Positions 1-64,000 of a DNA stretch of 64,000 nt are shown piece after piece; position 1 is the first letter of the stretch, and each line of letters starts with the position of its first letter. The stretch spans positions 1 through 64,000 of the IMG/VR virus record IMGVR_UViG_3300021961_000063; one strand, written 5' to 3'. The notes beneath the pieces were generated by a model. That model was not told the origin of the DNA and searched no databases. It worked only from the letters and a program-made list of their open reading frames with translations. This DNA is from a virus. A program made the position numbers and the translations under genes.

Positions 1-1
1 A

Positions 2-370
2 GTTAAATCTAAAACATTATTAGATTCTAATGGTAATAATTTTGGATTGACTCACAGTGATTTATCATATAATCACACTGCTTGGTGTTTACCATATTAT
101 GATAGGTTAACAAATAAATTAGGGTTTATTATTTGGAATTCTGAAGAAAATAATGGAACTATAAATGTTAAAGTAGTTTACAACGATGACCAAGTGATTA
201 ATTTTGGTGATGTACTATCACAACATTGGGTTATAAAAGACATTGATGATTTTAATAACGCAAAACAAATGGTAGTTATTTTAAATGATAAAATAAGAAA
301 CATTTTTAATTTTGAAAAAGATGGTGAGATGTTTAAAAAAGTAAGTTTTAGAGAAGAGTTTAATAAGTAA
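2..370 (+). CDS. Hypothetical protein, 5'-truncated (glycan cluster)
   Basis: Frame is open from position 2, upstream of the TTG at 47; stop overlaps the next ATG. Confidence 0.7.
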   Translation, partial: VKSKTLLDSNGNNFGLTHSDLSYNHTAWCLPYYDRLTNKLGFIIWNSEENNGTINVKVVYNDDQVINFGDVLSQHWVIKDIDDFNNAKQMVVILNDKIRNIFNFEKDGEMFKKVSFREEFNK

Positions 371-1362
371 TGAAAAAAATAGTATTAGTTTCTACATTTT
401 GTAATAATGAAGAAAAACAAAACGTATTAAAGGAAACCGTATTAAAGGTTAAAGAAATGGAAATGGATATTATGGTTATTAGCCCTAACTTTATTCCTAT
501 TAGACAAGACATTATTGATTTATGTGATTTTTTCTTTTATACAAAGGAAAATCCATTATTAGGTTGGCCTGTTAGACAATATACTCATTGGTATGAAATG
601 CCTATTTCTGATAAAAAAACATGTTGTATTCATAGAGGATTTTATGATTATGGTTGGGCTGCGTTATATCAAACAAAAAAACTTAGTCAATTTGCTTTAA
701 CTTTTGATTATGATATTTTTCACCATATTATTTATGATTTAGAATTTGATGATGAAGTCGTTAATGAATTCCTATCAGATGAGGTAAATTTGATTCATGC
801 TCGTAGAAATCCAAATAATCTAAATGAAATATGGGAAACTACATTACACTTTATGACTTTTGATAGGTCAATGATGGAATTAATTGAAAAAGAAATTACT
901 TTAGATAATTATCTTAGTGGTAATGGGGTTGCTGAAGGTGAAGTGTTAAAATGGAAAAATAAATTTAATTTAAAGACATCAAAAAAGATTATTAAAGATA
1001 GAATTTTTTATTGGGAAAATTACGATTTTTTTAATTATTCACCATTTAACGAGTTTAAAATGTTTATTAGTAAAAATGAACCAACTGATATTTGGTTAGG
1101 ATATACAGAAAACCCCTACAAAACTAACCTTACAGAAAATTTAAGAATTGTTTTTCATGATTTTGAAAACATTAATAATGTAAATATAAAAATTAATGGA
1201 GATGATTATTTAATATCTCCAAAACCATGGGAAATAATTGAATTCCCTATAAGTTCTCAAAACATCTATGAATTAGTATTTACATACAATAATAAAACAG
1301 TTGATTTTACTAGTGAATACAATAGTATAATGATGAATCAAATATATTACAATTATAGATAA
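370..1362 (+). CDS. Hypothetical protein, glycan-cluster associated (possibly GT-like)
   Basis: 330 aa ORF translationally coupled within the cluster; no diagnostic motif. Confidence 0.55.
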   Translation: MKKIVLVSTFCNNEEKQNVLKETVLKVKEMEMDIMVISPNFIPIRQDIIDLCDFFFYTKENPLLGWPVRQYTHWYEMPISDKKTCCIHRGFYDYGWAALYQTKKLSQFALTFDYDIFHHIIYDLEFDDEVVNEFLSDEVNLIHARRNPNNLNEIWETTLHFMTFDRSMMELIEKEITLDNYLSGNGVAEGEVLKWKNKFNLKTSKKIIKDRIFYWENYDFFNYSPFNEFKMFISKNEPTDIWLGYTENPYKTNLTENLRIVFHDFENINNVNIKINGDDYLISPKPWEIIEFPISSQNIYELVFTYNNKTVDFTSEYNSIMMNQIYYNYR

Positions 1363-1375
1363 TATTTTAATTAAA

Positions 1376-2185
1376 ATGAAAAAAGTTATAGTAACAGGAA
1401 CCCGAGGTTTTATTGGATTAAACCTTATGAAAGAGTTAAACAAACAAGGATATTTAACTCATGGATTTGATGATTCTTATTTTTTGTTAGAAAAATGGGA
1501 AAAGGATTTACTAAAAACACTTGATACCTTAAACTATGATGGTGTATTCCATGTAGGAGCTTGTTCTGATACATTAGAACAAAATGTAAATTATATGATG
1601 ACTCGAAATTATGAGTCAACTAAAATAATTACAGACTGGTGTAAACAAAACAATAAACCTATTATCTATTCTTCATCAGCCGCTAATTATGGAACTAATA
1701 ATCGTTATCCTTCAAATTTATATGGTTGGAGTAAATACGCTGCCGAAGATTATGTAAGGTTAAATGATGGAATCGGATTACGTTATTTCAACGTATATGG
1801 TCCTGGTGAAGAACATAAAGGTAAAATGGCCTCTGTTGCTTACCAGATGACTCAAAGATACAAAGCAGGTGAGGAAATTAAATTATTTCCACTTAAACCA
1901 AAACGTGATTTTGTTTATATTAGAGATGTAGTAAGTGCTAACATTTATGCTTTTGAAAATTATGATAAACTAAAAGGAAACTTTTATGAAGTTGGATTTG
2001 GAGAAGCAAGACCTTTTGAGGATATTATGGATATTCTAAATATTCCCTTTACTTACCATAGTGAAGATATAATCCCGAAAGGTTATCAATTTTTTACTTG
2101 CAGTGATGAAACCAAATGGATGTCAGGATGGAAACCAGAATGGAATTTAGAAAAAGGATTAAATGATTATAAAGAACAACTATGA
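1376..2185 (+). CDS. hldD: ADP-L-glycero-D-manno-heptose 6-epimerase
   Basis: VTGTRGFIG Rossmann motif, FHVGACSDT, YSSSAANYG, YGWSK (YxxxK), LRYFNVYGPGEEHKGKMASV, RDFVY. Confidence 0.88.
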   Translation: MKKVIVTGTRGFIGLNLMKELNKQGYLTHGFDDSYFLLEKWEKDLLKTLDTLNYDGVFHVGACSDTLEQNVNYMMTRNYESTKIITDWCKQNNKPIIYSSSAANYGTNNRYPSNLYGWSKYAAEDYVRLNDGIGLRYFNVYGPGEEHKGKMASVAYQMTQRYKAGEEIKLFPLKPKRDFVYIRDVVSANIYAFENYDKLKGNFYEVGFGEARPFEDIMDILNIPFTYHSEDIIPKGYQFFTCSDETKWMSGWKPEWNLEKGLNDYKEQL

Positions 2186-2925
2186 AAATAATTGAAGTTT
2201 TTGGATTAGCTCGTTCAGGCCATCATGCTGTAACCAATTGGTTAATTAAAAATTTATGTGGTGATGAATGTGCTATGGAGTGGAAATTAAGTATAATGAA
2301 AAATGGTCTTTTTTACATAAATGAAGGGAATTTAGATACTGAATTAACTCTTAAATACATTCAAAACCATAAAGATAACATACGTGTATTAATCCTTTCT
2401 TATGAAAATTGTAATACTAATTTTTCAATACTAAACAATAATAGAATATACGATAGCCCCTTATCCCTAAACAATCCAGACATTAAAAACTTTACTGAAA
2501 ATTATCGAGTTATTTTTCTTAGAGATTTTTATAATAATTTAGCTTCTCGAATTAAATCGAATGAAAAACAATTAACAAAAACTAGAGAAGGTGTAGTTTT
2601 TCCTTGGGATGTAGAAAAAGAATTTATTGAAAAATGGAAAGATAGTGCTCGAAATTTTGACTCAAATAATTTTATTTCCCTAAAATTTGAAGATTGGTTA
2701 AATAATAAAACTCAACGAAATAAATTTTTAGAAAAAATTATAAAAACAGGCGAAATATATGATAATCGTGTTAGAGGAACTCATTCTTCTTTTGGTGATA
2801 CTAAAGGAGTTATGGATCGTATTAATATGGTTGATATTCCTCAAACAACAAAAGAATTAATTAAAAAAGACACCGAATTACATTATTTAATAGGTGCTTT
2901 AGGATATGAATATAAAGAAACATGA
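2182..2925 (+). CDS. Putative sulfotransferase (P-loop sulfotransferase fold)
   Basis: N-terminal GLARSGHH resembling the 5'-PSB motif; FLRDFYNNLAS resembling the 3'-PB motif; LKFEDW. Confidence 0.5.
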   Translation: MKIIEVFGLARSGHHAVTNWLIKNLCGDECAMEWKLSIMKNGLFYINEGNLDTELTLKYIQNHKDNIRVLILSYENCNTNFSILNNNRIYDSPLSLNNPDIKNFTENYRVIFLRDFYNNLASRIKSNEKQLTKTREGVVFPWDVEKEFIEKWKDSARNFDSNNFISLKFEDWLNNKTQRNKFLEKIIKTGEIYDNRVRGTHSSFGDTKGVMDRINMVDIPQTTKELIKKDTELHYLIGALGYEYKET

Positions 2926-5225
2926 ACAAACCTAAATTATATGTTCACGGTTCCTATGTAGGAACAACAGGTTACAACAACCACACCCGAGACTTTTTTA
3001 GAGAAATATCTAAATTTTTACAATTAAAAATTAGAAACTTTACTATTGGAAAATCTTGGGATGGTATGTCTGAAACCCCTCATGATGGAGAAAAATACTT
3101 AACAGATCACGATAAATCTTTGTTGTATGAACAAACTTTATGGACAACTCCTCCATTTAGGGAAGACCATAAAATTTACCCTTCAGAAGATAAGGAATTT
3201 AAACATGACTTAAATTTAGTTTTAAGTGAAACTAACCACCATTATTTTTATGATAAATACAAAGGTCCAAAAATTGCTTATAACGTATGGGAATCAACAG
3301 AACAACCTTATGATTATTTTGATAAATTAAAAGAGTTTGATGAGTTGTGGGTTCCCTCTAAATGGCAAAAAGAATGTTCTATTAAACAAGGTTATCCTGC
3401 CAATAAAATTAAAGTTGTTCCCGAAGGTGTAGATGTAGATACATTCTACCCAGAACAAGTAGATTTATTAGATGAATATAAAGATGGCAGATTTAAGTTT
3501 TTGTTATTTGGTAGATGGGATTATAGAAAATCAACCAAAGAGATTATTCAAACTTTCTTAAAGACCTTCTCACCTGAGGAACCTGTAGATTTGGTTGTGT
3601 CAATTGATAATATGTGGGGTGAGGAAATGGATGGTTATAAAACAACTGAAGAACGATTAGCTGGTTATAATTTAATAGATCCTAGAATAAAAATTGTTCA
3701 TTTCCCCTCTAGAGAAGACTACATCAAATTTATGAAAACAGGACACGTATTTTTGTCTTGTGCTCGTTCTGAAGGTTGGAATTTACCATTGATTGAGGCT
3801 ATGGCTTGTGGGACTCCTTCTATTTATTCTAATTGTTGTGCTCAATTAGAATTTGCTGAAGGTAAAGGTTTCCCTGTAAATATTATAGGTGAAAAAGCAG
3901 CTAATGCTAATGATTATGGTAGATACACAATGAGTGATTTACCTGGTAACTATTACGAACCAGATTTTAACCATTTGTCTCAAGTAATGAGGCATGTTTA
4001 TGAAAATTATGAACAATGTAAACAACAATCACTAAAAGATTCAGAGATTATTAAACGTGATTTTAATTGGGAAAGAATTGGTGAAATTGGTTATCAAACT
4101 ATAATGGATTTTCATAACAATATGGATTACGAACATTATAAAAATTTAATCCCAGCAGATAAAATAAATGTTAGTTATTTAGAAGGTCCTAAAGTAGAAA
4201 TTAATGGAGACAACGATAATTCATACGAAATTGAATTTTTAGATGAAAACAATACTGTAGTTTATAACGATACAATCACAAGTAATATGTGGACTTCGTG
4301 TTCTAGAAAGTATTATACCAAATGGAAAATTAAAGTCAATGGGAGAATTGTAGATGAATTTGATTTAACTAATAAACGTGTATTAATTAGTTTTGAGTCA
4401 AGATCAATTGGAGATACCATAGCTTGGGCTCCCTATGCTGTTGAATTTGCTAAAAAACACAACTGTAAAGTTATTTTAAGTACATTCCATAACAACTGGT
4501 TTAAAGGATTAGACGCTTATAAAGATATTGAATTTGTAGAACCCGGAAGTACTACTCAATGTTATACTGTATACCGAATTGGTTGGATTCGAGGAGATTC
4601 AGAAAAATGGGATCGATTTGATTTATACCCAAATCCACCCCAATCTCAACCATTACAAAAAACAGCATCTGATATTTTAGGTTTAGAATTTAAAGAATTA
4701 AATCATGGTATTAAATTTACCCCTAAACCTAAATCTACTAAAACAGACTATATAGTTATAGCTCCTGAATCAACAGCTGGTTGTAAAGAATGGCCTCATG
4801 ATAGTTGGGTAATTTTGTCTAAAATGTTACGCGAATTAGGTTATACAGTAGTTACTCTTACAAGTAAACCTTATAATATTAAAGGTAACTTAAATATTCA
4901 TGGTAAAACCTTAAATGAATCTATGAGTATTTTATATAATGCTAAATTTTTAGTAGGACTAAGTTCAGGATTATCTTGGATTAACTGGGCTTTAGGAAAA
5001 CAAACAGTAATGATTAGTGGTTTTACTCAAAAAGATCATGAATTTCAAACTAATAATATAAGAATTCAAAATGAACATGCTTGTAACTCATGCTGGCAAA
5101 ACATTAATTTTGTTTTTGATCCTGGAAATTGGGATTGGTGTCCTATTTGGGAAGGAACTGAGAAACAACACATTTGTGAAAAATCTATTTCTCCACTAAC
5201 CGTATTTAATAATTTACCAATATGA
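2922..5225 (+). CDS. GT4 glycosyltransferase fused to a TibC/AAH-like (autotransporter) heptosyltransferase domain
   Basis: N-half SEGWNLPLIEAMACGTP (GT4); C-half SIGDTIAWAPY, GLSSGLSWINWALG, ISGF...EF, CNSCW...CP...C Cys cluster. Confidence 0.82.
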   Translation: MNKPKLYVHGSYVGTTGYNNHTRDFFREISKFLQLKIRNFTIGKSWDGMSETPHDGEKYLTDHDKSLLYEQTLWTTPPFREDHKIYPSEDKEFKHDLNLVLSETNHHYFYDKYKGPKIAYNVWESTEQPYDYFDKLKEFDELWVPSKWQKECSIKQGYPANKIKVVPEGVDVDTFYPEQVDLLDEYKDGRFKFLLFGRWDYRKSTKEIIQTFLKTFSPEEPVDLVVSIDNMWGEEMDGYKTTEERLAGYNLIDPRIKIVHFPSREDYIKFMKTGHVFLSCARSEGWNLPLIEAMACGTPSIYSNCCAQLEFAEGKGFPVNIIGEKAANANDYGRYTMSDLPGNYYEPDFNHLSQVMRHVYENYEQCKQQSLKDSEIIKRDFNWERIGEIGYQTIMDFHNNMDYEHYKNLIPADKINVSYLEGPKVEINGDNDNSYEIEFLDENNTVVYNDTITSNMWTSCSRKYYTKWKIKVNGRIVDEFDLTNKRVLISFESRSIGDTIAWAPYAVEFAKKHNCKVILSTFHNNWFKGLDAYKDIEFVEPGSTTQCYTVYRIGWIRGDSEKWDRFDLYPNPPQSQPLQKTASDILGLEFKELNHGIKFTPKPKSTKTDYIVIAPESTAGCKEWPHDSWVILSKMLRELGYTVVTLTSKPYNIKGNLNIHGKTLNESMSILYNAKFLVGLSSGLSWINWALGKQTVMISGFTQKDHEFQTNNIRIQNEHACNSCWQNINFVFDPGNWDWCPIWEGTEKQHICEKSISPLTVFNNLPI

Positions 5226-5959
5226 TTGATTTAAGCAATTTTGATTGGGGTTGGATGAATCACCCCTTAATTAATGAAAACAACCAAGAAGTTTTTCATA
5301 TACAAAAAGATGGAACTTGGAAACCAATGGGTCATTATCATAGGGATGCTATTATTCACGAAATTTTTGTAAATAATTGTTATGAACAGTTTGTTGAGGT
5401 TAAAGAAGGAGATATAGTATTAGATATTGGTGCTAGTTTAGGACCCTTTACCTATTCTATTTTACATAAAAAACCAAAACACATATTTTGTTTTGAGCCT
5501 AGTGAAAAAGAATTTACAGTTTTAGTTAAAAATTTATTAGGTTACCCTGTTACTACTATTAATAAAGGTATATCAAGTATTAATTCTATAGTTAAATCTG
5601 ATATGTTATTTGGTGGTGAAAGTGAAATGGAAACTATAACCTTTGATAAATTTATTAAATTATATGGTTTAAGTAAAATTGATTTTATGAAAACCGATTG
5701 TGAAGGAGGTGAATATGATATTTTTAATAATGAAAATAAAGAATATATTTTAAATAATGTGAAAAAAATATCCGGAGAATGGCATTTAAGTACACCCGAA
5801 TTAAAAGATAAATTTAGAAATTTCAGAGACAATTATTTATCTCAATTCAAATCTTTTACAGTACATTCTATTGACGGTATTAATATTGAATGGGATTTAT
5901 GGAATGAACATTTTATAGAGTATTACAACGAGGTTATAATTAATATCGATAATCGTTAA
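5222..5959 (+). CDS. FkbM family methyltransferase
   Basis: VLDIGASLG, CFEP, IDFMKTDCEGGEYDI, EWH. Confidence 0.88.
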   Translation: MIDLSNFDWGWMNHPLINENNQEVFHIQKDGTWKPMGHYHRDAIIHEIFVNNCYEQFVEVKEGDIVLDIGASLGPFTYSILHKKPKHIFCFEPSEKEFTVLVKNLLGYPVTTINKGISSINSIVKSDMLFGGESEMETITFDKFIKLYGLSKIDFMKTDCEGGEYDIFNNENKEYILNNVKKISGEWHLSTPELKDKFRNFRDNYLSQFKSFTVHSIDGINIEWDLWNEHFIEYYNEVIINIDNR

Positions 5960-5988
5960 TTTTTAAAAAACACTAATATTTATATTAT

Positions 5989-6240
5989 ATGGAAAATAAA
6001 GTTTTAACCCAAGAAGAGTTACAAAAATTAAACAATTTAAGAGATAGAAGAAATCAATTAGTTTCTGATTTCGGAGTTATTGAAATACAAATCCAAGAAC
6101 TAGAACTCCAAAAGGATACTCTTATTAAGTCTTTAGAAGACTTAAAACAACAAGAATATACTTTAGGTAACGAAATACAAAATAAGTATGGTCGAGTTCA
6201 AATTAATTTAGATAACGGAGAAACTACTCTTCTGGATTAA
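5989..6240 (+). CDS. Small coiled-coil protein (late gene, possibly an assembly chaperone)
   Basis: Heptad-rich 83 aa ending KYG..INLDNG; preceded by AATATTTATA. Confidence 0.6.
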   Translation: MENKVLTQEELQKLNNLRDRRNQLVSDFGVIEIQIQELELQKDTLIKSLEDLKQQEYTLGNEIQNKYGRVQINLDNGETTLLD

Positions 6241-6297
6241 TTTTTAAGAACTTCTGTCATATTTATCACGGAATAAAATTAATTAATTTATTAGAAA

Positions 6298-8577
6298 ATG
6301 GCAGAAACATTAATATCCCCTGGTGTATTAGCATTAGAAAACGATAACTCTTTCGTATCCTCGCAACCAGTAACTGTAGGAGCTGCTCTTGTTGGCCCAA
6401 CCGTAAAAGGTCCAGTTGAAGTCCCTACTATTGTTACCTCATGGAGTGATTACCAAAACAGATTTGGTACTACTTTCTTAAGTGGAAGTAACGTTTATAC
6501 TTATTTTACTTCTATTGCTGCATACAATTATTTTGCAAATGGAGGTCAAACCTTATTAGTATCTAGAGTAACAAGTGGTTCTTTCACTTCTGCTACTTCA
6601 ACTGCTATCTATAATGGTTTAGAAAGTGGCGACGTAAACGCTGGAACAAATTTATTAGGTTCATACACTAGTGGTGGAACTGGAGGTTCAGCAGGTACTT
6701 ATTCTGCTGTAGCTACTACTACTTCTGGTACTGGTACTGGAATCACTTTAAATGTTACTACCTCTACAGATAATGGTAAAATATTAACTACAGCAGACGC
6801 TTTACTTTCTTCAATAACTTCTAATCCAACAGATTGTGATGATGCTACTTACACAGGTGTAGCTCTTACAGGTGGAAGTGGTACAGGTGCTGTAGCAACA
6901 GTAGTTTGTTCTGGTAACACAATTACTAGTATCACTGTAACCACAGCAGGTTCAGGATATGAAGCTGGAGATGTGTTAACTATTGCCGCTTTAGCTTTAG
7001 GAACAGCCTCATCCGCCGCTACTATTACATTAGTTTCAGGTGATTTATTAGTTGAAACAACAGCAGTTGCCGTAGTTACTGCCGGTACTGGATACGCCGT
7101 AGGAGATACAGTAACTGTAGCTTTAGGTTTAATTGGTAGCCCATCAGCTAACTTAGTATTAACTTTAGTAGCTGGCGATATTGAAAATAGTGATGCTTTA
7201 GTATTAAAAACCCTTTCTCAAGGTGTTATTATGAATAGCTCAGGCTCTGAAGATGCTTATGGCGCTTTAGAAAGTGGCTCTGTTAATAACGTTAGATTCC
7301 AAATTACTAATAACGATACCGCCTCTGGTACATTTACTTTGTTAGTTAGACAAGGTGATGATACAACAACTAATAGAACTATATTAGAATCTTGGACAAA
7401 TTTGTCAATGGATCCTACCGCTCCTAACTATGTATCTAGAGTTATTGGTGATCAGTATAAAGTTTATAATTCAACCGATAACCAAATCGTAGTAAATGGT
7501 ACTTATCCTAACAATTCAAGATATATCTATGTTAGTGCTGTAAACTCTCCAACACCAAACTATTTTGATAATGCTGGTTTGCCCAAATCTCAATATACTG
7601 CTTCTATTCCTTTGAATGGTTCAGGTTCATTTACAGGTGCTGTAGGTGATTTATTTGGAGCTGGTGCTAAATTTTATGATAACATAGTTTCCGGAGTAAA
7701 TAACATTCAAGGTTTAGATGCTAGTGATTATGATAACATGATTGCTTTAATGTCTAATGCTGATGACTACAGATACAATGTGTTATTGACTCCTGGTTTA
7801 TTTGCCTCTGAAAGTGATTTAGGAGGTGCTCAAGTAACTACAGCTATTAATAATACTCAATACAGAGGTGATGCTATTTATGTTGCTGATTTAGTACCTT
7901 ATGGTTCATCTATTAGTACTGTAACAAGCCAAGCAAATGCTAAAAATACTTCATACGCTGCTTCTTACTGGCCTTGGGTTCAAACAATTGATCCAAGTTC
8001 AACTCAATTAGTTTGGGTTCCTGCCTCGGCAATGATTGGTGGTGTTTATGCTTATAACGATAGCGTAAGTGAGCCTTGGTTCGCACCTGCTGGTATTAAC
8101 AGAGGTGGTTTATCTACTGTAGTAAGAGCTGAAAAGAAATTATCACAAGCTAATCGTGATACTTTATATTCAAATAAAGTTAACCCAATTGCTACTTTCC
8201 CTGGAACAGGAGTTGTAGTATACGGTCAGAAAACATTACAAACTAGAGCTTCTGCTTTAGATAGAGTAAATGTTCGCAGATTGTTAATTGCTTTGAAATC
8301 TTATATTTCCCAAGTAGCAAATAACTTAGTATTTGAACAAAACACAATTGCAACTCGTACTAACTTCTTAAACCAAGTTAACCCATACTTAGAATCAGTA
8401 CAACAACGTCAAGGTTTGTACGCTTTCAAGGTAATCATGGATGATAGTAACAACACTCCAGATGTAATCGACAGAAATCAAATGGTAGGTCAAATTTATT
8501 TACAACCTACTAAGACTGCTGAATTTATCTATTTGGACTTCAACATCTTACCTACAGGAGCTACTTTCCCTGCATAA
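6298..8577 (+). CDS. Contractile tail sheath protein with an inserted T/S/G-rich domain pair
   Basis: N-terminal SPGV..E, C-terminal WFAPAGINRG, NPIATFPG.GVVVYGQKT, RVNVRRLL, FEQN, P.KTAEFI. Confidence 0.95.
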   Translation: MAETLISPGVLALENDNSFVSSQPVTVGAALVGPTVKGPVEVPTIVTSWSDYQNRFGTTFLSGSNVYTYFTSIAAYNYFANGGQTLLVSRVTSGSFTSATSTAIYNGLESGDVNAGTNLLGSYTSGGTGGSAGTYSAVATTTSGTGTGITLNVTTSTDNGKILTTADALLSSITSNPTDCDDATYTGVALTGGSGTGAVATVVCSGNTITSITVTTAGSGYEAGDVLTIAALALGTASSAATITLVSGDLLVETTAVAVVTAGTGYAVGDTVTVALGLIGSPSANLVLTLVAGDIENSDALVLKTLSQGVIMNSSGSEDAYGALESGSVNNVRFQITNNDTASGTFTLLVRQGDDTTTNRTILESWTNLSMDPTAPNYVSRVIGDQYKVYNSTDNQIVVNGTYPNNSRYIYVSAVNSPTPNYFDNAGLPKSQYTASIPLNGSGSFTGAVGDLFGAGAKFYDNIVSGVNNIQGLDASDYDNMIALMSNADDYRYNVLLTPGLFASESDLGGAQVTTAINNTQYRGDAIYVADLVPYGSSISTVTSQANAKNTSYAASYWPWVQTIDPSSTQLVWVPASAMIGGVYAYNDSVSEPWFAPAGINRGGLSTVVRAEKKLSQANRDTLYSNKVNPIATFPGTGVVVYGQKTLQTRASALDRVNVRRLLIALKSYISQVANNLVFEQNTIATRTNFLNQVNPYLESVQQRQGLYAFKVIMDDSNNTPDVIDRNQMVGQIYLQPTKTAEFIYLDFNILPTGATFPA

Positions 8578-8591
8578 TTTTTTAAAGACAG

Positions 8592-8609
8592 AATATTTAT
8601 AACAAAATA
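8592..8609 (+). promoter_or_regulatory. Putative late promoter AATATTTATAACAAAATA (representative copy)
   Basis: Exact 18-mer at 8592, 9161, 12602 and 62117; core ATATTTAT precedes many other genes. Confidence 0.7.
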
Positions 8610-8614
8610 ATAAA

Positions 8615-9103
8615 ATGGCAGTATTAAATCCAAACGAAATATTTTTCACCGCTTTTGAACCCAAGCAGGCTAACCGATTCATCATGATTATTGATGGTAT
8701 TCCTGCTTATGAAATCAAAGGTGTAGGTGCTGTATCCTTAACTCAAGGTACTGTTCAATTAAACCATATTAACGTTCAACGCTATGTTAAGGGCATAACT
8801 AAATGGAACACTATTCAGTTTACGTTGTTTGATCCTATCACTCCTTCAGGAGCACAAGCTGTAATGGAATGGGTACGTTTACACCACGAATCAGTAACTG
8901 GTCGTGATGGTTATAGTGATTTCTATAAGAAAGACTTAACTTTTAACGTATTAGGTCCTGTAGGTGATATTGTTTCTGAGTGGGTACTTAAAGGTGCTTT
9001 TATTACCGAAGCTAACTTTGGGGATTATAACTGGGATACAGCTGATACAGCAGTTAACCTTACAATGACAGTTCAACCAGATTACTGCGTATTGAACTTC
9101 TAA
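8615..9103 (+). CDS. Tail tube protein (T4 gp19-like)
   Basis: Follows the sheath; FEPKQANRF, YKKDLT...GPVGD.VSEWVLKGAF. Confidence 0.9.
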   Translation: MAVLNPNEIFFTAFEPKQANRFIMIIDGIPAYEIKGVGAVSLTQGTVQLNHINVQRYVKGITKWNTIQFTLFDPITPSGAQAVMEWVRLHHESVTGRDGYSDFYKKDLTFNVLGPVGDIVSEWVLKGAFITEANFGDYNWDTADTAVNLTMTVQPDYCVLNF

Positions 9104-9125
9104 TTTTTAAAAGAAACTATAGAAG

Positions 9126-9152
9126 AGCTCGCGAGAAATCGCGAGCTTTTTT
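9126..9152 (+). terminator. Rho-independent terminator after the tail tube gene
   Basis: AGCTCGCGA-GAAA-TCGCGAGCT perfect 9-bp stem followed by a T run. Confidence 0.85.
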
Positions 9153-9183
9153 CTTTTTTCAATATTTATAACAAAATAAGTTT

Positions 9184-9903
9184 ATGAATGAATTCAAGTT
9201 TCCTACAGAAGTTGTAGATTTACCTTCAAAGGGATTAGTTTATCCCGAAGGCCATCCATTAAGAAGCGGTACTGTCGAAATGAAGTATATGACCGCTAAA
9301 GAAGAAGACATTTTAACCAACCAAAATTACATTTCAAAAGGTATCGTTTTAGATAAATTGTTAGAAGCACTAACAATGGGTAAAATAGATATTAAAGATT
9401 TAATTACTGGTGATAAAAATGCTATTTTAATTGCCTCTAGAATATTAGGATATGGTAAAGATTATTCTTTTACACATAATGGTAAAGAATATAATGTAGA
9501 TTTAACTACTATCGAAAATAAACCTTTTGATACTTCTTTAATTACTATTCACGGTACCTTTAAATATATTCTTCCTAAATCAGGAAACGAAGTTGAATTT
9601 AAACTTTTATCAGATAATGAAGAAGCAAAAATTGAACAAGAAATCCAAGGATATAAAAAAATTAACAAAGATTCTTCAACTGATATAACAACACGTTTAA
9701 AACACCAAATAGTTTCTGTTGAAGGAAATAAAGATAAAAATGCTATTAGAGATTTTGTAGACAATCATTTATTAGCTGTAGATTCTAGATCATTAAGACT
9801 TTATATTAAAACTGTTGCTCCGGACATTGATTTAACTTATAAAGGTAGCGAGGAGGCTATCGATATTCCTATTAATCTTAGCTTTTTTTGGCCTGACCTT
9901 TAA
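9184..9903 (+). CDS. Tail/baseplate hub assembly chaperone (T4 gp26-like)
   Basis: LPSKG..Y, MTAKEEDIL, C-terminal FFWP; lies between tube and tape measure. Confidence 0.8.
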   Translation: MNEFKFPTEVVDLPSKGLVYPEGHPLRSGTVEMKYMTAKEEDILTNQNYISKGIVLDKLLEALTMGKIDIKDLITGDKNAILIASRILGYGKDYSFTHNGKEYNVDLTTIENKPFDTSLITIHGTFKYILPKSGNEVEFKLLSDNEEAKIEQEIQGYKKINKDSSTDITTRLKHQIVSVEGNKDKNAIRDFVDNHLLAVDSRSLRLYIKTVAPDIDLTYKGSEEAIDIPINLSFFWPDL

Positions 9904-10168
9904 TAATATACTAGTCTCTAGAGCTAATATATTCAACCAAATTCACGAAATAGTATTTCATGGTCAAGGTGGTTATGATTATGATACTGTATATAACATG
10001 CCTATTTGGTTAAGAAAATATACCTTTGATAAGCTAAAAGACTGGTATAATCCAAAAGATAAAAATTCTAATGAAGATAGCTGGACGGGTGGTGTCGCTA
10101 AAGAAGAAGCTTCTAAGAATAAACAAATTAAAGTACCTACATATGTTACAAAGGCATCTAAAAAATGA
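9884..10168 (+). CDS. Probable frameshift extension of the tail assembly chaperone (+1/-2 frame; not in ORF track)
   Basis: Stop-free frame 9836-10168 reading FFGLTFNNILVSRANIFNQIHEIVFHGQGGYDYDTVYNMPIWLRKYTF...; T7 run at 9883-9889; first ATG only at 9998. Confidence 0.7.
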   Translation, partial: FFGLTFNNILVSRANIFNQIHEIVFHGQGGYDYDTVYNMPIWLRKYTFDKLKDWYNPKDKNSNEDSWTGGVAKEEASKNKQIKVPTYVTKASKK

Positions 10169-10176
10169 TGCCTTTT
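10150..10176 (+). terminator. Hairpin/terminator before the tape measure gene
   Basis: AAAGGCATC-N8-GATGCCTTTT. Confidence 0.5.
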
Positions 10177-10190
10177 AATATTTATTACAA

Positions 10191-12602
10191 ATGGCAGACG
10201 AATTTAAAGGCATAAACCAACAAACTTTAAAAAATGTTGAGGCTGTAAAAAGCTCAATGGCAGAAATAGCCACAGCCTCGGCTAAAGCCAATAAACAATT
10301 AACCGATCAACAACGATTACTTGCAGACTATAAAAAAAATTATAGTGATATTGCTTCTTCTGCTGGAAAATTTGCTAAATTACAAGATGAAGCCTCTAGA
10401 AGTGCTTCCGCTACTGGAAAAGCCCTTAAAGAACAACAGATTCAATTATCTAATATTCGATCTTTAAATGCTCAAATTGAGAATTTAATGGATCAAATGG
10501 TAAAAGCTACTGAAGAAGAAAACAGAGCATTACAAAGACAAGTTAATAACCTTTCCGCTGCTCGAGATAATGCTCGAGAATTAGCTAATGCTTTTGGAGA
10601 ACTAGTAGAGGATTCATCTAAATTAGATAAATCCACAATGTGGTTTTCAGCTCTTTCCCAAGTTGTAAGAGATGTTCCTGGTTTACGAAAATTATCTGAA
10701 CCTTTTGACGCTGCTGCTAAAGCCGCTCGTGAAACAGTTCTTAGTAATGCTAAAAATAAGTCTTTCTTAGAAGAAGCTTTAAAAACAGGTAAGGGTTTAA
10801 CTGCTGAAAAAATTAAAGCATTAGGTCTTGAAAAACAAGCCGCTGGACTTACTGGAACGGCAGCCGCTTCTAGATTAAAAGCAGCTGGTGCTACCACAAA
10901 AATGCAAAGTGCTGGAATAGCTGGAATGCAAGCTGGATTTAAAGCATTAGGTCCTATTATTAAAAGTGCTTTAGGTCCTTTAGCTCTTATTCAAGTAGCC
11001 GTTGATGTTGTAAAGTTCTTTGTAGGTGCAATGTTTGATGCTAATAAACAATCTGTTGATTTAGCACGAAATATACAAGTAACTGCTGAAGGAGGAGCTA
11101 AATATCGTCAATATATAATTGATGGTAAAAATGCAACACAAACTCAATATAAATTAACAAAGGATTTAATTCAATCTGAAGGTGAATTAGCAACATTATC
11201 TGAAGCTTCTCTTGCCTTTTCTTTAGAACAATTAGATGTTCAAACTCAATTAACTAAAGAAGTAAAACTTCAAGCCGGAGAAGCTGCTCAATTAAGTAAG
11301 TTATTTTCTATAAACGGTGAAAGTAGTCAAGAACAATTAGATACTGTTTATGATTCTGTTGCTGAATTTGCCAATCAAAACAAAATACTATTTAATAGTA
11401 AAAAAGTTATGGAAGCTATGTCCAAAGTAAGTGGACAATTATTAGTGTCTTTTAAAGGCAATACTAAAGAATTAGCTAATGCAGTCCAGCAAGCTATGAA
11501 ATTAGGTATTAACTTGCAAACAGCTCAAGGAATATCTAAAAGCATGCTAAATTTTGAAGAATCCATATCTGCAGAATTAGAAGCTGAATTACTTACTGGT
11601 AGAGATATAAATCTTGATAGAGCTCGAGCTTTATCTATGCAAGGAAAGTATGCTGAAGCAGCTGAAGAAGCTTTAAATGCAGTTGGAAGTCTGGAAAGGT
11701 TCCAAGAAATGAATGTTTTTCAACAAGAGGCATTAGCTAAAGCTGCTGGCTTAACCGTTGACCAACTTTCAGATGCTTTAATATTACAAAAATATCAAGG
11801 TACCCAAACAGGTAAACAAATCGAAAGATTTAAAGCAATGGGTATGGAAACTGAAGCCCTTGCTTTAGCCAATGGAGAATTAGTGGGTGAACAATTAAAA
11901 CAAGCAACACAACAATTAAATGCTCAAGAAAAATTTAATATTGCCGTTGAAAGAGCCAAAGAAATATTTACAGATTTAGTAGATGGAGGAGCAATTCAAA
12001 CATTAGCAGATGCTATTCAAGGATTAGCAGATAGTTCTTTATTACAAGGATATGCAGAAGAAGGAAAAGCTAAACGACTTACAAAACAATTAGAAGAAGA
12101 TAAAAAAGGCACAGAAGAAGAAAAAGCTATAGTTAAATTAGCTGAAAATCAAGTAGGTATAGGAGATATGCTATCAAAAGCGGCAAAAGGAGCTTTGGTG
12201 GGTGCGGGAACAGGAGCCACTGTTGGAGCATTTGCCGGTGGTATAGGTGCCATTCCTGGTGCTGTCGGTGGAGCTATGTATGGTGCTGCCGCTGCTTTGG
12301 CTATGGGATTATATGAAAAGGCGCAAGCAAAAGGTGCAGCAAAAGAATCAGATAAAATTAGAGAAAAATATTACCCCGATGAAAATCAACAAATAAAAGC
12401 AAATGATTTTACTATTAGAACCAACCCTGCAGATACTTTAGTAATGGCTGGAGGAACAAAATTTGGAGATGAAACTAATGCTTTATTAAAAGAATTAATA
12501 TCATCTATGAAATCAGGAGGCGATATTTACATAGACTCTACCAAAGTAGGCACCGCCTTAGGTTTAGCTACTTTTAATTCAAACGTGAACTTTAACTCTT
12601 AA
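10191..12602 (+). CDS. Tape measure protein
   Basis: 803 aa Ala/Gln-rich helical protein, LNFEESISAELEAELLTG repeat-type motif, Gly/Ala-rich hydrophobic segments; position after the chaperone. Confidence 0.88.
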   Translation: MADEFKGINQQTLKNVEAVKSSMAEIATASAKANKQLTDQQRLLADYKKNYSDIASSAGKFAKLQDEASRSASATGKALKEQQIQLSNIRSLNAQIENLMDQMVKATEEENRALQRQVNNLSAARDNARELANAFGELVEDSSKLDKSTMWFSALSQVVRDVPGLRKLSEPFDAAAKAARETVLSNAKNKSFLEEALKTGKGLTAEKIKALGLEKQAAGLTGTAAASRLKAAGATTKMQSAGIAGMQAGFKALGPIIKSALGPLALIQVAVDVVKFFVGAMFDANKQSVDLARNIQVTAEGGAKYRQYIIDGKNATQTQYKLTKDLIQSEGELATLSEASLAFSLEQLDVQTQLTKEVKLQAGEAAQLSKLFSINGESSQEQLDTVYDSVAEFANQNKILFNSKKVMEAMSKVSGQLLVSFKGNTKELANAVQQAMKLGINLQTAQGISKSMLNFEESISAELEAELLTGRDINLDRARALSMQGKYAEAAEEALNAVGSLERFQEMNVFQQEALAKAAGLTVDQLSDALILQKYQGTQTGKQIERFKAMGMETEALALANGELVGEQLKQATQQLNAQEKFNIAVERAKEIFTDLVDGGAIQTLADAIQGLADSSLLQGYAEEGKAKRLTKQLEEDKKGTEEEKAIVKLAENQVGIGDMLSKAAKGALVGAGTGATVGAFAGGIGAIPGAVGGAMYGAAAALAMGLYEKAQAKGAAKESDKIREKYYPDENQQIKANDFTIRTNPADTLVMAGGTKFGDETNALLKELISSMKSGGDIYIDSTKVGTALGLATFNSNVNFNS

Positions 12603-12624
12603 ATATTTATAACAAAATACAATT

Positions 12625-12897
12625 ATGGGACTCAAAGAAAAATTACAAACTAAAGGCTCTACCTTAAGTACTTATGATGGAGGTACTCCTCCAACAAACC
12701 CCGGAGCCACTAAATCTTCAAAATTACACGCTTTTGGAGACACCGCAGGATATTCCCTAAACGGAGCATATTCTCAAGAAGTAAATTCAGCGTATAATGC
12801 TTATTTGGATGGTGTTCCAAATCCCTTGCCACAACCTTCAACATTGGATTTAAATGGAAAAACCCCTTCTAAGTATTTAGACAATTTACCGGAATAA
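12625..12897 (+). CDS. Small virion/baseplate-associated protein
   Basis: Late motif upstream; lies within the tail module. Confidence 0.55.
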   Translation: MGLKEKLQTKGSTLSTYDGGTPPTNPGATKSSKLHAFGDTAGYSLNGAYSQEVNSAYNAYLDGVPNPLPQPSTLDLNGKTPSKYLDNLPE

Positions 12898-14834
12898 TGG
12901 GTTTATTAACCTTACTAACAGAACCAAAAAACTTTAAATTTTACACTGGAAAAGGATATTCCGGTGATGGGAATACTATTGGTCTAAAAAGCCTTAGATA
13001 TGGCAATGACCGATTAGGAGGAGCAAATAGTGGCCAGCCTTATATTCAAGTAGGCATTCCCGATGATATTTCTTCATATATAGGAACTACCGATTATATT
13101 AATCGTGGAGGTATTAACGTTGTAAGAGATTCATTAGTAGATGTTGAACGTTTAGGTAAAATGTTCGCTGATACTAGATCTCCAAATGGTATATTTTTTA
13201 TATCAAAACAAAATCTTCTTTCTAGAACAGCAGTTAAAACTCAAACTAGTGGTAGATTACTAAATGAAGGAATATATTCTCCTTTATCTACTTTAGCTCA
13301 AGCTGGAGTAGTAGCTTTTGGAGGTCATTTAAATAAACAAGGATTAAATCCTTTTGCTAGTACAGGAGCTTATTCTAATAACGATAACTTATACGGAGTT
13401 AAGATAAAAAATGATCAACCAACAGATGAAAATAGATTAGTAAATTTATTTAATTCTATTGTAAAAGATGATCCTATTTCAAAATTTGGAGGCACAAGAG
13501 GCACTACTTTAAATCCTGGAGGAAATAATGGTGGTATCCTAATCACATATTCAGGAGGACCAGGTTCTACTTTAGGTGTAGGATCTACTGATATAAGAAA
13601 AGCAAAAACCTTTTATGATGTTTCTTTAGCTTCTCCAAAAAACAACTATTCATATAGTCAAAATACTTGGGTATTTAATTCTAATTTATTACTTACTCCT
13701 TACGTATACGAAACACTCCCCCCAGTTGTTACAACTAATGCTTCGGATACAACCGAAGGTTCTTTAGCCTCTCCAAAAATCCAAGATTTTAGAGCTTTAT
13801 TAAGAACAAAACTTCAAGGTGAGGAATTAACAAAAGCAAAACAAAGTGGAGCTGTAGCTGAAGCTCCTAGCTATAACTCAAAAAATGTTGATTTAAGAAC
13901 AAATCAAGGCCAACCAGGACAAAGAGCAAATAAAAGCTATTATGATTATAGTAAAGGCGTTATTAGTACAGCTACCAATACTTCTTACTATGGTACCGGT
14001 TCTATTGGGGATTTAGGTTCATATAAAAGAGGTTTAGATAAAATAAATTCTTTACCCATTTATAGAAGTGAAGTGGCATCTACAGATAGTGAATTAAATG
14101 ATTTAGTTAATTTTAGAATTGCTGTTATAGATAATGATTCACCTAGTTTTAAAACATTCTTACATTTTAGAGCATTTCTAGGCAGTGTTCAGGATTCTTA
14201 TAATGCTCAGTGGAATGGATTTAATTATTTAGGAAGAGGTGAACAATTTTATACTTATGGTGGGTTTACTAGACAAATGTCGTTATCTTGGACAATTGCC
14301 GCTCAATCAAAAGAAGAACTTATGCCTATGTATAGAAAATTAAACTATTTAGCCTCAACTTTAACTCCTAATTACAGTGATAACTATGGGTTTATGAGAG
14401 GTAACTTAGTTCAATTAACTATAGGAGGTTATGTTTATGAACAACCTGGATTTATAACATCTTTAAGTTTTGACATTCAAGAAGATACTCCTTGGGAAAT
14501 AGGAATTAACACACAGGGAAATACAGACACTTCAGTTAAACAACTCCCCCATATTATAAGAGTAAGCGGATTTAGCTTTACACCAATCCAAAGATTCTTA
14601 CCAGAAAAACAAAGATTAACCTTTGTAAATACTGGTGGTACTAGTAGTTTAGATACTAGTGATGATACCGGATTTGTTAATAATTATGGAGCACAAAGAT
14701 ATATTTCATTACAGGATAGTGATACCTCTGGATATAATACATCCTTTGAACAAGCAGCAGCCCAAGAAACAACCCCAGAAGAAATCCAACAAACAATATA
14801 CCAAGTAAATAACTACCCGGGGGGACCAAATTAA
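12897..14834 (+). CDS. Baseplate/tail tube initiator-like structural protein
   Basis: C-terminal FRAFL...W....YLGRGE.FY.Y.GF.R and LTIGGYVYEQPGFITSL, typical of tube-initiator domains; synteny. Confidence 0.65.
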   Translation: MGLLTLLTEPKNFKFYTGKGYSGDGNTIGLKSLRYGNDRLGGANSGQPYIQVGIPDDISSYIGTTDYINRGGINVVRDSLVDVERLGKMFADTRSPNGIFFISKQNLLSRTAVKTQTSGRLLNEGIYSPLSTLAQAGVVAFGGHLNKQGLNPFASTGAYSNNDNLYGVKIKNDQPTDENRLVNLFNSIVKDDPISKFGGTRGTTLNPGGNNGGILITYSGGPGSTLGVGSTDIRKAKTFYDVSLASPKNNYSYSQNTWVFNSNLLLTPYVYETLPPVVTTNASDTTEGSLASPKIQDFRALLRTKLQGEELTKAKQSGAVAEAPSYNSKNVDLRTNQGQPGQRANKSYYDYSKGVISTATNTSYYGTGSIGDLGSYKRGLDKINSLPIYRSEVASTDSELNDLVNFRIAVIDNDSPSFKTFLHFRAFLGSVQDSYNAQWNGFNYLGRGEQFYTYGGFTRQMSLSWTIAAQSKEELMPMYRKLNYLASTLTPNYSDNYGFMRGNLVQLTIGGYVYEQPGFITSLSFDIQEDTPWEIGINTQGNTDTSVKQLPHIIRVSGFSFTPIQRFLPEKQRLTFVNTGGTSSLDTSDDTGFVNNYGAQRYISLQDSDTSGYNTSFEQAAAQETTPEEIQQTIYQVNNYPGGPN

Positions 14835-14855
14835 GGTTGAGAAAATTAATAAAAA

Positions 14856-15179
14856 ATGAATAGATATCAAAACATACCAAAAACTAGGATTGACAAAAAT
14901 TTAGCGTATGTCACCTCTCGTTATCCTGAAGTACCTATTACTTCAAATGATATCTATGTTTATACAACTCAAGGAGATAGATTTGACGTATTAGCACAAC
15001 AATATTATGGGGATAGTTCATTATGGTGGGTTATTTCTGTAGCCAATACTGGAAATCCAAGTGCAAATACATCTCCTAGTTTACCACAAAATTCATTAGT
15101 TATACCTGAAGGCATTCAATTAAGAATTCCGGCTTATCCCAATGCCGTAGTTGATGCTTTTAATACAATAAATTCATAA
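14856..15179 (+). CDS. LysM-like baseplate protein (gp53/TailX-like)
   Basis: GDRFDVLAQQYYGDSSLWWVISVAN...LRIP. Confidence 0.8.
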   Translation: MNRYQNIPKTRIDKNLAYVTSRYPEVPITSNDIYVYTTQGDRFDVLAQQYYGDSSLWWVISVANTGNPSANTSPSLPQNSLVIPEGIQLRIPAYPNAVVDAFNTINS

Positions 15180-15180
15180 T

Positions 15181-18100
15181 ATGAGTAACCTAATAGGAGA
15201 AAATTTAGACAGTTATGTTGTTTCTCAAATTAAAACTAGGGAAACAATTTTAGGTTCTGCTAATAGAACTAATGAACAAATTATATGGGAAAATAATAAA
15301 AACGGATGGGTAAAACTTGTATCCTCTGCTAATATACATTCACCCCTTTCTGCTAAATATGGTGGAGGAAGTGAATTAGCTAAAAAATACGTCCTATTTA
15401 ATGGTGTCTCTAATGGATTTAATAATACTAGAGCTGGTTTAGATATTAGTGGACCTAAAACAAACCAAGGAGCTTACGGATTAGGAGGTCCTGAATTTGG
15501 TTTTGCCCCAATGCCCGGTATTATGTCTGCTGACATAAAAACAGAAACTAGAGGTACATTAAAAACAGGTACTGTTCAAATTAAAGCTAATAATAAAGAA
15601 CAATTTGAAATAATAAGTACCCTTTATATAAGATTAGGTTATTTAATGCTTTTAGAGTGGGGACATAGTTGTTATTTTGAAGACACTAATACTTTCATCA
15701 GTGATAATTCGGCTACATTAGCTAGTGGATTTTTAAAAGGAAAACTTTCATATCATACCATTTTATCTAAAATTGAAGCTAAACGAGCTGAAACTAAAGG
15801 TAACTACGATGCTTTATGTGGTAAAGTAGTTAATTACAACTGGAAATTCAATAAAGATGGTTCCTATGATATAACCCTTATTTTAAGAAGCACAGGAGAT
15901 ATAATTGAATCTTTAAAATCCAACTTACTTAACCCAAAAACACAAGAATCAAATCAACGTGAAATCAATTTAACATCAGGAGAATCAACAAGTGGTTTTG
16001 ATGCTATAGATCCTGATAGAGGATATATTTCTCCTAATTCTATCATCAATGCTTTTGCTTATTCTAGCGTTATAGGTAATCAGTTTGCGCATGAAATGTA
16101 TTTATTTGGACAAGAGGCTGCTAACCGAAAAAAGAACGGAATGCAATCACGAGAGGGAAATTGGGGAAATGGTATAAAACATATAGATTACGTTGCTCAA
16201 GAATGGTATGTATCTGGTAAAAGAGTTGATTATTATGTTAGATTTGGAGAATTTTTAGATTTTTTAAAAAATAATGTTATTCCTACAACTGATGGTGTAC
16301 CGTTAATGAATTTTGGTGATATTAATAGTACCTCTATTGTGTGTTATAAACCTCCTAGAATAGTTCCTGTTAACCCGGATATTTGTATATGGAGACAGGA
16401 AATTCAAGATTATATTTTCTTTCCGGAATGTGAACCATGCGTTTTTGATAATAAAATACGATTAATGTATGTTTATATTAATTTTGTTTATGTTCTAAGA
16501 TGTATTGAAAACTTAAAAAACGATAAAGGTGAATTAAAAATTATTGATTTACTAAACTCTATATGTAAAGGTTTCAACCAATCAACAGGAAATTATAGTA
16601 AAGTAACTGCTAGAGTAAATTTAGAAAATAACCAAGTAGTTTTTATTGACGAAAACAGAATCCCAGGAGGAGATAAAACAACAGGTATATTTAATGTATA
16701 TGGTGTACAACCTGGAGTCTATGGTAGTTTCATAAGAGATATAAATTTACAAACTGCTATTACTCCTGAATTAGCTACTATGATTACTATTGGTTCTACT
16801 GCTAGAGGATATACTACAGGAACCGATGCTACTTTTTTATCAAACCTAAACAAAGGAACCTCAGCACGAATTTCAACAGATATTTCTAGTCCTGACAAGG
16901 AGGCTGACAAGGAATCAAAAACCGATACTCTTTATTCTGATGCTGTTTCTTTATATAATGATTATGTAGGATATACTTCTGTGTATTATCCTAGTGGAAG
17001 TACTAATTTTGTAGAAGCCCCAGTTTATGATGCTACACTATATCAGAATATGCCAGGGGCAATGCGTCAATTAGTAGAATATGATGAACAATTAGCTACT
17101 AGACAAGCTGCTAAAAAAGATGGAAAATATGCTGGTTCTCCAAGTACTGGATTTTTACCTTTTAATTTATCTTTAACTATGGATGGATTATCTGGTCCTA
17201 AAATTTATAGCAAGTACAGTATTAACCAATCCTTTTTACCAAGTAACTATCCTGAAACTATGGATTTTATTGTTACAGGAGTAACAAATAATATTTCTAA
17301 TAATGTTTGGACTACTACTCTAAATTCAATGGCCGTTCCTGGTTATAGTGTAGTTTCCTCTCCCCCAGGCAAAATACCAGAACCTCCTACTAAACCTCCA
17401 ATTCCAAACTTCCTTGGTCCCGTAAATAGAGAAGGCTGTAAACCTTTTGTTCGAAAAACCCTTGCGCTAATGCCCAATATTTGGCCCAATGGTCAACAAA
17501 ATGATAGTGTATGGGATGTTCAATTTTTAAGAAAAAATATTGTTGAAATAGCTTCAAAATATGTTGGTCAGGTATGTCTTATTGATGAAAATGTTGGTCA
17601 GGGTCGTATAGGATTTTGTGATCCTGCTTTTGAACAAGAAATGGTAGATATTGGGTGGAGACAAGGTGATCATTGGTGTAATACTTTTGCCGCTTTAATT
17701 TATAAAAAAGCCTATCAATCAACTAGAGTAGAAAATGGCCTTAATGTTGTTATTGATAAAGCTTTTGGTCATACTTTTAATATAGCGGTAAACAAGTTTT
17801 TTAATATAATGAATGCCGGTGTGATATCTACGGTTACTCGATACCAGGCTTTACAAAAAGAATTATCTAAAAATGGAACAACAGCTTCATTTGTGTGGGC
17901 ACCTTACAAATCAGACCTAAACAAATTAGTACCTGGAGATGTAGTATTTTGGAAAAGAGGAGATAACACTTATGGTCATATCAACATATGCGTTGCTGTA
18001 GATTATGTTGCTAGAACCTTCCAAACTATTGGAGGTAACGAAGGCCCTGGTTCTCAAGTTTCTTTTACGTTATATAAGATGGATAATGCTTCAATAGCAG

Positions 18101-18234
18101 GTATAGCTAAACCTATTAAGACAAATGAACCAGTACAGGGTACTTTCACTATAGCTACTCTTGAAAGTTTAACTGGAAAAATCGAGGTTGGTAGTAGACA
18201 ATACCAATTCTATAACTCAGAACCAACTACTTAA
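15181..18234 (+). CDS. Baseplate hub protein with a C-terminal CHAP-like peptidoglycan hydrolase domain
   Basis: PMPGI, LEWGHS hub motifs; Pro-rich linker; C-terminal HWCNTFA...PGDVVFW...GHINI...TIGGN. Confidence 0.72.
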   Translation: MSNLIGENLDSYVVSQIKTRETILGSANRTNEQIIWENNKNGWVKLVSSANIHSPLSAKYGGGSELAKKYVLFNGVSNGFNNTRAGLDISGPKTNQGAYGLGGPEFGFAPMPGIMSADIKTETRGTLKTGTVQIKANNKEQFEIISTLYIRLGYLMLLEWGHSCYFEDTNTFISDNSATLASGFLKGKLSYHTILSKIEAKRAETKGNYDALCGKVVNYNWKFNKDGSYDITLILRSTGDIIESLKSNLLNPKTQESNQREINLTSGESTSGFDAIDPDRGYISPNSIINAFAYSSVIGNQFAHEMYLFGQEAANRKKNGMQSREGNWGNGIKHIDYVAQEWYVSGKRVDYYVRFGEFLDFLKNNVIPTTDGVPLMNFGDINSTSIVCYKPPRIVPVNPDICIWRQEIQDYIFFPECEPCVFDNKIRLMYVYINFVYVLRCIENLKNDKGELKIIDLLNSICKGFNQSTGNYSKVTARVNLENNQVVFIDENRIPGGDKTTGIFNVYGVQPGVYGSFIRDINLQTAITPELATMITIGSTARGYTTGTDATFLSNLNKGTSARISTDISSPDKEADKESKTDTLYSDAVSLYNDYVGYTSVYYPSGSTNFVEAPVYDATLYQNMPGAMRQLVEYDEQLATRQAAKKDGKYAGSPSTGFLPFNLSLTMDGLSGPKIYSKYSINQSFLPSNYPETMDFIVTGVTNNISNNVWTTTLNSMAVPGYSVVSSPPGKIPEPPTKPPIPNFLGPVNREGCKPFVRKTLALMPNIWPNGQQNDSVWDVQFLRKNIVEIASKYVGQVCLIDENVGQGRIGFCDPAFEQEMVDIGWRQGDHWCNTFAALIYKKAYQSTRVENGLNVVIDKAFGHTFNIAVNKFFNIMNAGVISTVTRYQALQKELSKNGTTASFVWAPYKSDLNKLVPGDVVFWKRGDNTYGHINICVAVDYVARTFQTIGGNEGPGSQVSFTLYKMDNASIAGIAKPIKTNEPVQGTFTIATLESLTGKIEVGSRQYQFYNSEPTT

Positions 18235-18245
18235 TGTATTAAAAG

Positions 18246-18881
18246 ATGGCCTATTATCCAAAATCCCAAATAAAAACAAACTTATACACTAATGGTACCC
18301 TCTTTGTTTTGTATTCTGGAGCACCTTACGTAGGATATTACTATAAAACCTCAAAAGGCCAATTCTTTTCAGGCAAAACCCCTCAAGATTTACCCCAATT
18401 TGAATTAACAGACAAAACGGATCAACCTATAGGAGGATTTCCCCAACAACAAAACCCACTATTTGACTCTCAATTTACCGAATATAATTATTCTTCATCT
18501 TTTCAAACTTTTGGGGAATATAATGCTTCTGTTTACCCTCAGTATAATCTAGAGTTTTTGAAACCAACTCCCTCTAGCATAAGCCCAAAACCAACCCCAG
18601 AAGAATATAAAATTGGAGAATTTAGAAGGTATTTTCTTAAAAAAACAAACCAAATACAATATATTGAAGTAAATAAAACTACATTTAATAGCATTGTTAA
18701 AAAAGAACCAACATATGATTGGACGCTATATTATCCTTTTTTTATAACGTGGCAATTAACAGGGAACAAAGAAAAAGTAGCTGAAGTAAATAGAAATATT
18801 ACTTTATTAGCTATGAAAAATCAAAAATTACCTCATTTAGATGAGTATCTCCAATATAATTGGACAAAATATTACCAATAA
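18246..18881 (+). CDS. Tail/baseplate-associated structural protein
   Basis: End of the tail operon; Y.GYY...G..F.G motif. Confidence 0.5.
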   Translation: MAYYPKSQIKTNLYTNGTLFVLYSGAPYVGYYYKTSKGQFFSGKTPQDLPQFELTDKTDQPIGGFPQQQNPLFDSQFTEYNYSSSFQTFGEYNASVYPQYNLEFLKPTPSSISPKPTPEEYKIGEFRRYFLKKTNQIQYIEVNKTTFNSIVKKEPTYDWTLYYPFFITWQLTGNKEKVAEVNRNITLLAMKNQKLPHLDEYLQYNWTKYYQ

Positions 18882-18927
18882 TTTGGTATTATAAAATCCC
18901 AATATTATATTGATATCAATCAAGGTT

Positions 18928-20217
18928 ATGTTTTGGTTGATAGAGACAGAAGAGCAATTGGATTATTTAAAACAAAAGCCAATACAAGAGGCATTTGTTG
19001 AAATTATTCCGTATCATGACAACGTTCATCCCGCTATTAATGGGTTGTCTCTAGTGTATATTAGACCGTTTAATGACACGAAAGGTTATATGTTATGTGT
19101 TGACCATAGTGAGGGTTTCTCGCTTAATAAAACGGTTATAGACGGTATACTACAAGATATAGAGCGTATATGGGTACGCGATAAAAAATCGGCATTATAT
19201 TATTTTCCAATTAAAAGCTTGCTCGACCTATCCATAATCTCTCCTACGTATATACAAGATCCCCCACAAGCACATACCTATTTTTACTCCAAATATCCGG
19301 ATTATCCGAATACTAATAAACTTGTGCCAATCACTAAGCACTATGAAAGGTGTCAACATATGTATGAGCACGTTCGTAGTGTAATCCCCCAAGAATTACC
19401 ACCCTATTTTGATTTTTACAACAACAAGGTAGTATTGGCATTCTTTGGAATTGAAAAGAACGGAATTAATATAGATAAAAATACATTTGACAAACACTAT
19501 GAACCAAACCGCGAATTTTATTCAGTCAAAGACAATCGAGTATTTACCAGTTACAATCTATCTACAACAACTCGTAGACCAAGTAACTCTTTCAATGGCA
19601 TTAATTTTGCCGCTTTAAATAAAGAAAATGGCTCAAGGAGAAGCTACATATCGAAGTATGGATTCGTGGAGTTCGATATTAGTGCATACCATCCCCATCT
19701 TGCTGCTCGTTTGGTTGCCATGGATTTTCATGGACAAGACGTACACCAAACATTCGCGAACCTCTATGGTGTCACATACAAAGAAGCAAAAGAGCTCACG
19801 TTTAAGCAGCTCTATGGTGGAGTATTTAAAGAGTACGCGCATCTGGAATTTTTTCAAAAAGTAAGTAAATTTATTGACGAAAACTGGAAGGAGTTTAACA
19901 GTTCGGGGAAAGTTATTGTGCCGATTTCGGGATATGTTTTTGAAAAGGACAAGCTGGATAATATGAATCCGCAGAAACTTTTTAATTATATGTTACAGAA
20001 TGTGGAGTCGGCAGTCAACACTTACATTTTGATGGACATTCATAGATTGTTGAAAGGTAAACAGACAAAAATAGTATTATATACGTACGATTCGTTTTTA
20101 TTTGAATTAGGAAAAGACGAAAAAGATATTGAAATTGAGATACAAAAAATATTTGAAAAATATAAATTAATGACAAAAAGCAGTTATGGAAACAATTATG
20201 ACTTTGGAGCAAACTAG
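18928..20217 (+). CDS. Compact family A DNA polymerase (no 5' nuclease; degenerate 3'-5' exonuclease)
   Basis: TTTRRPSN, motif A EFDISAYHP, motif B KELTFKQLYGG, motif C YTYDSFLF; start moved to the ATG after AAGGTT. Confidence 0.85.
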   Translation: MFWLIETEEQLDYLKQKPIQEAFVEIIPYHDNVHPAINGLSLVYIRPFNDTKGYMLCVDHSEGFSLNKTVIDGILQDIERIWVRDKKSALYYFPIKSLLDLSIISPTYIQDPPQAHTYFYSKYPDYPNTNKLVPITKHYERCQHMYEHVRSVIPQELPPYFDFYNNKVVLAFFGIEKNGINIDKNTFDKHYEPNREFYSVKDNRVFTSYNLSTTTRRPSNSFNGINFAALNKENGSRRSYISKYGFVEFDISAYHPHLAARLVAMDFHGQDVHQTFANLYGVTYKEAKELTFKQLYGGVFKEYAHLEFFQKVSKFIDENWKEFNSSGKVIVPISGYVFEKDKLDNMNPQKLFNYMLQNVESAVNTYILMDIHRLLKGKQTKIVLYTYDSFLFELGKDEKDIEIEIQKIFEKYKLMTKSSYGNNYDFGAN

Positions 20218-20221
20218 ACAT

Positions 20222-20650
20222 ATGTATAAGGGATACGATTTTGATCTAACCAATACAACAGACGTGAATAATAAGTTATTTTGTACTTTTACTAGTTTAG
20301 CAGATTTAGATACACTAGTAGATGGAATTACAAGCTCCTACTCTATAATGTATAACAAGATGTTTGTTTTGTACGTAAAAAGTACAGACGAATATGTTAT
20401 TACTTATAATGTAGAACAAGGCAACGTAAGTGATATTCCTGAAAATACTATTTTAGTACATAGAAAGAAAGATTCTAATACACTCTATACTATCAATGCT
20501 CTAAATGAGTTGATTAAAAAATTAAATGGTGGTGTTGTTGACCCATCTTATAGAGTAAATTGGCAACATTATAGAAACTGTATTTTGTTAACCAACCATA
20601 ACGAGTTGAAACAATTGAATACAAAAATCTATAAGATTGTTGAACTTTAA
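20222..20650 (+). CDS. Phage hypothetical protein (replication module)
   Basis: LFCTFT...ILVHRKKDSNTLYTINALN; start uncertain (20186, 20222 or 20263). Confidence 0.6.
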   Translation: MYKGYDFDLTNTTDVNNKLFCTFTSLADLDTLVDGITSSYSIMYNKMFVLYVKSTDEYVITYNVEQGNVSDIPENTILVHRKKDSNTLYTINALNELIKKLNGGVVDPSYRVNWQHYRNCILLTNHNELKQLNTKIYKIVEL

Positions 20651-20706
20651 CTTGGTTTTATAACCTCCCCTTCTTACATTCCCATCGAAACTTAATTACA
20701 AGATTT

Positions 20707-21552
20707 ATGGATATTAATGCTATTAAACAACGACTAAATGCTTTACAGTCGACCGGAAACTCAGGCAAGAAAGAAAAAATCGATTACACAAAAGTTTATT
20801 GGAAACCAAGGGAAGAAGGAAAGTACCAAATTCGTATTGTACCTTCAAAATTGGATCCCCAAAATCCTTTTAAAGAGTGTTTCGTACACTATGGATTCGC
20901 TAAGTACCCTATCTTTGCTTTGACTAATTGGGGTGAAAAAGACCCTGTTGTAGAATTTGCTTCTCAACTTCGTAAAACTAATGACAAGGAAAACTGGTCT
21001 TTGGCTAAAAAAATCGAGCCAAAAATGCGAGTTTATGCTCCTGTTGTAGTACGTGGTGAAGAAGAAAAAGGCGTACGCCTTTGGGAATTTGGTAAAGAAA
21101 TTTACATGCAATTGTTAGGAATTGCTGATGATGAGGATTATGGTGATTTCACTGATGTTAACGAAGGTCGCGACTTTACAGTTGAGGCCGTTAAAGGTGA
21201 TATTGCTGGACGTATTGGTTTGAAAACTTCAATCCGTATCAAACCTAAAACAACTCCTTTGAGTGCTGATGCTTCACAAATTGAAACTTTCCTTTCAGAA
21301 CAACCAAACATTTTGGAACTCCAGCGTCAACGTACCTATGAGGAATTAAAAGAAATTCTCCAAAATTGGTTGTCACCTGAAGAGCCAGAAGAAGGTTCAA
21401 TTATCGATGATGAAAATGAGCCTGAAGTAGAAGAAGCAGTAACAGCAAATGCTAAAGCTTATACTTTAAAACAGCCTTTGGCTCCTAAAGCAACAAAAGC
21501 AGATCAATTTGATTCTTTGTTTGAAGACGAAGATGATGGTTTGCCTTTCTAA
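20707..21552 (+). CDS. Single-stranded DNA-binding protein (T4 gp32-like)
   Basis: WKP..G...IRIVP, D.TDVNEGRDF, acidic C-terminus ending DDGLPF. Confidence 0.85.
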   Translation: MDINAIKQRLNALQSTGNSGKKEKIDYTKVYWKPREEGKYQIRIVPSKLDPQNPFKECFVHYGFAKYPIFALTNWGEKDPVVEFASQLRKTNDKENWSLAKKIEPKMRVYAPVVVRGEEEKGVRLWEFGKEIYMQLLGIADDEDYGDFTDVNEGRDFTVEAVKGDIAGRIGLKTSIRIKPKTTPLSADASQIETFLSEQPNILELQRQRTYEELKEILQNWLSPEEPEEGSIIDDENEPEVEEAVTANAKAYTLKQPLAPKATKADQFDSLFEDEDDGLPF

Positions 21553-21565
21553 TTAAATTAAATTT

Positions 21566-22648
21566 ATGGCTAGAACTAAGAAAAGCGAATCGCTAACGGC
21601 TGCCGTCTCCGCTGAGATTAAAGCCAATTTCAACCTTGATAAATTCAAGGAGAAAAAAATGCTTAACAGCAATGTTAAGTTTAAAGAACAAAAGTGGATT
21701 CCCCTTAGTCCTGCATTTCAAGAAGTAACAAGTGTGCCTGGCATTCCTGCTGGGCACATTGTTCTACTTCGTGGACATAGTGATACAGGCAAAACTACTG
21801 CTTTAATTGAAGCAGCAGTTAGTGCTCAAAAAGCAGGTGTATTACCTGTATTCATTGTTACTGAAATGAAATGGAACTGGGAACACGCTGTACAGATGGG
21901 ATTGCAAGTTGAAACTGAAGTAGACGAAGAAACAGGTGAGGTAACTAACTTTAAAGGTTTCTTTTTGTATGCTGACAGAGAAAGTTTGCACACTATTGAA
22001 GATGTATCAGCATTTATTTTAGATTTGTTAGATGAACAGAAAAAAGGTAATTTGCCTTACGATTTGTGTTTCTTCTGGGACTCAATTGGTTCAATTCCTT
22101 GTGAAATGTCTGTTAAATCAAACAAAAATAACAACGAATGGAATGCTGGGGCAATGTCAACTCAATTTGGAAATAACGTAAACCAAAAAATCACACTTTC
22201 CAGGAAGGAATCTTCACCTTACACAAATACTCTGGTTTGCGTTAACAAAGTATGGACAGCAAAAGCAGAAGTACCTATGGGTCAACCTAAGTTGATGAAC
22301 AAAGGTGGTTTTGCTATGTGGTTTGATGCTACGTTTGTAATTACTTTTGGTAATATTTCAAATGCTGGTACCTCTAAAATTAAAGCGATTAAAGATGGTA
22401 AGCAAGTTGAATTTGCTAAACGTACTAACATCCAAATTGATAAAAACCACATCAATGGTATTACTACTCGTGGTAAAATCATTATGACTCCTCATGGCTT
22501 TATTAATGATACCGATAAGGAAATCAAAGGCTATAAGGATGATCATGCTAGTGAATGGAGTAAAATTCTTGGTGGAATGGATTTTGATATCTTTGAAGAA
22601 GATGAACAATTCGAAACCATGAATATTTTTGAACAAGAGCCAGATTAA
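21566..22648 (+). CDS. RecA/UvsX-like recombinase
   Basis: Walker A GHSDTGKT, Walker B FFWDSIGS; adjacent to SSB. Confidence 0.88.
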   Translation: MARTKKSESLTAAVSAEIKANFNLDKFKEKKMLNSNVKFKEQKWIPLSPAFQEVTSVPGIPAGHIVLLRGHSDTGKTTALIEAAVSAQKAGVLPVFIVTEMKWNWEHAVQMGLQVETEVDEETGEVTNFKGFFLYADRESLHTIEDVSAFILDLLDEQKKGNLPYDLCFFWDSIGSIPCEMSVKSNKNNNEWNAGAMSTQFGNNVNQKITLSRKESSPYTNTLVCVNKVWTAKAEVPMGQPKLMNKGGFAMWFDATFVITFGNISNAGTSKIKAIKDGKQVEFAKRTNIQIDKNHINGITTRGKIIMTPHGFINDTDKEIKGYKDDHASEWSKILGGMDFDIFEEDEQFETMNIFEQEPD

Positions 22649-22685
22649 TTAGGCTATTGTCAAAAAATTTATTACATTTACGACC

Positions 22686-23723
22686 ATGAAAAAGAGTGAA
22701 TTACTAAACCTCCTAGACCAAATGGATAAGCAGGAAGATGCCCCTGCTAACCCCCATGAAAGAGTATTACTAATCGATGGGTTAAATTTGTTCTTTAGGA
22801 ACTTTGCGATGATGAACTTTGTGAACGAAACTGGTGTTCACATTGGTGGTCTAGGAGGTTTTATTCGCTCACTAAATTCCCTTATTAATCAAATTCAACC
22901 AACCTCCGTTTATGTTGTGTTTGATGGAGTAGGATCTTCAACAAACCGTAAAAATATGCTTCCAGAATACAAATCAGGTCGTAACTTGGTTCGTATTACT
23001 AACTGGGACGTGTTTGAAAGTTTAGAAGATGAACATGATGCTAAAGTAGATCAAATTGTTCGTTTGATTCATTATTTAAAGTGTTTACCTGTTAAAACTC
23101 TAAGCTTAGATAAGGTAGAGGCCGATGATATTATCGCATATTTAAGTGATATATTACCTAATAAACACAATTCCCAAGTATTCATCGTCTCCAATGACAA
23201 AGACTTTGTCCAATTAGTAAACGATAAAGTTATACTCTATCGTCCCGCTGAAAAAGAATTTTACACACCTCAAACTGTAAAAAATAATTTTGGAATATTA
23301 GCTGAAAACTTTATCATTTATAAAACACTTTTAGGAGACCAATCAGATAAAGTAGCTGGAGTAAAAGGTTTAGGTGAAAAAGGTGTTTTGAAAAAATTTC
23401 CTGAATTAGCAGAACGACACATTAGTTTTCAAGAATTAATAGAAATTTGTGCTTCTAAACATAAAGAACACGTTGTGTATTCAAGAGTAGTATTTGATAT
23501 GGAGCGACTTGAAAACAATTTCCGAATTATGGATTTAGAAAATCCTTTGATTGATGATAATGATAGAGAGTATATGAATTCTTCTGTAGAAGAACCCACT
23601 CCAGCTTTGAATGTTGAAGCCTTTTTACGACTTTACAATGAGGATGGATTAGGTAAACTAATCAAAAATCCAGAATTTATATTGAACGACACTTACAAAA
23701 TATTAAACAGTTTTAGAAAATAA
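22686..23723 (+). CDS. 5'-3' exonuclease / flap endonuclease (RNase H-like)
   Basis: LLIDGLN, VVFDG, EADDII, SNDKDFVQ, GDQSDKVAGVKGLGEK. Confidence 0.92.
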   Translation: MKKSELLNLLDQMDKQEDAPANPHERVLLIDGLNLFFRNFAMMNFVNETGVHIGGLGGFIRSLNSLINQIQPTSVYVVFDGVGSSTNRKNMLPEYKSGRNLVRITNWDVFESLEDEHDAKVDQIVRLIHYLKCLPVKTLSLDKVEADDIIAYLSDILPNKHNSQVFIVSNDKDFVQLVNDKVILYRPAEKEFYTPQTVKNNFGILAENFIIYKTLLGDQSDKVAGVKGLGEKGVLKKFPELAERHISFQELIEICASKHKEHVVYSRVVFDMERLENNFRIMDLENPLIDDNDREYMNSSVEEPTPALNVEAFLRLYNEDGLGKLIKNPEFILNDTYKILNSFRK

Positions 23724-23728
23724 GTTAT

Positions 23729-25090
23729 ATGACATTAAATAATCTAAGTGCTTATGGAACCGGATTCCAAATCAAAGTACTATCATCCTTGCTAACACAC
23801 AAGGAATTTCTCTTGAATATTCAAGATGTGTTAAGTGAGGAATATTTTGATAACAGTGCACACCGCTGGATCATTAAACAAATCCTAGAATATTTCCAAA
23901 AATACCATACCTGTCCTTCAATGGATGTTTTAAAGGTAGAATTGAAAAAAATTGATAACGAAGTACTTCAAGTATCAATCAAAGAACAACTTCGTGAAGC
24001 TTATAAAGCATCAGATGAAGATCTTAAGTATGTAGAGGAAGAATTTTCTAATTTTTGTAAAAACCAACAGCTTAAAAAGGCGTTGTTAACAAGCGTAGAT
24101 TTCCTAAATGCGGGAGACTATGATTCAATCAGAACAATGATTGATAACGCATTAAAAGCGGGTCAAGACAAAAACATGGGCCACGAGTACAATAAAGATG
24201 TTGAATCTCGTTATCGTGAAGACCAAAGAAAAACAATCCCAACTCCTTGGGATCCCTTTAATGAACTACTGATGGGTGGTTTAGGTGGAGGAGACTTTGG
24301 TTTGATTTTTGGTAATCCTGGTGGTGGTAAATCTTGGAGTTTAGTAGCACTAGGTGGTTATGCTGTAAAATTAGGTTATAATGTTCTCCATTATACTCTA
24401 GAATTAGGAGCTGATTATGTAGGTCGTCGTTATGATGCTTTTTTTACCAACATTTCTGTACAAACAATAAACAATTATAGAGACAAAATCGAATCAGCTG
24501 TATCACAACTTCAGGGACAACTGATTATTAAAGAATACGCAACTGGCAAAGCTTCCATTGGAACTATCGAGACTCATATTAAAAAATGTATTGATTTAGA
24601 TTTCAAACCAGACCTAGTAATTATCGACTATGTTGATCTTCTTCGTTCAAAAAAGAAGTCTATTGACCGTAAGGGAGAAATTGATGATATTTATATTAGT
24701 ACGAAGGGGCTTGCTAGAGAATTAAACCTTCCTATTTGGAGCGTTTCTCAAGTAAACCGAGCTGGTGCGAAAGATGATATTATTGAAGGTGATAAAGCTG
24801 CTGGTAGCTATGATAAAATGATGGTTACCGATGTTGCTATATCCCTTTCTCGTAAACGTCAAGACAAAGTAAATGGGACAGGAAGATTTCACATTATGAA
24901 AAATCGCTACGGTATGGACGGCCTAACGTTCTCAGTGAAAGCAGATACTTCCACAGGACATTTTGAAGTATCAACCCATATTGAAGACGAAGATGATGAT
25001 ATCATGACCCCAGCACCAAAAATGAATGGTATCGATTCAATAGACAAAGCCCTTATCAAACAAAGATTTTTCGAATTACACACAGACTAA
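23729..25090 (+). CDS. DnaB-like replicative helicase
   Basis: GNPGGGKS, YTLE, IIDYVDL, SQVNR, KNRYG. Confidence 0.92.
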   Translation: MTLNNLSAYGTGFQIKVLSSLLTHKEFLLNIQDVLSEEYFDNSAHRWIIKQILEYFQKYHTCPSMDVLKVELKKIDNEVLQVSIKEQLREAYKASDEDLKYVEEEFSNFCKNQQLKKALLTSVDFLNAGDYDSIRTMIDNALKAGQDKNMGHEYNKDVESRYREDQRKTIPTPWDPFNELLMGGLGGGDFGLIFGNPGGGKSWSLVALGGYAVKLGYNVLHYTLELGADYVGRRYDAFFTNISVQTINNYRDKIESAVSQLQGQLIIKEYATGKASIGTIETHIKKCIDLDFKPDLVIIDYVDLLRSKKKSIDRKGEIDDIYISTKGLARELNLPIWSVSQVNRAGAKDDIIEGDKAAGSYDKMMVTDVAISLSRKRQDKVNGTGRFHIMKNRYGMDGLTFSVKADTSTGHFEVSTHIEDEDDDIMTPAPKMNGIDSIDKALIKQRFFELHTD

Positions 25091-25105
25091 ATTATTAAAA
25101 AAACA

Positions 25106-26962
25106 ATGTTAACAACAGAATCACAAATTTTGTCGGAAATTACTACCCATCTTAAGTATGCCAAGTACGTACCTGAAAAAAACAGACGTGAAACTTGGGA
25201 TGAGTTGGTTACCCGAAACAAAGAAATGCACCTAGAAAAATTTCCTCAATTGGCAGAGGAAATCGAAGCAGCCTACAAGTATGTTTATGACAAAAAGGTA
25301 TTACCCTCAATGCGTTCAATGCAATTTGCTGGTAAACCCATTGGAATAAACAATGCTCGTATTTTTAACTGCTCTTATTTACCAATCGATGATTACAGAG
25401 CTTTTTCTGAAATCATGTTCTTATTACTTTCAGGATGTGGAGTAGGGTATTCCGTTCAAACCCACCACGTAGAAAAATTACCTGAAGTAAGAAAACCACT
25501 TAAGTGGAAACGTTATTTAGTAGGTGATTCTATTGAAGGTTGGGCTGATGCTGTTCGTATGTTGACTAAAGCTTATTTTGGTTATACGTCTACTGGTCCG
25601 TTGTTTGATTTTAGAGATATTCGTCCTAAAGGTGCTTCTTTGATTACTGTTGGTGGTAAAGCACCTGGTCCTGAACCTTTGAAAATTGCTTTAGTACACG
25701 TACAAGCTATTTTAGATCGTAAAAAAGATGGTGAAAGATTAACAACTTTAGAAGCCCACGACATTATTTGTCATTTGGCTGATGCTGTATTATCTGGTGG
25801 TATTCGTAGAGCAGCCCTTATTGCTTTGTTTAATTTAGACGACCAAGATATGTTGACTTGTAAATTTGGCAACTGGTGGGAAAATAACCCACAACGTGGC
25901 CGCTCAAACAACTCAGCTGTATTGTTACGTAGTAAAATTGACAAAGATACATTTTTGGACTTGTGGAAGAAAATTGAAGCATCTAATAGTGGAGAACCTG
26001 GTTTCTTATTTACAAATGATAAAGATGCAGGTACTAACCCTTGTGCTGAAATCAATTTGAAGCCAAACCAATTCTGTAACTTGTGTGAAATCAATGCTTC
26101 GGATTTGACTACACAAGAAGAATACAATGCACGAGCTAAAGCAGCTGCCTTTATTGGTACATTACAAGCCTCTTATACTGATTTCCATTACTTGAGAGAT
26201 ATTTGGAGAAAAACAACTGAAAAAGAAGCATTGTTAGGTATTGGTATGACAGGTATTGCTTCAGGAGCTGTATTTAATTTGAATATGAAAGAAGCAGCTA
26301 AAGTGGCTGTTGAAGAAAATGCTAGAATGGCTGAAGTTTTAGGTATTAATAAAGCAGCACGTGTTACTACAGTTAAACCTTCAGGTACTACATCTTTAGT
26401 ATTAGGCACAAGTTCAGGTATTCACGCTTGGCATGATGATTATTATATGCGTCGAATCCGTTTAGGTAAAAATGAGGCATTGTATCAATATCTTGCTATT
26501 TATCATCCTGAAATGTTGGAAGATGATTTCTTTAAACCTGAAATCCAAGCAGTAGTATCTGTACCACAACGTGCTCCCGAAAATGCTATCACACGTAGTG
26601 AGTCAGCTATGGATTTGTTAGAGCGTATTAAAACAATTAACAAAAATTGGATTAAACCCGGTCACAGAAAAGGGGCCAACATGCATAACGTATCCGCTAC
26701 AGTTACTATTAAACAAGATGAATGGGATACTGTAGGTGAGTGGTTGTATGAAAACAAAGAATATTTTACAGCTTTGTCTTTCTTACCTGAGGATTTGGGT
26801 ACATACAAACAAGCTCCTTTTGAAACCATTACTAAAGAAGAATTTGATTCTGCTGTTGAATCATTACACGCTGTAGATTTATCAAAAGTCATTGAGATGG
26901 CTGATAATACTGCGTTAATGGACCAAGCCGCCTGTGCTGGTGGAGCTTGTGAAGTTGTCTAA
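25106..26962 (+). CDS. nrdJ: Class II (adenosylcobalamin-dependent) ribonucleotide reductase
   Basis: FNCS, GGIRRAA, GTNPCAEI, TVKPSGT, C-terminal CAGGACE; no nrdB nearby. Confidence 0.9.
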   Translation: MLTTESQILSEITTHLKYAKYVPEKNRRETWDELVTRNKEMHLEKFPQLAEEIEAAYKYVYDKKVLPSMRSMQFAGKPIGINNARIFNCSYLPIDDYRAFSEIMFLLLSGCGVGYSVQTHHVEKLPEVRKPLKWKRYLVGDSIEGWADAVRMLTKAYFGYTSTGPLFDFRDIRPKGASLITVGGKAPGPEPLKIALVHVQAILDRKKDGERLTTLEAHDIICHLADAVLSGGIRRAALIALFNLDDQDMLTCKFGNWWENNPQRGRSNNSAVLLRSKIDKDTFLDLWKKIEASNSGEPGFLFTNDKDAGTNPCAEINLKPNQFCNLCEINASDLTTQEEYNARAKAAAFIGTLQASYTDFHYLRDIWRKTTEKEALLGIGMTGIASGAVFNLNMKEAAKVAVEENARMAEVLGINKAARVTTVKPSGTTSLVLGTSSGIHAWHDDYYMRRIRLGKNEALYQYLAIYHPEMLEDDFFKPEIQAVVSVPQRAPENAITRSESAMDLLERIKTINKNWIKPGHRKGANMHNVSATVTIKQDEWDTVGEWLYENKEYFTALSFLPEDLGTYKQAPFETITKEEFDSAVESLHAVDLSKVIEMADNTALMDQAACAGGACEVV

Positions 26963-26974
26963 TATTTATCAGAT

Positions 26975-28369
26975 ATGTGGAACAGTATAAAAGAAAGGTT
27001 ATTTCCTTTATTAATTGCACTTTCCGCACTATCTGTAAGCGCATCTGCTGCTTTTTATAGTGTAACTGGTCTTAGCAAATTATTTGCTGGGGCCAGTTTA
27101 GCTGTAATTATTATGGCTGCTTCTTTAGAAATAGCTAAATTAGTAATGGCCTCTTTACTTTATCAGTATAGAAAAGCTTTACCAAAACTCCTTAAAACTT
27201 ATTTAACCATTGCTGTAGGTATTCTTATTTTGATAACTTCTGCTGGTATTTATGGTTTTCTATCGGATGCTTACCAAACTACAGCTAGTAAAGAAAGTAT
27301 AGTAGAAAATCAAATTAATCTATTAGAAACTAAAAAGACATCCTTTGAAAAAATCAAAGGTCAATACGAGATAGAAAAAACATCATTAACACAAAACATA
27401 ACAACACTACGAAATGCCCTGGGAAACAATATTCAGTCTTATGTGGATAATAATGGCAATGTCATTAGTTATTCTTCCGGATCAAACCGAAAAGCTTTTG
27501 AAAAACAGCTGGAGGTGGCTATCCAAAAAGACGAACAACTTACTACAAAAATACAAACGTACAACGACTCGATAATCAGTTTAGAAACTCGAATTGTTGA
27601 AACACAATCAAATTCAGCTTCAACTTCTGAATTAGGACCTTTAAAGTATTTATCTAATCTAACCGGAGTTGGAATGGATAAAATTATTAATGTATTGTTA
27701 TTAATAATTATTTTTGTATTTGACCCATTAGCTATTGCTTTAGTAATTGCTGCAAACTTTGCTTTTGAAAAACTAAAGAAAAAAGATGATGTCTTATATC
27801 CAGACCCTCAGGTTGAACCTGAGAGTTCAGATATAGAATATAATTTACCTGAAGAAGTAATAGAGGAAATTTTAAATGGGGAAGAATTTATAGTAGAGGA
27901 TTTTGAAAATGATGAGGAATTAGAAGAAGCTAGCTTAGTAGATTTACAATATCTTGAAAAAGAATTACCTTGGGAAGAATTACCTGTTGAAGAACCTACT
28001 AGTATTTTAGAAACTAAGATAGATTCCCTACAAGAAAAATTAGATTCCCTATACCATTCAGTATCTCAAGTAATACAATTACCTCAAGAATCAGAACCCG
28101 AACCCGAACTAGAAGTTGAAGATCTACAATTAAAAATTGATTTTGACGAAGTTCAAACTCCAAACATATATGGAGAAGTAATTCCTGATGATAATTCTTT
28201 AGAAGAAAAAATAAAACAAATTAATAATTCTATTGAAAATATAAGAAATATACAAAGTAGTCCTTTAGATGTTTATCGTAAAACACGTCAAGTAATGGAT
28301 GAAGTAAATAAAATCGAAAATATTTCTTTACAATCACCTAAAAATAACGATACTATAACTATATTCTAA
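26975..28369 (+). CDS. Membrane protein with coiled coil and acidic C-terminal extension
   Basis: Three N-terminal TM segments, coiled coil, ELGPLKYL, IIFVFDPLAI TM segment, Glu-rich tail. Confidence 0.7.
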   Translation: MWNSIKERLFPLLIALSALSVSASAAFYSVTGLSKLFAGASLAVIIMAASLEIAKLVMASLLYQYRKALPKLLKTYLTIAVGILILITSAGIYGFLSDAYQTTASKESIVENQINLLETKKTSFEKIKGQYEIEKTSLTQNITTLRNALGNNIQSYVDNNGNVISYSSGSNRKAFEKQLEVAIQKDEQLTTKIQTYNDSIISLETRIVETQSNSASTSELGPLKYLSNLTGVGMDKIINVLLLIIIFVFDPLAIALVIAANFAFEKLKKKDDVLYPDPQVEPESSDIEYNLPEEVIEEILNGEEFIVEDFENDEELEEASLVDLQYLEKELPWEELPVEEPTSILETKIDSLQEKLDSLYHSVSQVIQLPQESEPEPELEVEDLQLKIDFDEVQTPNIYGEVIPDDNSLEEKIKQINNSIENIRNIQSSPLDVYRKTRQVMDEVNKIENISLQSPKNNDTITIF

Positions 28370-28402
28370 TCTTATTTAGAATCATTCTAAATGAAAAAAG
28401 AA

Positions 28403-28453
28403 TTTGGCTCCCCGGATTCTCGTTCGTATATTTATATCATAATAAAGGTTATG
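28403..28453 (+). promoter_or_regulatory. Early/host-type promoter repeat, copy 1
   Basis: TTTG-N20-TATATTTA, then CATAATAAAGGTTATG. Confidence 0.75.
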
Positions 28454-29260
28454 AATAATATTAAAGTTGTAAAAAGAGGTCGTCCAAGCAAGTCAGTTAA
28501 AAATGTAACTTACACTCCATCACTTATTGATTTTTCAAAAGTAACTAAGTTGGACAATTTGGACATCGATCCTAAAATGATGGCCACTATGAAAACCGGA
28601 TTGGCTATTGATACTTTGGTTTCTCACGAAGGTGGAATTCCAGCCGCTACTAATATTATGATGATTGGTGATCCTGGTGTAGGTAAAACTACAGTATTGT
28701 TGGATATGCTTTCAGCTGCCCAAAACAAAGGTCATAAGTGCTTGTTCATTTCTGGTGAGATGGGTAAAAAGCAAATGTTTAAATACACTCAACGTTTTCC
28801 TCAGTTTGGTAATATTGAAACTTTGTTTATGCAAGATTTCCTCGAGTTCAATACTAAAGATGTAATTGAGCAAGTTTTGGACCGTGGTTATGATTTGGTT
28901 TTGATTGATTCGGCTGCTGAAATCATTGATGGTGTACGTGATGATAATAACTGGGATCGTAAAATGGCTGAAAGCTGGTTGGTTGATATTTGTGTAAAAA
29001 ACAATAAAGGTGAAAACAAATCAAATGCATTTACTTCATTCTTGTTGATTCAGCAAGTTACTAAAGCTGGCGTGTTTGCCGGTTCTAATAAATTGAAGCA
29101 CTTGGTTGATGCTATGGGTGAGATGCGCCGCGAACCAGAATCACAAGGTGGTAGCACGTTCATTAATTTTACTAAAAACCGTAATGGTTTGGTTGATAAC
29201 AGAATGTACTTTCAATTGTCAAATAGCGTAATTCGTTATGGAGCAGTTGTAACAGCCTAA
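28451..29260 (+). CDS. RadA/Sms-like RecA-superfamily ATPase
   Basis: GDPGVGKT, FISGE, LIDS, QVTKAGVFAGSNKLKHLVD, KNR; start moved from 28391 to the ATG after the promoter repeat. Confidence 0.82.
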   Translation: MNNIKVVKRGRPSKSVKNVTYTPSLIDFSKVTKLDNLDIDPKMMATMKTGLAIDTLVSHEGGIPAATNIMMIGDPGVGKTTVLLDMLSAAQNKGHKCLFISGEMGKKQMFKYTQRFPQFGNIETLFMQDFLEFNTKDVIEQVLDRGYDLVLIDSAAEIIDGVRDDNNWDRKMAESWLVDICVKNNKGENKSNAFTSFLLIQQVTKAGVFAGSNKLKHLVDAMGEMRREPESQGGSTFINFTKNRNGLVDNRMYFQLSNSVIRYGAVVTA

Positions 29261-29304
29261 GGTTGTCCAACCTTAAAATGGACTGGAGCTACGAAGGCAA
29301 AATT

Positions 29305-29330
29305 AGAGCGAAGAAATTCGCTCTTTTTTT
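29305..29330 (+). terminator. Rho-independent terminator between convergent genes
   Basis: AGAGCGAA-GAAA-TTCGCTCT followed by a T run. Confidence 0.82.
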
Positions 29331-30403
29331 TAATATCCGAATCTTACTTTTGTATTATCAAATAGTGATTGTACGTCTGCTGATGTGAAATCACCTTCAT
29401 TGATATAAAAGTCTCCAATCATACCATCAAACCCTTGAGCATTTTGAATGCCCGAATCATAGTTACCTAATAGTAAGTTACGGTTGTCTCCTGGAGTAAA
29501 TGAACCACCACCATTTGTACTACCAACCTCAGTTGTATTAAGATATAATTTAAATGTATCTGGGTCTGATGATACTTTTACTACTAATGTGGCCATATAC
29601 CAAGTACCAATACTTACAGTAGCTCCAATCCCCGCAATATTTCTATTTATAGCACTATTATCTGATGTTACTCGAGCAATAAGTTGATTTGAGGAATTAA
29701 TACCAACAAAAAATCCATCACTAGTAGTACTACCACCTAATCCTATTTGCTTACACATAAGTGTTTTTGAGAAATTAATAAACCCAACGGCATCAGCTTT
29801 AAACCATACAGAATAGGCTTTAGTTGTTGTAGTACTTAATTGAGTATCCGAGTTATCCGCAAAACTAATTCTTGTTCCACTCCCCCCATTTAAATCAAAC
29901 TCACCCCCAACAGTAGTACTAAATGTAATAGCACCTGAACCATCTTCTAACATACCATCATTAGCATATGCTGTTGTATCAAACCAACTATTACCTGTAC
30001 CTGGATAAGAGGCTAAACTTGAAGCATTTAAAGCTGCTAATAATGTCGGACCTGAATTAACCCATGATGTCCAATATCCATTAGTATTTAACCAAGTTTT
30101 AGCATCATTCCCTGAAGCAAAAGATTGATTTCCTATAATATCCGATAGACTAATAAAAGAAGGTTCAGTTAAATCTATAGATCTAAAAAATCCTAAGTAA
30201 GCAGTATTACCATTAGCACCTGGTTGACCACCTGGTGTTTCATGAGCAATTACATACCCTAAATCCTCATCAGGTCCCATCCACCAATCTAATCCTGTAG
30301 AATCAAATCCTGATGTAGGATCACCTACTGCTAAATTACCTACTTGTTCAGTTCCTGGTATTGAGGCACCTGTGTTGTATGCGAAAGGTCTTGTAGTAGC
30401 CAT
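29330..30403 (-). CDS. LamG/concanavalin A-like lectin domain virion protein
   Basis: SYPGTGNSWFD, YSVWFK, WYMATLV, KLYLN, FDGMIG, LFDNTKVRFG; late motif on the minus strand at 30408-30417. Confidence 0.8.
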   Translation of the reverse strand: MATTRPFAYNTGASIPGTEQVGNLAVGDPTSGFDSTGLDWWMGPDEDLGYVIAHETPGGQPGANGNTAYLGFFRSIDLTEPSFISLSDIIGNQSFASGNDAKTWLNTNGYWTSWVNSGPTLLAALNASSLASYPGTGNSWFDTTAYANDGMLEDGSGAITFSTTVGGEFDLNGGSGTRISFADNSDTQLSTTTTKAYSVWFKADAVGFINFSKTLMCKQIGLGGSTTSDGFFVGINSSNQLIARVTSDNSAINRNIAGIGATVSIGTWYMATLVVKVSSDPDTFKLYLNTTEVGSTNGGGSFTPGDNRNLLLGNYDSGIQNAQGFDGMIGDFYINEGDFTSADVQSLFDNTKVRFGY

Positions 30404-30433
30404 ATCTTATAAATATTAAAAAAAAGAAAAAAA

Positions 30434-30493
30434 GATTTGGCTTCCCGAGATCTTGTTCGTATATTCATGTCATAATAAAAAATAAAGGTTATG
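30434..30493 (+). promoter_or_regulatory. Early/host-type promoter repeat, copy 2
   Basis: GATTTGGCTTCC...GTTCGTATATTCA...CATAATAAA...AAAGGTTATG; TTTG-N20-TATATT. Confidence 0.75.
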
Positions 30494-30703
30494 AAGTTAA
30501 TTAAAAAACAGAAATCACAAGACGACAATTTCAAAATAGGCCAAATTGTATTAGCTGGTAGAATAGTACCTGAACAAAACATTGGAATGGGAATTGAATA
30601 TGTGCCTGCTAAAATTGTAAAGATAAATCGTGTTAGTTTGAATGTTGAAACTAGCAATGGAAACATCTATCAGGTTAATAAGAAAATGGTTAAATTAGGT
30701 TAA
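30491..30703 (+). CDS. Small hypothetical protein (SH3/KOW-like)
   Basis: FKIGQIV...AKIVKINR; directly under the promoter repeat. Confidence 0.55.
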   Translation: MKLIKKQKSQDDNFKIGQIVLAGRIVPEQNIGMGIEYVPAKIVKINRVSLNVETSNGNIYQVNKKMVKLG

Positions 30704-30713
30704 TAAAAAGGTT

Positions 30714-30956
30714 ATGTATAAAGCATTTGTAGGATACCAAATTGACGACAACGATAACGCAGTTTTCGATATGTCTGCCGAGTTCGAATCTAGAAGTGAG
30801 GCTGAAGATTGGGTTGAGTTCATGTTGAATATGGACGCAGAATATGATTTTGCCACTATTGAAGAAATAGAAGATAATTTTGAGGCTCAAGTAAATGAAT
30901 TTGAAGCTCAAGAAGAAGCTCGACTTGAATTAGGTATTCCAAAAGGAATTTTTTAA
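30714..30956 (+). CDS. Very acidic small protein
   Basis: 80 aa D/E-rich; AAAAAGGTTATG start context. Confidence 0.6.
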   Translation: MYKAFVGYQIDDNDNAVFDMSAEFESRSEAEDWVEFMLNMDAEYDFATIEEIEDNFEAQVNEFEAQEEARLELGIPKGIF

Positions 30957-30964
30957 ATTCAAGT

Positions 30965-31477
30965 ATGTCAATTGTTGAAGAATATCGTGAGTGGGTTTCT
31001 ACTTATGATCCCACTCCCCCAAAACCAAACAAAACATACAACAAGTTTTTTTGGTGGCGCCGTTATCAAGAACACAAGTTTTTGCCCAAAATGGCCAATA
31101 TATTTGACAAGGCCAAAAATGGTGATTATGATGTTTCCCCGTATTGGAAGCAAATTCAATACGAGCATTATTTCGAAGAGCAGGAACTTACCAAATTTCA
31201 TGCCAATTATACTGGTTCATATGAAAATCGTGGTTGGGCTGAACGTGATGTGTCAAAATTGTTCTGGCAACGTAGAAAACGTTTGCTGACTGATGCCGAA
31301 CGTGATGAGCACGCTCGTTGGCAGTTGCTTGTAAAGGATCTCAAAACGTGTTTTGGTGGTAATGAAGACGATATTCGTGATATGTTCGAGTCGTTTGAAG
31401 GTACAATGTCTGAATTTATTACCGCGTATCGTGATTCAAGAGATCTTCCAAAAATCCAACCTGTTCCTAAATTTTAA
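30965..31477 (+). CDS. Hypothetical protein
   Basis: 170 aa ORF, operonic. Confidence 0.6.
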   Translation: MSIVEEYREWVSTYDPTPPKPNKTYNKFFWWRRYQEHKFLPKMANIFDKAKNGDYDVSPYWKQIQYEHYFEEQELTKFHANYTGSYENRGWAERDVSKLFWQRRKRLLTDAERDEHARWQLLVKDLKTCFGGNEDDIRDMFESFEGTMSEFITAYRDSRDLPKIQPVPKF

Positions 31478-31513
31478 TTTGGTAAATTTAATATTTTTTA
31501 TTATATTTGAGTT

Positions 31514-32296
31514 ATGAAAATTAGTCATGAAGTACCTCTATGTTTATTAGAGGATAGTCAAAAATTTAATGATTATGATTATTGTTTACCTCATTTGCTA
31601 GATGAGGAACCAGGTTACGAAGCGTATTTTCGTCAAGCTAAAGCAGAAGGACGATATATTATTATGGATAATTCACTCCATGAACTTGGAGAAGCCTATG
31701 ATACAGAGCGTCTGATGTATTGGATTAATCAACTCAAACCAAATGAATTTATTATTCCAGATGTATGGGAAGATTGTACAGCATCTATAGTTAATGCTCG
31801 TGCTTGGACACTTGCTAATTTACCTGATGAAGTAACTAAAGTAGCAGTTGTACAAGCAAAAACAATTAGAGAAGCAATTACCTGTTACCAAACATACAAA
31901 GATTTAGGATACCAGAAAATTGCTTTCTCATATGGTGGTAGTTATTATTTAGAATATTCATCACATCCTAATAAAAATTTAGCTAAAGCATTAGGTCGAA
32001 TTGAAATAGTAACTCGTTTATATAATTCTAAAATTATTAGTCATGTAGACCGAGTACATTTGTTAGGTTGCCAAGTACCACAAGAATTCAGTTGGTATAA
32101 GGATATGCCTTTTATTGAAACCATTGATACATCAAATCCAATAATGGCAACTATTGATGGTTTGGCTTATACAACAAATGGTCTAACTGAAAAACCAAAA
32201 GCAAATATGAATAATTATTTTTATATGGCTGCCGAGGATTTGGATTGGGAATTACTAGACTGGAATATTAATCACTTTAGAAAATTATTAAAATAA
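31514..32296 (+). CDS. tRNA-guanine transglycosylase-like (DpdA-like) protein
   Basis: IIMDNS, IPDVW, VVQ, VHLLG, IDTSNP match the TGT/DpdA TIM-barrel motif order; upstream of queC/D/E. Confidence 0.62.
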   Translation: MKISHEVPLCLLEDSQKFNDYDYCLPHLLDEEPGYEAYFRQAKAEGRYIIMDNSLHELGEAYDTERLMYWINQLKPNEFIIPDVWEDCTASIVNARAWTLANLPDEVTKVAVVQAKTIREAITCYQTYKDLGYQKIAFSYGGSYYLEYSSHPNKNLAKALGRIEIVTRLYNSKIISHVDRVHLLGCQVPQEFSWYKDMPFIETIDTSNPIMATIDGLAYTTNGLTEKPKANMNNYFYMAAEDLDWELLDWNINHFRKLLK

Positions 32297-32299
32297 GTT

Positions 32300-32524
32300 A
32301 TGGAAGAAAAAGATACAACAATGCTTTCCCTGTATGATTATTTAGGTAAAGCAGCTGGAAGAGAGTTAGGAAAAATGGTATTTCGAATTTCTCAAACTAA
32401 AAATATTAAACTTGAAGTTAAAGAAGTATCAAATCCTGCTTATACAGGTAAAATTTTAATGTATCCAAAATGGTTTTTGGATGAATATTTTAGTGTTCCA
32501 CAAATAGATGACCTACCCTTTTAA
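32300..32524 (+). CDS. Hypothetical protein
   Basis: 74 aa, SLYDYLGKAAG...YPKWFLDEYF. Confidence 0.6.
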   Translation: MEEKDTTMLSLYDYLGKAAGRELGKMVFRISQTKNIKLEVKEVSNPAYTGKILMYPKWFLDEYFSVPQIDDLPF

Positions 32525-32658
32525 TATGAATAACATAGATACAAATCCAGTTTGGGAAAAAATGTTTAAAGAAGTTTTAGACGAAATCCTTAAAAATTGT
32601 GCCTTCCTTAGTTTGGAAGATTATCGAGAATTAATTAAATTAGCAAATAAAAAAAACA

Positions 32659-33495
32659 ATGAATAAACAAGCAGTATTGTCACTAAGTGGAGGTATGGAC
32701 AGCTCCACATTGTTGCTTCATCTACTTGCCGAGGGCTATGAAGTGACAGCACTGTCTTTTGATTACGGTCAAAAACACTCAATTGAATTAGCAAGAGCTC
32801 AATCTCTGGTTTGGTACTTAAATGAATCGGGTCACAACATAAATTATCAAGTAATTAAACTTGATGGTTTGAGCCAATTACTTAATTCAGCACTTGTAAC
32901 TGGAGGTGAAGATGTACCTGAAGGTCACTACGCTGAGGAAAATATGAAAGCTACTGTTGTTCCTAACCGAAACAAAATATTTAGTAGTATCATTCAGGCT
33001 GTTGCCTTGTCAATTGCTAATGCTAAAAACACTGAAGTTCATATTGCTATGGGCATCCACGCTGGTGATCACGCTATTTACCCTGATTGTCGTCAGGAGT
33101 TTCGTGACATTGATTACGAAGCTTTTGTCGCTGGTAATTGGGATGCTCATCTTGTCTCTTACTACACTCCTTATCTTCATACTGATAAGTTTGGTATTTT
33201 AGAAGATGGTCAAGTTTGTTGTGTAGAGTTAGGTGTTGATTTTGATGAAGTATATAAACGTACTAACACATCTTATAAACCATTAGTACATATTGTTTAT
33301 GATAATTATGATAATCCATCTCCCGAATGGTTTAGTGACTACAAATCAGCATCTTCCGTTGAGCGAGTAGAAGCATTTATTAAGCTTGGTCGTAGAGATC
33401 CTGTTCACTATGCTGATGAATTTGGACCCGTAACTTGGGAATACGTAAAAGAGTATGTATCTTCCGTTCTAGATGACTACGCGAAGACAGTATAG
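32659..33495 (+). CDS. queC: 7-cyano-7-deazaguanine synthase
   Basis: SGGMDS, FDYGQKH, TVVPNRN, GIHAGDHAIYPDCR. Confidence 0.95.
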   Translation: MNKQAVLSLSGGMDSSTLLLHLLAEGYEVTALSFDYGQKHSIELARAQSLVWYLNESGHNINYQVIKLDGLSQLLNSALVTGGEDVPEGHYAEENMKATVVPNRNKIFSSIIQAVALSIANAKNTEVHIAMGIHAGDHAIYPDCRQEFRDIDYEAFVAGNWDAHLVSYYTPYLHTDKFGILEDGQVCCVELGVDFDEVYKRTNTSYKPLVHIVYDNYDNPSPEWFSDYKSASSVERVEAFIKLGRRDPVHYADEFGPVTWEYVKEYVSSVLDDYAKTV

Positions 33496-33685
33496 AAAAT
33501 CACTCCCACCACAACAACGTTATGTTGTAATTAACCAAGAAGGTGAAATATACACCGGATTAATAGGTGGTTGTTCTCAATGGTCCTATAGTTGGGATGA
33601 GGCAAAACCACTACACAAAGAAAATACATCTTGGCTCCTGCGAAATAATCCAGGAGCCGAGATAATTAAAGAAGAAGAAATATGA
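33473..33685 (+). CDS. Hypothetical protein
   Basis: 70 aa ORF overlapping the end of queC. Confidence 0.5.
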   Translation: MTTRRQYRKSLPPQQRYVVINQEGEIYTGLIGGCSQWSYSWDEAKPLHKENTSWLLRNNPGAEIIKEEEI

Positions 33686-33837
33686 AACACCCCGATCCCA
33701 AAAAACATCAGATTATTAGCTTTGTTAAATCAGGAGTTCGCCTTTTAGGTTATGGACTTATTCCATTTAACTTGGTTACTGCAACTGTTGTACTTATATT
33801 TAGTGAATTAATTGGAATTATAGAAGAATTAGTATGA
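33682..33837 (+). CDS. Small membrane protein, 51 aa (not in ORF track)
   Basis: MKHPDPKKHQIISFVKSGVRLLGYGLIPFNLVTATVVLIFSELIGIIEELV; ATGA-coupled on both sides. Confidence 0.65.
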   Translation: MKHPDPKKHQIISFVKSGVRLLGYGLIPFNLVTATVVLIFSELIGIIEELV

Positions 33838-34082
33838 AAAAAATATTTTATTTTACAGCCCCTTGGTGTGGTCCTTGCCGTATGTTAGGTCCTACTATGG
33901 ACCAGGTAGCACAGACAGTACCTGTAGAAAAAATTAACATTGATTATGAAATCGATAGAGCTAAAGCAGCAAATGTAATGAGTGTCCCTACCGTAGTATT
34001 AACAGAAAACGGACAAGAAATTCGTCGCTTTGTAGGTGCTCGTAGTTATCAAGATGTAATGAATTTTATCAATAATGGGTAA
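33834..34082 (+). CDS. Thioredoxin
   Basis: FTAPWCGPC, SVPT. Confidence 0.92.
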   Translation: MKKIFYFTAPWCGPCRMLGPTMDQVAQTVPVEKINIDYEIDRAKAANVMSVPTVVLTENGQEIRRFVGARSYQDVMNFINNG

Positions 34083-34563
34083 ATATCAATCAACAAAACT
34101 ATTTGACAACTATTCAGTTGCCATTCGCCAGTGGAAAGCACAACATTCACATTGTCAGTTGCTTCATGGTTATGCTTTAGAATTTAAAGTATGGTTTGAA
34201 TCAGTTGAACCACTTGAGGAAAACCAATTAGATGAAATGAATTGGATTCAAGATTATGGTGGATTCAAATCAACAGATGCTGAACCAACACCAGGTAACG
34301 GTTTGAAAGATTGGATGAACTATATGTGGGACCATACTTTGCTAATTGAAAAGGATGATCCATATTTGGATTTGTTTCAATCAATGAACCCAACAGTTTG
34401 TCATTTGCGTGTTATGGATAAAATTGGAGCCGAATCAGCTGCTAAATTGGTTTACGATAAATTCAATGATGTTTTGTCTAAAACAGGTGGTGGACGAGTT
34501 AAAGTAACAAAAGTAGAATGTTGGGAAGCTAAAAACAACAGTTCAATTTACATAGGAGAATAA
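34075..34563 (+). CDS. queD: 6-carboxy-5,6,7,8-tetrahydropterin synthase
   Basis: HCQLLHGY, DYGG, WDHT, GAE, WE...NS. Confidence 0.9.
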   Translation: MGKYQSTKLFDNYSVAIRQWKAQHSHCQLLHGYALEFKVWFESVEPLEENQLDEMNWIQDYGGFKSTDAEPTPGNGLKDWMNYMWDHTLLIEKDDPYLDLFQSMNPTVCHLRVMDKIGAESAAKLVYDKFNDVLSKTGGGRVKVTKVECWEAKNNSSIYIGE

Positions 34564-34565
34564 TT

Positions 34566-35381
34566 ATGGATCATAGTAAAGTAACAGAAAAACAATGGTT
34601 AATCGAGGAACCAGGTCGTATTGAAGATTACGATAAAAAGATTCCTGTACTAGAAATTTACCCTTGCGTTCAATCAGAAGGATCTCGTCAAGGTCGCCCC
34701 ACAATTGCTGTACGAGTTACAGGATGTACTCACCGCTGTTGGTTTGGTGAAGGCGGTTGGTGCGATTCTTGGTACACTAGTATTCATCCTGAAAAAGGTA
34801 TTTATACATTTAACGACATTGTTAAAATGTATGATGAAAATCCTCATATTAATGAAATGATGTTAACTGGAGGTTCACCTACTATGCAGCCTGCTTTGGT
34901 TAATGAATTAACTCATTTTGCTAACGAAAGAGGAATATTTATTACCATTGAAACCGAAGGATCTCACTTTATTAAAACCGATTACCCAATTGGGCTTATA
35001 TCTCTTAGCCCTAAGTTTAGTAATTCTATCCCTAAAATTGACGTTAATACGCCAATGGGGAAATTGGTTGACCAGAAAATGATTGACCAACATAATAAAT
35101 TTCGTTTAAATAAAGCAGCAATGGCTTTGACGATGGAGTATCATGATAATTATCATTTCAAGCCAGTATGGGATGGAACAGAAGAAAACTTAGCTGAAAT
35201 TGAAGCCTTCCGAGTTGAAATGGATATTCCAAAATGTAAAACTTGGATTATGCCTGCTGGTGATACTCGTGAAACACTAATTGAGATGTATCCTATTTCA
35301 ATTGAAATGTGTATGAAACATGGTTATAACTGGACTGGTCGAGACCACATTATTGCTTATGATACCAAAAGAGCCGTGTAA
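34566..35381 (+). CDS. queE: 7-carboxy-7-deazaguanine synthase (radical SAM)
   Basis: VQSEG...GRP...VR.TGC...C...CDS, LTGGSP, IETEG, SLSPK. Confidence 0.92.
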   Translation: MDHSKVTEKQWLIEEPGRIEDYDKKIPVLEIYPCVQSEGSRQGRPTIAVRVTGCTHRCWFGEGGWCDSWYTSIHPEKGIYTFNDIVKMYDENPHINEMMLTGGSPTMQPALVNELTHFANERGIFITIETEGSHFIKTDYPIGLISLSPKFSNSIPKIDVNTPMGKLVDQKMIDQHNKFRLNKAAMALTMEYHDNYHFKPVWDGTEENLAEIEAFRVEMDIPKCKTWIMPAGDTRETLIEMYPISIEMCMKHGYNWTGRDHIIAYDTKRAV

Positions 35382-35392
35382 TATTTATAATA

Positions 35393-35638
35393 ATGAAACA
35401 AAAATTAACTTATTTTTATAGTCCTGATTGTTCTAAATGTAGTGAAATTAAACCTTTAGTAAAGGAACTAGAATCTGTTTTTGATATTACTTATATTAAT
35501 TCCTACGAAAATGAAATATTAGTAGAGTCAAACAACATTAACTGGGTCCCAGCTTTCGTTTTAGAAGATCAAACAGGTAAATATAAATTTGAGGGCAAAA
35601 AAGAAATTACTCAGTTTTTGAAAAAGGTTATTTTATGA
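35393..35638 (+). CDS. Thioredoxin-like protein
   Basis: FYSPDCSKC, WVPAF. Confidence 0.78.
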   Translation: MKQKLTYFYSPDCSKCSEIKPLVKELESVFDITYINSYENEILVESNNINWVPAFVLEDQTGKYKFEGKKEITQFLKKVIL

Positions 35639-36123
35639 TTTTGTTTACAGAACAAGAAATTCAAAATAAAGTAGGTGAATTAGCCTACAAAATTAGAAAA
35701 AAACATCACGAGGAACCTCCCGTGTTTATATGCGTTTTAAACGGCGCTTTTATGTTCTTTACGGATTTAATGAAACATATGGGTGATTGTCATATAGATT
35801 TTATACGCGCGAAATCTTACACAGATACCACGCAGGGTGAGATATACATTACAAAACCTTTAGAAATAGATATTACTGGAAAAGATGTTTATATTGTTGA
35901 TGATATCTATGATTCAGGTAATACTATGAAACACCTAATTAAACATTTAGAGTATGGCAACCCAAAATCATTAACCCCAGTAACATTATTTAAACGATAT
36001 TCCTCTGAGGATCCTGATTTGATTTATGGTTTTAATTTAGAAAACGAACACTTTTTAGTTGGTTATGGTTTAGATGGAGAAAATGGATTAAAGCGTAATC
36101 AAAAATATATTTCCTCTATTTAA
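35635..36123 (+). CDS. hpt: Hypoxanthine/guanine phosphoribosyltransferase
   Basis: CVLNGAFMFFTDL, KSY, IVDDIYDSGNT PRPP loop, FLVGYGLD. Confidence 0.9.
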   Translation: MILFTEQEIQNKVGELAYKIRKKHHEEPPVFICVLNGAFMFFTDLMKHMGDCHIDFIRAKSYTDTTQGEIYITKPLEIDITGKDVYIVDDIYDSGNTMKHLIKHLEYGNPKSLTPVTLFKRYSSEDPDLIYGFNLENEHFLVGYGLDGENGLKRNQKYISSI

Positions 36124-36164
36124 TTTTTAGGGTAAAGGTGTTATATTTATAACATATCTACTTT

Positions 36165-36593
36165 ATGGTAAATACAACACAAGTTAATATACCCATTGAT
36201 ACTTTTGTAGTAACTGCCATAACACAAGCAAATTGGGATAGAGCAGAAGTAAAATGGGACAAATACTACTCAGATTTTTATTATGCCCGCTATTTAGAAA
36301 AAGAGTTCAACACAAAAATTCCAGGCCCTCCTTATAAAGTACTTTGGAACCACGCTATTATTTTATCTATTGCTTTTCCTTCAGATTATGACTATCAAGA
36401 TCAACAAAAAGAACGACAAAAAAGTAAGAAAAAGGTTAAAGTAATATTTATGGCCGAAGACTTAACTAAGGTTATAGATAAAGAAAAAAACAATATGATT
36501 AAAGCTGAATTTAAAGATAAAGTTGAAAATATATTAACTGAAAAAATGGGTCAAAAAGTAATATTAGAAGATGTTCACATTATATACCGATAA
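36165..36593 (+). CDS. Hypothetical protein (late cassette)
   Basis: Preceded by TATATTTATAACA. Confidence 0.55.
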   Translation: MVNTTQVNIPIDTFVVTAITQANWDRAEVKWDKYYSDFYYARYLEKEFNTKIPGPPYKVLWNHAIILSIAFPSDYDYQDQQKERQKSKKKVKVIFMAEDLTKVIDKEKNNMIKAEFKDKVENILTEKMGQKVILEDVHIIYR

Positions 36594-37143
36594 AAATAAT
36601 ACCTTTCAATGTAAAATAACTTTAGAGGGGGCATCTGAATCTACAGCCTTGGCTCGTTTAATCATTGAAGGTGAACATCATAATTTAATGTTTGATGGTA
36701 AAATCAAAAATGGTTTATGTGAAGTTAATATTGGCCAATTTAAAAACTTTGATAATTTTAAAAGTAAAGGTAAAATTAAGTTAGAAGTTATAGCAGATGA
36801 TGTTTGTTTTACTCCTTGGAAATCTGAATATAATATAAAACAAAATAAAAAAGTTGTTGCTGAAGTAAATGAAAAAACTTCTTCAAAACAACGTGTAAAA
36901 TCAACAAAAGATTCATACATTAGATATACTCCTAAAACAGAAGTTGAGAATCATGGAGAAAAAATACTTGAAATGTTAGTTAAAGAAAGAGTTGATATTA
37001 AACAATATAAATCTTTAGATGTTATGTTAAATAAAAATATTAAATCCAAACTTATATTTAAAGCATATTTCCACAAAAACCAACTTTCAGAACAAGTATT
37101 AAATTCAACTTTAGGATATCTTGTAGATAAATTTTTAAACTAA
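36571..37143 (+). CDS. Hypothetical, probably structural protein
   Basis: Beta-rich N-domain ending LEVIADD..FTPW. Confidence 0.55.
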   Translation: MFTLYTDKNNTFQCKITLEGASESTALARLIIEGEHHNLMFDGKIKNGLCEVNIGQFKNFDNFKSKGKIKLEVIADDVCFTPWKSEYNIKQNKKVVAEVNEKTSSKQRVKSTKDSYIRYTPKTEVENHGEKILEMLVKERVDIKQYKSLDVMLNKNIKSKLIFKAYFHKNQLSEQVLNSTLGYLVDKFLN

Positions 37144-37150
37144 CTTTTAA

Positions 37151-37771
37151 ATGGCTATAACTACGTTTTCAGGATCCTCAATTAGTGATACATACCAACG
37201 ACTTGTACAAACAGACGGAACGTTATTAGCTGATGGTACTGGAAGTATTTTAAATAATTTAAATTTACCCAAGTTAAGTATAAGTGGTAATTTATATGTT
37301 TCAGGCACATTATATGCTGAAAAATCAATCATAATAACTCAGTCCTATTATTCTGGTTCCCAAATTTTTGGAAATGAGTTAACAGATACCCACCAGTTTA
37401 CAGGTTCTATTTTAGCTACAGGCTCAGAACAAATAATAGGATATTTTAGTGTTACTGGTTCCTCTACATTATCTGGTTCTAATACTTTATTAGGAGTAAC
37501 AGATGTAAAAAATATTTTTATAGTTACGGGTAGCATATACGCTTCAGCTTCTGTTAACATTATAGGTGATACAACAATGACCGGTTCTTTATTTGTAACT
37601 AGTACAAATGATGATGTTTTTGTTGTTAAAAATCAGAGTAATGTTTCTCTTTTATCCGTAACTCAAAGTGGAGTTATAACTTTATCAACTCAATCAATAG
37701 AATTAACAGACCCTGCACCAAAAGGTGGAATTTATTTTACTTCTACTAATTTTTATGTAGGACTTAATTAA
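37151..37771 (+). CDS. Fibre-like virion protein (TGS/SGS repeats)
   Basis: SGSQIFGN...DTHQFTGS and many vTGS repeats. Confidence 0.65.
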   Translation: MAITTFSGSSISDTYQRLVQTDGTLLADGTGSILNNLNLPKLSISGNLYVSGTLYAEKSIIITQSYYSGSQIFGNELTDTHQFTGSILATGSEQIIGYFSVTGSSTLSGSNTLLGVTDVKNIFIVTGSIYASASVNIIGDTTMTGSLFVTSTNDDVFVVKNQSNVSLLSVTQSGVITLSTQSIELTDPAPKGGIYFTSTNFYVGLN

Positions 37772-37819
37772 AAAATAAAAAAAAATTATATATTTATCAA
37801 TAAAAATTAAACAAAAATT

Positions 37820-38536
37820 ATGGCAACTTGGAAAAAAGTAATTGTATCTGGATCGCAAGCTGAATTAGCAGCTTTAACTTCTAGTATAGCGGTATTAGTA
37901 GGTACAAATCAACAAATTACAACAAATCAAGCAACAACCTTTTTAACAGGTTCGTTTACTGGATCCTTTACAGGTGTAGCGGATCTTCCTGATTTAATCA
38001 ATGGCTCTGGAATTACATCCTTTACTTATGATGGTTCAGCTACAGCTACCGTTTCAGTATCTGGTGCTGCTGCTTTATCTTCAAACAATGTTCCTAAATG
38101 GTCAGGCGATGCTTTTGTTAACTCAGGTATTTCTGATAATGGTACTACTATAACTATTTCAGAAGATGCTGTATTCCAAAGTGATATTACTGTATTAGGC
38201 ACAGCATCTTTCCAAAATACTACTAATTTAGAAGTAGCAGATAGATTTATATTGTTAGCTTCAGGATCTAATACAACTGGTGATGGTGGTTTAGTAATTC
38301 AACAAGCTAGCCAAGACGTAGGTGAGTTATTTGGTTATGAAAATTCAATTAATCGTTGGGGATTCACTTCATCCTTTAGCGCTGATTCTTCTACATTTAA
38401 CGCCGCTGCTTATATAACAACAACCGAAGTAGGAACATCATCACCTTCATCTGCACCAATTTATGGAGGAGCCGGTAATGGATATGGTAATATGTACATT
38501 AAAACAGATACAGGAGACATTTTTATCTATTCATAA
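37820..38536 (+). CDS. Fibre-like virion protein (WKKV..SGS N-terminus)
   Basis: MATWKKVIVSGS, TGSFTGSFTG, NTTNLEVADRFILL. Confidence 0.65.
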   Translation: MATWKKVIVSGSQAELAALTSSIAVLVGTNQQITTNQATTFLTGSFTGSFTGVADLPDLINGSGITSFTYDGSATATVSVSGAAALSSNNVPKWSGDAFVNSGISDNGTTITISEDAVFQSDITVLGTASFQNTTNLEVADRFILLASGSNTTGDGGLVIQQASQDVGELFGYENSINRWGFTSSFSADSSTFNAAAYITTTEVGTSSPSSAPIYGGAGNGYGNMYIKTDTGDIFIYS

Positions 38537-38558
38537 AAAAATAATTAAAAAAATAGTT

Positions 38559-38759
38559 ATGGGATTTTCAGCAAAACACGTTGAAGGATCTAATCCTTTG
38601 ATGAAACCAACATCTACTTCTAATAGTCAATTAACTACAAAAGAAATAGAAGTTCTTTTATCTATGATTAAAAAAACAACTTTTTTAGGAGAAGATATAG
38701 AACCTTTGTATAATTTGATTATTAAATTACAAACCCAACATTTGGAACAAACTAAATAA
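38559..38759 (+). CDS. Small protein, possibly a fibre assembly chaperone
   Basis: Start moved to the AGTTATG at 38559; helical. Confidence 0.55.
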   Translation: MGFSAKHVEGSNPLMKPTSTSNSQLTTKEIEVLLSMIKKTTFLGEDIEPLYNLIIKLQTQHLEQTK

Positions 38760-38766
38760 TTAAGTT

Positions 38767-39003
38767 ATGAATTTATTTTCTGTAGATTTTACCCACAGTG
38801 AATTAAATTTTATTCGTCAATCTTTAGAAACTGTTCCTATTCAAGGTCGTGATGCTAAATTTTGTGCTTCTATTCAGATTAAAATAGAACATGAATTAGA
38901 AGAAATCACTCGTATGATTAAAGCTGAAGAACAAAATAAACTATTAGGTCTTCAAGAAATTATTAATCAAGAAGAAAACAAAACTTCTAAAAAGAAAAAA
39001 TAA
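38767..39003 (+). CDS. Small coiled-coil protein
   Basis: Helical; the EL..I...L...I.G.D pattern resembles the preceding ORF. Confidence 0.55.
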   Translation: MNLFSVDFTHSELNFIRQSLETVPIQGRDAKFCASIQIKIEHELEEITRMIKAEEQNKLLGLQEIINQEENKTSKKKK

Positions 39004-39017
39004 TATATTTATAACAG

Positions 39018-39073
39018 TATTATAGGCTCGAAAGAGAAGTGGACATAGCACATCTATGTAACCAACCATAATA
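39018..39073 (+). ncRNA. Candidate structured RNA leader
   Basis: Outer TATTAT(A)GG/CCATAATA stem, CTC-GAAA-GAG hairpin, ACATAG-N5-CTATGT hairpin; lies between the late motif and the ATG. Confidence 0.4.
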
Positions 39074-39081
39074 AAAATAAA

Positions 39082-39333
39082 ATGCCCAATTGGAAAAAAG
39101 TAATAACATCTGGATCTGATGCCACTCTAAACTCCGTTTCAGGATCTTCTTTTATATATTCAGGAGGAGACATAACAGCTCAAGATCACCTACAATCTTT
39201 AAGTGGAGTTTTAACCTTAACTCCCCAAGATCCCCTTCCCTCAGGATTACCTACTGGAAGTTTTGCTGTTAGTTCCTCAGTACCCCCAAAACCTTATTTT
39301 TGGGATGGTACTTCATGGAATGTTCTTTATTAA
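39082..39333 (+). CDS. Short fibre-family protein (WKKV..SGS N-terminus)
   Basis: MPNWKKVITSGS paralogous to 37820; C-terminal PYFWDGTSW. Confidence 0.6.
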   Translation: MPNWKKVITSGSDATLNSVSGSSFIYSGGDITAQDHLQSLSGVLTLTPQDPLPSGLPTGSFAVSSSVPPKPYFWDGTSWNVLY

Positions 39334-39396
39334 TTAAACTTAAAAATTTATTGTTTAATTTGGTTTTTTTAAAATAAGTTATTATATTAACGTTAT

Positions 39397-40098
39397 ATGA
39401 GTATTGAAAACAAACGTCGTAAAAAACATGATGGTATTGAATGTGTTCCTGTAGGTTATGCTAATGGAGTAGCAGCAGGTTTTCCGTTTACAGACAAAGA
39501 AAAGGAATCAATGATTAATGAAGCTGAAGAAGCGTTTGGTAAGTTTCTTGATGCTTTAAAATGTGATTGGCGTAATGATCCCAACTCAATGGAAACACCA
39601 CGTCGCGTAGCTAAAGCCTACGTAAACGATTTGTGGAAAGGTCGTTACAACAACTTTACAGAAATTACTTCATTCCCCTCAGATGGATATGATGGAATTA
39701 TTATTGAGCGTAACATTCAACTTACCTCAATGTGTTCACATCACCACCAAACAATTCGTGGTGTAGTCCATATTGGTTATGTAGCTGGAACTGATGGTCA
39801 AGTAATTGGTTTGTCTAAATTAAACCGTATTGTTGAACATTTTGGCCGTAGAGGAGCTATCCAAGAACAATTAACCTCCGCTATTCACCAAGCAGTAGAT
39901 AAAGTATGTGAAGGTAATCGTGGTGTTATTGTTACTGTAGTTGCTACTCACAATTGTGTAAGCTGTAGAGGTATTAATCACCAAGGAGCTGCTATGGTTA
40001 CAACTAAAGCATCAGGTGTGTTTATGGATAACAATAATCAAGCACGTAAAGAATTCTTTGACAGCTTAAAAATTAACAACGGTCATATTTCAATCTAA
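39397..40098 (+). CDS. folE: GTP cyclohydrolase I
   Basis: ETPRRVAKAY, SMCSHHH, IGLSKLNRIV, IQEQLT, HNCVSCRG. Confidence 0.95.
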   Translation: MSIENKRRKKHDGIECVPVGYANGVAAGFPFTDKEKESMINEAEEAFGKFLDALKCDWRNDPNSMETPRRVAKAYVNDLWKGRYNNFTEITSFPSDGYDGIIIERNIQLTSMCSHHHQTIRGVVHIGYVAGTDGQVIGLSKLNRIVEHFGRRGAIQEQLTSAIHQAVDKVCEGNRGVIVTVVATHNCVSCRGINHQGAAMVTTKASGVFMDNNNQARKEFFDSLKINNGHISI

Positions 40099-40268
40099 TG
40101 AAGTTAGGTGGTTTTGTTGAAAAGGTAATTAAAATTATTACCTTAGGGCAAGGTCATCGAATTGCTCTATTCATAGCTAAAAAAATGGGTTATGATGATT
40201 GTGGCTGTAAAGCAAGAAAAGACAAGTTAGACTTGTTTTGGGACAAAATCTTAAATAAATTAAAATAA
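40098..40268 (+). CDS. Small DCGC-motif protein, 56 aa (not in ORF track)
   Basis: MKLGGFVEKVIKIITLGQG...DDCGCKARKDKLD...; TAATG-coupled to folE. Confidence 0.65.
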   Translation: MKLGGFVEKVIKIITLGQGHRIALFIAKKMGYDDCGCKARKDKLDLFWDKILNKLK

Positions 40269-40269
40269 T

Positions 40270-40767
40270 ATGTTATTAAATTCAAATCAAATATCAAATC
40301 ACATTATTGAGTCCGAATTTTCAAAACGTGCTCAAATTGGTATCGACCTTTCAGTTCAAAAAATTGAATGGGTTTCTGCTGGAACTACTGTTTATACTGA
40401 TAAAACTATCGTAGATCCTTTCTTTTATCATGAACAGCCTTTGATCATGATTGATGGTAAAGAATGCTGGCGCTTGTCCAAAGGTGTTTATTCAGTTACA
40501 TTTAATGAAGGAATTAATGTTCCTGTTGATTGTGCTGCTAAAATTACTCACCGCTCATCTTTGTATCGTGGAGGTACAATTATTGAATCTCCTTGGTGGG
40601 ATCCTGGTTTCCATTGTGAAATTATGAACTCAACAATGATTGTAAATAGTTCAATTATTATTGAGAAAAATGCTCGAATCGCTCAAATCGCTTTCTGGCG
40701 TGTTGAAGAGGTAGGTGAGCAATACAATGGTCAATTCCAAGGTCTAAACACAGCATACAACAAGTAA
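40270..40767 (+). CDS. Trimeric dUTPase / dCTP deaminase family protein
   Basis: GIDLS, HRSSLYR, WDPGF, RIAQIAF, YNGQFQG. Confidence 0.82.
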   Translation: MLLNSNQISNHIIESEFSKRAQIGIDLSVQKIEWVSAGTTVYTDKTIVDPFFYHEQPLIMIDGKECWRLSKGVYSVTFNEGINVPVDCAAKITHRSSLYRGGTIIESPWWDPGFHCEIMNSTMIVNSSIIIEKNARIAQIAFWRVEEVGEQYNGQFQGLNTAYNK

Positions 40768-43361
40768 TGTATCAAGCTCTATACTTTGATAGAGAGGAAA
40801 AACAGTATTATCTGAGAGATGATAGGTGGGACGGTTTTAAATCTTTTAAATACTGGCCCTCCTATTATGCTCCAGATTCTGATGGTGAGTTTGAAACACT
40901 AGAGGGAACTAGAGTATCCCCTGTTAAAAAAATGTCCGATTACAAAAACCCTTGGTATTTTGAAAAGGATGTAGATAAACTTACTCGTTTACTTGTTGAT
41001 TATTATTACGAATCAGACGAACCACCTAAATTTCATAACATTGTTTATTTAGACATTGAGTGTGAGATTATGGGAGCGTTAACCGAGGATAACATTAAGG
41101 ATCCTAAAGGTAAAATCACAGCTGTTGCTTTATATAATCAAAACGATAAAAAATATTACTGTTTAATTTTAGATGAAGCTAAAAAAATGTCTGCTGCTAG
41201 GTCTGAGGGTAAAGAAATTATCCCTTATGCTAGTGAAAAAGAATTATTACACGGATTTTTAGAAAAATGGTATGAATTAGATCCTACTATTATTACAGGA
41301 TGGAATAGTGGTTTTTTTGATATTCCTTATTTATATTATAGAATTAAAAAAGTATTAGGCGAATCAATTGCCCAAACACTTTCTCCTATTAATAAAATTC
41401 ATTTTACACCTCAATTCCCCGAACAACCTGTTAATTTTGCTGGTATTAATCACCTTGATTATATGCTTTTGTTTAAAAAATATATTGTAAAACAAGAGCC
41501 ATCTTATCGTTTAGGTGATATTGGTAAAAAATATGCTGACCTAGAAAAAATTGAATATCAAGGTTCATTAGATAGATTGTTTGCTGAGGATGTAGATAAA
41601 TTTATTGAATATAACCTTCGAGACGTAGAAATTATTGTTGAGTTAGAAAACAGACTTAAATTTATTGACCTAACAACTACAATTGTTCACTTGTGCCATA
41701 CAGAATATGAAGCTATTTATTTTTCTACTCTGTTAAATGAAGGAGCTATTTTAACTTACCTAAAACGTAGAGGTATTGTTTCACCTAACAAACCTACAAC
41801 CTACAATCCAGCATTAAGAACATTAGAGGAAGAATATGCTGGAGGTTATTTGAAAGATCCTACACCTGGTTTGTATGAGTGGGTTATTGACTTAGATTTT
41901 ACCTCATTGTATCCTTCTATTATTCGCTCACTTAATATGGGAATTGAAACATTAGTAGGTAGAATTGTAAACCGAGGTAAATTCGACAACCAATGGTCAC
42001 TTAAGGAACTTAGGTCAATGGATCCTAATACTACTATTGAGATTGAAAAAGTAAAAAAAGATAGAACAACAGTTAGATCTAAAACCACAGTTGGGGATAT
42101 AATTGGAGTTATTGAGGAAAATGACCTATTAATTTCCGCTCCAGGAGTAATGTTCCGTAAGGATAAATCAAGTGTTGTTTGTGAAATTCTAGCTGACTGG
42201 TTTGCTAAACGTCAAGAGTATAAAAAACTCATGAAAAAAGCATACAAGGAAGATAATGACCCAGTTATGGGAGAGTTTTACAATAAACGTCAACACGCTT
42301 ATAAAATTAAGTTGAATGACGTTTATGGTGTATTTGCTATCAATGGTTGGAGATACACAGATGGTAATAAATTCATTAGTAAAGCAATTACTTTAACAGG
42401 TCAACGATTAACTCAAGAAAGTATTAAGTTTGTTAATAATTGGTTAAATGAACAATTAGAAACTAACAATAAAGATTATATTGTCACCTCAGATACCGAT
42501 TCATTGTTTATTCAAGTAAAAGATTTAATTTTACAACGTAAACCTGAGTTAGTAAATGCTGATAAGGAAACAATTGTAAAAGAAGTACTACAAGTTGCTA
42601 CTGAAATTCAAAAATTAGCAAACGATAATCTACATACAATGGTTAAGGAATTATTTAATGTTGATTATCCAAATGAACCTCATTATTTCGAATTAAAACA
42701 AGAGGTTGTACTTGATAGAGGTTATTTTGCTGGCAAGCGTAGATACGCCCAACATATTGTTAACAAAGAAGGTGTTACTGTAGATGAATTAGATGTTAAA
42801 GGTTTGGATTTGATGAAATCAAATTTCCCACCATTGTTTAGAAGATTCGGTGAACATATTATTAATGAAATTATGTTTGGTAAACCTAAAGATGATGTTG
42901 ATAAACAAATATTAGACTTTAGAACCGAATTAAGAACAATTGATTGGAGACAAATTTTAAAACCTACTGGATTAAAGAAAATGGAAGAATATTTAGCTGC
43001 TCCCCCTAGAGGTGGTGAAATATTTTCTAAATTAGGATTAAAATGCCCTATTAATACTAAAGCAGCTATTTACTATAATGATATTTTAAGATTTAAGGGA
43101 CTAGACAAAAAATACCCAACATTCCAAATTGGTGATAAAATGTTTATTGCTTATTTAAAAGATAATCCCTATCGAATTGATGTTGTTGGTTTTAATGGAT
43201 ACAATGATCCCCCAGAAATGATGGAATTTATAGAAAAGTATATTGATAGAGACGGTTTGTTTGATTCAGTTATGAAAAACAAACTAGAGTCATTATATTC
43301 AGATCTAGGTTGGGGTGCTGTAGTGCTTAACCAAAACATAAATAAATTTTTTAAATTTTAA
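40767..43361 (+). CDS. Family B DNA polymerase
   Basis: Exo LDIE, GWNSGFFDIPY, YNLRD; pol DFTSLYPS, KIKLNDVYG, SDTDS, KRRY. Confidence 0.95.
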   Translation: MYQALYFDREEKQYYLRDDRWDGFKSFKYWPSYYAPDSDGEFETLEGTRVSPVKKMSDYKNPWYFEKDVDKLTRLLVDYYYESDEPPKFHNIVYLDIECEIMGALTEDNIKDPKGKITAVALYNQNDKKYYCLILDEAKKMSAARSEGKEIIPYASEKELLHGFLEKWYELDPTIITGWNSGFFDIPYLYYRIKKVLGESIAQTLSPINKIHFTPQFPEQPVNFAGINHLDYMLLFKKYIVKQEPSYRLGDIGKKYADLEKIEYQGSLDRLFAEDVDKFIEYNLRDVEIIVELENRLKFIDLTTTIVHLCHTEYEAIYFSTLLNEGAILTYLKRRGIVSPNKPTTYNPALRTLEEEYAGGYLKDPTPGLYEWVIDLDFTSLYPSIIRSLNMGIETLVGRIVNRGKFDNQWSLKELRSMDPNTTIEIEKVKKDRTTVRSKTTVGDIIGVIEENDLLISAPGVMFRKDKSSVVCEILADWFAKRQEYKKLMKKAYKEDNDPVMGEFYNKRQHAYKIKLNDVYGVFAINGWRYTDGNKFISKAITLTGQRLTQESIKFVNNWLNEQLETNNKDYIVTSDTDSLFIQVKDLILQRKPELVNADKETIVKEVLQVATEIQKLANDNLHTMVKELFNVDYPNEPHYFELKQEVVLDRGYFAGKRRYAQHIVNKEGVTVDELDVKGLDLMKSNFPPLFRRFGEHIINEIMFGKPKDDVDKQILDFRTELRTIDWRQILKPTGLKKMEEYLAAPPRGGEIFSKLGLKCPINTKAAIYYNDILRFKGLDKKYPTFQIGDKMFIAYLKDNPYRIDVVGFNGYNDPPEMMEFIEKYIDRDGLFDSVMKNKLESLYSDLGWGAVVLNQNINKFFKF

Positions 43362-43363
43362 AA

Positions 43364-44104
43364 ATGATTAATAAACTAGATTTACAAAGTATTATTTCAA
43401 AGTATTACTTGAACGGAATGAATGAGGCCGTCAAGTGGGATATTAAAGATAATAAGTTAACTATTAAGTTTACTGCTCCTGATAAAACTATGATTGGGAT
43501 AGTAACTTGTGATGACTTTGAATTAGAGGATTCATCTATCGGAATTAGTAATACTACTCAACTAAATAAACTAATTGCTATTACAAATGGTTATCTAACT
43601 TTAGAATTTGTTAAGCAACACAAATTAATTACTAAACTTATCATAGCAGACAACCAGTTTACTTTAAACTATGCTTTAGCTGATACTATGATTATTCCTA
43701 AAGCCGGCGAGTATGTTGGAGATGGTGTCTATAACATTGAAGCTTCATTAGATAACGAAAGTATAAACGCTATAGTTAAAGCAAAATCCGCTCTTGCTGA
43801 CACCGATACAGTTGTATTTAAACCGTTTACTAACGATGATGGTGATTTATTATTAGAAATGTTGTTTGGAGGTAATATCGAATACTCAAACAAAGTATCC
43901 TTTTACCTACCAGAAATTACAACAACTAATTTACCTAATGAATTTAAAGCACACTATAACTCTAATTTGATTAAAGAAATTATGTACTGTAACAAAGATG
44001 TATCTAATTGTACCATGGGAATTAATTTAGATGGAGTTATGAGACTTGCTTTCGATAACGGAAGTGTTAAGAGCGAATATTATTTAGTAGCAAAAGAACT
44101 TTAA
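43364..44104 (+). CDS. DNA polymerase sliding clamp (gp45/PCNA-like)
   Basis: 246 aa directly after PolB; C-terminal SEYYLV; clamp loader nearby. Confidence 0.75.
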   Translation: MINKLDLQSIISKYYLNGMNEAVKWDIKDNKLTIKFTAPDKTMIGIVTCDDFELEDSSIGISNTTQLNKLIAITNGYLTLEFVKQHKLITKLIIADNQFTLNYALADTMIIPKAGEYVGDGVYNIEASLDNESINAIVKAKSALADTDTVVFKPFTNDDGDLLLEMLFGGNIEYSNKVSFYLPEITTTNLPNEFKAHYNSNLIKEIMYCNKDVSNCTMGINLDGVMRLAFDNGSVKSEYYLVAKEL

Positions 44105-44106
44105 AG

Positions 44107-44499
44107 ATGAACACTAAGACTAAAAGCCCGGTATTTGAAAATACCAAGAAAAATTACTTAATTGACATTGACGGAACAATTACCGATGATGTACCTAATG
44201 AAGAACCTGAAAGAATGGTTACGTGTGAACCCTTTGAAGGTAGTATCGACTTAATAAATAAATGGTATGATGAAGGGCATATAATCACCTTTTTTACCTC
44301 TAGAACAGAAGCACATAGAAAAATAACTGAAGAATGGTTATATAAATATGGTTACAAATATCATAACCTATTATTAAACAAACCAAGAGGGGGTAATTAT
44401 CATTGGATTGATAACCATGTTGTTAGAGCTACAAGATATAATGGCAAATGGTCTCCCTTAACAACAATAAGTGCCAACATTCAAGTATTTGAAGAATGA
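44107..44499 (+). CDS. HAD-family phosphatase
   Basis: LIDIDGTI, FTSR, KPR, WID. Confidence 0.82.
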   Translation: MNTKTKSPVFENTKKNYLIDIDGTITDDVPNEEPERMVTCEPFEGSIDLINKWYDEGHIITFFTSRTEAHRKITEEWLYKYGYKYHNLLLNKPRGGNYHWIDNHVVRATRYNGKWSPLTTISANIQVFEE

Positions 44500-44792
44500 G
44501 TTTTACACGTTACATAGTTGAACAAGACCATGAAAAAACCATTTGGATGGATTGGAATTGGAATAAACACAGAGAAGGTGATTTACCAGCGATCGAATAT
44601 AATGATGGTACTAAAGTTTGGTATAAAAATGGTTTAAAACATAGAGATGGTGGACTACCCGCTGTAGTATTTACTGATGGTCATCAAGAATGGTGGGTGA
44701 ATGGTAAATTACATAGAGAAGACGGACCTGCAATTGTAAGAGCTGAAGGTCACGTTTTTTATTTTAAAAATGGAAAAGAAGAAACTAAATAA
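44496..44792 (+). CDS. HREDGPA-repeat protein
   Basis: Three repeats: HREGDLPA, HRDGGLPA, HREDGPA with W..NG. Confidence 0.75.
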   Translation: MSFTRYIVEQDHEKTIWMDWNWNKHREGDLPAIEYNDGTKVWYKNGLKHRDGGLPAVVFTDGHQEWWVNGKLHREDGPAIVRAEGHVFYFKNGKEETK

Positions 44793-44828
44793 CTATTAAA
44801 AATAAAAACATATAATATGTATAACAAA

Positions 44829-45331
44829 GTGAAACCTTAGGGAACACTTAAATCATCTTAGGAGATAAAAATTATGACAAATTTAAGCATTTTTGAGAGA
44901 CAACTCTCACCATTTGACATCCTATTTAAGGATCTTTTCAAATCAGAACTAAACTTTCAACCAGCCATTGAGGCTAAATTTCCCCACCCAGTAGACATTT
45001 ACGAAAACAAAGACGGACTCCATTTTGAAGTGGCATGTACTGGTCTTACTAAAGAAGATGTTGACCTAAATATCGAGGGTGATGTATTAAAAATCAGTTA
45101 TGATAAAAATGACGACAATAGTTGTTGCGATGTAAATGATTGTAACTATATTAAACGAGGAATCGCTCGTCGTTCATTTAATCTAGGTTATAAAATTGCT
45201 AACAAGTTTAATTTAACTAAAGCTGAGGCTGAAATGAAAAACGGCTTGTTAAAAATTTCAATTCCATTCGCTGAAGAAGCAAAACCAAAAACATTAACAA
45301 TTAAGTAAAACCCGTTCTCCTAAGGTTTCAC
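44829..45331. repeat. Inverted repeat flanking hsp20
   Basis: GTGAAACCTTAGG-GAAC (44829-44845) versus GTTC-T-CCTAAGGTTTCAC (45314-45331): 13 bp perfect plus 4 bp after a 1-nt bulge. Confidence 0.85.
44874..45308 (+). CDS. Small heat shock protein (Hsp20)
   Basis: PVDIYE, RGIARRSF, AEMKNGLLKI. Confidence 0.92.
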   Translation: MTNLSIFERQLSPFDILFKDLFKSELNFQPAIEAKFPHPVDIYENKDGLHFEVACTGLTKEDVDLNIEGDVLKISYDKNDDNSCCDVNDCNYIKRGIARRSFNLGYKIANKFNLTKAEAEMKNGLLKISIPFAEEAKPKTLTIK

Positions 45332-45336
45332 AGGTT

Positions 45337-45537
45337 ATGAAATTACATCTAATTAAAACTAAGGATGATACTTTGTATGAAGTAATACATCAGGAAGTAG
45401 AAACAAAACAAATTGATTCTGAAAAAATGAGAATCAAATATCACTGTACTGATGTTTTTAGAAACAATGGTCAATATTGGTTTGTTAGAAAAATAGAAGA
45501 AGCACAAATTATTGAAGAAAATTTGGAAAAACAATAA
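45337..45537 (+). CDS. Hypothetical protein
   Basis: 66 aa; GGTTATG start context. Confidence 0.55.
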   Translation: MKLHLIKTKDDTLYEVIHQEVETKQIDSEKMRIKYHCTDVFRNNGQYWFVRKIEEAQIIEENLEKQ

Positions 45538-45557
45538 AAAGTTATTATATTCACGTT

Positions 45558-45851
45558 ATGACTAAAGAAAAAGAATACACACGTACTATTATTGATCCTG
45601 CAATGGAACCCTATTTCATCTCAATGGATGATAGTTGTATAACTGTTAACATTAAAGTTACCCCTGATTCTCGTTATAGTGATTCAGGTAAAGATTATGT
45701 TAAAGTAATAGGACATTATAGCAATGTAAGTAGTGCCTTAAAATCAATTATTAAAGACAAAACGAACAGTCAATCCTATGATTCTTTAAAAGAGTATATG
45801 GATGAGTACAGTAATCTTACTGAACGTTTAAATCAAGTATTAAATTTTTAA
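45558..45851 (+). CDS. Hypothetical protein
   Basis: 97 aa downstream of a host-type promoter at 45522-45553. Confidence 0.6.
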   Translation: MTKEKEYTRTIIDPAMEPYFISMDDSCITVNIKVTPDSRYSDSGKDYVKVIGHYSNVSSALKSIIKDKTNSQSYDSLKEYMDEYSNLTERLNQVLNF

Positions 45852-45854
45852 AAT

Positions 45855-46199
45855 ATGTTAGAAGCAATTTATAATGCCGTTATCGTAAAACCTATTGAGG
45901 TAGAGGAAACCTCATATGGTAATATTATCGTTCCTGATTTAGGAAATGAAAAAAACAAATTAGGAGAAGTTGTAGCAGTTGGTCCTGGTAACTATTCAGC
46001 TACAGGAGTTCTTATAAAAACTATGCTTAAAGTAGGAGATATTGTTGTGTTGCCTACAATGGGGTTTTCTAAAATGGAATATCAAGGTGAAGAATATTGG
46101 TTGGGACCTGAAAATCAAGTTTTAGCTCGTATAGCAGATGAAAAAACTTCAATTCAAGAAATTATTGAACAAACAGAACCTTTTAAAGAAGAAAAATAA
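45855..46199 (+). CDS. groES: Co-chaperonin GroES
   Basis: VIVKP..VEE...GNIIVPD, GEVVAVGPG, KVGD.V. Confidence 0.92.
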   Translation: MLEAIYNAVIVKPIEVEETSYGNIIVPDLGNEKNKLGEVVAVGPGNYSATGVLIKTMLKVGDIVVLPTMGFSKMEYQGEEYWLGPENQVLARIADEKTSIQEIIEQTEPFKEEK

Positions 46200-46201
46200 T
46201 T

Positions 46202-47812
46202 ATGAGTAAAATTATAGAATTTGGCCCTGAGGCTCGTAAAAAAATGATTGATGGTATCGACAAACTTGCCGATGCCGTAACAGCAACTCTTGGTCCTAAT
46301 GGACGTAATGTAGTTATTGCAAACGGAGGTGTTCCTCAAAGCACTAAGGATGGTGTAACTGTAGCTAAATCTATTACCCTAGAAGATCCAATTGAAGAAT
46401 TAGGAGTACAGTTAGTAAAACAAGCAGCTATTAAAACAGCAGACAACGCGGGTGATGGTACTACAACATCAACATTGTTGGCTCGTGAAATGGCTAAGCA
46501 AGGTCTTAAGTATCTTAATCACGGTGAAAATGCTGTTGAAATTAAACGTAGCATTGATAAATCAGTAAAAGATATCATTAATTATCTTCGCCAAGAAATT
46601 AAAGAAGATATTTCTAGTGAAGAACAACTTAAACAAATTGCCACTATTTCAGCTAACAATGATGAAGAAGTAGGTGAATTGATTGCTACCGCTATGCAAA
46701 AAGTAGGTCGTGAAGGTGTTGTTTTTGTAGAAGAATCTAAAAACGGTGAAACATATCTTGAAACAGTTGAAGGTATGCAATTTGATCGTGGTTACAAATC
46801 ACCTTATTTTGTAACTGATAACAATAATATGACAACTACTTTACACGATGCTTTGATTTTAATTGCTGATAAGCGTTTTACAACAGTAAAAGAATTGTTG
46901 CCTATTTTAGAAGCAGTATCTAACCAGAATAAACCTTTGGTTTTGATTGCTGAAGACATTGATGGTGAAGCACTTGCTACTTTGATTGTAAACAAAGCTC
47001 GTGGTATCTTGAAAGTTGTAGCTGTTAAAGCTCCTGACTTTGGAGATCGTCGTAAGTTGTTGCTTGAGGATATGGCTATTTTGACTGGTGGTGAAGTATT
47101 CAGTACTGAAAAAGGAATGAAACTTGACAAATTCAGTTGGGATTGGTTTGGTCAAGCTCGAGTAGTTACTGTAGGTAAAGAAGAAACCACTATTGTTGAT
47201 GGTAAAGGTGATGCTGATAAGATTGCTGCTCGTATTGAAGAACTCCAATCTCAGGTTGAAAACTCTACTTCACCATATGAAAAAGAAAAATTACAAGAAC
47301 GTTTGGCTAAATTTATTGGTGGTGTAGCAGTTGTTCACGTAGGTGGATTTACAGAAGCTGAAATGAAAGAAAAGAAAGATCGAGTAGATGATGCTTTACA
47401 AGCTACAAAAGCCGCTCTAGAAGAAGGTATTGTACCTGGTGGTGGAATGGCTTTATTGCATGCTCGTAATGGTATTCAAGATTTTAATACTATTGGTGGT
47501 CGCATTGTTTATAACGCTTGTGCTGAACCCTTTAAGAAAATTTTGTCAAATGCTGGTTACGAACAAGAAGACATTTACAATGCTCTTTCAGGTGCTACCG
47601 GAGGTGATTATTGGTATGGTTTTAATCTTAGCGATGATGATTTTTGGGATATGAGAGAAATTGGAGTAATCGATCCTGCTAAAGTAACTCGTACAGCCCT
47701 TGAAAATGCAGCATCCGTTGCCGGAACTATTTTATTGACAGAAGCTGTTGTAGTTGATAAGCCCGAAGAAAAAGATGATGATGGGCTTGGAGGTATGATG
47801 GGAATGATGTAA
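46202..47812 (+). CDS. groEL: Chaperonin GroEL
   Basis: [49 protein letters not shown] tail. Confidence 0.97.
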
Positions 47813-47821
47813 ATTTAAAGT

Positions 47822-48025
47822 ATGCAAGACGCAATAGGTCTCATAGGAAGAACCCTTGTTATAGAAGAAGTTATTTACAAGGTTAAAGATTTCTACTTTG
47901 TTCCCGGTACAAATTTATTGTACGTCGGTCTTCAAACCCCTGATAAAGCAGTTGTAAATTGGAGATATGAGAACCTATTGCCTTACTTTATTGAACAAGT
48001 CCACTTTGGTCACAGCCAGTTATGA
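47822..48025 (+). CDS. Hypothetical protein
   Basis: 67 aa, operonic. Confidence 0.5.
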   Translation: MQDAIGLIGRTLVIEEVIYKVKDFYFVPGTNLLYVGLQTPDKAVVNWRYENLLPYFIEQVHFGHSQL

Positions 48026-48288
48026 AAACAGAAATACAAGAAAAATTAATCGAAATCGCTAAACGAGTACCTCCTGGAGATCGTTGGGAAGTAAATGGGG
48101 TTAAAGACGTTCAAAACGGCTTAACAGATGCTTTAGAAGCATACTACCAGTCATCAACTAATAAACCTATTGCCTTTCGTTTAGATTTGGTTAATAGTAA
48201 ACTTTACGGTATATTCAACAATGAAGTAGAAGTTAAAGAACCTGAACCTAAACAATATTCAATCTATGGGGATTACACTTTAGACTAA
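48022..48288 (+). CDS. Hypothetical protein
   Basis: 88 aa, coupled to the previous ORF. Confidence 0.55.
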   Translation: MKTEIQEKLIEIAKRVPPGDRWEVNGVKDVQNGLTDALEAYYQSSTNKPIAFRLDLVNSKLYGIFNNEVEVKEPEPKQYSIYGDYTLD

Positions 48289-48307
48289 TCCCCGTATATT
48301 TATAATC

Positions 48308-48808
48308 ATGAAAACATGTAATGATTGTAAAATAAACGAAGCTAAGTATAACAATGGAAAATGTAAAGATTGTAATACAGCTTATATGACTGAGTATAGA
48401 AAAACTCAAAACTACAAAGAATACCAGACTAAAGATTATACAAAAACAAAAGAAAAACGTTTAGCTTATAAAAAAGATTATTACCAATCTCATAAAGCAG
48501 AACGAGCTAAATATATGAGAGATTATAGAAAAGCAAATCCTAAATATAGAGCTCAAGATGCTATAATAACTTATATAAATAAAAAAATTAAAGAAAGAGC
48601 TGATTTTATTGATTATTTAGGTTGTGGTTGGAATGAATTTTTTGTATATTTAGAAAAACAATTTACAGAAAATATGAATTGGGATAACTATGGAACATAT
48701 TGGGAAATTGATCATATCCATCCGCTAAGTAAAGGAGGTAGTTTTCATTATACTAATACCCAACCATTAACAATTACCGAAAACAGAAGAAAATATAATA
48801 AGTTATGA
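48308..48808 (+). CDS. Free-standing HNH homing endonuclease
   Basis: CxxC...CxxC N-terminus, basic helix, LGC, MNWDNYG.YWEIDHIHPLS...HYTNTQPL...N. Confidence 0.85.
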   Translation: MKTCNDCKINEAKYNNGKCKDCNTAYMTEYRKTQNYKEYQTKDYTKTKEKRLAYKKDYYQSHKAERAKYMRDYRKANPKYRAQDAIITYINKKIKERADFIDYLGCGWNEFFVYLEKQFTENMNWDNYGTYWEIDHIHPLSKGGSFHYTNTQPLTITENRRKYNKL

Positions 48809-49737
48809 GTTCTAAACAACATACATTGTGGAATGAAAAATATCGTTCTCAAGATCTTTCTACATATGTAGGAAATGAACAAATAAAAGGTACTATTTCT
48901 AAGTACCTAGAACAAAATGATATTCAAAACTTTATTTTTTATGGTCCAGCAGGAACTGGTAAAACTACTCTTGCTAAACTCATTGTTAATAATCTTAATT
49001 GCGATTTTCTCTATATTAATGCTTCCGATGAACGTGGTATTGATACTATTAGGGATAAGGTACAGGGTTTCTCGTCTGTTGCTTCTTTTAAGCCGCTCAA
49101 AGTTGTCATCTTGGACGAGGCTGATTTCCTTACTATTCAGGCTCAGGCGTCGCTAAGAAACATTATTGAGACATTCTCACGTACAACAAGATTTATCTTG
49201 ACTTGTAACTATATTGAAAGGATTATTGACCCTCTTCAATCACGTTGCCAGGTACTTAAAATTGTTCCTCCCTCTAAACAAGAGGTAGCAGTTCACATTA
49301 ACAATATCTTACAACAAGAAAATGTTAGTATTGATTTAGATAACTTAAAACTAGTTGTCAATCAATTTTATCCTGACCTACGTAAAATGCTTAACACACT
49401 ACAAATGAGTGTAGTAGGCGACGAAATTGTTGTAGATAAAAGTGTATTAGTGTCTAGTAATTATAAAAATCAAATACTTACGGAATTATGTAAACCAAGT
49501 TCTAAATCATTTAATAACATTAGACAAATCATAGCTGATTCTGGTGTGAGTGATTTTGAAGACCTATTCAGATTTTTATTTGACCACGTAGACAAATATG
49601 CTCCTACAGAAGCAGGTCAGGTAATTATTTACCTTGAGGAATACCAGTACCATTCTAATTTTAGAATTGATAAAGAGATCAATGCTATGGCTCTTATCTC
49701 TAGAATATTATCTGTAGCTGGTAAAAAAGTATTATGA
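48805..49737 (+). CDS. Clamp loader large subunit (RFC/gp44-like)
   Basis: WNEKYR, GPAGTGKTT, INASDERG, LDEAD, TCNY, SRC. Confidence 0.93.
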   Translation: MSSKQHTLWNEKYRSQDLSTYVGNEQIKGTISKYLEQNDIQNFIFYGPAGTGKTTLAKLIVNNLNCDFLYINASDERGIDTIRDKVQGFSSVASFKPLKVVILDEADFLTIQAQASLRNIIETFSRTTRFILTCNYIERIIDPLQSRCQVLKIVPPSKQEVAVHINNILQQENVSIDLDNLKLVVNQFYPDLRKMLNTLQMSVVGDEIVVDKSVLVSSNYKNQILTELCKPSSKSFNNIRQIIADSGVSDFEDLFRFLFDHVDKYAPTEAGQVIIYLEEYQYHSNFRIDKEINAMALISRILSVAGKKVL

Positions 49738-49922
49738 AACAATTCCTAAAGTTTACTGTAATTTGGATTAGCCAAAATCTTTCCGTACCTTTCTGGATGG
49801 TAGGTCACGTTCACTTAATGACAACTGTGTATCAAGACATACATGAAATTATTATGAGCATGGGTATGAATATTATAGTAGCAATAGGATTTTATTTAGA
49901 TTATAAACAAAACAAAAAATGA
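49734..49922 (+). CDS. Small membrane protein
   Basis: Two hydrophobic segments. Confidence 0.55.
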   Translation: MKQFLKFTVIWISQNLSVPFWMVGHVHLMTTVYQDIHEIIMSMGMNIIVAIGFYLDYKQNKK

Positions 49923-50158
49923 AAGATCAATTAAACATTAATTTAGATTTATCTAAAACAACAGAAGTTTTAACTCAAACAGGTACCCCGGTATGGGAAC
50001 AAGGAGTAGTACTTCGTAAAGTATCTCGCTTTGTAACAGGCACAGCTGAAGATGCTATCATCCCCATTCCTGTATTTTATGATCCCAAAACAGGAGAAAT
50101 TTGTCAAGAAACTCTCCCTAAGGAATTAAGAGAATACTACAAAGATGACGTTATTTGA
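49919..50158 (+). CDS. Hypothetical protein
   Basis: 79 aa, coupled. Confidence 0.6.
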   Translation: MKDQLNINLDLSKTTEVLTQTGTPVWEQGVVLRKVSRFVTGTAEDAIIPIPVFYDPKTGEICQETLPKELREYYKDDVI

Positions 50159-50564
50159 TTGGTTAAAACATATAACAACAGATAAAAAACCTTGGTCTTC
50201 TTTTACAGAAGATCAACAAGAATCGTTCAATTCTTACATGGTTCATCGGTTTGTAAGTATGTATGAGGGATATACTGAGGTCGCAAATTACGGCCAAAGA
50301 ATCCCGTATCCTGAAAAGGAAAAAACCTACAAGTATTATTGCACCATGTTACCAAAAAAGAATATATTCCTCAAGTATGTTAAGTCTTCTAAAAAAAGAC
50401 CAGCCACCGATTTATTAAAACACATAGCTGATTATTATGTTATCTCTCTAGGAGAAGCTGAGGATTATATTCATCTCCTTAAACGAGAAGGAATAGAACA
50501 TATTCTTGAAAAAGCAGGAGTTGACAATAAAGAAATTAAAAAGTTATTAAAAGAAATTAAATGA
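50145..50564 (+). CDS. Clamp loader small subunit (gp62-like)
   Basis: LFDWL..I...K, FNSYMVHRFVSM, PKK..FLKY. Confidence 0.75.
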   Translation: MTLFDWLKHITTDKKPWSSFTEDQQESFNSYMVHRFVSMYEGYTEVANYGQRIPYPEKEKTYKYYCTMLPKKNIFLKYVKSSKKRPATDLLKHIADYYVISLGEAEDYIHLLKREGIEHILEKAGVDNKEIKKLLKEIK

Positions 50565-50806
50565 CAAAAAATAGCGATGTGTGGGGAGTTTATCCTGCCA
50601 AAACCTCAGAACCATTCAAACCGGATTCAATAGTACAATCAGTTGTTAATAAATTTAACTCACGTGCTAAACAAGGTTTTGAAAAATATAATAACACTCT
50701 AGATAGAAACGATTTTACTGTATTAGAATGGATTGAGAATGCTCAAGAAGAACTAATGGATGGAATCCTTTATTTAGAGAAGTTGAAAAAAACATTAGGT
50801 GGCTAA
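50561..50806 (+). CDS. All-alpha NTP pyrophosphohydrolase-like (MazG-like) small protein
   Basis: R...G.EKY..TLDR.D...W...AQEELMDG..YL (EExxD). Confidence 0.55.
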   Translation: MTKNSDVWGVYPAKTSEPFKPDSIVQSVVNKFNSRAKQGFEKYNNTLDRNDFTVLEWIENAQEELMDGILYLEKLKKTLGG

Positions 50807-51752
50807 AAAGAAAAAAATACCAGCTATTGTAAAACAAATTAAGCAACACAACTTACGAGAAGTTAACTACGCTTACGAGAAGTCAATTTCTTATAGTCAG
50901 TTGTCTATGTTTACCGCTTGTCCCCACAAGTGGAGTTTACAATATAAAGACGGTTATTACACGTCTGAATCGTCTATTCATATGACGTTCGGAACAGCAC
51001 TGCACGAGGCATTACAACACTATATAACAACTATATACGAAGTAAGTGCTGCAGCTGCTGACCGAATTGATTTAGAGGCTTATTTTGAGGAACGTTTTAG
51101 AGAAACATACCTTAAAGATTATAAATCAAATAAAAATGTTCACTTTTCTAACTCTGTTGAAATGAGAGAGTTTTTTGAAGATGGACTAGCTATTATAAAC
51201 TTTGTTAAAAAGAATAGAGGCGGTTATTTTGGTAAACGAGGCTGGCATTTAATAGGCTGTGAAGTACCTATTTTACTCAACCCACACCCAGGATTTAAAA
51301 ACGTATTGTATAAAGGTTATCTGGATGTAGTTTTGTATAATGAATCAACCAACAAATTTAAAATTATGGATATTAAAACATCTACTAAAGGTTGGGATGA
51401 TTACGCTAAAAAAGATGAAATTAAACAGATGCAATTAATTTTATATAAGAAATTTTTTGCTCAACAATTTGGTGTTTCCGAAGACAATATTGATATAGAA
51501 TATTTTATTGTTAAAAGAAAAGTATGGGAAGAATCCCCTTATCCAATCTCTAGGATTCAAGAATTCAAACCAGCAAGTGGTAAAGTAAAACTTAATAAAG
51601 CAACAAACACAATTACTTCATTTATTGAAAGTGTGTTTAATCAAGATGGTTCCTACAAAGATAAAAAATACGAACCAAAACCTGATAAATTTACTTGCAG
51701 ATTTTGCCCTTTTAAAGATAATAAAGAACTTTGTCAGTTTAGTGTATCTTAA
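50799..51752 (+). CDS. PD-(D/E)XK nuclease (Cas4/AddB-like)
   Basis: SYSQ...CP, FGTALH, GYLD, DIKTS, QLILY, CRFCPFK...C. Confidence 0.88.
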   Translation: MAKKKKIPAIVKQIKQHNLREVNYAYEKSISYSQLSMFTACPHKWSLQYKDGYYTSESSIHMTFGTALHEALQHYITTIYEVSAAAADRIDLEAYFEERFRETYLKDYKSNKNVHFSNSVEMREFFEDGLAIINFVKKNRGGYFGKRGWHLIGCEVPILLNPHPGFKNVLYKGYLDVVLYNESTNKFKIMDIKTSTKGWDDYAKKDEIKQMQLILYKKFFAQQFGVSEDNIDIEYFIVKRKVWEESPYPISRIQEFKPASGKVKLNKATNTITSFIESVFNQDGSYKDKKYEPKPDKFTCRFCPFKDNKELCQFSVS

Positions 51753-51793
51753 AGAATCCACATATATTTATATACGACAAATAAATAAAGATT

Positions 51794-51988
51794 ATGACAA
51801 ATAAAAAGGATATGACATTAACCTCTGTAAAAGTACAGAGTGAGTTGTTCGAGAATTTCAAGATTGCTTGTGTTAAGTACAAATTTTCTTTACAAAAACT
51901 TGCTGACCGCACTATTCATTTGTATCTTACTGATGAAGATTTTCGTAAAAAAGTACACTCACACAACAACTTAGAAATTAAAGACTAA
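51794..51988 (+). CDS. Putative ribbon-helix-helix DNA-binding protein
   Basis: LTSVKV beta strand followed by two helices; 64 aa. Confidence 0.55.
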   Translation: MTNKKDMTLTSVKVQSELFENFKIACVKYKFSLQKLADRTIHLYLTDEDFRKKVHSHNNLEIKD

Positions 51989-51996
51989 AAAGAATT

Positions 51997-53433
51997 ATGA
52001 ATTCAAGTTTTGCCTATCTTCCTCCTGATAAGAGGAAAAAGATATTGCTTATTACAGATGACATTAGAGTACATTCAGGTGTAGCTAATGTAGGTAAAGA
52101 AATTGTATTACACACATCACAACATTTTAATTGGGTTTGTGTTGGTGGTTCAATCCAACACCCTGATAAAGGAAAACGTTTTGATTTGTCTTCATCAACA
52201 AATGAAGTAACAGGATTAACAGATACTTCTACTATTTTATACCCTGTTGATGGGTATGGAACACCCGAATTGATTCGTTTTTTAATGATAACTGAAAAAC
52301 CAGATGCTATCTTGTTAATTACTGATCCAAGATACTTTACATGGTTATTTCAAATGGAAAATGAGATTCGTAAAGAAATCCCAATTGCCTATTTGAATAT
52401 TTGGGATGATTATCCCGCTCCAATGTATAATAAAGCCTATTATGAGGCTTGTGATTTGTTAATGGGTATTTCAAAACAAACAGTAAATATTAATAAACTT
52501 GTTTTAGGTGATAAAACAGAAGGTAGAATTTTTAAATATGTTCCTCACGGATTAAATCATGAAATATTTAAACCTTTAGATAAATCAGATCCTCAATTGT
52601 TAGAATTTAAAAAACAATTATTTAAAGGTAAAGAATATGATTTTGCTTTATTATTTAATTCTAGAAATATTAGACGTAAACAAATTCCTGATACTATTTT
52701 AGCATATAAATATTTTATTGACCAGTTACCTATTGAAGAAGCTAAAAAATGTATTTTTGTATTACACACAGACCGAGTATTTGATCATGGAACTGATTTA
52801 AATGCTGTAATAGAATTGTTGTGTAATGATGAAAAATATAATATTATATTCACAGATCAAAAGTTTTCACATGATCAAATGAATTTGCTTTATAACAGCA
52901 CTGATTGCCAGATTTTATTAACATCAAATGAAGGTTGGGGATTGAGTTTAACTGAAGCTATTTTAGCAGGTAATCCTATTATTGCTAATACAACTGGTGG
53001 TATGCAAGATCAAATGAGATTTGAAGATGAAAATGGTAATTGGTTTACTCCTAGTGCTCAAGTTCCCTCTAACCATAGAGGAACCTATAAAAAACATGGT
53101 GGTTGGGCATTCCCCGTATTTCCGTCTGTAAGAACTCTTGTTGGTTCACCTCCAACACCTTATATTTGGGATGATATCTGTAGTGCTGAAGATGCTTCTA
53201 AACGTATTATGGAAGTTTATAACTTAGACCCTACAGAACGTAAAGCTAGAGGCTTAATGGGTAGAGAATGGGCAATTGGTGAAGAAGCCGGATTTACAGG
53301 AGAAATACAAGGTAAACGAGTTATTGAAGCCTTTGATGAATTGTTCTCGACTTGGGAACCTAGAGAATATTTTGAATTCATTAACACTAATGAAGTCCCC
53401 GATAGAGTTTTAACCCACGAATTGATATATTAA
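51997..53433 (+). CDS. GT4 glycosyltransferase
   Basis: SGVA, VPHG, RNIRRK, EGWGLSLTEA, TGGMQDQ. Confidence 0.88.
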   Translation: MNSSFAYLPPDKRKKILLITDDIRVHSGVANVGKEIVLHTSQHFNWVCVGGSIQHPDKGKRFDLSSSTNEVTGLTDTSTILYPVDGYGTPELIRFLMITEKPDAILLITDPRYFTWLFQMENEIRKEIPIAYLNIWDDYPAPMYNKAYYEACDLLMGISKQTVNINKLVLGDKTEGRIFKYVPHGLNHEIFKPLDKSDPQLLEFKKQLFKGKEYDFALLFNSRNIRRKQIPDTILAYKYFIDQLPIEEAKKCIFVLHTDRVFDHGTDLNAVIELLCNDEKYNIIFTDQKFSHDQMNLLYNSTDCQILLTSNEGWGLSLTEAILAGNPIIANTTGGMQDQMRFEDENGNWFTPSAQVPSNHRGTYKKHGGWAFPVFPSVRTLVGSPPTPYIWDDICSAEDASKRIMEVYNLDPTERKARGLMGREWAIGEEAGFTGEIQGKRVIEAFDELFSTWEPREYFEFINTNEVPDRVLTHELIY

Positions 53434-54725
53434 TGAAAAATACAGTTGTAATTAGCTCACCCTTTGATACCTATTCAGGATACGGAGCTCGAGCTCGAGA
53501 CGTAATTAAAGCTATTTTAGCTACAGACAAATATGATGTTAAACTTTTAGCTCAACGTTGGGGCAATACACCTTTTGGATTTTGTAATGATAACCCAGAA
53601 TGGGCACACTTATTAAAATTAGTAGTTCCTAACTTACAACAAAAACCAGACATTTGGATTCAAATTACTATTCCAAGTGAATTCCAACCAGTAGGAAAAT
53701 ACAATATTGGAATTACAGCTGGAATAGAAACTACAGTATCCCCGGGCGATTGGATTGAAGGAATTAATAGAATTGATTTAACTTTAGTTTCATCTAATCA
53801 TTCTAAACAAATTTTCCAAAACACTCAGTTTGATAAAAAAGATAAAAATACAAATCAAACAGTAGGTATTACTAAAGTAGAAAAACCAATTGAAGTATTA
53901 TTTGAAGGAGCTAATTTAGATATTTATAAAGCTTTAGATAAAATTCCACCAAGTGATTTAAATGATGCTTTAAAAGAAATTCCTGAATCCTTTGCTTATT
54001 TGTTTGTAGGACATTGGATTAATGGAGATTTGGGTGAAGATAGAAAAAATGTAGGTTTATTAATTAAATCGTTTTTCGAAACCTTTAAGAATAAAACCAA
54101 CAAACCAGCATTGATTTTGAAAACATCTCAAGTAGGTTCTTCCTATATGGACCGAGAGGAAATTTTAAAGAAAATTAAACAAATTCGTAAAACAGTAAAC
54201 TCAACTAATTTACCTAATGTTTATTTACTTCACGGTGAATTTACAGATGAGGAAATGAATGACATTTATAATCACTCCAAAGTAAAAGCTATGATTAGTT
54301 TAACTAGAGGTGAAGGTTTTGGTCGTCCCTTACTTGAATTCAGCCTAACCAAAAAACCAATTATTGCTTCCGGATGGTCAGGTCATATTGATTTCCTTAA
54401 ACCAGAATTTTCTAGTTTATTAAATGGTAAATTAACCCAAGTTCATCCTAGCGCTGCTAACCAATGGTTATTAGCTGAATCACACTGGTTTGCTCCTGAT
54501 TTATTCCAAATAGGTCATTATTTAAAAGATGTATTTGAAAATTATAAAAACTATATTGATGGAGCAAAACGCCAAGCTTACTATAGTAAAACTAACTTTA
54601 GTTGGGATGGTATGAAAGATTTGTTAGAAAAAATTATGAATGAAAATATTCCTGAATTTCCTAAACAAGAGAAGCTAAATATTCCTTTATCTTTACCTAA
54701 ATTAGAAACAGTAAATGAAAATTAG
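53433..54725 (+). CDS. GT4 glycosyltransferase
   Basis: SGYG, DRKN, RGEGFGRPLLE, WSGHIDF. Confidence 0.88.
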   Translation: MKNTVVISSPFDTYSGYGARARDVIKAILATDKYDVKLLAQRWGNTPFGFCNDNPEWAHLLKLVVPNLQQKPDIWIQITIPSEFQPVGKYNIGITAGIETTVSPGDWIEGINRIDLTLVSSNHSKQIFQNTQFDKKDKNTNQTVGITKVEKPIEVLFEGANLDIYKALDKIPPSDLNDALKEIPESFAYLFVGHWINGDLGEDRKNVGLLIKSFFETFKNKTNKPALILKTSQVGSSYMDREEILKKIKQIRKTVNSTNLPNVYLLHGEFTDEEMNDIYNHSKVKAMISLTRGEGFGRPLLEFSLTKKPIIASGWSGHIDFLKPEFSSLLNGKLTQVHPSAANQWLLAESHWFAPDLFQIGHYLKDVFENYKNYIDGAKRQAYYSKTNFSWDGMKDLLEKIMNENIPEFPKQEKLNIPLSLPKLETVNEN

Positions 54726-55356
54726 TTATGCGATATTAACCCACAATGAAGGGGAATACATTAACAAATTACTCAATCTATTAGTTAATACTAAACGACC
54801 AGAGGATGAAATTGTAATTGTTGACGATCACTCAACCGATGAACTTACTAAACAATATTTAAACGAATATAAACCACATATTAAACTATACTACAGAGAA
54901 TTTGATGGTGACCATACCCAGAAAAATTATTTAAATAGTTTATGTACGGGTGATTATATTCTTCAATTGGATGCTGATGAATTAGTTTATCCTGAATTCA
55001 TTAATATTTTACCCTCTTTATTAGAAAATAACTCTCAGGTAGATTTATTTATTATGCCTCGTATTAATACAGTAGAAGGATTAACTCCTGAATACATCCA
55101 AAAATGGAGATGGAATGTAAATGAAAAAGGATGGGTTAATTTCCCTGATTGGCAAATGCGTCTTTATAGAAATTGTGATTGGGTAAAATGGGAAGGTTTA
55201 CTTCATAGTAAAATCGAAGGACATAAAACTTATGTTTTTTTACCTACTGAAGAAATATATTGTCTTCTCCACCCTAAAGAAATAGAAAGACAAGTCGCTC
55301 AAAACGATTTATATAATAAAATTGAATTAAACGGAAAAACTAAATACAAAGTATAA
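54715..55356 (+). CDS. GT2 glycosyltransferase
   Basis: ISYAILTHNE, VDDHSTD, GDYILQLDADE, PDWQMRL. Confidence 0.88.
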   Translation: MKISYAILTHNEGEYINKLLNLLVNTKRPEDEIVIVDDHSTDELTKQYLNEYKPHIKLYYREFDGDHTQKNYLNSLCTGDYILQLDADELVYPEFINILPSLLENNSQVDLFIMPRINTVEGLTPEYIQKWRWNVNEKGWVNFPDWQMRLYRNCDWVKWEGLLHSKIEGHKTYVFLPTEEIYCLLHPKEIERQVAQNDLYNKIELNGKTKYKV

Positions 55357-55937
55357 TGGAAAACAATCAAATACCTAAATTTATTTACATTCATATACCT
55401 AAAACCGGAGGTAGTTCGGTAAAAGAAATATTTAATCAAACGGATTATATCAAAACTATAGGTCATGTTCATGGACTCCAACAAAAACTTCCAATTCCCA
55501 CATTTACATTAGTTAGAAACCCATATTACCGAACATTATCTGCTTATAATTATCTTTGTACGGGCGGTGATGGGAATGAAGCTGATTTAAGAGATCAAAA
55601 AAGATTTTTTGAAGGATTTGAACCTACTATAGAACACTTTCATGTTTTTGTAAAAGAAAAACTAAAAGATATTATATGGCAACAAGTCCATTTTTTACCC
55701 TTAACTTATTTCTGTGTGTTTGAAAGTAACTTACTAATCGATTTTGCTATGAAGTTAGAAGAATTAGATTCTAGCTGGAAGGGATTATGTGATTACTTAG
55801 GGATTGATACTCCTTTAATTAAAACAAATGAAGGTCCTAAAATAACAAACAAAGAAGAATGGTTAACACCTGAAATTAAAGAAATTATATATGAAATTTA
55901 CCAACCGGATTTCATTAATTTCCAATATGAAAAATAA
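55356..55937 (+). CDS. Sulfotransferase family 2 protein
   Basis: FIYIHIPKTGGSS, VRNPY.R.LSAY, HFLP, Y..DF..F.Y. Confidence 0.88.
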   Translation: MENNQIPKFIYIHIPKTGGSSVKEIFNQTDYIKTIGHVHGLQQKLPIPTFTLVRNPYYRTLSAYNYLCTGGDGNEADLRDQKRFFEGFEPTIEHFHVFVKEKLKDIIWQQVHFLPLTYFCVFESNLLIDFAMKLEELDSSWKGLCDYLGIDTPLIKTNEGPKITNKEEWLTPEIKEIIYEIYQPDFINFQYEK

Positions 55938-55983
55938 ATTTAAACTTGGATACTAAAAAACAAAATATTATATTTAATAAATT

Positions 55984-56439
55984 ATGGATAATTTAACAAT
56001 ATGTGATCGCTGTGGCTCCGATGCTTGCTATGTAGACGAAGTCAATATGGATATTAAAACCTATTTCTGTTATGGATGTGGTTTTCAATCTAATTCTTTA
56101 ATGAAGGAAGGTGAAGAGTTTTATGATCAACAATCATCTGTTTTACCTGAACTGTATAAGGATTTATTTCACAAAGATGAATCAGGTAAAACTTGGATGC
56201 CTTCAGCAGTAAATATTCCTGAAAAAGGAATGGTATTTGCTAATGGTTCTGGAATAAATGATTGGCATTGGTCAGCAATAAAATCTACTCCTATTAAAGA
56301 GGAAGACCAACACAAATACAAAAACGCTAAAAACCCTAAACAAACCTATAAATTCAAAATGGATATGGAAACTATGAAAAATTTTCCTGAAAGAGAATTT
56401 ATGGACGCCTTAAGTTACATTGGAGCATTACCCGAATAA
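55984..56439 (+). CDS. Zinc-ribbon hypothetical protein
   Basis: CDRCGSDAC...CYGCG. Confidence 0.6.
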   Translation: MDNLTICDRCGSDACYVDEVNMDIKTYFCYGCGFQSNSLMKEGEEFYDQQSSVLPELYKDLFHKDESGKTWMPSAVNIPEKGMVFANGSGINDWHWSAIKSTPIKEEDQHKYKNAKNPKQTYKFKMDMETMKNFPEREFMDALSYIGALPE

Positions 56440-56441
56440 TT

Positions 56442-56891
56442 ATGATATATTGGTTTACAGGCCAGCCAGGTCACGGAAAAACAGTTTTGTGTAATCACTT
56501 AAAAGATTACTTAGAATCTAACTACACAAAACAAATTATCCACATTGATGGAGATGACATTAGAGAAGTATTTCAAAACAAAGATTACTCAAAAGAAGGT
56601 AGAATTAAAAATATTACCTTTGCTCAAAATTTAGCTCACTTTTGTAACCATAAAGGTTTTGATGTTGTAGTTAGTGTTGTAGCTCCTTATAAAGAAGTTA
56701 GAGATTCATTTAAGGAAAGAATGGGTAGTGAAATGGTAGAAGTTTATGTTCACACTACTGAAATTAGAGGTAGAGAACAATTTCACGTAGCTGAATACGA
56801 AGCACCTACCGAAAACTTTATAGATATCGATACAACAGAAGAATCACCTGAGGGTAGTTTGGTAGAATTAGTTAACCAAATAGGAATATGA
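56442..56891 (+). CDS. cysC: Adenylylsulfate kinase
   Basis: WFTGQPGHGKT, IDGDDIR, YSKEGR..NI, VAPY...R, YEAP. Confidence 0.87.
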   Translation: MIYWFTGQPGHGKTVLCNHLKDYLESNYTKQIIHIDGDDIREVFQNKDYSKEGRIKNITFAQNLAHFCNHKGFDVVVSVVAPYKEVRDSFKERMGSEMVEVYVHTTEIRGREQFHVAEYEAPTENFIDIDTTEESPEGSLVELVNQIGI

Positions 56892-57241
56892 AAAAGAATA
56901 CCTATTTTTTTGACATTGATGGAACTATTTTCAAATATAGACAATTTGATTTAATCCCTAAAACCAAACCAGAGGTAATTAAAAGTACTAGAAAACAACT
57001 AAAAGAGTGGTACAACGAAGGACACCACATTATTATATGTACTGCTCGTCCCTATGATTTAAAAATACATACCCTAGTTGAGTTGCAAGACAATGATATA
57101 CCCTATCACCAGATAATTATGGGTTTAGAACGAGGACCAAGATATATTGTTAATGATATGGACCCCACTAAGGAAGGTAAACGAGCAATTGGAATTAATT
57201 TAATTAGAGATAAAGGATTTACAGATTATGAATTGGACTAA
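56888..57241 (+). CDS. HAD-family phosphatase
   Basis: FFDIDGTI, CTAR, MGLERGPRYIVND. Confidence 0.8.
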   Translation: MKKNTYFFDIDGTIFKYRQFDLIPKTKPEVIKSTRKQLKEWYNEGHHIIICTARPYDLKIHTLVELQDNDIPYHQIIMGLERGPRYIVNDMDPTKEGKRAIGINLIRDKGFTDYELD

Positions 57242-57620
57242 AAAAATACACGTACCTTCTTCACTACAACGTAAAGAAGGACAACACGCAATGTTTATTG
57301 GACGTTGGCAACCACTACATGATGGACACAAAGGATTGTTTCAACAAGCAATGGATGAGGGCAAACATGTTTTGATTTGCATTAGAGATATCGCTCCTGA
57401 TGAGAAAAACCCATTTACAGCACAACAAGTACTAGAAAACATTACCTCAGTCTATGAAAATGAACCCCGAGTTAAAGTAATAGTTATTCCCGATATTTGT
57501 TCTGTTGAATTTGGTAGAGGTGTCGGTTATGATATTATTGAACACATCCCACCAACAGAAATTGGAGAAATATCAGCAACAAAAATACGTGAGCAAATGA
57601 GGGCCGATGGTAAGTTATAA
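57228..57620 (+). CDS. HIGH-superfamily nucleotidyltransferase (cytidylyltransferase-like; candidate mini ATP sulfurylase)
   Basis: GRWQPLHDGH, NPF, GRGVGY, ISATKIR. Confidence 0.75.
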   Translation: MNWTKKIHVPSSLQRKEGQHAMFIGRWQPLHDGHKGLFQQAMDEGKHVLICIRDIAPDEKNPFTAQQVLENITSVYENEPRVKVIVIPDICSVEFGRGVGYDIIEHIPPTEIGEISATKIREQMRADGKL

Positions 57621-57816
57621 GCGACATATAGCAAAAACTATTACTTGGAGAATACTAGGAACTATTGATACTATTCTTTTAGGTTGGTTTATTACTGGTA
57701 GTTGGGCTATCGGTTTATCTATTGGGGGAGTTGAAATGATTACTAAAATGGTTTTATATTTCCTACATGAACGTGTTTGGTATAAATGGATTAAATTTGG
57801 TTTAAATAAAGATTAA
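57607..57816 (+). CDS. DUF2061-like small membrane protein
   Basis: RHIAKTITWRILGT...TKMVLYFLHERVW. Confidence 0.8.
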   Translation: MVSYKRHIAKTITWRILGTIDTILLGWFITGSWAIGLSIGGVEMITKMVLYFLHERVWYKWIKFGLNKD

Positions 57817-57975
57817 TATGGTATTCGGATTTTATAGTAGAAATGATAAGATGGAAGAACTAGTTGGTAGAACAGTTACTACTTCCCGACTTAAAGCAGC
57901 TAAATATTTTGCTGAACGTAAACAATTACCCCTAAAAGAATTTTTGAAAATTTTTGGTGTAAAAACAATTATATA

Positions 57976-58383
57976 ATGAATATGACAGGTCTTTTTAAAG
58001 GTTTCGGAAAAAATTTAAATCTAAAACTAAGAGGTGAGGATAAATCTTTTGGAAATAATAAAAAAACATTTATTAAACTTATAGACACCTTTGACCAATT
58101 AGTTCAACGTACTTATTCTATTGAAGAAGATACCGGTCTTATAATGGAACGTTATGAAGAACCTTTCTATATTTTAATTGAAAGTCTATTTTATTTAAAC
58201 TATGAGGATTGGAAAGCGGAACTTATTATGTGGTATGTTTATGAGCGTTGGGATGAAGATGGAGAAATATTACCCCTTAGTATCACAGATTTAGATACTG
58301 AAGTAGAAGAAGAAATCCTAATCAAAGATCCAGGTGAACTATATGACCTATTTAAACGTATAGAAAAAAAATCAAAAAAATAA
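57976..58383 (+). CDS. Hypothetical protein
   Basis: 135 aa. Confidence 0.6.
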   Translation: MNMTGLFKGFGKNLNLKLRGEDKSFGNNKKTFIKLIDTFDQLVQRTYSIEEDTGLIMERYEEPFYILIESLFYLNYEDWKAELIMWYVYERWDEDGEILPLSITDLDTEVEEEILIKDPGELYDLFKRIEKKSKK

Positions 58384-58387
58384 AGTT

Positions 58388-58690
58388 ATGAATTGTACAA
58401 AATGTGGTGAAGTAATTCCTGAGGGTAGACTTAAAGCACTTCCAGGAGCTAAAACATGCGTTGCTTGCTCAAATGCTAAAATGAAAGGTGTAGTAACAAT
58501 CATGAAGGGTGAGGGAGACCACACTTGGATTGAAACTATCCATTTAGAGCATGATGAATATAAAGCATATGTTGAAGCGGAAAATAAATTACGTAAAGCA
58601 GGTAATAAATTATTTGACTCTACGGACGAATCACCAGAAATTCCTTATGGTTTTAGTGAAACTAAAATAGATAAAACACCTAATGCCTAA
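58388..58690 (+). CDS. TraR/DksA C4-type zinc finger protein
   Basis: CTKCGEVIPEGRLKALPGAKTCVAC. Confidence 0.85.
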   Translation: MNCTKCGEVIPEGRLKALPGAKTCVACSNAKMKGVVTIMKGEGDHTWIETIHLEHDEYKAYVEAENKLRKAGNKLFDSTDESPEIPYGFSETKIDKTPNA

Positions 58691-59324
58691 AGCACGTCCA
58701 CTTTCAAAGGAAGAGATTGTAGCAGCAATGTCAAAAACCAAATCAGTACGTAGTGCTGCTAGGTATTTGAATTGCTCATATCAACACCTTAAAAAGTGGA
58801 TGAAATTGTATGATGGCGCTAATGGTCAGAGTTTATTTGAGGAACATAAAAACCAATCAGGTAAAGGTATTCCTAAATTTTTAAGCAATGCTCCGTTTGG
58901 TAGAAAAGAACCAGCAATTTTAGATATTATAAATGGCGTAACGGATCCCTCTAATTTTAATCCTCAAAAAATTAAATATAGATTAATCGAAGGTGGTTAT
59001 TTAAAAGAAGAATGTAATAATTGTGGTTTTCATGAACGTAGAGTATTAGATTATAAAATGCCCTTAATACTCCATTTTAAAAACGGAAATAAACAAAGTT
59101 ACAGATTAGATAATTTAGAAATGCTCTGCTACAACTGCTATTTCCTTTCAGTTGGAGATTTATTTACTGGCAAACAAGTTGAACAAATGGAAGACCATAC
59201 CCCAAGTAAAGAAAAAGAACCAGATTGGGAAGTAGATGATTACACACAACAACGACTAAAAGAATTGGGATTATATGATTCTAAACCAGATGATGATCCT
59301 TATGATTTGGTATCTAGACTCTAA
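58683..59324 (+). CDS. HTH plus degenerate HNH-like protein
   Basis: SVRSAARYLNCSYQHLKKW (HTH); C..CG...LHFKNGN....LDNLEMLCYNCY. Confidence 0.68.
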   Translation: MPKARPLSKEEIVAAMSKTKSVRSAARYLNCSYQHLKKWMKLYDGANGQSLFEEHKNQSGKGIPKFLSNAPFGRKEPAILDIINGVTDPSNFNPQKIKYRLIEGGYLKEECNNCGFHERRVLDYKMPLILHFKNGNKQSYRLDNLEMLCYNCYFLSVGDLFTGKQVEQMEDHTPSKEKEPDWEVDDYTQQRLKELGLYDSKPDDDPYDLVSRL

Positions 59325-59493
59325 ATATTTATAATTGTGAAAAAGAAAAAGCACGATAAGTTGGTTAAAGATTACGATAAACAAAAAGAAAAACATCTTG
59401 AAAAACTAGCAACTAAAAAACTAAAAGATCAAGATAAAACCGACCACTTACGTACAAAATATATTGACACGGACTTTTTAAACTTATTTTAAC

Positions 59494-59802
59494 ATGGCAG
59501 GCGAAATTACAGTCAACAACACCGAGGAATTTCAGGAAATGGTTGACAGAAAAGATTTTAGAATAGCAAAAGCAATTGTTGAGTCTATTCTAGACAATAT
59601 AGAAACTAAAAAACGTAATATTCACATATTATCTGTGGCCTGCGTAGAAGATAATGCTATCTATGATTTAACTTTAGATAGAAAATTCTTCGCTGATACC
59701 TTAGAGGAAAATTTGAGATATTTTATTGAGCAAGAAAAATACGAAGAATGTCAACGTATTGTAGAAGCTATCGATAAACTAAAAAAGAAAAAATCTTCTT
59801 AA
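59494..59802 (+). CDS. Hypothetical protein with a UvrB/UvrC-like C-terminal motif
   Basis: IEQEKYEECQRI. Confidence 0.55.
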   Translation: MAGEITVNNTEEFQEMVDRKDFRIAKAIVESILDNIETKKRNIHILSVACVEDNAIYDLTLDRKFFADTLEENLRYFIEQEKYEECQRIVEAIDKLKKKKSS

Positions 59803-59854
59803 TTTAACTTGATTCTTTAAAAGTCAAATATTATATTGACAACAAAAATAAGTT

Positions 59855-60421
59855 ATGTTTTACAAGTATGACAACGAGTGGCTGACCTGGAAAAAGGATT
59901 GGAAAAAACTCAAAATCTCCTTAGGAGTAGTTGGTTTACTTATCGTAGGTTCATTTGTAGGTGGACGTTACGCTAAATTTGAAGCATTAGATGATTTGGA
60001 AAAAGAAATCCTAATCCTAGATCTACAAAACGAGAGAAACCGATTCACTGAGGAAAAATTCATTGATGAGCTTAAACGATTGAATGTTAAGTATCCACAC
60101 ATTGTAATGGCTCAATCAATTTTAGAAACCGGACATTGGAAAAGTCAAGTATTTAAAGCAAATCACAATTTGTTTGGAATGAAACAAGCAAACATTCGAA
60201 TTAATACTGCTAAAGGAACTAATTTGAATCATGCTTACTATGATAATTGGCAGGAAAGTCTTTATGACTATGCTTTCTATCAGTGTCGTTATATGAGTAG
60301 TGTTCATAGTGAAGAAGATTATTTCTTAGCATTAGATGCTTCATACGCTGCTGCTGGAGGGGATTATTCAAAAGCACTTAAACAAGTAATTGAAAGAGAA
60401 AACATTAAAGCAAAATTCTAA
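59855..60421 (+). CDS. GH73-like glucosaminidase (peptidoglycan hydrolase) with N-terminal TM segment
   Basis: AQSILETG, HNLFGMK, Y..WQES..DY, YA...Y; TM ISLGVVGLLIVGSFVGG. Confidence 0.8.
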   Translation: MFYKYDNEWLTWKKDWKKLKISLGVVGLLIVGSFVGGRYAKFEALDDLEKEILILDLQNERNRFTEEKFIDELKRLNVKYPHIVMAQSILETGHWKSQVFKANHNLFGMKQANIRINTAKGTNLNHAYYDNWQESLYDYAFYQCRYMSSVHSEEDYFLALDASYAAAGGDYSKALKQVIERENIKAKF

Positions 60422-60445
60422 TAATGAAGCCATGTATGTATAGGC

Positions 60446-60595
60446 ATGGCAGCAAAAAAATCATCATCAATAAGTGCATCTTCTTCCTATAAAGAGAAGC
60501 CTAAGAAAAACAACAAGGGAGTTCACGCTAAAACAAAAACTAGCAAATCTAAAAACTCCACTAATTACAAAAAGTTATCAGTAGGCCAAGGTTAA
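60446..60595 (+). CDS. Small basic protein, 49 aa (not in ORF track)
   Basis: MAAKKSSS...GVHAKTKTSKSKNSTNYKKLSVGQG. Confidence 0.6.
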   Translation: MAAKKSSSISASSSYKEKPKKNNKGVHAKTKTSKSKNSTNYKKLSVGQG

Positions 60596-60832
60596 TATGG
60601 GAGAGACATCACGATACACTAGAAGTAGAAGACAACAGAAAAAGTTTTCTAAGAGAATTAAACAAAATAACGAAGTTTTAAATAAAGCAAAAATTTATGA
60701 GCAAAAACAGCAACATGCAACGACTAGCCCAACTGAAGATTTGGCTTGAGGACATGAAGAAAAACAACAGGTACCGCAGTCAGCAGAAGAAACAACCTAA
60801 ATGGCTTGTTCAAGTACTCAAGGATCTAGACG

Positions 60833-61009
60833 ATGAAGATTAATGGAGGGGCTTTAGAGTTTTTCCAAAGCTTACCCGACGACATACTAATAAAAATTGC
60901 TATGTATGATTGGGAAGCACTAGAACGTTTATGTGTAGCTCTTACTTTGGATATTCAAATGCTAAGAGAAGAATATGAAAAAGAAGAAAAGAGAGATTTG
61001 GCTTCCTGA
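60833..61009 (+). CDS. Small hypothetical protein, 58 aa (not in ORF track)
   Basis: MKINGGALEFFQSLPDD...RDLAS; ends inside the promoter repeat. Confidence 0.5.
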   Translation: MKINGGALEFFQSLPDDILIKIAMYDWEALERLCVALTLDIQMLREEYEKEEKRDLAS

Positions 61010-61047
61010 ATCTCTCTTCTTATATTCACGTCATAATAAAGGTTATG
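60995..61047 (+). promoter_or_regulatory. Early/host-type promoter repeat, copy 3
   Basis: GATTTGGCTTCCTGA...TATATTCACGTCATAATAAAGGTTATG; TTTG-N20-TATATT. Confidence 0.75.
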
Positions 61048-61500
61048 GCATTACACGAAGTAATAGAAAAACACGAAGTAACTATTTTAGGTCAACAGAT
61101 CAAGTATACAAATAAGTATATTACTTATACTGAGGGTACAATCCGTAGTTATAAACCAACACCAAGTCTATATAGTTGTTCAGGTCGTTTGTTCAAGTAT
61201 GATTATGAACATCAATTTGCTCCAACATTAGTTGTATTGAGTGGTCAAAAATACATTGTACCCACTTATCAAAAGGTACATAGTAAAACCGAATTAAGTG
61301 ATATTAATTGGATTAAACCTCAAGTTAAAGCACCAGTTGTTGAAAAAAATGAGTGGTTGTTCGAATCAAGTAGTGATCCAGGACATTTTTATAGAGTTAG
61401 ACAATCAGGAACAAAATATACCTGTAATTGTCCAGGAGTATGGCGCTCAAAAGATCGTCGTTGTAAGCACATCAAACAAGTAGAAAATGATAACAAGTAA
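61045..61500 (+). CDS. SWIM zinc finger protein
   Basis: SSS....Y.V......CNCPG......CKHI. Confidence 0.78.
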   Translation: MALHEVIEKHEVTILGQQIKYTNKYITYTEGTIRSYKPTPSLYSCSGRLFKYDYEHQFAPTLVVLSGQKYIVPTYQKVHSKTELSDINWIKPQVKAPVVEKNEWLFESSSDPGHFYRVRQSGTKYTCNCPGVWRSKDRRCKHIKQVENDNK

Positions 61501-61702
61501 AAAACCATCAAACAAAATCGAAATCGATTTAGAAGGCCCTCAAGGTAATGCCTTTGTATTATTGGGTATTGCTAGAGATTTGTGCCGTAAATTAGATTTA
61601 GATTGGGATTCTATTCATTCAGAAATGACAAGTAGTGATTATGAGAATTTAGTTCAAGTAATGGACCACTATTTTGGAGATTTTGTTATAATGTACCGAT
61701 AA
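61487..61702 (+). CDS. Phage hypothetical protein
   Basis: IDLEGPQGNAFVLLG...M.S.DYE.L. Confidence 0.65.
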   Translation: MITSKKPSNKIEIDLEGPQGNAFVLLGIARDLCRKLDLDWDSIHSEMTSSDYENLVQVMDHYFGDFVIMYR

Positions 61703-62118
61703 TGGCAGAACGAGGTAGACCCAAAGAAACAGCACCAGTTCAACTTGATAAGTGGACTAGAGAAATATATCAAATACCTGCTAAACCCGAGTTGGGTTGG
61801 AAAATGGTATGGCATTATGATAATAACAAAAGTGTAAATGGTCCTTTTAAAACAGAAATAACTTATCCTAAAGATCAAAAACATAATAAAGTTAAAGCCG
61901 ATAAAGGTAAAGCATACAATGGACAACCTGTAGTAATGGTATTCAAAACATCAGAACGTTCAAATGCTAAAACTAAAATGAAAGTATGGAATAATGAAAA
62001 CATTGATTATATTATTTCAGCGAAAACATTACCTGGTGTTCCTGATAATGCTATTATTATGGAATGTGGGGTAGGTGAAAGTTTTATTAATACTTGGAAA
62101 CTAAAATACTCTTTATAA
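61702..62118 (+). CDS. Hypothetical protein (N-terminal RGRP)
   Basis: 138 aa, TAATG-coupled. Confidence 0.55.
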   Translation: MAERGRPKETAPVQLDKWTREIYQIPAKPELGWKMVWHYDNNKSVNGPFKTEITYPKDQKHNKVKADKGKAYNGQPVVMVFKTSERSNAKTKMKVWNNENIDYIISAKTLPGVPDNAIIMECGVGESFINTWKLKYSL

Positions 62119-62137
62119 TATTTATAACAAAATAACT

Positions 62138-62821
62138 ATGGGAACTCGCGCATTAATCGGTTACTTAGATACCTCTGCTAAACCAATGACCTTAACCTCA
62201 ACTTACAACCATGCTGATGGTTATCCTTCAAACTTGGGCAAAGGTTTAAGAAATTTTTACAACGATGACGAAAGAGCAAAAGAAATTGCTAATGTAGGAT
62301 ATATTTCCTACTTAGATCCAGCAACGGGTGAATGGGAGGCTGCAAATAAAGAACAAGCTAGAGTTATTAGATTAGATAATGACTTTATAGAAGCCATGAT
62401 TCAAATTGCTTCTGAAATTGACTATAGGGGAGCTAATTATGGTTACATTTGGTGTCCTAGTGATGATAAATGGCATATGATTGAAAATAGAGAGGGAATA
62501 GCTGAAATGATTCCACAATTGGAAGAAGAATTCGAACATTTAAATCAATCAGAAGTAGATGAAGCTTACCATATTGGTGATAATAAAGAATTAATTCAAA
62601 AAGAAATGGAAAATAAAGAAAAAATTAAAGAAGGTGAGGACCAAGTTAGTTACTTAGCAACTGCCTTGTACGATGTTTGGAACAAAGGTTCACGCAAGGT
62701 ACCCGTAAACTTCGAAGATTTAGCTCAATCACTTGTTAATGGTATGTTTAGTGATAAAGCTGAAAATTTAGATGAAGCATTCATCAACCGAATGAAATAC
62801 AAAGCCGGTATTATTAAATAA
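62138..62821 (+). CDS. Phage hypothetical protein (late motif upstream)
   Basis: MGTR..IG...Y.H.DGYP...G; C-terminal LDEAFINRMKYKAGIIK. Confidence 0.6.
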   Translation: MGTRALIGYLDTSAKPMTLTSTYNHADGYPSNLGKGLRNFYNDDERAKEIANVGYISYLDPATGEWEAANKEQARVIRLDNDFIEAMIQIASEIDYRGANYGYIWCPSDDKWHMIENREGIAEMIPQLEEEFEHLNQSEVDEAYHIGDNKELIQKEMENKEKIKEGEDQVSYLATALYDVWNKGSRKVPVNFEDLAQSLVNGMFSDKAENLDEAFINRMKYKAGIIK

Positions 62822-62828
62822 AAACGTT

Positions 62829-63497
62829 TTGGGAAAATTTGACCTAAAAAAATACCTTGTCGAGAATAAACTTACTCGAATTTCTAGATTACTAGAAGAG
62901 GCTTTTGTATCCGCAAAAGGAGACATAGGTGGTTTAGATAATCCCCTTACAACAAACAACGCTGAGTTTGATGAGAGTTTAGATTCATTAATTGAACTTA
63001 CTCAAAAACTTACTCAAACAAAAGATTTAGCATCTACATTAAATTACTTACTTAAGTTTGGTTGGTCAATACTAGTAGATATCCAAAATGATAAACTAGA
63101 TGATGATGCTTATACTAATCTTTATGTTGAAACTGCTCAACTACTTAATAGTGGTGATTTAAGAAAAAGTATAGAAAAATTTAGAGACCATTTAACTAAG
63201 CTCGAAACACTTTATACCGGATCAGACATAGATCAGGAAATTGATCTCCCAACTCAAGATAAATGGGGATTAAGAGACTATGTTAAAGACATAAACACAG
63301 GTAATCCAAACTCAGGCAACAAACGTTTTGCTTTAAGAACAGCCCAACAAGTCCAAAGAGAATTAGATATTCTAAACGGCAAAATTGAAGGTCAAAGATA
63401 CTATCCTGGATACAGCAAAGAAGAAATTGAAGAGTTTAACAGAGCAATCCAATTAATTAAAAACGAATACTTAGCTTTATCGGCTGCTGAAAATTAA
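62829..63497 (+). CDS. Hypothetical protein, possibly an internal head protein
   Basis: TTG start; FDLKKYLVENKL leader. Confidence 0.55.
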   Translation: MGKFDLKKYLVENKLTRISRLLEEAFVSAKGDIGGLDNPLTTNNAEFDESLDSLIELTQKLTQTKDLASTLNYLLKFGWSILVDIQNDKLDDDAYTNLYVETAQLLNSGDLRKSIEKFRDHLTKLETLYTGSDIDQEIDLPTQDKWGLRDYVKDINTGNPNSGNKRFALRTAQQVQRELDILNGKIEGQRYYPGYSKEEIEEFNRAIQLIKNEYLALSAAEN

Positions 63498-63545
63498 AAA
63501 CCTACCTTGTCAAGATATCATTTGGAATTATTCTAAATGAAAGAA

Positions 63546-63571
63546 AGGAGTGGCTTTGCCACTCTTTTTTT
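63546..63571 (+). terminator. Rho-independent terminator
   Basis: GAGTGGC-TTT-GCCACTC followed by a T run. Confidence 0.75.
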
Positions 63572-63587
63572 GTATATTTATGACATA

Positions 63588-63725
63588 ATGAAAGAGCAAG
63601 ATAAATTTAGTGGTTTAAGTAAAGGTCAAGTGAAACAAATCATTCGACGTAATATGATTACTAAAGTAAAACCTAGTAAAAAGGTTTACTCTCGCAAAAA
63701 CTTAAAAAAAGATTTGGCTTCCTGA
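63588..63725 (+). CDS. Small basic protein
   Basis: Start moved downstream of the terminator and TATATTTAT motif; K/R-rich. Confidence 0.5.
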   Translation: MKEQDKFSGLSKGQVKQIIRRNMITKVKPSKKVYSRKNLKKDLAS

Positions 63726-63763
63726 GGGATTGTTCGTATATTCACGGCATAATAAAGGTTATG
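63711..63763 (+). promoter_or_regulatory. Early/host-type promoter repeat, copy 4
   Basis: GATTTGGCTTCCTGA...GTTCGTATATTCACGGCATAATAAAGGTTATG. Confidence 0.75.
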
Positions 63764-64000
63764 AAAGAAAATAAAGAAATATTCCAAGAATTGTTCAATG
63801 TGTTAGAATCAAATAACATCGATATTGAACGTGATTGTGATTTTACTGATGGTAAGTTTGTTACTATCGATTCTCCCAATGTTAGATCAGGTTGCTATAA
63901 TGGTGTTGAAGGTTTTTATTTCAACAAATCCGATTATGGTTTCTTTGATGTTGAATTTGTCAAGTCATTGTTCCCTATGAACCTTCAAGGTAAAGAAATT
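63761..64000 (+). CDS. Hypothetical protein, 3'-truncated
   Basis: MKENKEIFQELFNVLES... open to the window end. Confidence 0.6.
   Translation, partial: MKENKEIFQELFNVLESNNIDIERDCDFTDGKFVTIDSPNVRSGCYNGVEGFYFNKSDYGFFDVEFVKSLFPMNLQGKEI

What the first reader, a model, noticed from the sequence alone, without database searches (positions are those of the whole stretch)
31514..43361. 7-deazaguanine cluster with HPRT, dUTPase-like gene and PolB: possible nucleotide-level (pre-replicative) G replacement
Seen: a TGT/DpdA-like gene, queC, queD, queE and folE. A purine phosphoribosyltransferase is coupled right after queE/thioredoxin, and folE runs through a small ORF into a dUTPase/dCD-like gene, PolB, the clamp and a HAD phosphatase. 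Established: FolE-QueD-QueE-QueC make preQ0, and canonical DpdA swaps the base into DNA after replication. Inference: HPRT could turn preQ0 (or guanine released by base exchange) into a nucleotide, so that the modified base enters through the dNTP pool using the phage NrdJ and PolB. No queF, gat-queC or arcS is visible in this window, so the predicted end product is dPreQ0 unless more genes lie elsewhere.
Basis: partly seen in the sequence, partly recalled or inferred. Interest (0 to 1): 0.8.

Follow-up and report, generated by a model that had tools for sequence, protein, structure and literature searches.

The report
Phage DpdA3 guanine-replacement gene cluster
This uncultured T4-like phage carries the known DpdA3-type gene set that swaps guanine in phage DNA for a 7-deazaguanine. 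The purine salvage enzyme inside the cluster most likely recycles the expelled guanine and does not feed the new base to the polymerase.

Summary
31514-32296 is a DpdA3-subfamily transglycosylase with a TGT fold and all three catalytic Asp. It is followed by QueC, two thioredoxins, QueD, QueE, an Hpt-type purine phosphoribosyltransferase (PRT), FolE, a dUTPase/DCD-fold pyrophosphatase, T4-like PolB, a PCNA-fold clamp and a HAD protein.

This order is conserved in 75 related viral contigs. DpdA3 is the subfamily published in 2023 for complete guanine replacement, so the core is known. With no QueF in near-complete relatives, dPreQ0 is the likely product.

The proposal that HPRT turns preQ0 into a nucleotide is not supported:
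- The PRT keeps every canonical 6-oxopurine/N7-contact residue.
- It is swapped for an unrelated Gpt-type PRT or lost at least four times on the DpdA3 tree.
- It is absent from two near-complete relatives and from Campylobacter phage CP220, which has 100% replacement.
- A Gpt-like domain is fused to FolE in Queuovirinae, whose modification is partial and motif-specific.

Guanine recycling fits best. An NTP pyrophosphatase next to FolE is present in every locus where PolB is in view. A nucleotide-level swap by DpdA3 itself therefore stays open, at about 0.2.

This scan has noted the same theme at least 30 times on other DNA. New here are the Hpt-type PRT and the dUTPase-fold enzyme.

The parts
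25106..26962 (+). Class II (B12-type) ribonucleotide reductase.
   Evidence: PF02867 1e-9 and RNR-II insertion domain 1e-5.
30965..31477 (+). 170-aa protein of unknown function, found upstream of DpdA3 in many relatives.
   Evidence: tblastn hits in 52 of 75 loci. It is the ORF directly upstream of DpdA3 in about half of them. No Pfam, NCBIfam or PHROG family and no P-loop.
31514..32296 (+). DpdA3-subfamily guanine transglycosylase. It is a minimal TGT barrel of 260 aa with no Zn subdomain.
   Evidence: D52, D83, D205 and HLLG182-185 are invariant in 30 orthologues and conserved in phiST CGPG_00065.
32300..32524 (+). Small conserved ORF (74 aa) after DpdA3, function unknown.
   Evidence: tblastn hits in 45 of 75 loci, at the same place.
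32659..33495 (+). QueC (CDG to preQ0), long form with a C-terminal extension.
   Evidence: PF06508 5e-36 and TIGR00364 1e-35. The C-terminal 131 aa are 66% identical to the QueC of immuto_2-6A, a phage that goes on to preQ1 derivatives.
33834..34082 (+). Thioredoxin 1, conserved between QueC and QueD.
   Evidence: PF00085 4e-18; tblastn hits in 44 of 75 loci.
34075..34563 (+). QueD (CPH4 synthase).
   Evidence: PF01242 4e-9.
34566..35381 (+). QueE (radical-SAM CDG synthase).
   Evidence: TIGR03365 9e-16 and PF04055.
35393..35638 (+). Thioredoxin 2.
   Evidence: PF00085 1e-6.
35635..36123 (+). Hpt-type 6-oxopurine phosphoribosyltransferase. Proposed role: guanine salvage and guanine sink.
   Evidence: PF00156 2e-26 and TIGR01203 2.6e-36, 125 bits against a cut-off of 150. 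33-38% identical to bacterial Hpt. Canonical motifs are conserved in 20 phage orthologues.
36165..39333 (+). Lineage-specific insertion of seven ORFans (142, 190, 206, 238, 98, 78 and 83 aa) between the PRT and FolE, with lower GC.
   Evidence: No Pfam family above cut-off and no PHROG hit below E 1e-3. It is absent from close relatives, where the PRT abuts FolE (L005, L007). GC is 0.28.
39397..40098 (+). FolE, GTP cyclohydrolase I, the first pathway step.
   Evidence: PF01227 6e-43.
40098..40268 (+). Small ORF (56 aa) between FolE and the pyrophosphatase.
   Evidence: 84-98% identical copies at the same place in seven loci of the subclade.
40270..40767 (+). dUTPase/DCD-fold dNTP pyrophosphatase (archaeal-Dut-like, no deaminase Glu). 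It sits where most relatives have a MazG/PRA-PH-like pyrophosphatase.
   Evidence: NF002598 1.3e-24 (87 bits against a cut-off of 130), PF22769 2e-11, PDB 9w59 8e-16. Swap with the MazG-like gene.
40767..43361 (+). Family B (T4 gp43-like) DNA polymerase.
   Evidence: PF00136 7e-33 and PF03104 5e-20. Best phage hit is Microcystis phage Mel-JY01 at 34%.
43364..44104 (+). Sliding clamp (PCNA/gp45 fold).
   Evidence: AF2 pLDDT 75, pTM 0.77. Foldseek matches PCNA at probability 1.0, TM 0.65-0.73.
44107..44499 (+). Small HAD-family phosphatase. It is not conserved at this place in relatives and is probably not part of the module.
   Evidence: Pfam HAD-type hits around 1e-7; 0 of 75 loci have a tblastn hit.

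Best explanation
The stretch is the DpdA3-type 7-deazaguanine DNA-hypermodification module of an uncultured T4-like phage. The host is probably Bacteroidota: the nearest relatives of the module genes are in phages of Flavobacterium and Bacteroides, and an unchecked scan note reports a T9SS signal elsewhere on the contig.

FolE, QueD, QueE and QueC turn GTP into preQ0. The two thioredoxins probably supply reducing power. DpdA3, a minimal TGT-fold transglycosylase with all three catalytic aspartates, exchanges guanine for the 7-deazaguanine base. By analogy with every DpdA3 phage analysed so far, the replacement is expected to be complete or nearly so. With no QueF or further tailoring genes, the product should be dPreQ0, or dADG if QueC stops early.

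The Hpt-type PRT is an accessory. It takes the guanine expelled by the exchange, one per modified position, and makes GMP with PRPP. This refills the GTP that FolE consumes. It also keeps free guanine low, so that guanine does not compete with preQ0 and the exchange can run to completion.

The dUTPase-fold enzyme is the module's dNTP pyrophosphatase. It is most simply the phage's dUTPase, and in this subclade it displaced the MazG-like enzyme of relatives.

Shown here: gene identities, the fold, conserved catalytic residues, synteny, and the distribution of PRT types. Inferred: substrates, the extent of replacement, and the salvage role.
For: DpdA3 identity:
-.
- Published: DpdA3 phages CP220, phiST and immuto_2-6A are completely modified (PMC10516641).

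Pathway genes:
-.
- QueC is 66% identical over its C-terminus to that of immuto_2-6A, which must make preQ0 for its QueF.
- No QueF in the contig or in five near-complete relatives.

PRT as a salvage accessory:
- Canonical 6-oxopurine PRT motifs, including the N7-contact Asp, are invariant.
- 29 of 36 spanning loci carry a PRT at the same place, but of two unrelated types (23 Hpt, 6 Gpt).
- At least 4 state changes on the DpdA3 tree.
- Absent from the whole of G002 (166 kb, terminal repeats), from G004 and from CP220.
- This pattern fits a function that host Hpt/Gpt can also supply.
- A Gpt-like domain with intact RGG, VDDIxDSGxT and WVVFPWE motifs is fused to FolE in about 30 Queuovirinae-type phages that carry DpdA and PolA. 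Modification in that subfamily is partial and, where mapped, motif-specific (PMC10484667).

dUTPase reading:
- Best family is archaeal-type Dut, and the deaminase Glu is absent (sequence).
- Homologues occur in Bacteroides and Chryseobacterium phages without DpdA3.
- In G002-G004 the MazG-like gene is the only dUTPase candidate.
Against: - No substrate was assayed. A PRT acting on 7-deazaguanine bases has a verified precedent: TubE uses CDG plus PRPP (PMC6112128). I could not compare the phage PRTs with TubE or ToyH.
- Every locus with PolB in view keeps an NTP pyrophosphatase between FolE and the polymerase (27 of 27). phiST and immuto_2-6A also place a MazG-like gene beside FolE and DpdA3. 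CP220 has an HD phosphohydrolase-kinase and a second kinase flanking DpdA3. This linkage with nucleotide enzymes is not needed by a purely DNA-level exchange.
- G001, in the window's subclade, has a canonical dUTPase in addition to the module's dUTPase-fold gene.
- DpdA3 activity on DNA has never been reconstituted (PMC10516641).
- Complete replacement is inferred from relatives that are 20-39% identical.
Confidence: 0.6

Rival explanations
1. Nucleotide-level swap by DpdA3 itself, on the T4 hydroxymethyl-C pattern. The module's NTP pyrophosphatase (MazG-like, dUTPase-fold, or HD in CP220) turns dGTP into dGMP. DpdA3 exchanges guanine for preQ0 on the free mononucleotide. Kinases raise it to the triphosphate and the phage polymerase incorporates it. 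The PRT still only recycles the released guanine.
For: - An NTP pyrophosphatase sits between FolE and PolB in 27 of 27 loci, from two unrelated folds.
- The FolE-MazG-like pairing recurs in phiST and immuto_2-6A with different polymerases.
- CP220 DpdA3 is flanked by an HD plus P-loop kinase and an AAA_28 kinase. immuto_2-6A has a kinase two genes after DpdA3.
- DpdA3 is a bare 260-aa barrel without the Zn subdomain.
- DpdA3 could not be made to modify DNA in E. coli, and the ADG nucleoside was seen in CP220-infected cells (PMC10516641).
- A modified dGTP was proposed earlier for Campylobacter phages (PMC6884629).
- G001 has a separate canonical dUTPase.
Against: - No TGT-fold enzyme is known to act on a mononucleotide; all characterised members act on polynucleotides.
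- The authors who defined DpdA3 propose post-replicative insertion.
- No DNMK or thymidylate-type kinase was found in five near-complete relatives, and no guanylate or DNMK kinase in the contig.
- The MazG-like gene is the only dUTPase candidate in G002-G004, and the dUTPase-fold gene has homologues in phages without DpdA3. An ordinary dUTPase therefore explains the linkage.
- Genes placed near a polymerase are common in phage replication modules.
Confidence: 0.2
2. The Hpt-type PRT works like TubE/ToyH and phosphoribosylates preQ0. Host kinases, the phage class II RNR and NDK make dPreQ0-TP. The dUTPase-fold enzyme removes dGTP, and PolB incorporates the analogue.
For: - TubE precedent for a purine-PRT homologue acting on CDG (PMC6112128).
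- The PRT lies inside the que operon in 29 of 36 loci.
- In phiST the order is PRT, DNMK-like kinase, one gene, RNR.
- Class II RNR and thioredoxins are present.
Against: - The PRT is lost or swapped repeatedly and is absent from complete relatives and from CP220, which still replaces 100% of G.
- Canonical guanine/hypoxanthine contact residues are kept, including the Asp that pairs with N7, an atom 7-deazaguanines lack.
- A PRT domain is fused to FolE in phages of a subfamily with partial, motif-specific modification.
- DpdA3, the only universal gene, would have no role.
- A ribonucleotide intermediate would also enter RNA.
Confidence: 0.1
3. The cluster does not modify DNA. It boosts queuosine-precursor supply for host tRNA, or DpdA3 acts on RNA.
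For: Before DpdA3 was recognised, que genes without a known DpdA were read in this way (PMC6884629).
Against: DpdA3 homologues are the signature of phages whose DNA is fully modified. The module is embedded in the replication genes and is conserved with the polymerase.
Confidence: 0.03

Closest known systems
[quoted passage not shown]
   Same: DpdA3 (39% identity), FolE, QueD, QueE and a long-form QueC (66% identity over the C-terminus). A purine PRT lies between QueE and FolE and an NTP pyrophosphatase lies after FolE. The host phylum (Bacteroidota) is probably the same.
   Different: immuto_2-6A adds QueF and a formyltransferase (product fdPreQ1), uses a Gpt-type PRT, a MazG-like pyrophosphatase and PolA, and has a kinase near DpdA3. 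The window has an Hpt-type PRT, a dUTPase-fold pyrophosphatase and PolB, with no QueF or DpdN.
dADG system of Campylobacter phage CP220 (Firehammervirus)
   Same: T4-like myovirus. DpdA3 is 37% identical. Replacement of G is complete.
   Different: CP220 has no PRT anywhere. Its DpdA3 is flanked by an HD plus kinase protein and another kinase, and its que genes are scattered.
dDG system of Cellulophaga phage phiST (DpdL/DpdA3)
   Same: DpdA3 homologue (20% identity, hhalign 97%) with the same catalytic Asp. The order QueD-QueE-FolE-pyrophosphatase leads towards the polymerase. A purine PRT is present in the genome.
   Different: phiST lacks QueC and has the DpdL decarboxylase. Its PRT lies about 17 kb away, beside a DNMK-like kinase and RNR.
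Queuovirinae DpdA clusters (VpKK5, NP1/PaMx25-like; iggy, PMC10484667)
   Same: FolE-QueD-QueE-QueC plus a DpdA next to the polymerase, and a purine PRT tied to FolE.
   Different: These clusters have a different DpdA subfamily and partial, motif-specific modification. The PRT is a domain fused to FolE, there is no NTP pyrophosphatase in the cluster, and the polymerase is PolA.
Tubercidin and toyocamycin biosynthesis (TubE/ToyH; PMC6112128)
   Same: FolE, QueD, QueE (and QueC) together with a purine-type PRT in one cluster.
   Different: Those clusters lack any transglycosylase and make free nucleoside antibiotics. TubE is shown to use CDG. Nothing here shows that the phage PRT uses a 7-deazaguanine.
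Pre-replicative base replacement in T4 (dCTPase gp56, gp42, gp1) and in Z-genome phages (MazZ, DatZ, PurZ)
   Same: A dNTP pyrophosphatase sits beside base-modifying genes and the phage polymerase.
   Different: Those systems modify or synthesise the mononucleotide with enzymes of other folds. No dGTPase activity, phage kinase or mononucleotide substrate is shown here.

Membership tests
DpdA3 subfamily of TGT/DpdA transglycosylases | Sequence homology to the founding members (phiST CGPG_00065, CP220 gp056, immuto_2-6A gp206) | tested here: met
   tblastn gives 39% and 37% identity, E 2e-47 and 4e-34. phiST: BLASTP 5e-13 and hhalign 97% over 233 columns.
DpdA3 subfamily of TGT/DpdA transglycosylases | TGT (beta/alpha)8 barrel fold | tested here: met
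   AF2 pLDDT 94. Foldseek matches TGT 2ash and 2pot and DpdA 7ui4 at probability 1.0, TMq 0.56-0.68.
DpdA3 subfamily of TGT/DpdA transglycosylases | Three invariant active-site aspartates (general acid/base, base recognition, nucleophile; PMC10164549) | tested here: met
   D52 (DNS), D83 (PD) and D205 (IDTS) are invariant in 30 orthologues and aligned to Asp in phiST DpdA3. Equating them with TGT D102, D156 and D280 rests on motif and strand position, not on a printed structural alignment.
DpdA3 subfamily of TGT/DpdA transglycosylases | Encoded together with 7-deazaguanine synthesis genes | tested here: met
   FolE, QueD, QueE and QueC lie in the same operon-like run, conserved in 75 loci.
DpdA3 subfamily of TGT/DpdA transglycosylases | Complete replacement of G in virion DNA | not testable with these tools
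   Needs LC-MS of virion DNA.
Hypoxanthine/guanine PRT (TIGR01203) | Full-length match above the curated cut-off | tested here: not met
   125 bits against a cut-off of 150, although the match is full length at E 2.6e-36. PF00156 is above its cut-off.
Hypoxanthine/guanine PRT (TIGR01203) | PRPP loop with the N7-contact Asp, Ser-Tyr catalytic loop, base-stacking aromatic, GYG-x-D and RN motifs | tested here: met
   VDDIYDSGNT, KSY, HFLVGYGLD and KRN are present in the window protein. These motifs are conserved in 20 phage orthologues.
TubE/ToyH-type 7-deazapurine PRT | Activity on CDG or preQ0 with PRPP, and kinship to TubE/ToyH | not testable with these tools
   No TubE or ToyH sequence could be fetched, and the activity needs an assay.
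Archaeal-type dUTPase (NF002598) in the DCD-DUT superfamily | Match above cut-off; conserved phosphate and Mg motifs; no deaminase Glu | tested here: inconclusive
   87 bits against a cut-off of 130. GIDLS, HRSS, DPGF and RIAQ motifs are present, and no Glu lies at the deaminase position (read from the sequence). Base specificity is unknown.
T4-like family B DNA polymerase | Exonuclease and polymerase domains | tested here: met
   PF03104 5e-20 and PF00136 7e-33.
PCNA/gp45-type sliding clamp | Two-domain clamp fold next to the polymerase | tested here: met
   Foldseek matches PCNA at probability 1.0, TM 0.65-0.73. There is no sequence-family hit.

The most novel reading that the evidence does not exclude
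DpdA3 may not be a DNA-level insertase. It could be a mononucleotide transglycosylase working in a T4-like pre-replicative scheme. In that scheme the always-present NTP pyrophosphatase makes dGMP from dGTP, which also depletes dGTP. DpdA3 swaps guanine for preQ0 on dGMP, kinases and PolB put the analogue into DNA, and the PRT recycles the guanine. This would explain why only DpdA3 phages reach 100% replacement and why DpdA3 failed in DNA-based assays.
Probability: 0.2. Interest if true: 0.85.

Novelty: new member of a known kind. Interest (0 to 1): 0.42.

Why it matters
DpdA3 phages are the only ones known to replace every guanine with a 7-deazaguanine. How they manage this is unresolved. A modified-dGTP route was proposed in 2019 and a post-replicative exchange in 2023, and DpdA3 has never been reconstituted.

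This window adds two points:
- The purine PRT in the module can be of either of two unrelated families, or missing. That marks it as a helper for guanine handling and not as the entry step.
- The NTP pyrophosphatase next to FolE is the constant companion and can be of two unrelated folds.

Both points give simple enzyme assays that would decide between the models. The family is very abundant in metagenomes (3416 proteins at E <= 1e-5). The papers I could search do not mention the PRT link or the PRT-FolE fusion in Queuovirinae.

Tried and rejected
- Crippen et al. 2019 (Campylobacter phages): the paper is not held. What I say about it comes from PMC6884629 and PMC10516641.
- hhalign of the DpdA3 alignment against the single Queuovirinae DpdA of VpKK5: no signal. 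Kinship to other DpdA families therefore rests on the fold search.
- Isoelectric point as a hint for DNA binding: not discriminating, because VpKK5 DpdA is as acidic as DpdA3.
- A third PRT family in the seven PRT-less loci: none found by PRPP-loop pattern or by Pfam on the gap ORFs.
- The 170-aa ORF upstream of DpdA3 as a kinase or DpdB-like partner: no P-loop and no family hit, and it is the ORF directly upstream of DpdA3 in only about half of the loci.
- The HAD protein as a ToyI-like nucleotide phosphatase: not conserved in any related locus.
- dCTP deaminase reading of 40270-40767: the deaminase Glu is missing.
- A direct comparison of the phage PRTs with TubE/ToyH was not possible, because those sequences could not be fetched.

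Full report
**What is there.**
The window is the first 64 kb of a single 75,206-base viral contig. CheckV estimates it at about 40% of a genome. GC content is about 32%. From 31514 to 44499 all genes lie on the + strand and are tightly packed.

- Pfam, NCBIfam and PHROG scans give QueC (32659-33495), QueD (34075-34563) and QueE (34566-35381).
- A thioredoxin follows (35393-35638), then a type-I purine PRT whose start overlaps the thioredoxin stop (35635-36123).
- Next come FolE (39397-40098), a 56-aa ORF, a DCD/dUTPase-fold gene (40270-40767), a T4-like PolB (40767-43361) and a small HAD protein (44107-44499).
- The 246-aa ORF after PolB has no sequence-family hit. Its AF2 model matches PCNA clamps at probability 1.0, so 'clamp' is right.
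- A class II RNR lies upstream at 25106-26962, among gp32, UvsX-like, RNase H-like and DnaB-like genes.

**The transglycosylase.**
Pfam gives only a sub-threshold DUF6610 hit for 31514-32296. The protein nevertheless belongs to PHROG 19058 (9e-43).

- Its nearest named relatives are the DpdA of Flavobacterium phage immuto_2-6A (39% identity) and the CP220-group Campylobacter phage proteins (37%).
- It aligns end to end with phiST CGPG_00065 (hhalign 97%).
- These three are the founding members of DpdA3, the subfamily published in 2023 as 'allowing complete replacement of the guanines' (PMC10516641).
- The AF2 model (pLDDT 94) is a bare (beta/alpha)8 barrel. Its best structural matches are bacterial TGT and the DNA preQ0 insertase DpdA 7ui4.
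- D52, D83, D205 and the HLLG motif are invariant in 30 orthologues and conserved in phiST. By position they correspond to the three aspartates that are essential in TGT and DpdA (PMC10164549).
- There is no Zn-binding cysteine cluster.

**How common and how conserved.**
The family is very large in metagenomes: 3416 proteins at E <= 1e-5. I fetched 75 IMG/VR loci with 47-84% identical DpdA3 and mapped the window's genes and those of immuto_2-6A and CP220 onto them.

The common order is: unknown 170-aa ORF, DpdA3, small ORF, QueC, thioredoxin, QueD, QueE, PRT, FolE, NTP pyrophosphatase, PolB, clamp.

- Of 36 loci that span QueE to FolE or PolB, 23 have an Hpt-type PRT like the window's. Six have a Gpt/XGPRT-type PRT like that of immuto_2-6A. 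Seven have none.
- The two PRT types share only the PRPP loop.
- All 27 loci with PolB in view have an NTP pyrophosphatase between FolE and PolB. Twenty are MazG/PRA-PH-like (79% identical to immuto_2-6A gp208). Seven are dUTPase-fold.
- On a DpdA3 tree the dUTPase-fold type is confined to one well-supported clade of nine that holds the window. The PRT state changes at least four times.

**What the PRT is for.**
TubE, a purine-PRT homologue in a FolE/QueD/QueE cluster, makes the nucleotide from CDG and PRPP (PMC6112128). The evidence here points the other way.

1. All phage PRTs keep the DDIxD(S/T)G loop with the Asp that contacts purine N7. The Hpt-type also keeps the Ser-Tyr loop, the stacking aromatic, and the G(Y/F)G-x-D and RN motifs of ordinary 6-oxopurine PRTs.
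2. The gene behaves like an accessory that the host can replace. Two unrelated families occupy the same slot, and it is lost repeatedly. It is absent from the whole of G002 (166 kb, terminal repeats) and G004 (93% complete). It is also absent from CP220, which still replaces all its G.
3. The 'GTP cyclohydrolase' of Vibrio VpKK5-like phages, Pseudomonas NP1/PaMx25/Baskent-like phages and about 30 records in all is a 300-aa fusion. Its N-terminal Gpt-like domain keeps the RGG, VDDIxDSGxT and WVVFPWE motifs, and its C-terminal part is FolE. These phages carry DpdA and PolA. Modification in Queuovirinae is partial and, where it has been mapped, motif-specific, so it cannot come from the dNTP pool (PMC10484667).
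4. The HPRT route leaves DpdA3, the one universal gene, with nothing to do.

The simplest role is guanine salvage. Each exchange frees one guanine. The PRT turns it into GMP, which feeds the GTP that FolE consumes and keeps a competing substrate of the exchange reaction low. No paper in the searchable library holds the four terms phosphoribosyltransferase, 7-deazaguanine, phage and DpdA together. The two key papers do not contain the word 'phosphoribosyl'.

**The pyrophosphatase and the open question.**
- The window's enzyme is closest to archaeal-type dUTPase (NF002598 1.3e-24, below cut-off; PDB 9w59 8e-16). It lacks the deaminase Glu.
- Homologues occur in Bacteroides and Chryseobacterium phages that have no DpdA3.
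- In three near-complete relatives the MazG-like gene is the only dUTPase candidate. An ordinary dUTPase that was swapped between folds is therefore the economical reading.
- Against that, the link of a nucleotide phosphohydrolase with FolE and DpdA3 recurs in phiST, in immuto_2-6A and, as an HD domain plus kinases, in CP220.
- G001 in the window's subclade has a canonical dUTPase as well.
- DpdA3 has never been shown to act on DNA.

A T4-like scheme therefore cannot be excluded: dGTP to dGMP, base swap on dGMP by DpdA3, re-phosphorylation, then PolB. I give it about 0.2. Weighing against it, no mononucleotide substrate is known for any TGT-fold enzyme. I also found no DNMK or thymidylate-type kinase in five near-complete relatives, and no guanylate or DNMK kinase in the contig.

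**Predicted product.**
The QueC is of the long form shared with immuto_2-6A, which must reach preQ0 for its QueF. No QueF, DpdN-like formyltransferase or Gat-QueC was found in the contig, and no QueF in five near-complete relatives. ArcS, DpdL and DpdM were not specifically searched beyond the Pfam scans. dPreQ0 is therefore the best guess, and 60% of this genome is unseen.

**Standing.**
This is a new member of a known kind. This scan has already noted the DpdA3 plus PRT plus MazG theme at least 30 times in at least 28 other genomes. Most follow-ups reached the same reading, but those notes are not independent evidence. What this window adds is the Hpt-type PRT and the dUTPase-fold enzyme in the two accessory slots.

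Noticed in passing
window 36165-39333: A 3.2-kb block of seven ORFans with lower GC (0.28) is inserted between the PRT and FolE. Close relatives (L005, L007) have the PRT directly next to FolE. There is no Pfam family above cut-off and no PHROG hit below E 1e-3.
   Followed up: partly
L078 5998-6900 (Vibrio phage VpKK5); L079 5971-6864 (Pseudomonas phage Baskent_P4_1): The annotated 'GTP cyclohydrolase' of these Queuovirinae-type phages is a fusion of a Gpt-like PRT domain (all catalytic motifs intact) with FolE. About 30 phage records share it. The iggy paper does not mention it.
   Followed up: partly
window 33834-34082 and 35393-35638: Two thioredoxin genes lie inside the que operon. The first has tblastn hits in 44 of 75 loci. 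Their client (QueE, the RNR or something else) is unknown.
   Followed up: no
window 34075-34563 and loci L005-L027: QueD identity to the window is bimodal among close relatives, about 90% or about 43%, while the flanking genes stay similar. This suggests allele swapping of QueD within the clade.
   Followed up: no
L045 16675-17340 against immuto_2-6A gp208: The MazG-like pyrophosphatase is 79% identical between this clade and immuto_2-6A, although window-clade DpdA3 is only about 39% identical to that of immuto_2-6A. This suggests module parts move horizontally between Bacteroidota phages.
   Followed up: no
L002 10868-13361 (Campylobacter phage CP220): DpdA3 of CP220 is flanked by an HD phosphohydrolase fused to an AAA_33 kinase domain (gp055) and by an AAA_28 kinase (gp057), which is annotated as thymidylate kinase.
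   Followed up: partly
L050 12961-13650: A GIY-YIG (SegE-like) homing endonuclease gene sits inside the que module of one relative.
   Followed up: no
window 29330-30403 (- strand): A lone minus-strand gene with a concanavalin-A-like lectin/glucanase domain lies within the otherwise plus-strand replication region.
   Followed up: no
window 42290-42505: Another first-stage note (e1-6091387) reports unusual PolB motif B and C residues. I did not test whether they track with DpdA3.
   Followed up: no

Follow-up and report, generated by a model that had tools for sequence, protein, structure and literature searches.

A viral gene island with a predicted PAPS-synthesis and sulfotransfer module and a candidate very small ATP sulfurylase

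A nine-gene island on the viral record

The DNA examined here (the window) is a 64,000-nt stretch, positions 1 to 64,000 of IMGVR_UViG_3300021961_000063, a virus record with a full length of ~75 kb. At 51997-57816 on the (+) strand, nine coupled genes lead from glycosyltransferases through a sulfotransferase, a Zn-ribbon protein, an APS kinase and a HAD phosphatase to a small nucleotidyltransferase (NT) and a DUF2061 protein:

51997-53433, (+): GT-B glycosyltransferase of the GT4 family, with which the glycan island opens (PF00534, 4.8e-08; phrog_2170, 7e-17)
53433-54725, (+): second GT-B glycosyltransferase-like protein, GT4-like (phrog_2170, 9.5e-22, full length)
54715-55356, (+): GT2 glycosyltransferase (PF00535, 8.9e-19)
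55356-55937, (+): predicted PAPS-dependent sulfotransferase, carbohydrate type (PF03567, 1.5e-13; phrog_3347, 3.7e-20)
55984-56439, (+): Zn-ribbon protein (CxxC...CxxC N terminus)
56442-56891, (+): short-form, CysC-like APS kinase (PF01583, 4.8e-18, 66.1 bits)
56888-57241, (+): capless (C0) HAD phosphatase (Hydrolase_3, 3e-07, 30.9 bits)
57228-57620, (+): 130-aa HxGH nucleotidyltransferase, NT (PF01467, 8.9e-07, 29.6 bits)
57607-57816, (+): DUF2061 protein with two hydrophobic segments (PF09834, 7.6e-24, 84.3 bits)

The coupling is tight: cysC overlaps the HAD gene by 4 nt, HAD overlaps NT and NT overlaps DUF2061 by 14 nt each, GT2 overlaps the sulfotransferase gene by 1 nt, and a gap of 2 nt separates the Zn-ribbon gene from cysC. 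An earlier note on this DNA had proposed a sulfation module at 55356-57816, after three glycosyltransferases; all of its ORFs were found at these positions on the (+) strand, and Pfam confirmed their families. The module is not a chance arrangement; its cysC-NT-DUF2061 core recurs across the viral loci that we fetched. The GT4 protein is 76 to 78% identical to its copies in close phage relatives (L006-L009 and L017), in which the Zn-ribbon protein (60 to 72% identity) is likewise kept inside the island. The latter has merely a sub-threshold Lar-like match in Pfam, and an Atlas search with it returned nothing but viral hypothetical clusters. For the second glycosyltransferase, the Pfam GT1 families fell slightly below the cut-off (24 bits). 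No match to the module was found by blastn in isolate phages, and neither a Sat nor a CysD-type gene occurs anywhere in the 75-kb record.

The sulfotransferase and the short APS kinase

The protein encoded at 55356-55937 is the sole sulfotransferase of the 75-kb record and scores 51.9 bits on PF03567, against a cut-off of 22. Its sequence carries PKTGGSS (residues 15-21) and RNPYYRTLS (residues 54-62), the 5'-phosphosulfate loop (5'-PSB) and the 3'-phosphate motif (3'-PB), respectively. The enzyme has a 3'-phosphate-binding motif and therefore requires PAPS, not APS; it is predicted to consume the product of the module. It was seen in 0 of 80 related viral loci.

The kinase at 56442-56891 clears the PF01583 cut-off (21.1 bits) while covering only profile positions 4-111 of 152, and it stays under the NCBIfam equivalog cut-offs (67.6 versus 138.7 bits on TIGR00455). 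Its nearest solved chains are without exception APS kinases or PAPSS kinase domains (17 of 17), among them 2yvu (4e-11, residues 2-139). In alignments with 2yvu and 7yq0 its kinase motifs (P-loop GQPGHGKT, DGDDIR, and VVAPYKEVRD) fall into place, with one Ser-to-Ala change in the SPY motif. Marinimicrobia have this short form as well. We predict that the phage enzyme turns APS into PAPS.

NT resembles a trimmed NMN adenylyltransferase

The motifs quoted for NT in the earlier note are all present: GRWQPLHDGH at residues 25-34, GRGVG at 96-100, and ISATKIR at 115-121. Membership in the nucleotidyltransferase superfamily is met by the PF01467 score (cut-off, 21 bits). Across 54 diverse family members R26, H31, H34, G96, R97, G100, and R121 are invariant, and the HxGH and ISxTxxR residues H31, H34, S116, T118, and R121 show no or almost no variation. 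The predicted model is a single domain with a pLDDT of 93.7, and a fold search with it placed NMNAT and PPAT nearest (Z 9.9 and 9.8). The core can be superposed on the catalytic domain of the Sat 1v47 as well (Z 7.7, rmsd 3.7, 113 aligned residues, 20% identity), the aligned 1v47 residues lying in its catalytic part, 151-332. Further Sat-type folds (1j70, 2gks, 1x6v, and 4maf) gave Z 5.7-6.0, and the HldC-type adenylyltransferase 5x9q shares the fold at Z 6.4.

NT is nonetheless not a Sat-family member. Its PF01747 score of 15.4 bits (10.1 bits in the genome scan) is below the cut-off of 24.3, as is that of the highest-scoring NT relative (P0265, 21.6 bits), and with 130 aa it has no N-terminal beta-barrel domain; the Sat-bearing frames encountered here encode 393 to 598 aa. 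An hhalign alignment of the NT profile to one single Sat sequence was confined to the C-terminal ISATKIR tail. GRWQPLHDGH and GRGVG echo the QxRNPxHxxH and GRDHAG of Sat (PF01747) loosely, in that R, P, H, H, and G-R recur with different spacing, and QxRN and GRDHAG are not conserved as such. NT and Sat belong to one HxxH nucleotidyltransferase superfamily, but NT comes from NMNAT-like enzymes and not from Sat.

Judged by sequence and predicted fold, NT is a trimmed relative of the archaeal NadM-type NMNATs (TIGR01527; 1f9a, 1ej2, 2qjt, and 2qjo), to which it is closest in both respects (profile E 1e-15; Z 9.0-9.9). The two have GRxQPxHxGH, NPxTA, ISxTxIR, and a Rossmann-like HxGH core in common. 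NadM-type enzymes, however, have ~170 residues and a glycine where NT has R53. The NT profile aligns to 1f9a residues 4-75 and 110-159 only, and the ~34 residues in between (76-109) are replaced by ~9 that contain a new invariant GRGVGY loop. This segment, flanked by strand 4 and the GYEV strand, presumably holds the nicotinamide-binding residues. The NMNAT cut-offs are far from met (27.9 versus 181.2 bits on TIGR01527; 35.1 versus 127 on NF002243).

NT travels with APS kinases and sulfotransferases

Neighborhoods were compared in 80 fetched viral loci out of 560 confirmed matches and in 80 cellular loci; the latter came from a search by one peptide pattern with the narrower alignment A2 and are biased to FIGRWQPxH-type members. 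In 148 of the 160 loci (73 of the 80 cellular ones), NT has an APS kinase gene on its own strand within 600 bp. In the viral loci the kinase is so placed in 75/80, DUF2061 lies downstream of NT in 74/80, and HAD is present in ~16/80, always within the cysC-NT-DUF2061 block. HAD occurs in 1/80 cellular loci.

Fusions of NT with full-length APS kinases also exist, in either order of the domains. The kinase precedes NT in, e.g., P0172 (225.7 bits across the full kinase profile) and follows it in P0265, P0271, P0284, P0309, P0312, P0317, and P0353 (90 to 194 bits); phrog_10255 is the fused NT/APS kinase form. A single fusion joins NT to a sulfotransferase (P0225). Of the viral loci, 59/80 have sulfotransferase clusters (PF13469/PF00685) within 6 kb of NT, as do 36/80 of the cellular loci (PF19798 and PF13469), and these sit among polysaccharide genes. 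The closest phage relatives (L006-L009 and L017) have the same cysC-NT-DUF2061 block and no recognizable sulfotransferase within 6 kb. Neither a glutamine kinase nor an amidohydrolase was seen among the annotated neighbor clusters.

NT occurs mostly where Sat and CysD are missing

Thirty NT-bearing cellular genomes were surveyed, 29 of which have an APS kinase, mostly as one copy at the NT locus. Sat was found in 2 of them, CysD in 5, and neither in 23. Those 23 include the genomes of the haloarchaeal isolates in the G009-G015 set and a Pyrinomonadaceae chromosome of 4.5 Mb. In all six control genomes that encode an APS kinase, Sat or CysD is present too. Incomplete MAGs or SAGs account for many of the cellular genomes, completeness values are lacking for all of them, and the phyletic counts lack phylogenetic independence.

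Among 151 sampled Halobacteria, nine have a strong APS kinase. Four of these kinases have Sat immediately upstream and no NT, and the other five are APSK-NT fusions in genomes without Sat and CysD; none of the nine has both NT and Sat. Five NT-bearing haloarchaea encode a separate, genuine NMNAT scoring 252 to 263 bits on a model that gives their NT domains 34 to 37 bits.

The HAD phosphatase and the DUF2061 protein

Over 13 homologues the DxDGT motif (D9, D11, and T13), T52, and D90 of the HAD protein do not vary and N89 hardly does, which places it in the HAD phosphatase superfamily (DxDxT nucleophile, motif II Thr, and motif IV acidic pair). No close solved relative was found by sequence. 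The model is moderate (pLDDT 76, with a poor C terminus) and gave only weak fold matches (E ~1e-3): 1xpj, phage AfhF (arabinose-1,5-bisphosphate phosphatase), the T4 Pnkp 3'-phosphatase, and GmhB. Our best guess is an accessory PAP 3'-phosphatase; a pyrophosphatase or a sugar-bisphosphate phosphatase are alternatives, and the substrate remains unresolved.

The DUF2061 protein matches PF09834 at positions 1-51 of 52 (cut-off, 23.1 bits). In cells, DUF2061 heads runs of Rrf2-DUF2061-cysH-cysD (L170 and L171), Rrf2-DUF2061-cysH (L172), DUF2061-cysH-cysD (L180), and DUF2061-cysC-cysD (L181 and L182), so its partners are either NT or CysH/CysC/CysD. The suggested link to sulfate supply gains support from this leading position in the cysH-cysD and cysC-cysD operons of cells, but the mechanism is unknown and the role is inferred, not shown. 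Our literature searches retrieved no description of a DUF2061 function.

A predicted route from sulfate to a sulfated glycan

The direct evidence comprises gene content, family assignments, fusions, neighborhoods, and phyletic patterns. The reading that we favor, and hold to be probable although every catalytic activity in it is inferred, is that 55356-57816 is a phage PAPS-synthesis and sulfotransfer module on a three-glycosyltransferase island, with NT acting as ATP sulfurylase. NT would adenylylate sulfate (ATP + SO4 -> APS + PPi), and the adjacent short APS kinase would convert APS to PAPS, pulling the unfavorable first step. The PF03567 sulfotransferase would then transfer sulfate to a glycan made by the three glycosyltransferases encoded upstream (GT4, GT4, and GT2); its acceptor has not been identified, and the sulfation is inferred. 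HAD probably removes a phosphorylated by-product, most likely PAP, and DUF2061, with its two hydrophobic segments, may help sulfate supply, as it accompanies sulfate activation in cells too. As to NT itself, the likeliest reading is an ATP sulfurylase of an undescribed and very small kind; no biochemical data exist for its family, and literature searches found no description of it. It may have arisen from a NadM-type NMNAT that lost the stretch matching 1f9a 76-109 and gained the invariant arginines R53 and R97. The earlier proposal that NT supplies APS on the way from sulfate to PAPS and a sulfated glycan is supported, by comparison only but in each comparison made: fusion, adjacency, sulfotransferase neighborhood, absence of Sat and CysD, and mutual exclusion in Halobacteria. 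As a counterpoint, in sequence and fold NT is nearest to NMNAT and PPAT rather than Sat, it lacks Sat's extra domains, and sulfate binding by a core of ~110 residues is unproven. The short form of the kinase, the missing sulfotransferase near the block in the closest phage relatives, and the limits of the genome survey weigh against the reading as well.

The kinase-HAD-NT order directly 3' of three glycosyltransferases would also suit an NDP-sugar pathway, in which the kinase makes a sugar bisphosphate, HAD strips the distal phosphate, and NT forms the NDP-sugar for the adjoining glycosyltransferases, after the pattern of HldE/GmhB (ADP-heptose) and phage AfhE/AfhF (UDP-arabinose). AfhF and GmhB are among the weak fold matches of HAD, and 5x9q has the NT fold. 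AfhE is a kinase-pyrophosphorylase fusion that operates with a HAD, but its domains come from other families (PMC13326640). Given the rarity of HAD in viral and cellular loci alike and the solved relatives of the kinase, all of them APS kinases, this pathway was dropped as a main reading and retains only a slim chance; many of the fused kinases are canonical and full length, and the NT/kinase pair follows sulfotransferases and substitutes for Sat rather than following sugar genes. We find it similarly improbable that NT activates some other small group or produces an analogue of PAPS for 3'-phosphorylation by the CysC-like kinase. In the Campylobacter phosphoramidate pathway a CysC homologue phosphorylates CDP-amidate, APS-kinase homologues act on other nucleotide anhydrides, the acceptor specificity of NT is not established, and the short kinase is divergent; yet the neighbors are ordinary PAPS-type sulfotransferase families with PAPS-binding motifs, no glutamine kinase or amidohydrolase is among the annotated neighbor clusters, and the complementarity of NT is specifically with Sat.

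A non-catalytic or regulatory role of NT alongside the kinase (e.g., nucleotide binding or scaffolding), with APS coming from the host or an unrecognized enzyme, has a precedent in the non-catalytic APS-kinase-like regulatory domain of fungal ATP sulfurylase and cannot be countered by an assay, as there is none. The invariance of the HxGH and ISxTxxR residues and of three arginines over the 54 diverse members, and the 23 of 30 NT-bearing genomes without a known APS source, leave little room for it. A plain NMN adenylyltransferase was the refuter named in the earlier note. The reading of NT as an NMN (or NaMN) adenylyltransferase in NAD salvage, with a kinase like the NadR ribosylnicotinamide kinase, draws on the top NCBIfam and PDB sequence matches (NadM/archaeal NMNAT), on 1f9a as the top fold match, and on NadR, which joins an NMNAT to a P-loop kinase. 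The low scores and the lost segment removed it as a main reading, and with a kinase of the APS-kinase type, surroundings of sulfotransferases rather than NAD genes, and a genuine NMNAT elsewhere in the haloarchaea, we consider it very unlikely indeed.

If NT is an ATP sulfurylase, it would be a third type of 110 to 130 residues; to our knowledge, textbook routes to APS know two enzyme types only, Sat and CysDN. CysDN, proposed to share its reaction with NT and found with the same DUF2061 partner, is a GTP-driven heterodimer of a PAPS-reductase-like ATP pyrophosphatase and a GTPase, with a fold unrelated to NT. Sat has the superfamily core, the APS kinase partner, and the proposed reaction in common with NT, and the two swap in Halobacteria. 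Bifunctional PAPS synthases (human PAPSS1, 1x6v; Aquifex Sat-CysC, 2gks; CysN-CysC) also couple or fuse a sulfate activator to APS kinase, but NT fusions span only ~250 to 360 aa with an activating half of ~110 residues, and in the phage NT and the kinase are separate genes with HAD between them. Such an enzyme would close the gap in the pathway of genomes with APS kinase and sulfotransferases but no known sulfurylase, provide a very small PAPS-synthesis enzyme pair for biotechnology, and give DUF2061 a testable context; the claim itself can be tested directly with a single expression construct and a standard assay. A broader proposal would make the NT family a third, independently evolved, NMNAT-derived ATP sulfurylase class of ~110 to 130 residues and the sole sulfate activator of some haloarchaea, Marinimicrobia, Pyrinomonadaceae, Omnitrophota, other groups, and many phages, and would give this phage a fully self-sufficient kit, with DUF2061 bringing sulfate through the membrane and the capless HAD acting as a PAP phosphatase of a new type. 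Taken as a whole, this is conceivable and rather doubtful.

Freshwater phages with larger genomes encode and transcribe cysC, which the COBRA study reads as assimilatory sulfate reduction; the portions of that report available to us make no mention of an NT partner, DUF2061, or sulfotransferases (PMC10914622). If our reading is correct, phage cysC genes would have to be understood as serving the sulfation of glycans or virion parts instead of sulfur assimilation, and the context of cysC in the present island points to sulfation rather than assimilation.

The gene island and its phage

All of the genes that the earlier note had named are present in the window, at the positions it gave, and are translationally coupled. 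The island, which follows three glycosyltransferase (GT) genes, comprises:

55356-55937 (+), sulfotransferase
55984-56439 (+), zinc-ribbon protein
56442-56891 (+), cysC, APS kinase
56888-57241 (+), HAD protein
57228-57620 (+), 130-aa HxGH nucleotidyltransferase (NT)
57607-57816 (+), DUF2061 protein

The module is thus confirmed, and so are its family assignments (GT4, GT4-like, GT2, PF03567 sulfotransferase, APS-kinase family at 66 bits, HAD, PF01467 NT, and DUF2061); family searches assigned no family to the zinc-ribbon protein. The sulfotransferase carries a 5'-phosphosulfate loop (PKTGGSS) and a 3'-phosphate motif (RNPYYRTLS), and because of the latter motif this PF03567 enzyme is expected to require PAPS, not APS. 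The virus record was searched for Sat, for a CysD-type gene, and for a second sulfotransferase, and none was found.

The source IMG/VR virus fragment is 75 kb long, with the window as its first 64 kb, and has a G+C content of ~32% and a CheckV-estimated completeness of ~40%. Protein comparisons matched the tail sheath to Flavobacterium phage vB_FspM_immuto at 54% identity and the family-B DNA polymerase to Microcystis phage Mel-JY01 at 34%, with weaker matches to T4-like cyanophages (positions 5992-8577 and 40767-43361 cover the two genes). On the basis of these sequence matches, the phage is judged to be a distant T4-like myovirus; its host may belong to the Bacteroidota, which would fit the G+C content.

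Descent and structure of NT

The NT signature comprises FIGRWQPxHxGH, IRD, NPxT, IPDI, YGRGVGY, and ISATxIR, and R26, H31, H34, G96, R97, G100, and R121 are invariant in a 54-member family. The profile of this family matches archaeal and NadM-type NMN adenylyltransferases (NMNATs; 1f9a at 1e-15), with no Sat match at E values up to 1. Membership of NT in the Sat family was rejected (PF01747, 15 bits versus a cutoff of 24.3), and an hhalign comparison with a single Sat sequence aligned only the ISATKIR tail. The AlphaFold model of NT is confident (pLDDT 93.7); its top structures in VIA-align are the 1f9a NMNAT (Z 9.9), PPAT (9.8), and NadM (9.3 and 9.0), followed by the catalytic domain of Thermus Sat (Z 7.7, 113 residues), and Foldseek concurs. 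Unlike 1f9a, NT has about nine residues, with a new GRGVGY loop, in place of residues 76-109, a stretch that we take to bear the nicotinamide-contacting residues of archaeal NMNATs, and R53 in place of a glycine.

NT is partnered with APS kinase

The NT family is large: the 8,000 candidates scored include over 7,900 clusters at the 90% identity level, and at 50% identity, with E ≤ 1e-10, there are 478. Neighborhood statistics, which the earlier note had proposed as a check, bear out the association: in 75 of 80 viral and 73 of 80 cellular NT loci, the NT strand also encodes an APS kinase no more than 600 bp away. The two domains are fused in well over a hundred clusters, in both orders, and the fused kinases include full-length canonical APS kinases (protein clusters P0172, 225.7 bits, and P0309, 193.8 bits).

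The 17 solved chains nearest to the window kinase all belong to APS kinases or to the kinase domains of PAPSS (2yvu at 4e-11). Their alignment with the window kinase matches the P-loop, DGDxxR, an aromatic residue, an Arg and an Asn, and an SPY-like motif, the Arg and Asn lying in what we take to be the APS-binding segment. At residues 88-92 the kinase reads VVAPY, with Ala for the Ser of (F/V)xSPY, compared with VSPY in 2yvu and 7yq0. It is a short form, covering profile positions 4-111 of 152 and scoring under the NCBIfam equivalog cutoffs; the same short form is the NT partner in Marinimicrobia genomes that lack Sat and CysD.

Known ATP sulfurylases are mostly absent where NT is present

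APS kinase was found in 29 of 30 NT-bearing cellular genomes, mostly as a single copy at the NT locus. Sat is present in 2 of these genomes and CysD in 5, and the 23 with neither include isolate haloarchaeal genomes and a 4.5-Mb Pyrinomonadaceae chromosome; all six control genomes with an APS kinase have Sat or CysD. Among 151 evenly sampled Halobacteria, nine carry a strong APS kinase, four of them with Sat immediately upstream and no NT, and five as an APS kinase-NT fusion with no Sat or CysD found in the genome. This split indicates that NT and Sat fill the same slot and are mutually exclusive.

DUF2061 follows NT in 74 of 80 viral versus 3 of 80 cellular NT loci. Away from NT, cellular DUF2061 lies at or near the start of sulfate-assimilation operons at the following sampled loci:

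Gene orders of cellular sulfate-assimilation operons with DUF2061
Rrf2-DUF2061-cysH-cysD: L170 and L171 (two Bacteroidota)
Rrf2-DUF2061-cysH: L172 (Planctomycetota MAG)
DUF2061-cysH-cysD: L180
DUF2061-cysC-cysD: L181 and L182

Other DUF2061 copies, including haloarchaeal ones, have no sulfate-assimilation neighbors within 1.5 kb. That DUF2061 is common to CysD-type and NT-type modules fits NT performing the job of CysDN. The protein is small, has two hydrophobic segments, and appears tied to sulfate activation, perhaps with a role in sulfate supply, by an unknown mechanism; the literature on it is sparse, and we found no informative account of its function. In many relatives, an extra domain of ~75 aa is fused to DUF2061 (L006-L009, 145 aa; L006:6387-6824) or precedes it as a separate ~77-aa ORF (e.g., L014 and L041); the window protein (69 aa) lacks it.

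The HAD retains its catalytic residues and occurs in ~16 of 80 viral loci, on either side of NT and always within the cysC-NT-DUF2061 block. Its model is moderate and weakly resembles capless HADs (1xpj, the phage arabinose-1,5-bisphosphate phosphatase AfhF, the T4 Pnkp 3'-phosphatase, and GmhB), which take one phosphate off doubly phosphorylated substrates. By analogy, PAP (3',5'-ADP), the sulfotransferase by-product, would be the natural candidate substrate; pyrophosphate or a sugar bisphosphate is possible.

Alternative functions of NT

The strongest rival is a kinase-phosphatase-nucleotidyltransferase route to an NDP-sugar, for which AfhE/AfhF provide a phage precedent (PMC13326640). However, such a route does not account for the merely optional presence of the HAD, for fused kinases of canonical APS kinase type, for the neighboring sulfotransferases, or for the mutual exclusion of NT and Sat. 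The structural likeness to 1f9a raises the reading that NT is an NMNAT, which the earlier note had named as a refutation; yet five fusion-bearing haloarchaea encode a genuine NMNAT elsewhere, scoring 252-263 bits on a model on which the NT domain reaches only 34-37 bits. Neither a PAPS-analogue pathway nor a noncatalytic NT can be excluded without assays.

The proposal that NT supplies APS has convergent genomic support and no biochemical proof, and we regard it as reasonably probable that NT is an ATP sulfurylase, an activity inferred from genomic evidence. Our literature searches found no publication describing the family as such. A published study of large freshwater phages describes their cysC as an auxiliary gene for assimilation (PMC10914622), and the portion of that study available to us does not mention an NT partner.

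Sulfotransferases and other neighbors of NT

Neighboring ORFs were clustered, and representatives were annotated. A PF13469/PF00685 sulfotransferase lies directly upstream of cysC in 59 of 80 viral loci, 36 of 80 cellular loci contain a PF19798 or PF13469 sulfotransferase, and one cluster is an NT-sulfotransferase fusion. The sulfotransferase adjoins the fusion in haloarchaea and sits among capsule or polysaccharide genes in Marinimicrobia.

In the closest relatives of the window (L006-L009 and L017; NT 75-83% identical), which have flanks in common with it, the order is GT4-GT4-zinc ribbon-(variable)-GT2-cysC-(HAD)-NT-DUF2061, and the sugar genes that come next vary (DegT aminotransferase, epimerases, transketolase-like halves, and more GTs). 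No recognizable sulfotransferase was found within 6 kb in these relatives, and the PF03567 enzyme is unique to the window within this clade. In most other phages, the sulfotransferase-cysC-NT-DUF2061 block adjoins fiber-like and tail-sheath genes. Since the clade relatives lack a recognizable sulfotransferase nearby and the window sheath is ~50 kb from the block, it remains open whether a host envelope glycan, a virion protein glycan, or something else is sulfated.

A ~291-aa protein without a Pfam match (representative L072:936-1811) accompanies the block in 51 of 80 viral loci, usually directly before the sulfotransferase or directly after DUF2061, and is missing from the window. Xylella phages Bacata and Salvo (Salvoviruses; L002:739-1434 and L003:381-1076) carry an APS kinase-NT fusion annotated merely as "kinase," with no annotated sulfotransferase nearby. 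Some 3-4 kb upstream of the fusion, within its gene run, is a gene annotated as cysteine dioxygenase, with a MazG-like pyrophosphatase in between; the two could supply the fusion with sulfur oxoanions and remove its PPi, respectively.

NT loci of Omnitrophota and Planctomycetota lie in a conserved cluster of a sulfotransferase, an ADI-like amidinotransferase, the APS kinase-NT fusion, a methyltransferase, and a B12-radical-SAM enzyme (L140, L142, L153, L156, L157, L163, and L164), a gene content suggestive of a pathway whose product is a sulfated small molecule and not a polysaccharide. In marine group III and related archaea (L116, L119, L124, L126, L127, and L141), the APS kinase-NT pair is directly 3' of MetK (S-adenosylmethionine synthetase), which may reflect synteny of close relatives or a functional link. 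Unusual fusions (among P0147, P0310, and P0143) join NT to an FeS_assembly_P domain, to DUF6717, and to a NUMOD3-repeat protein, the last of which is probably either left over from a homing endonuclease or an error of gene calling.
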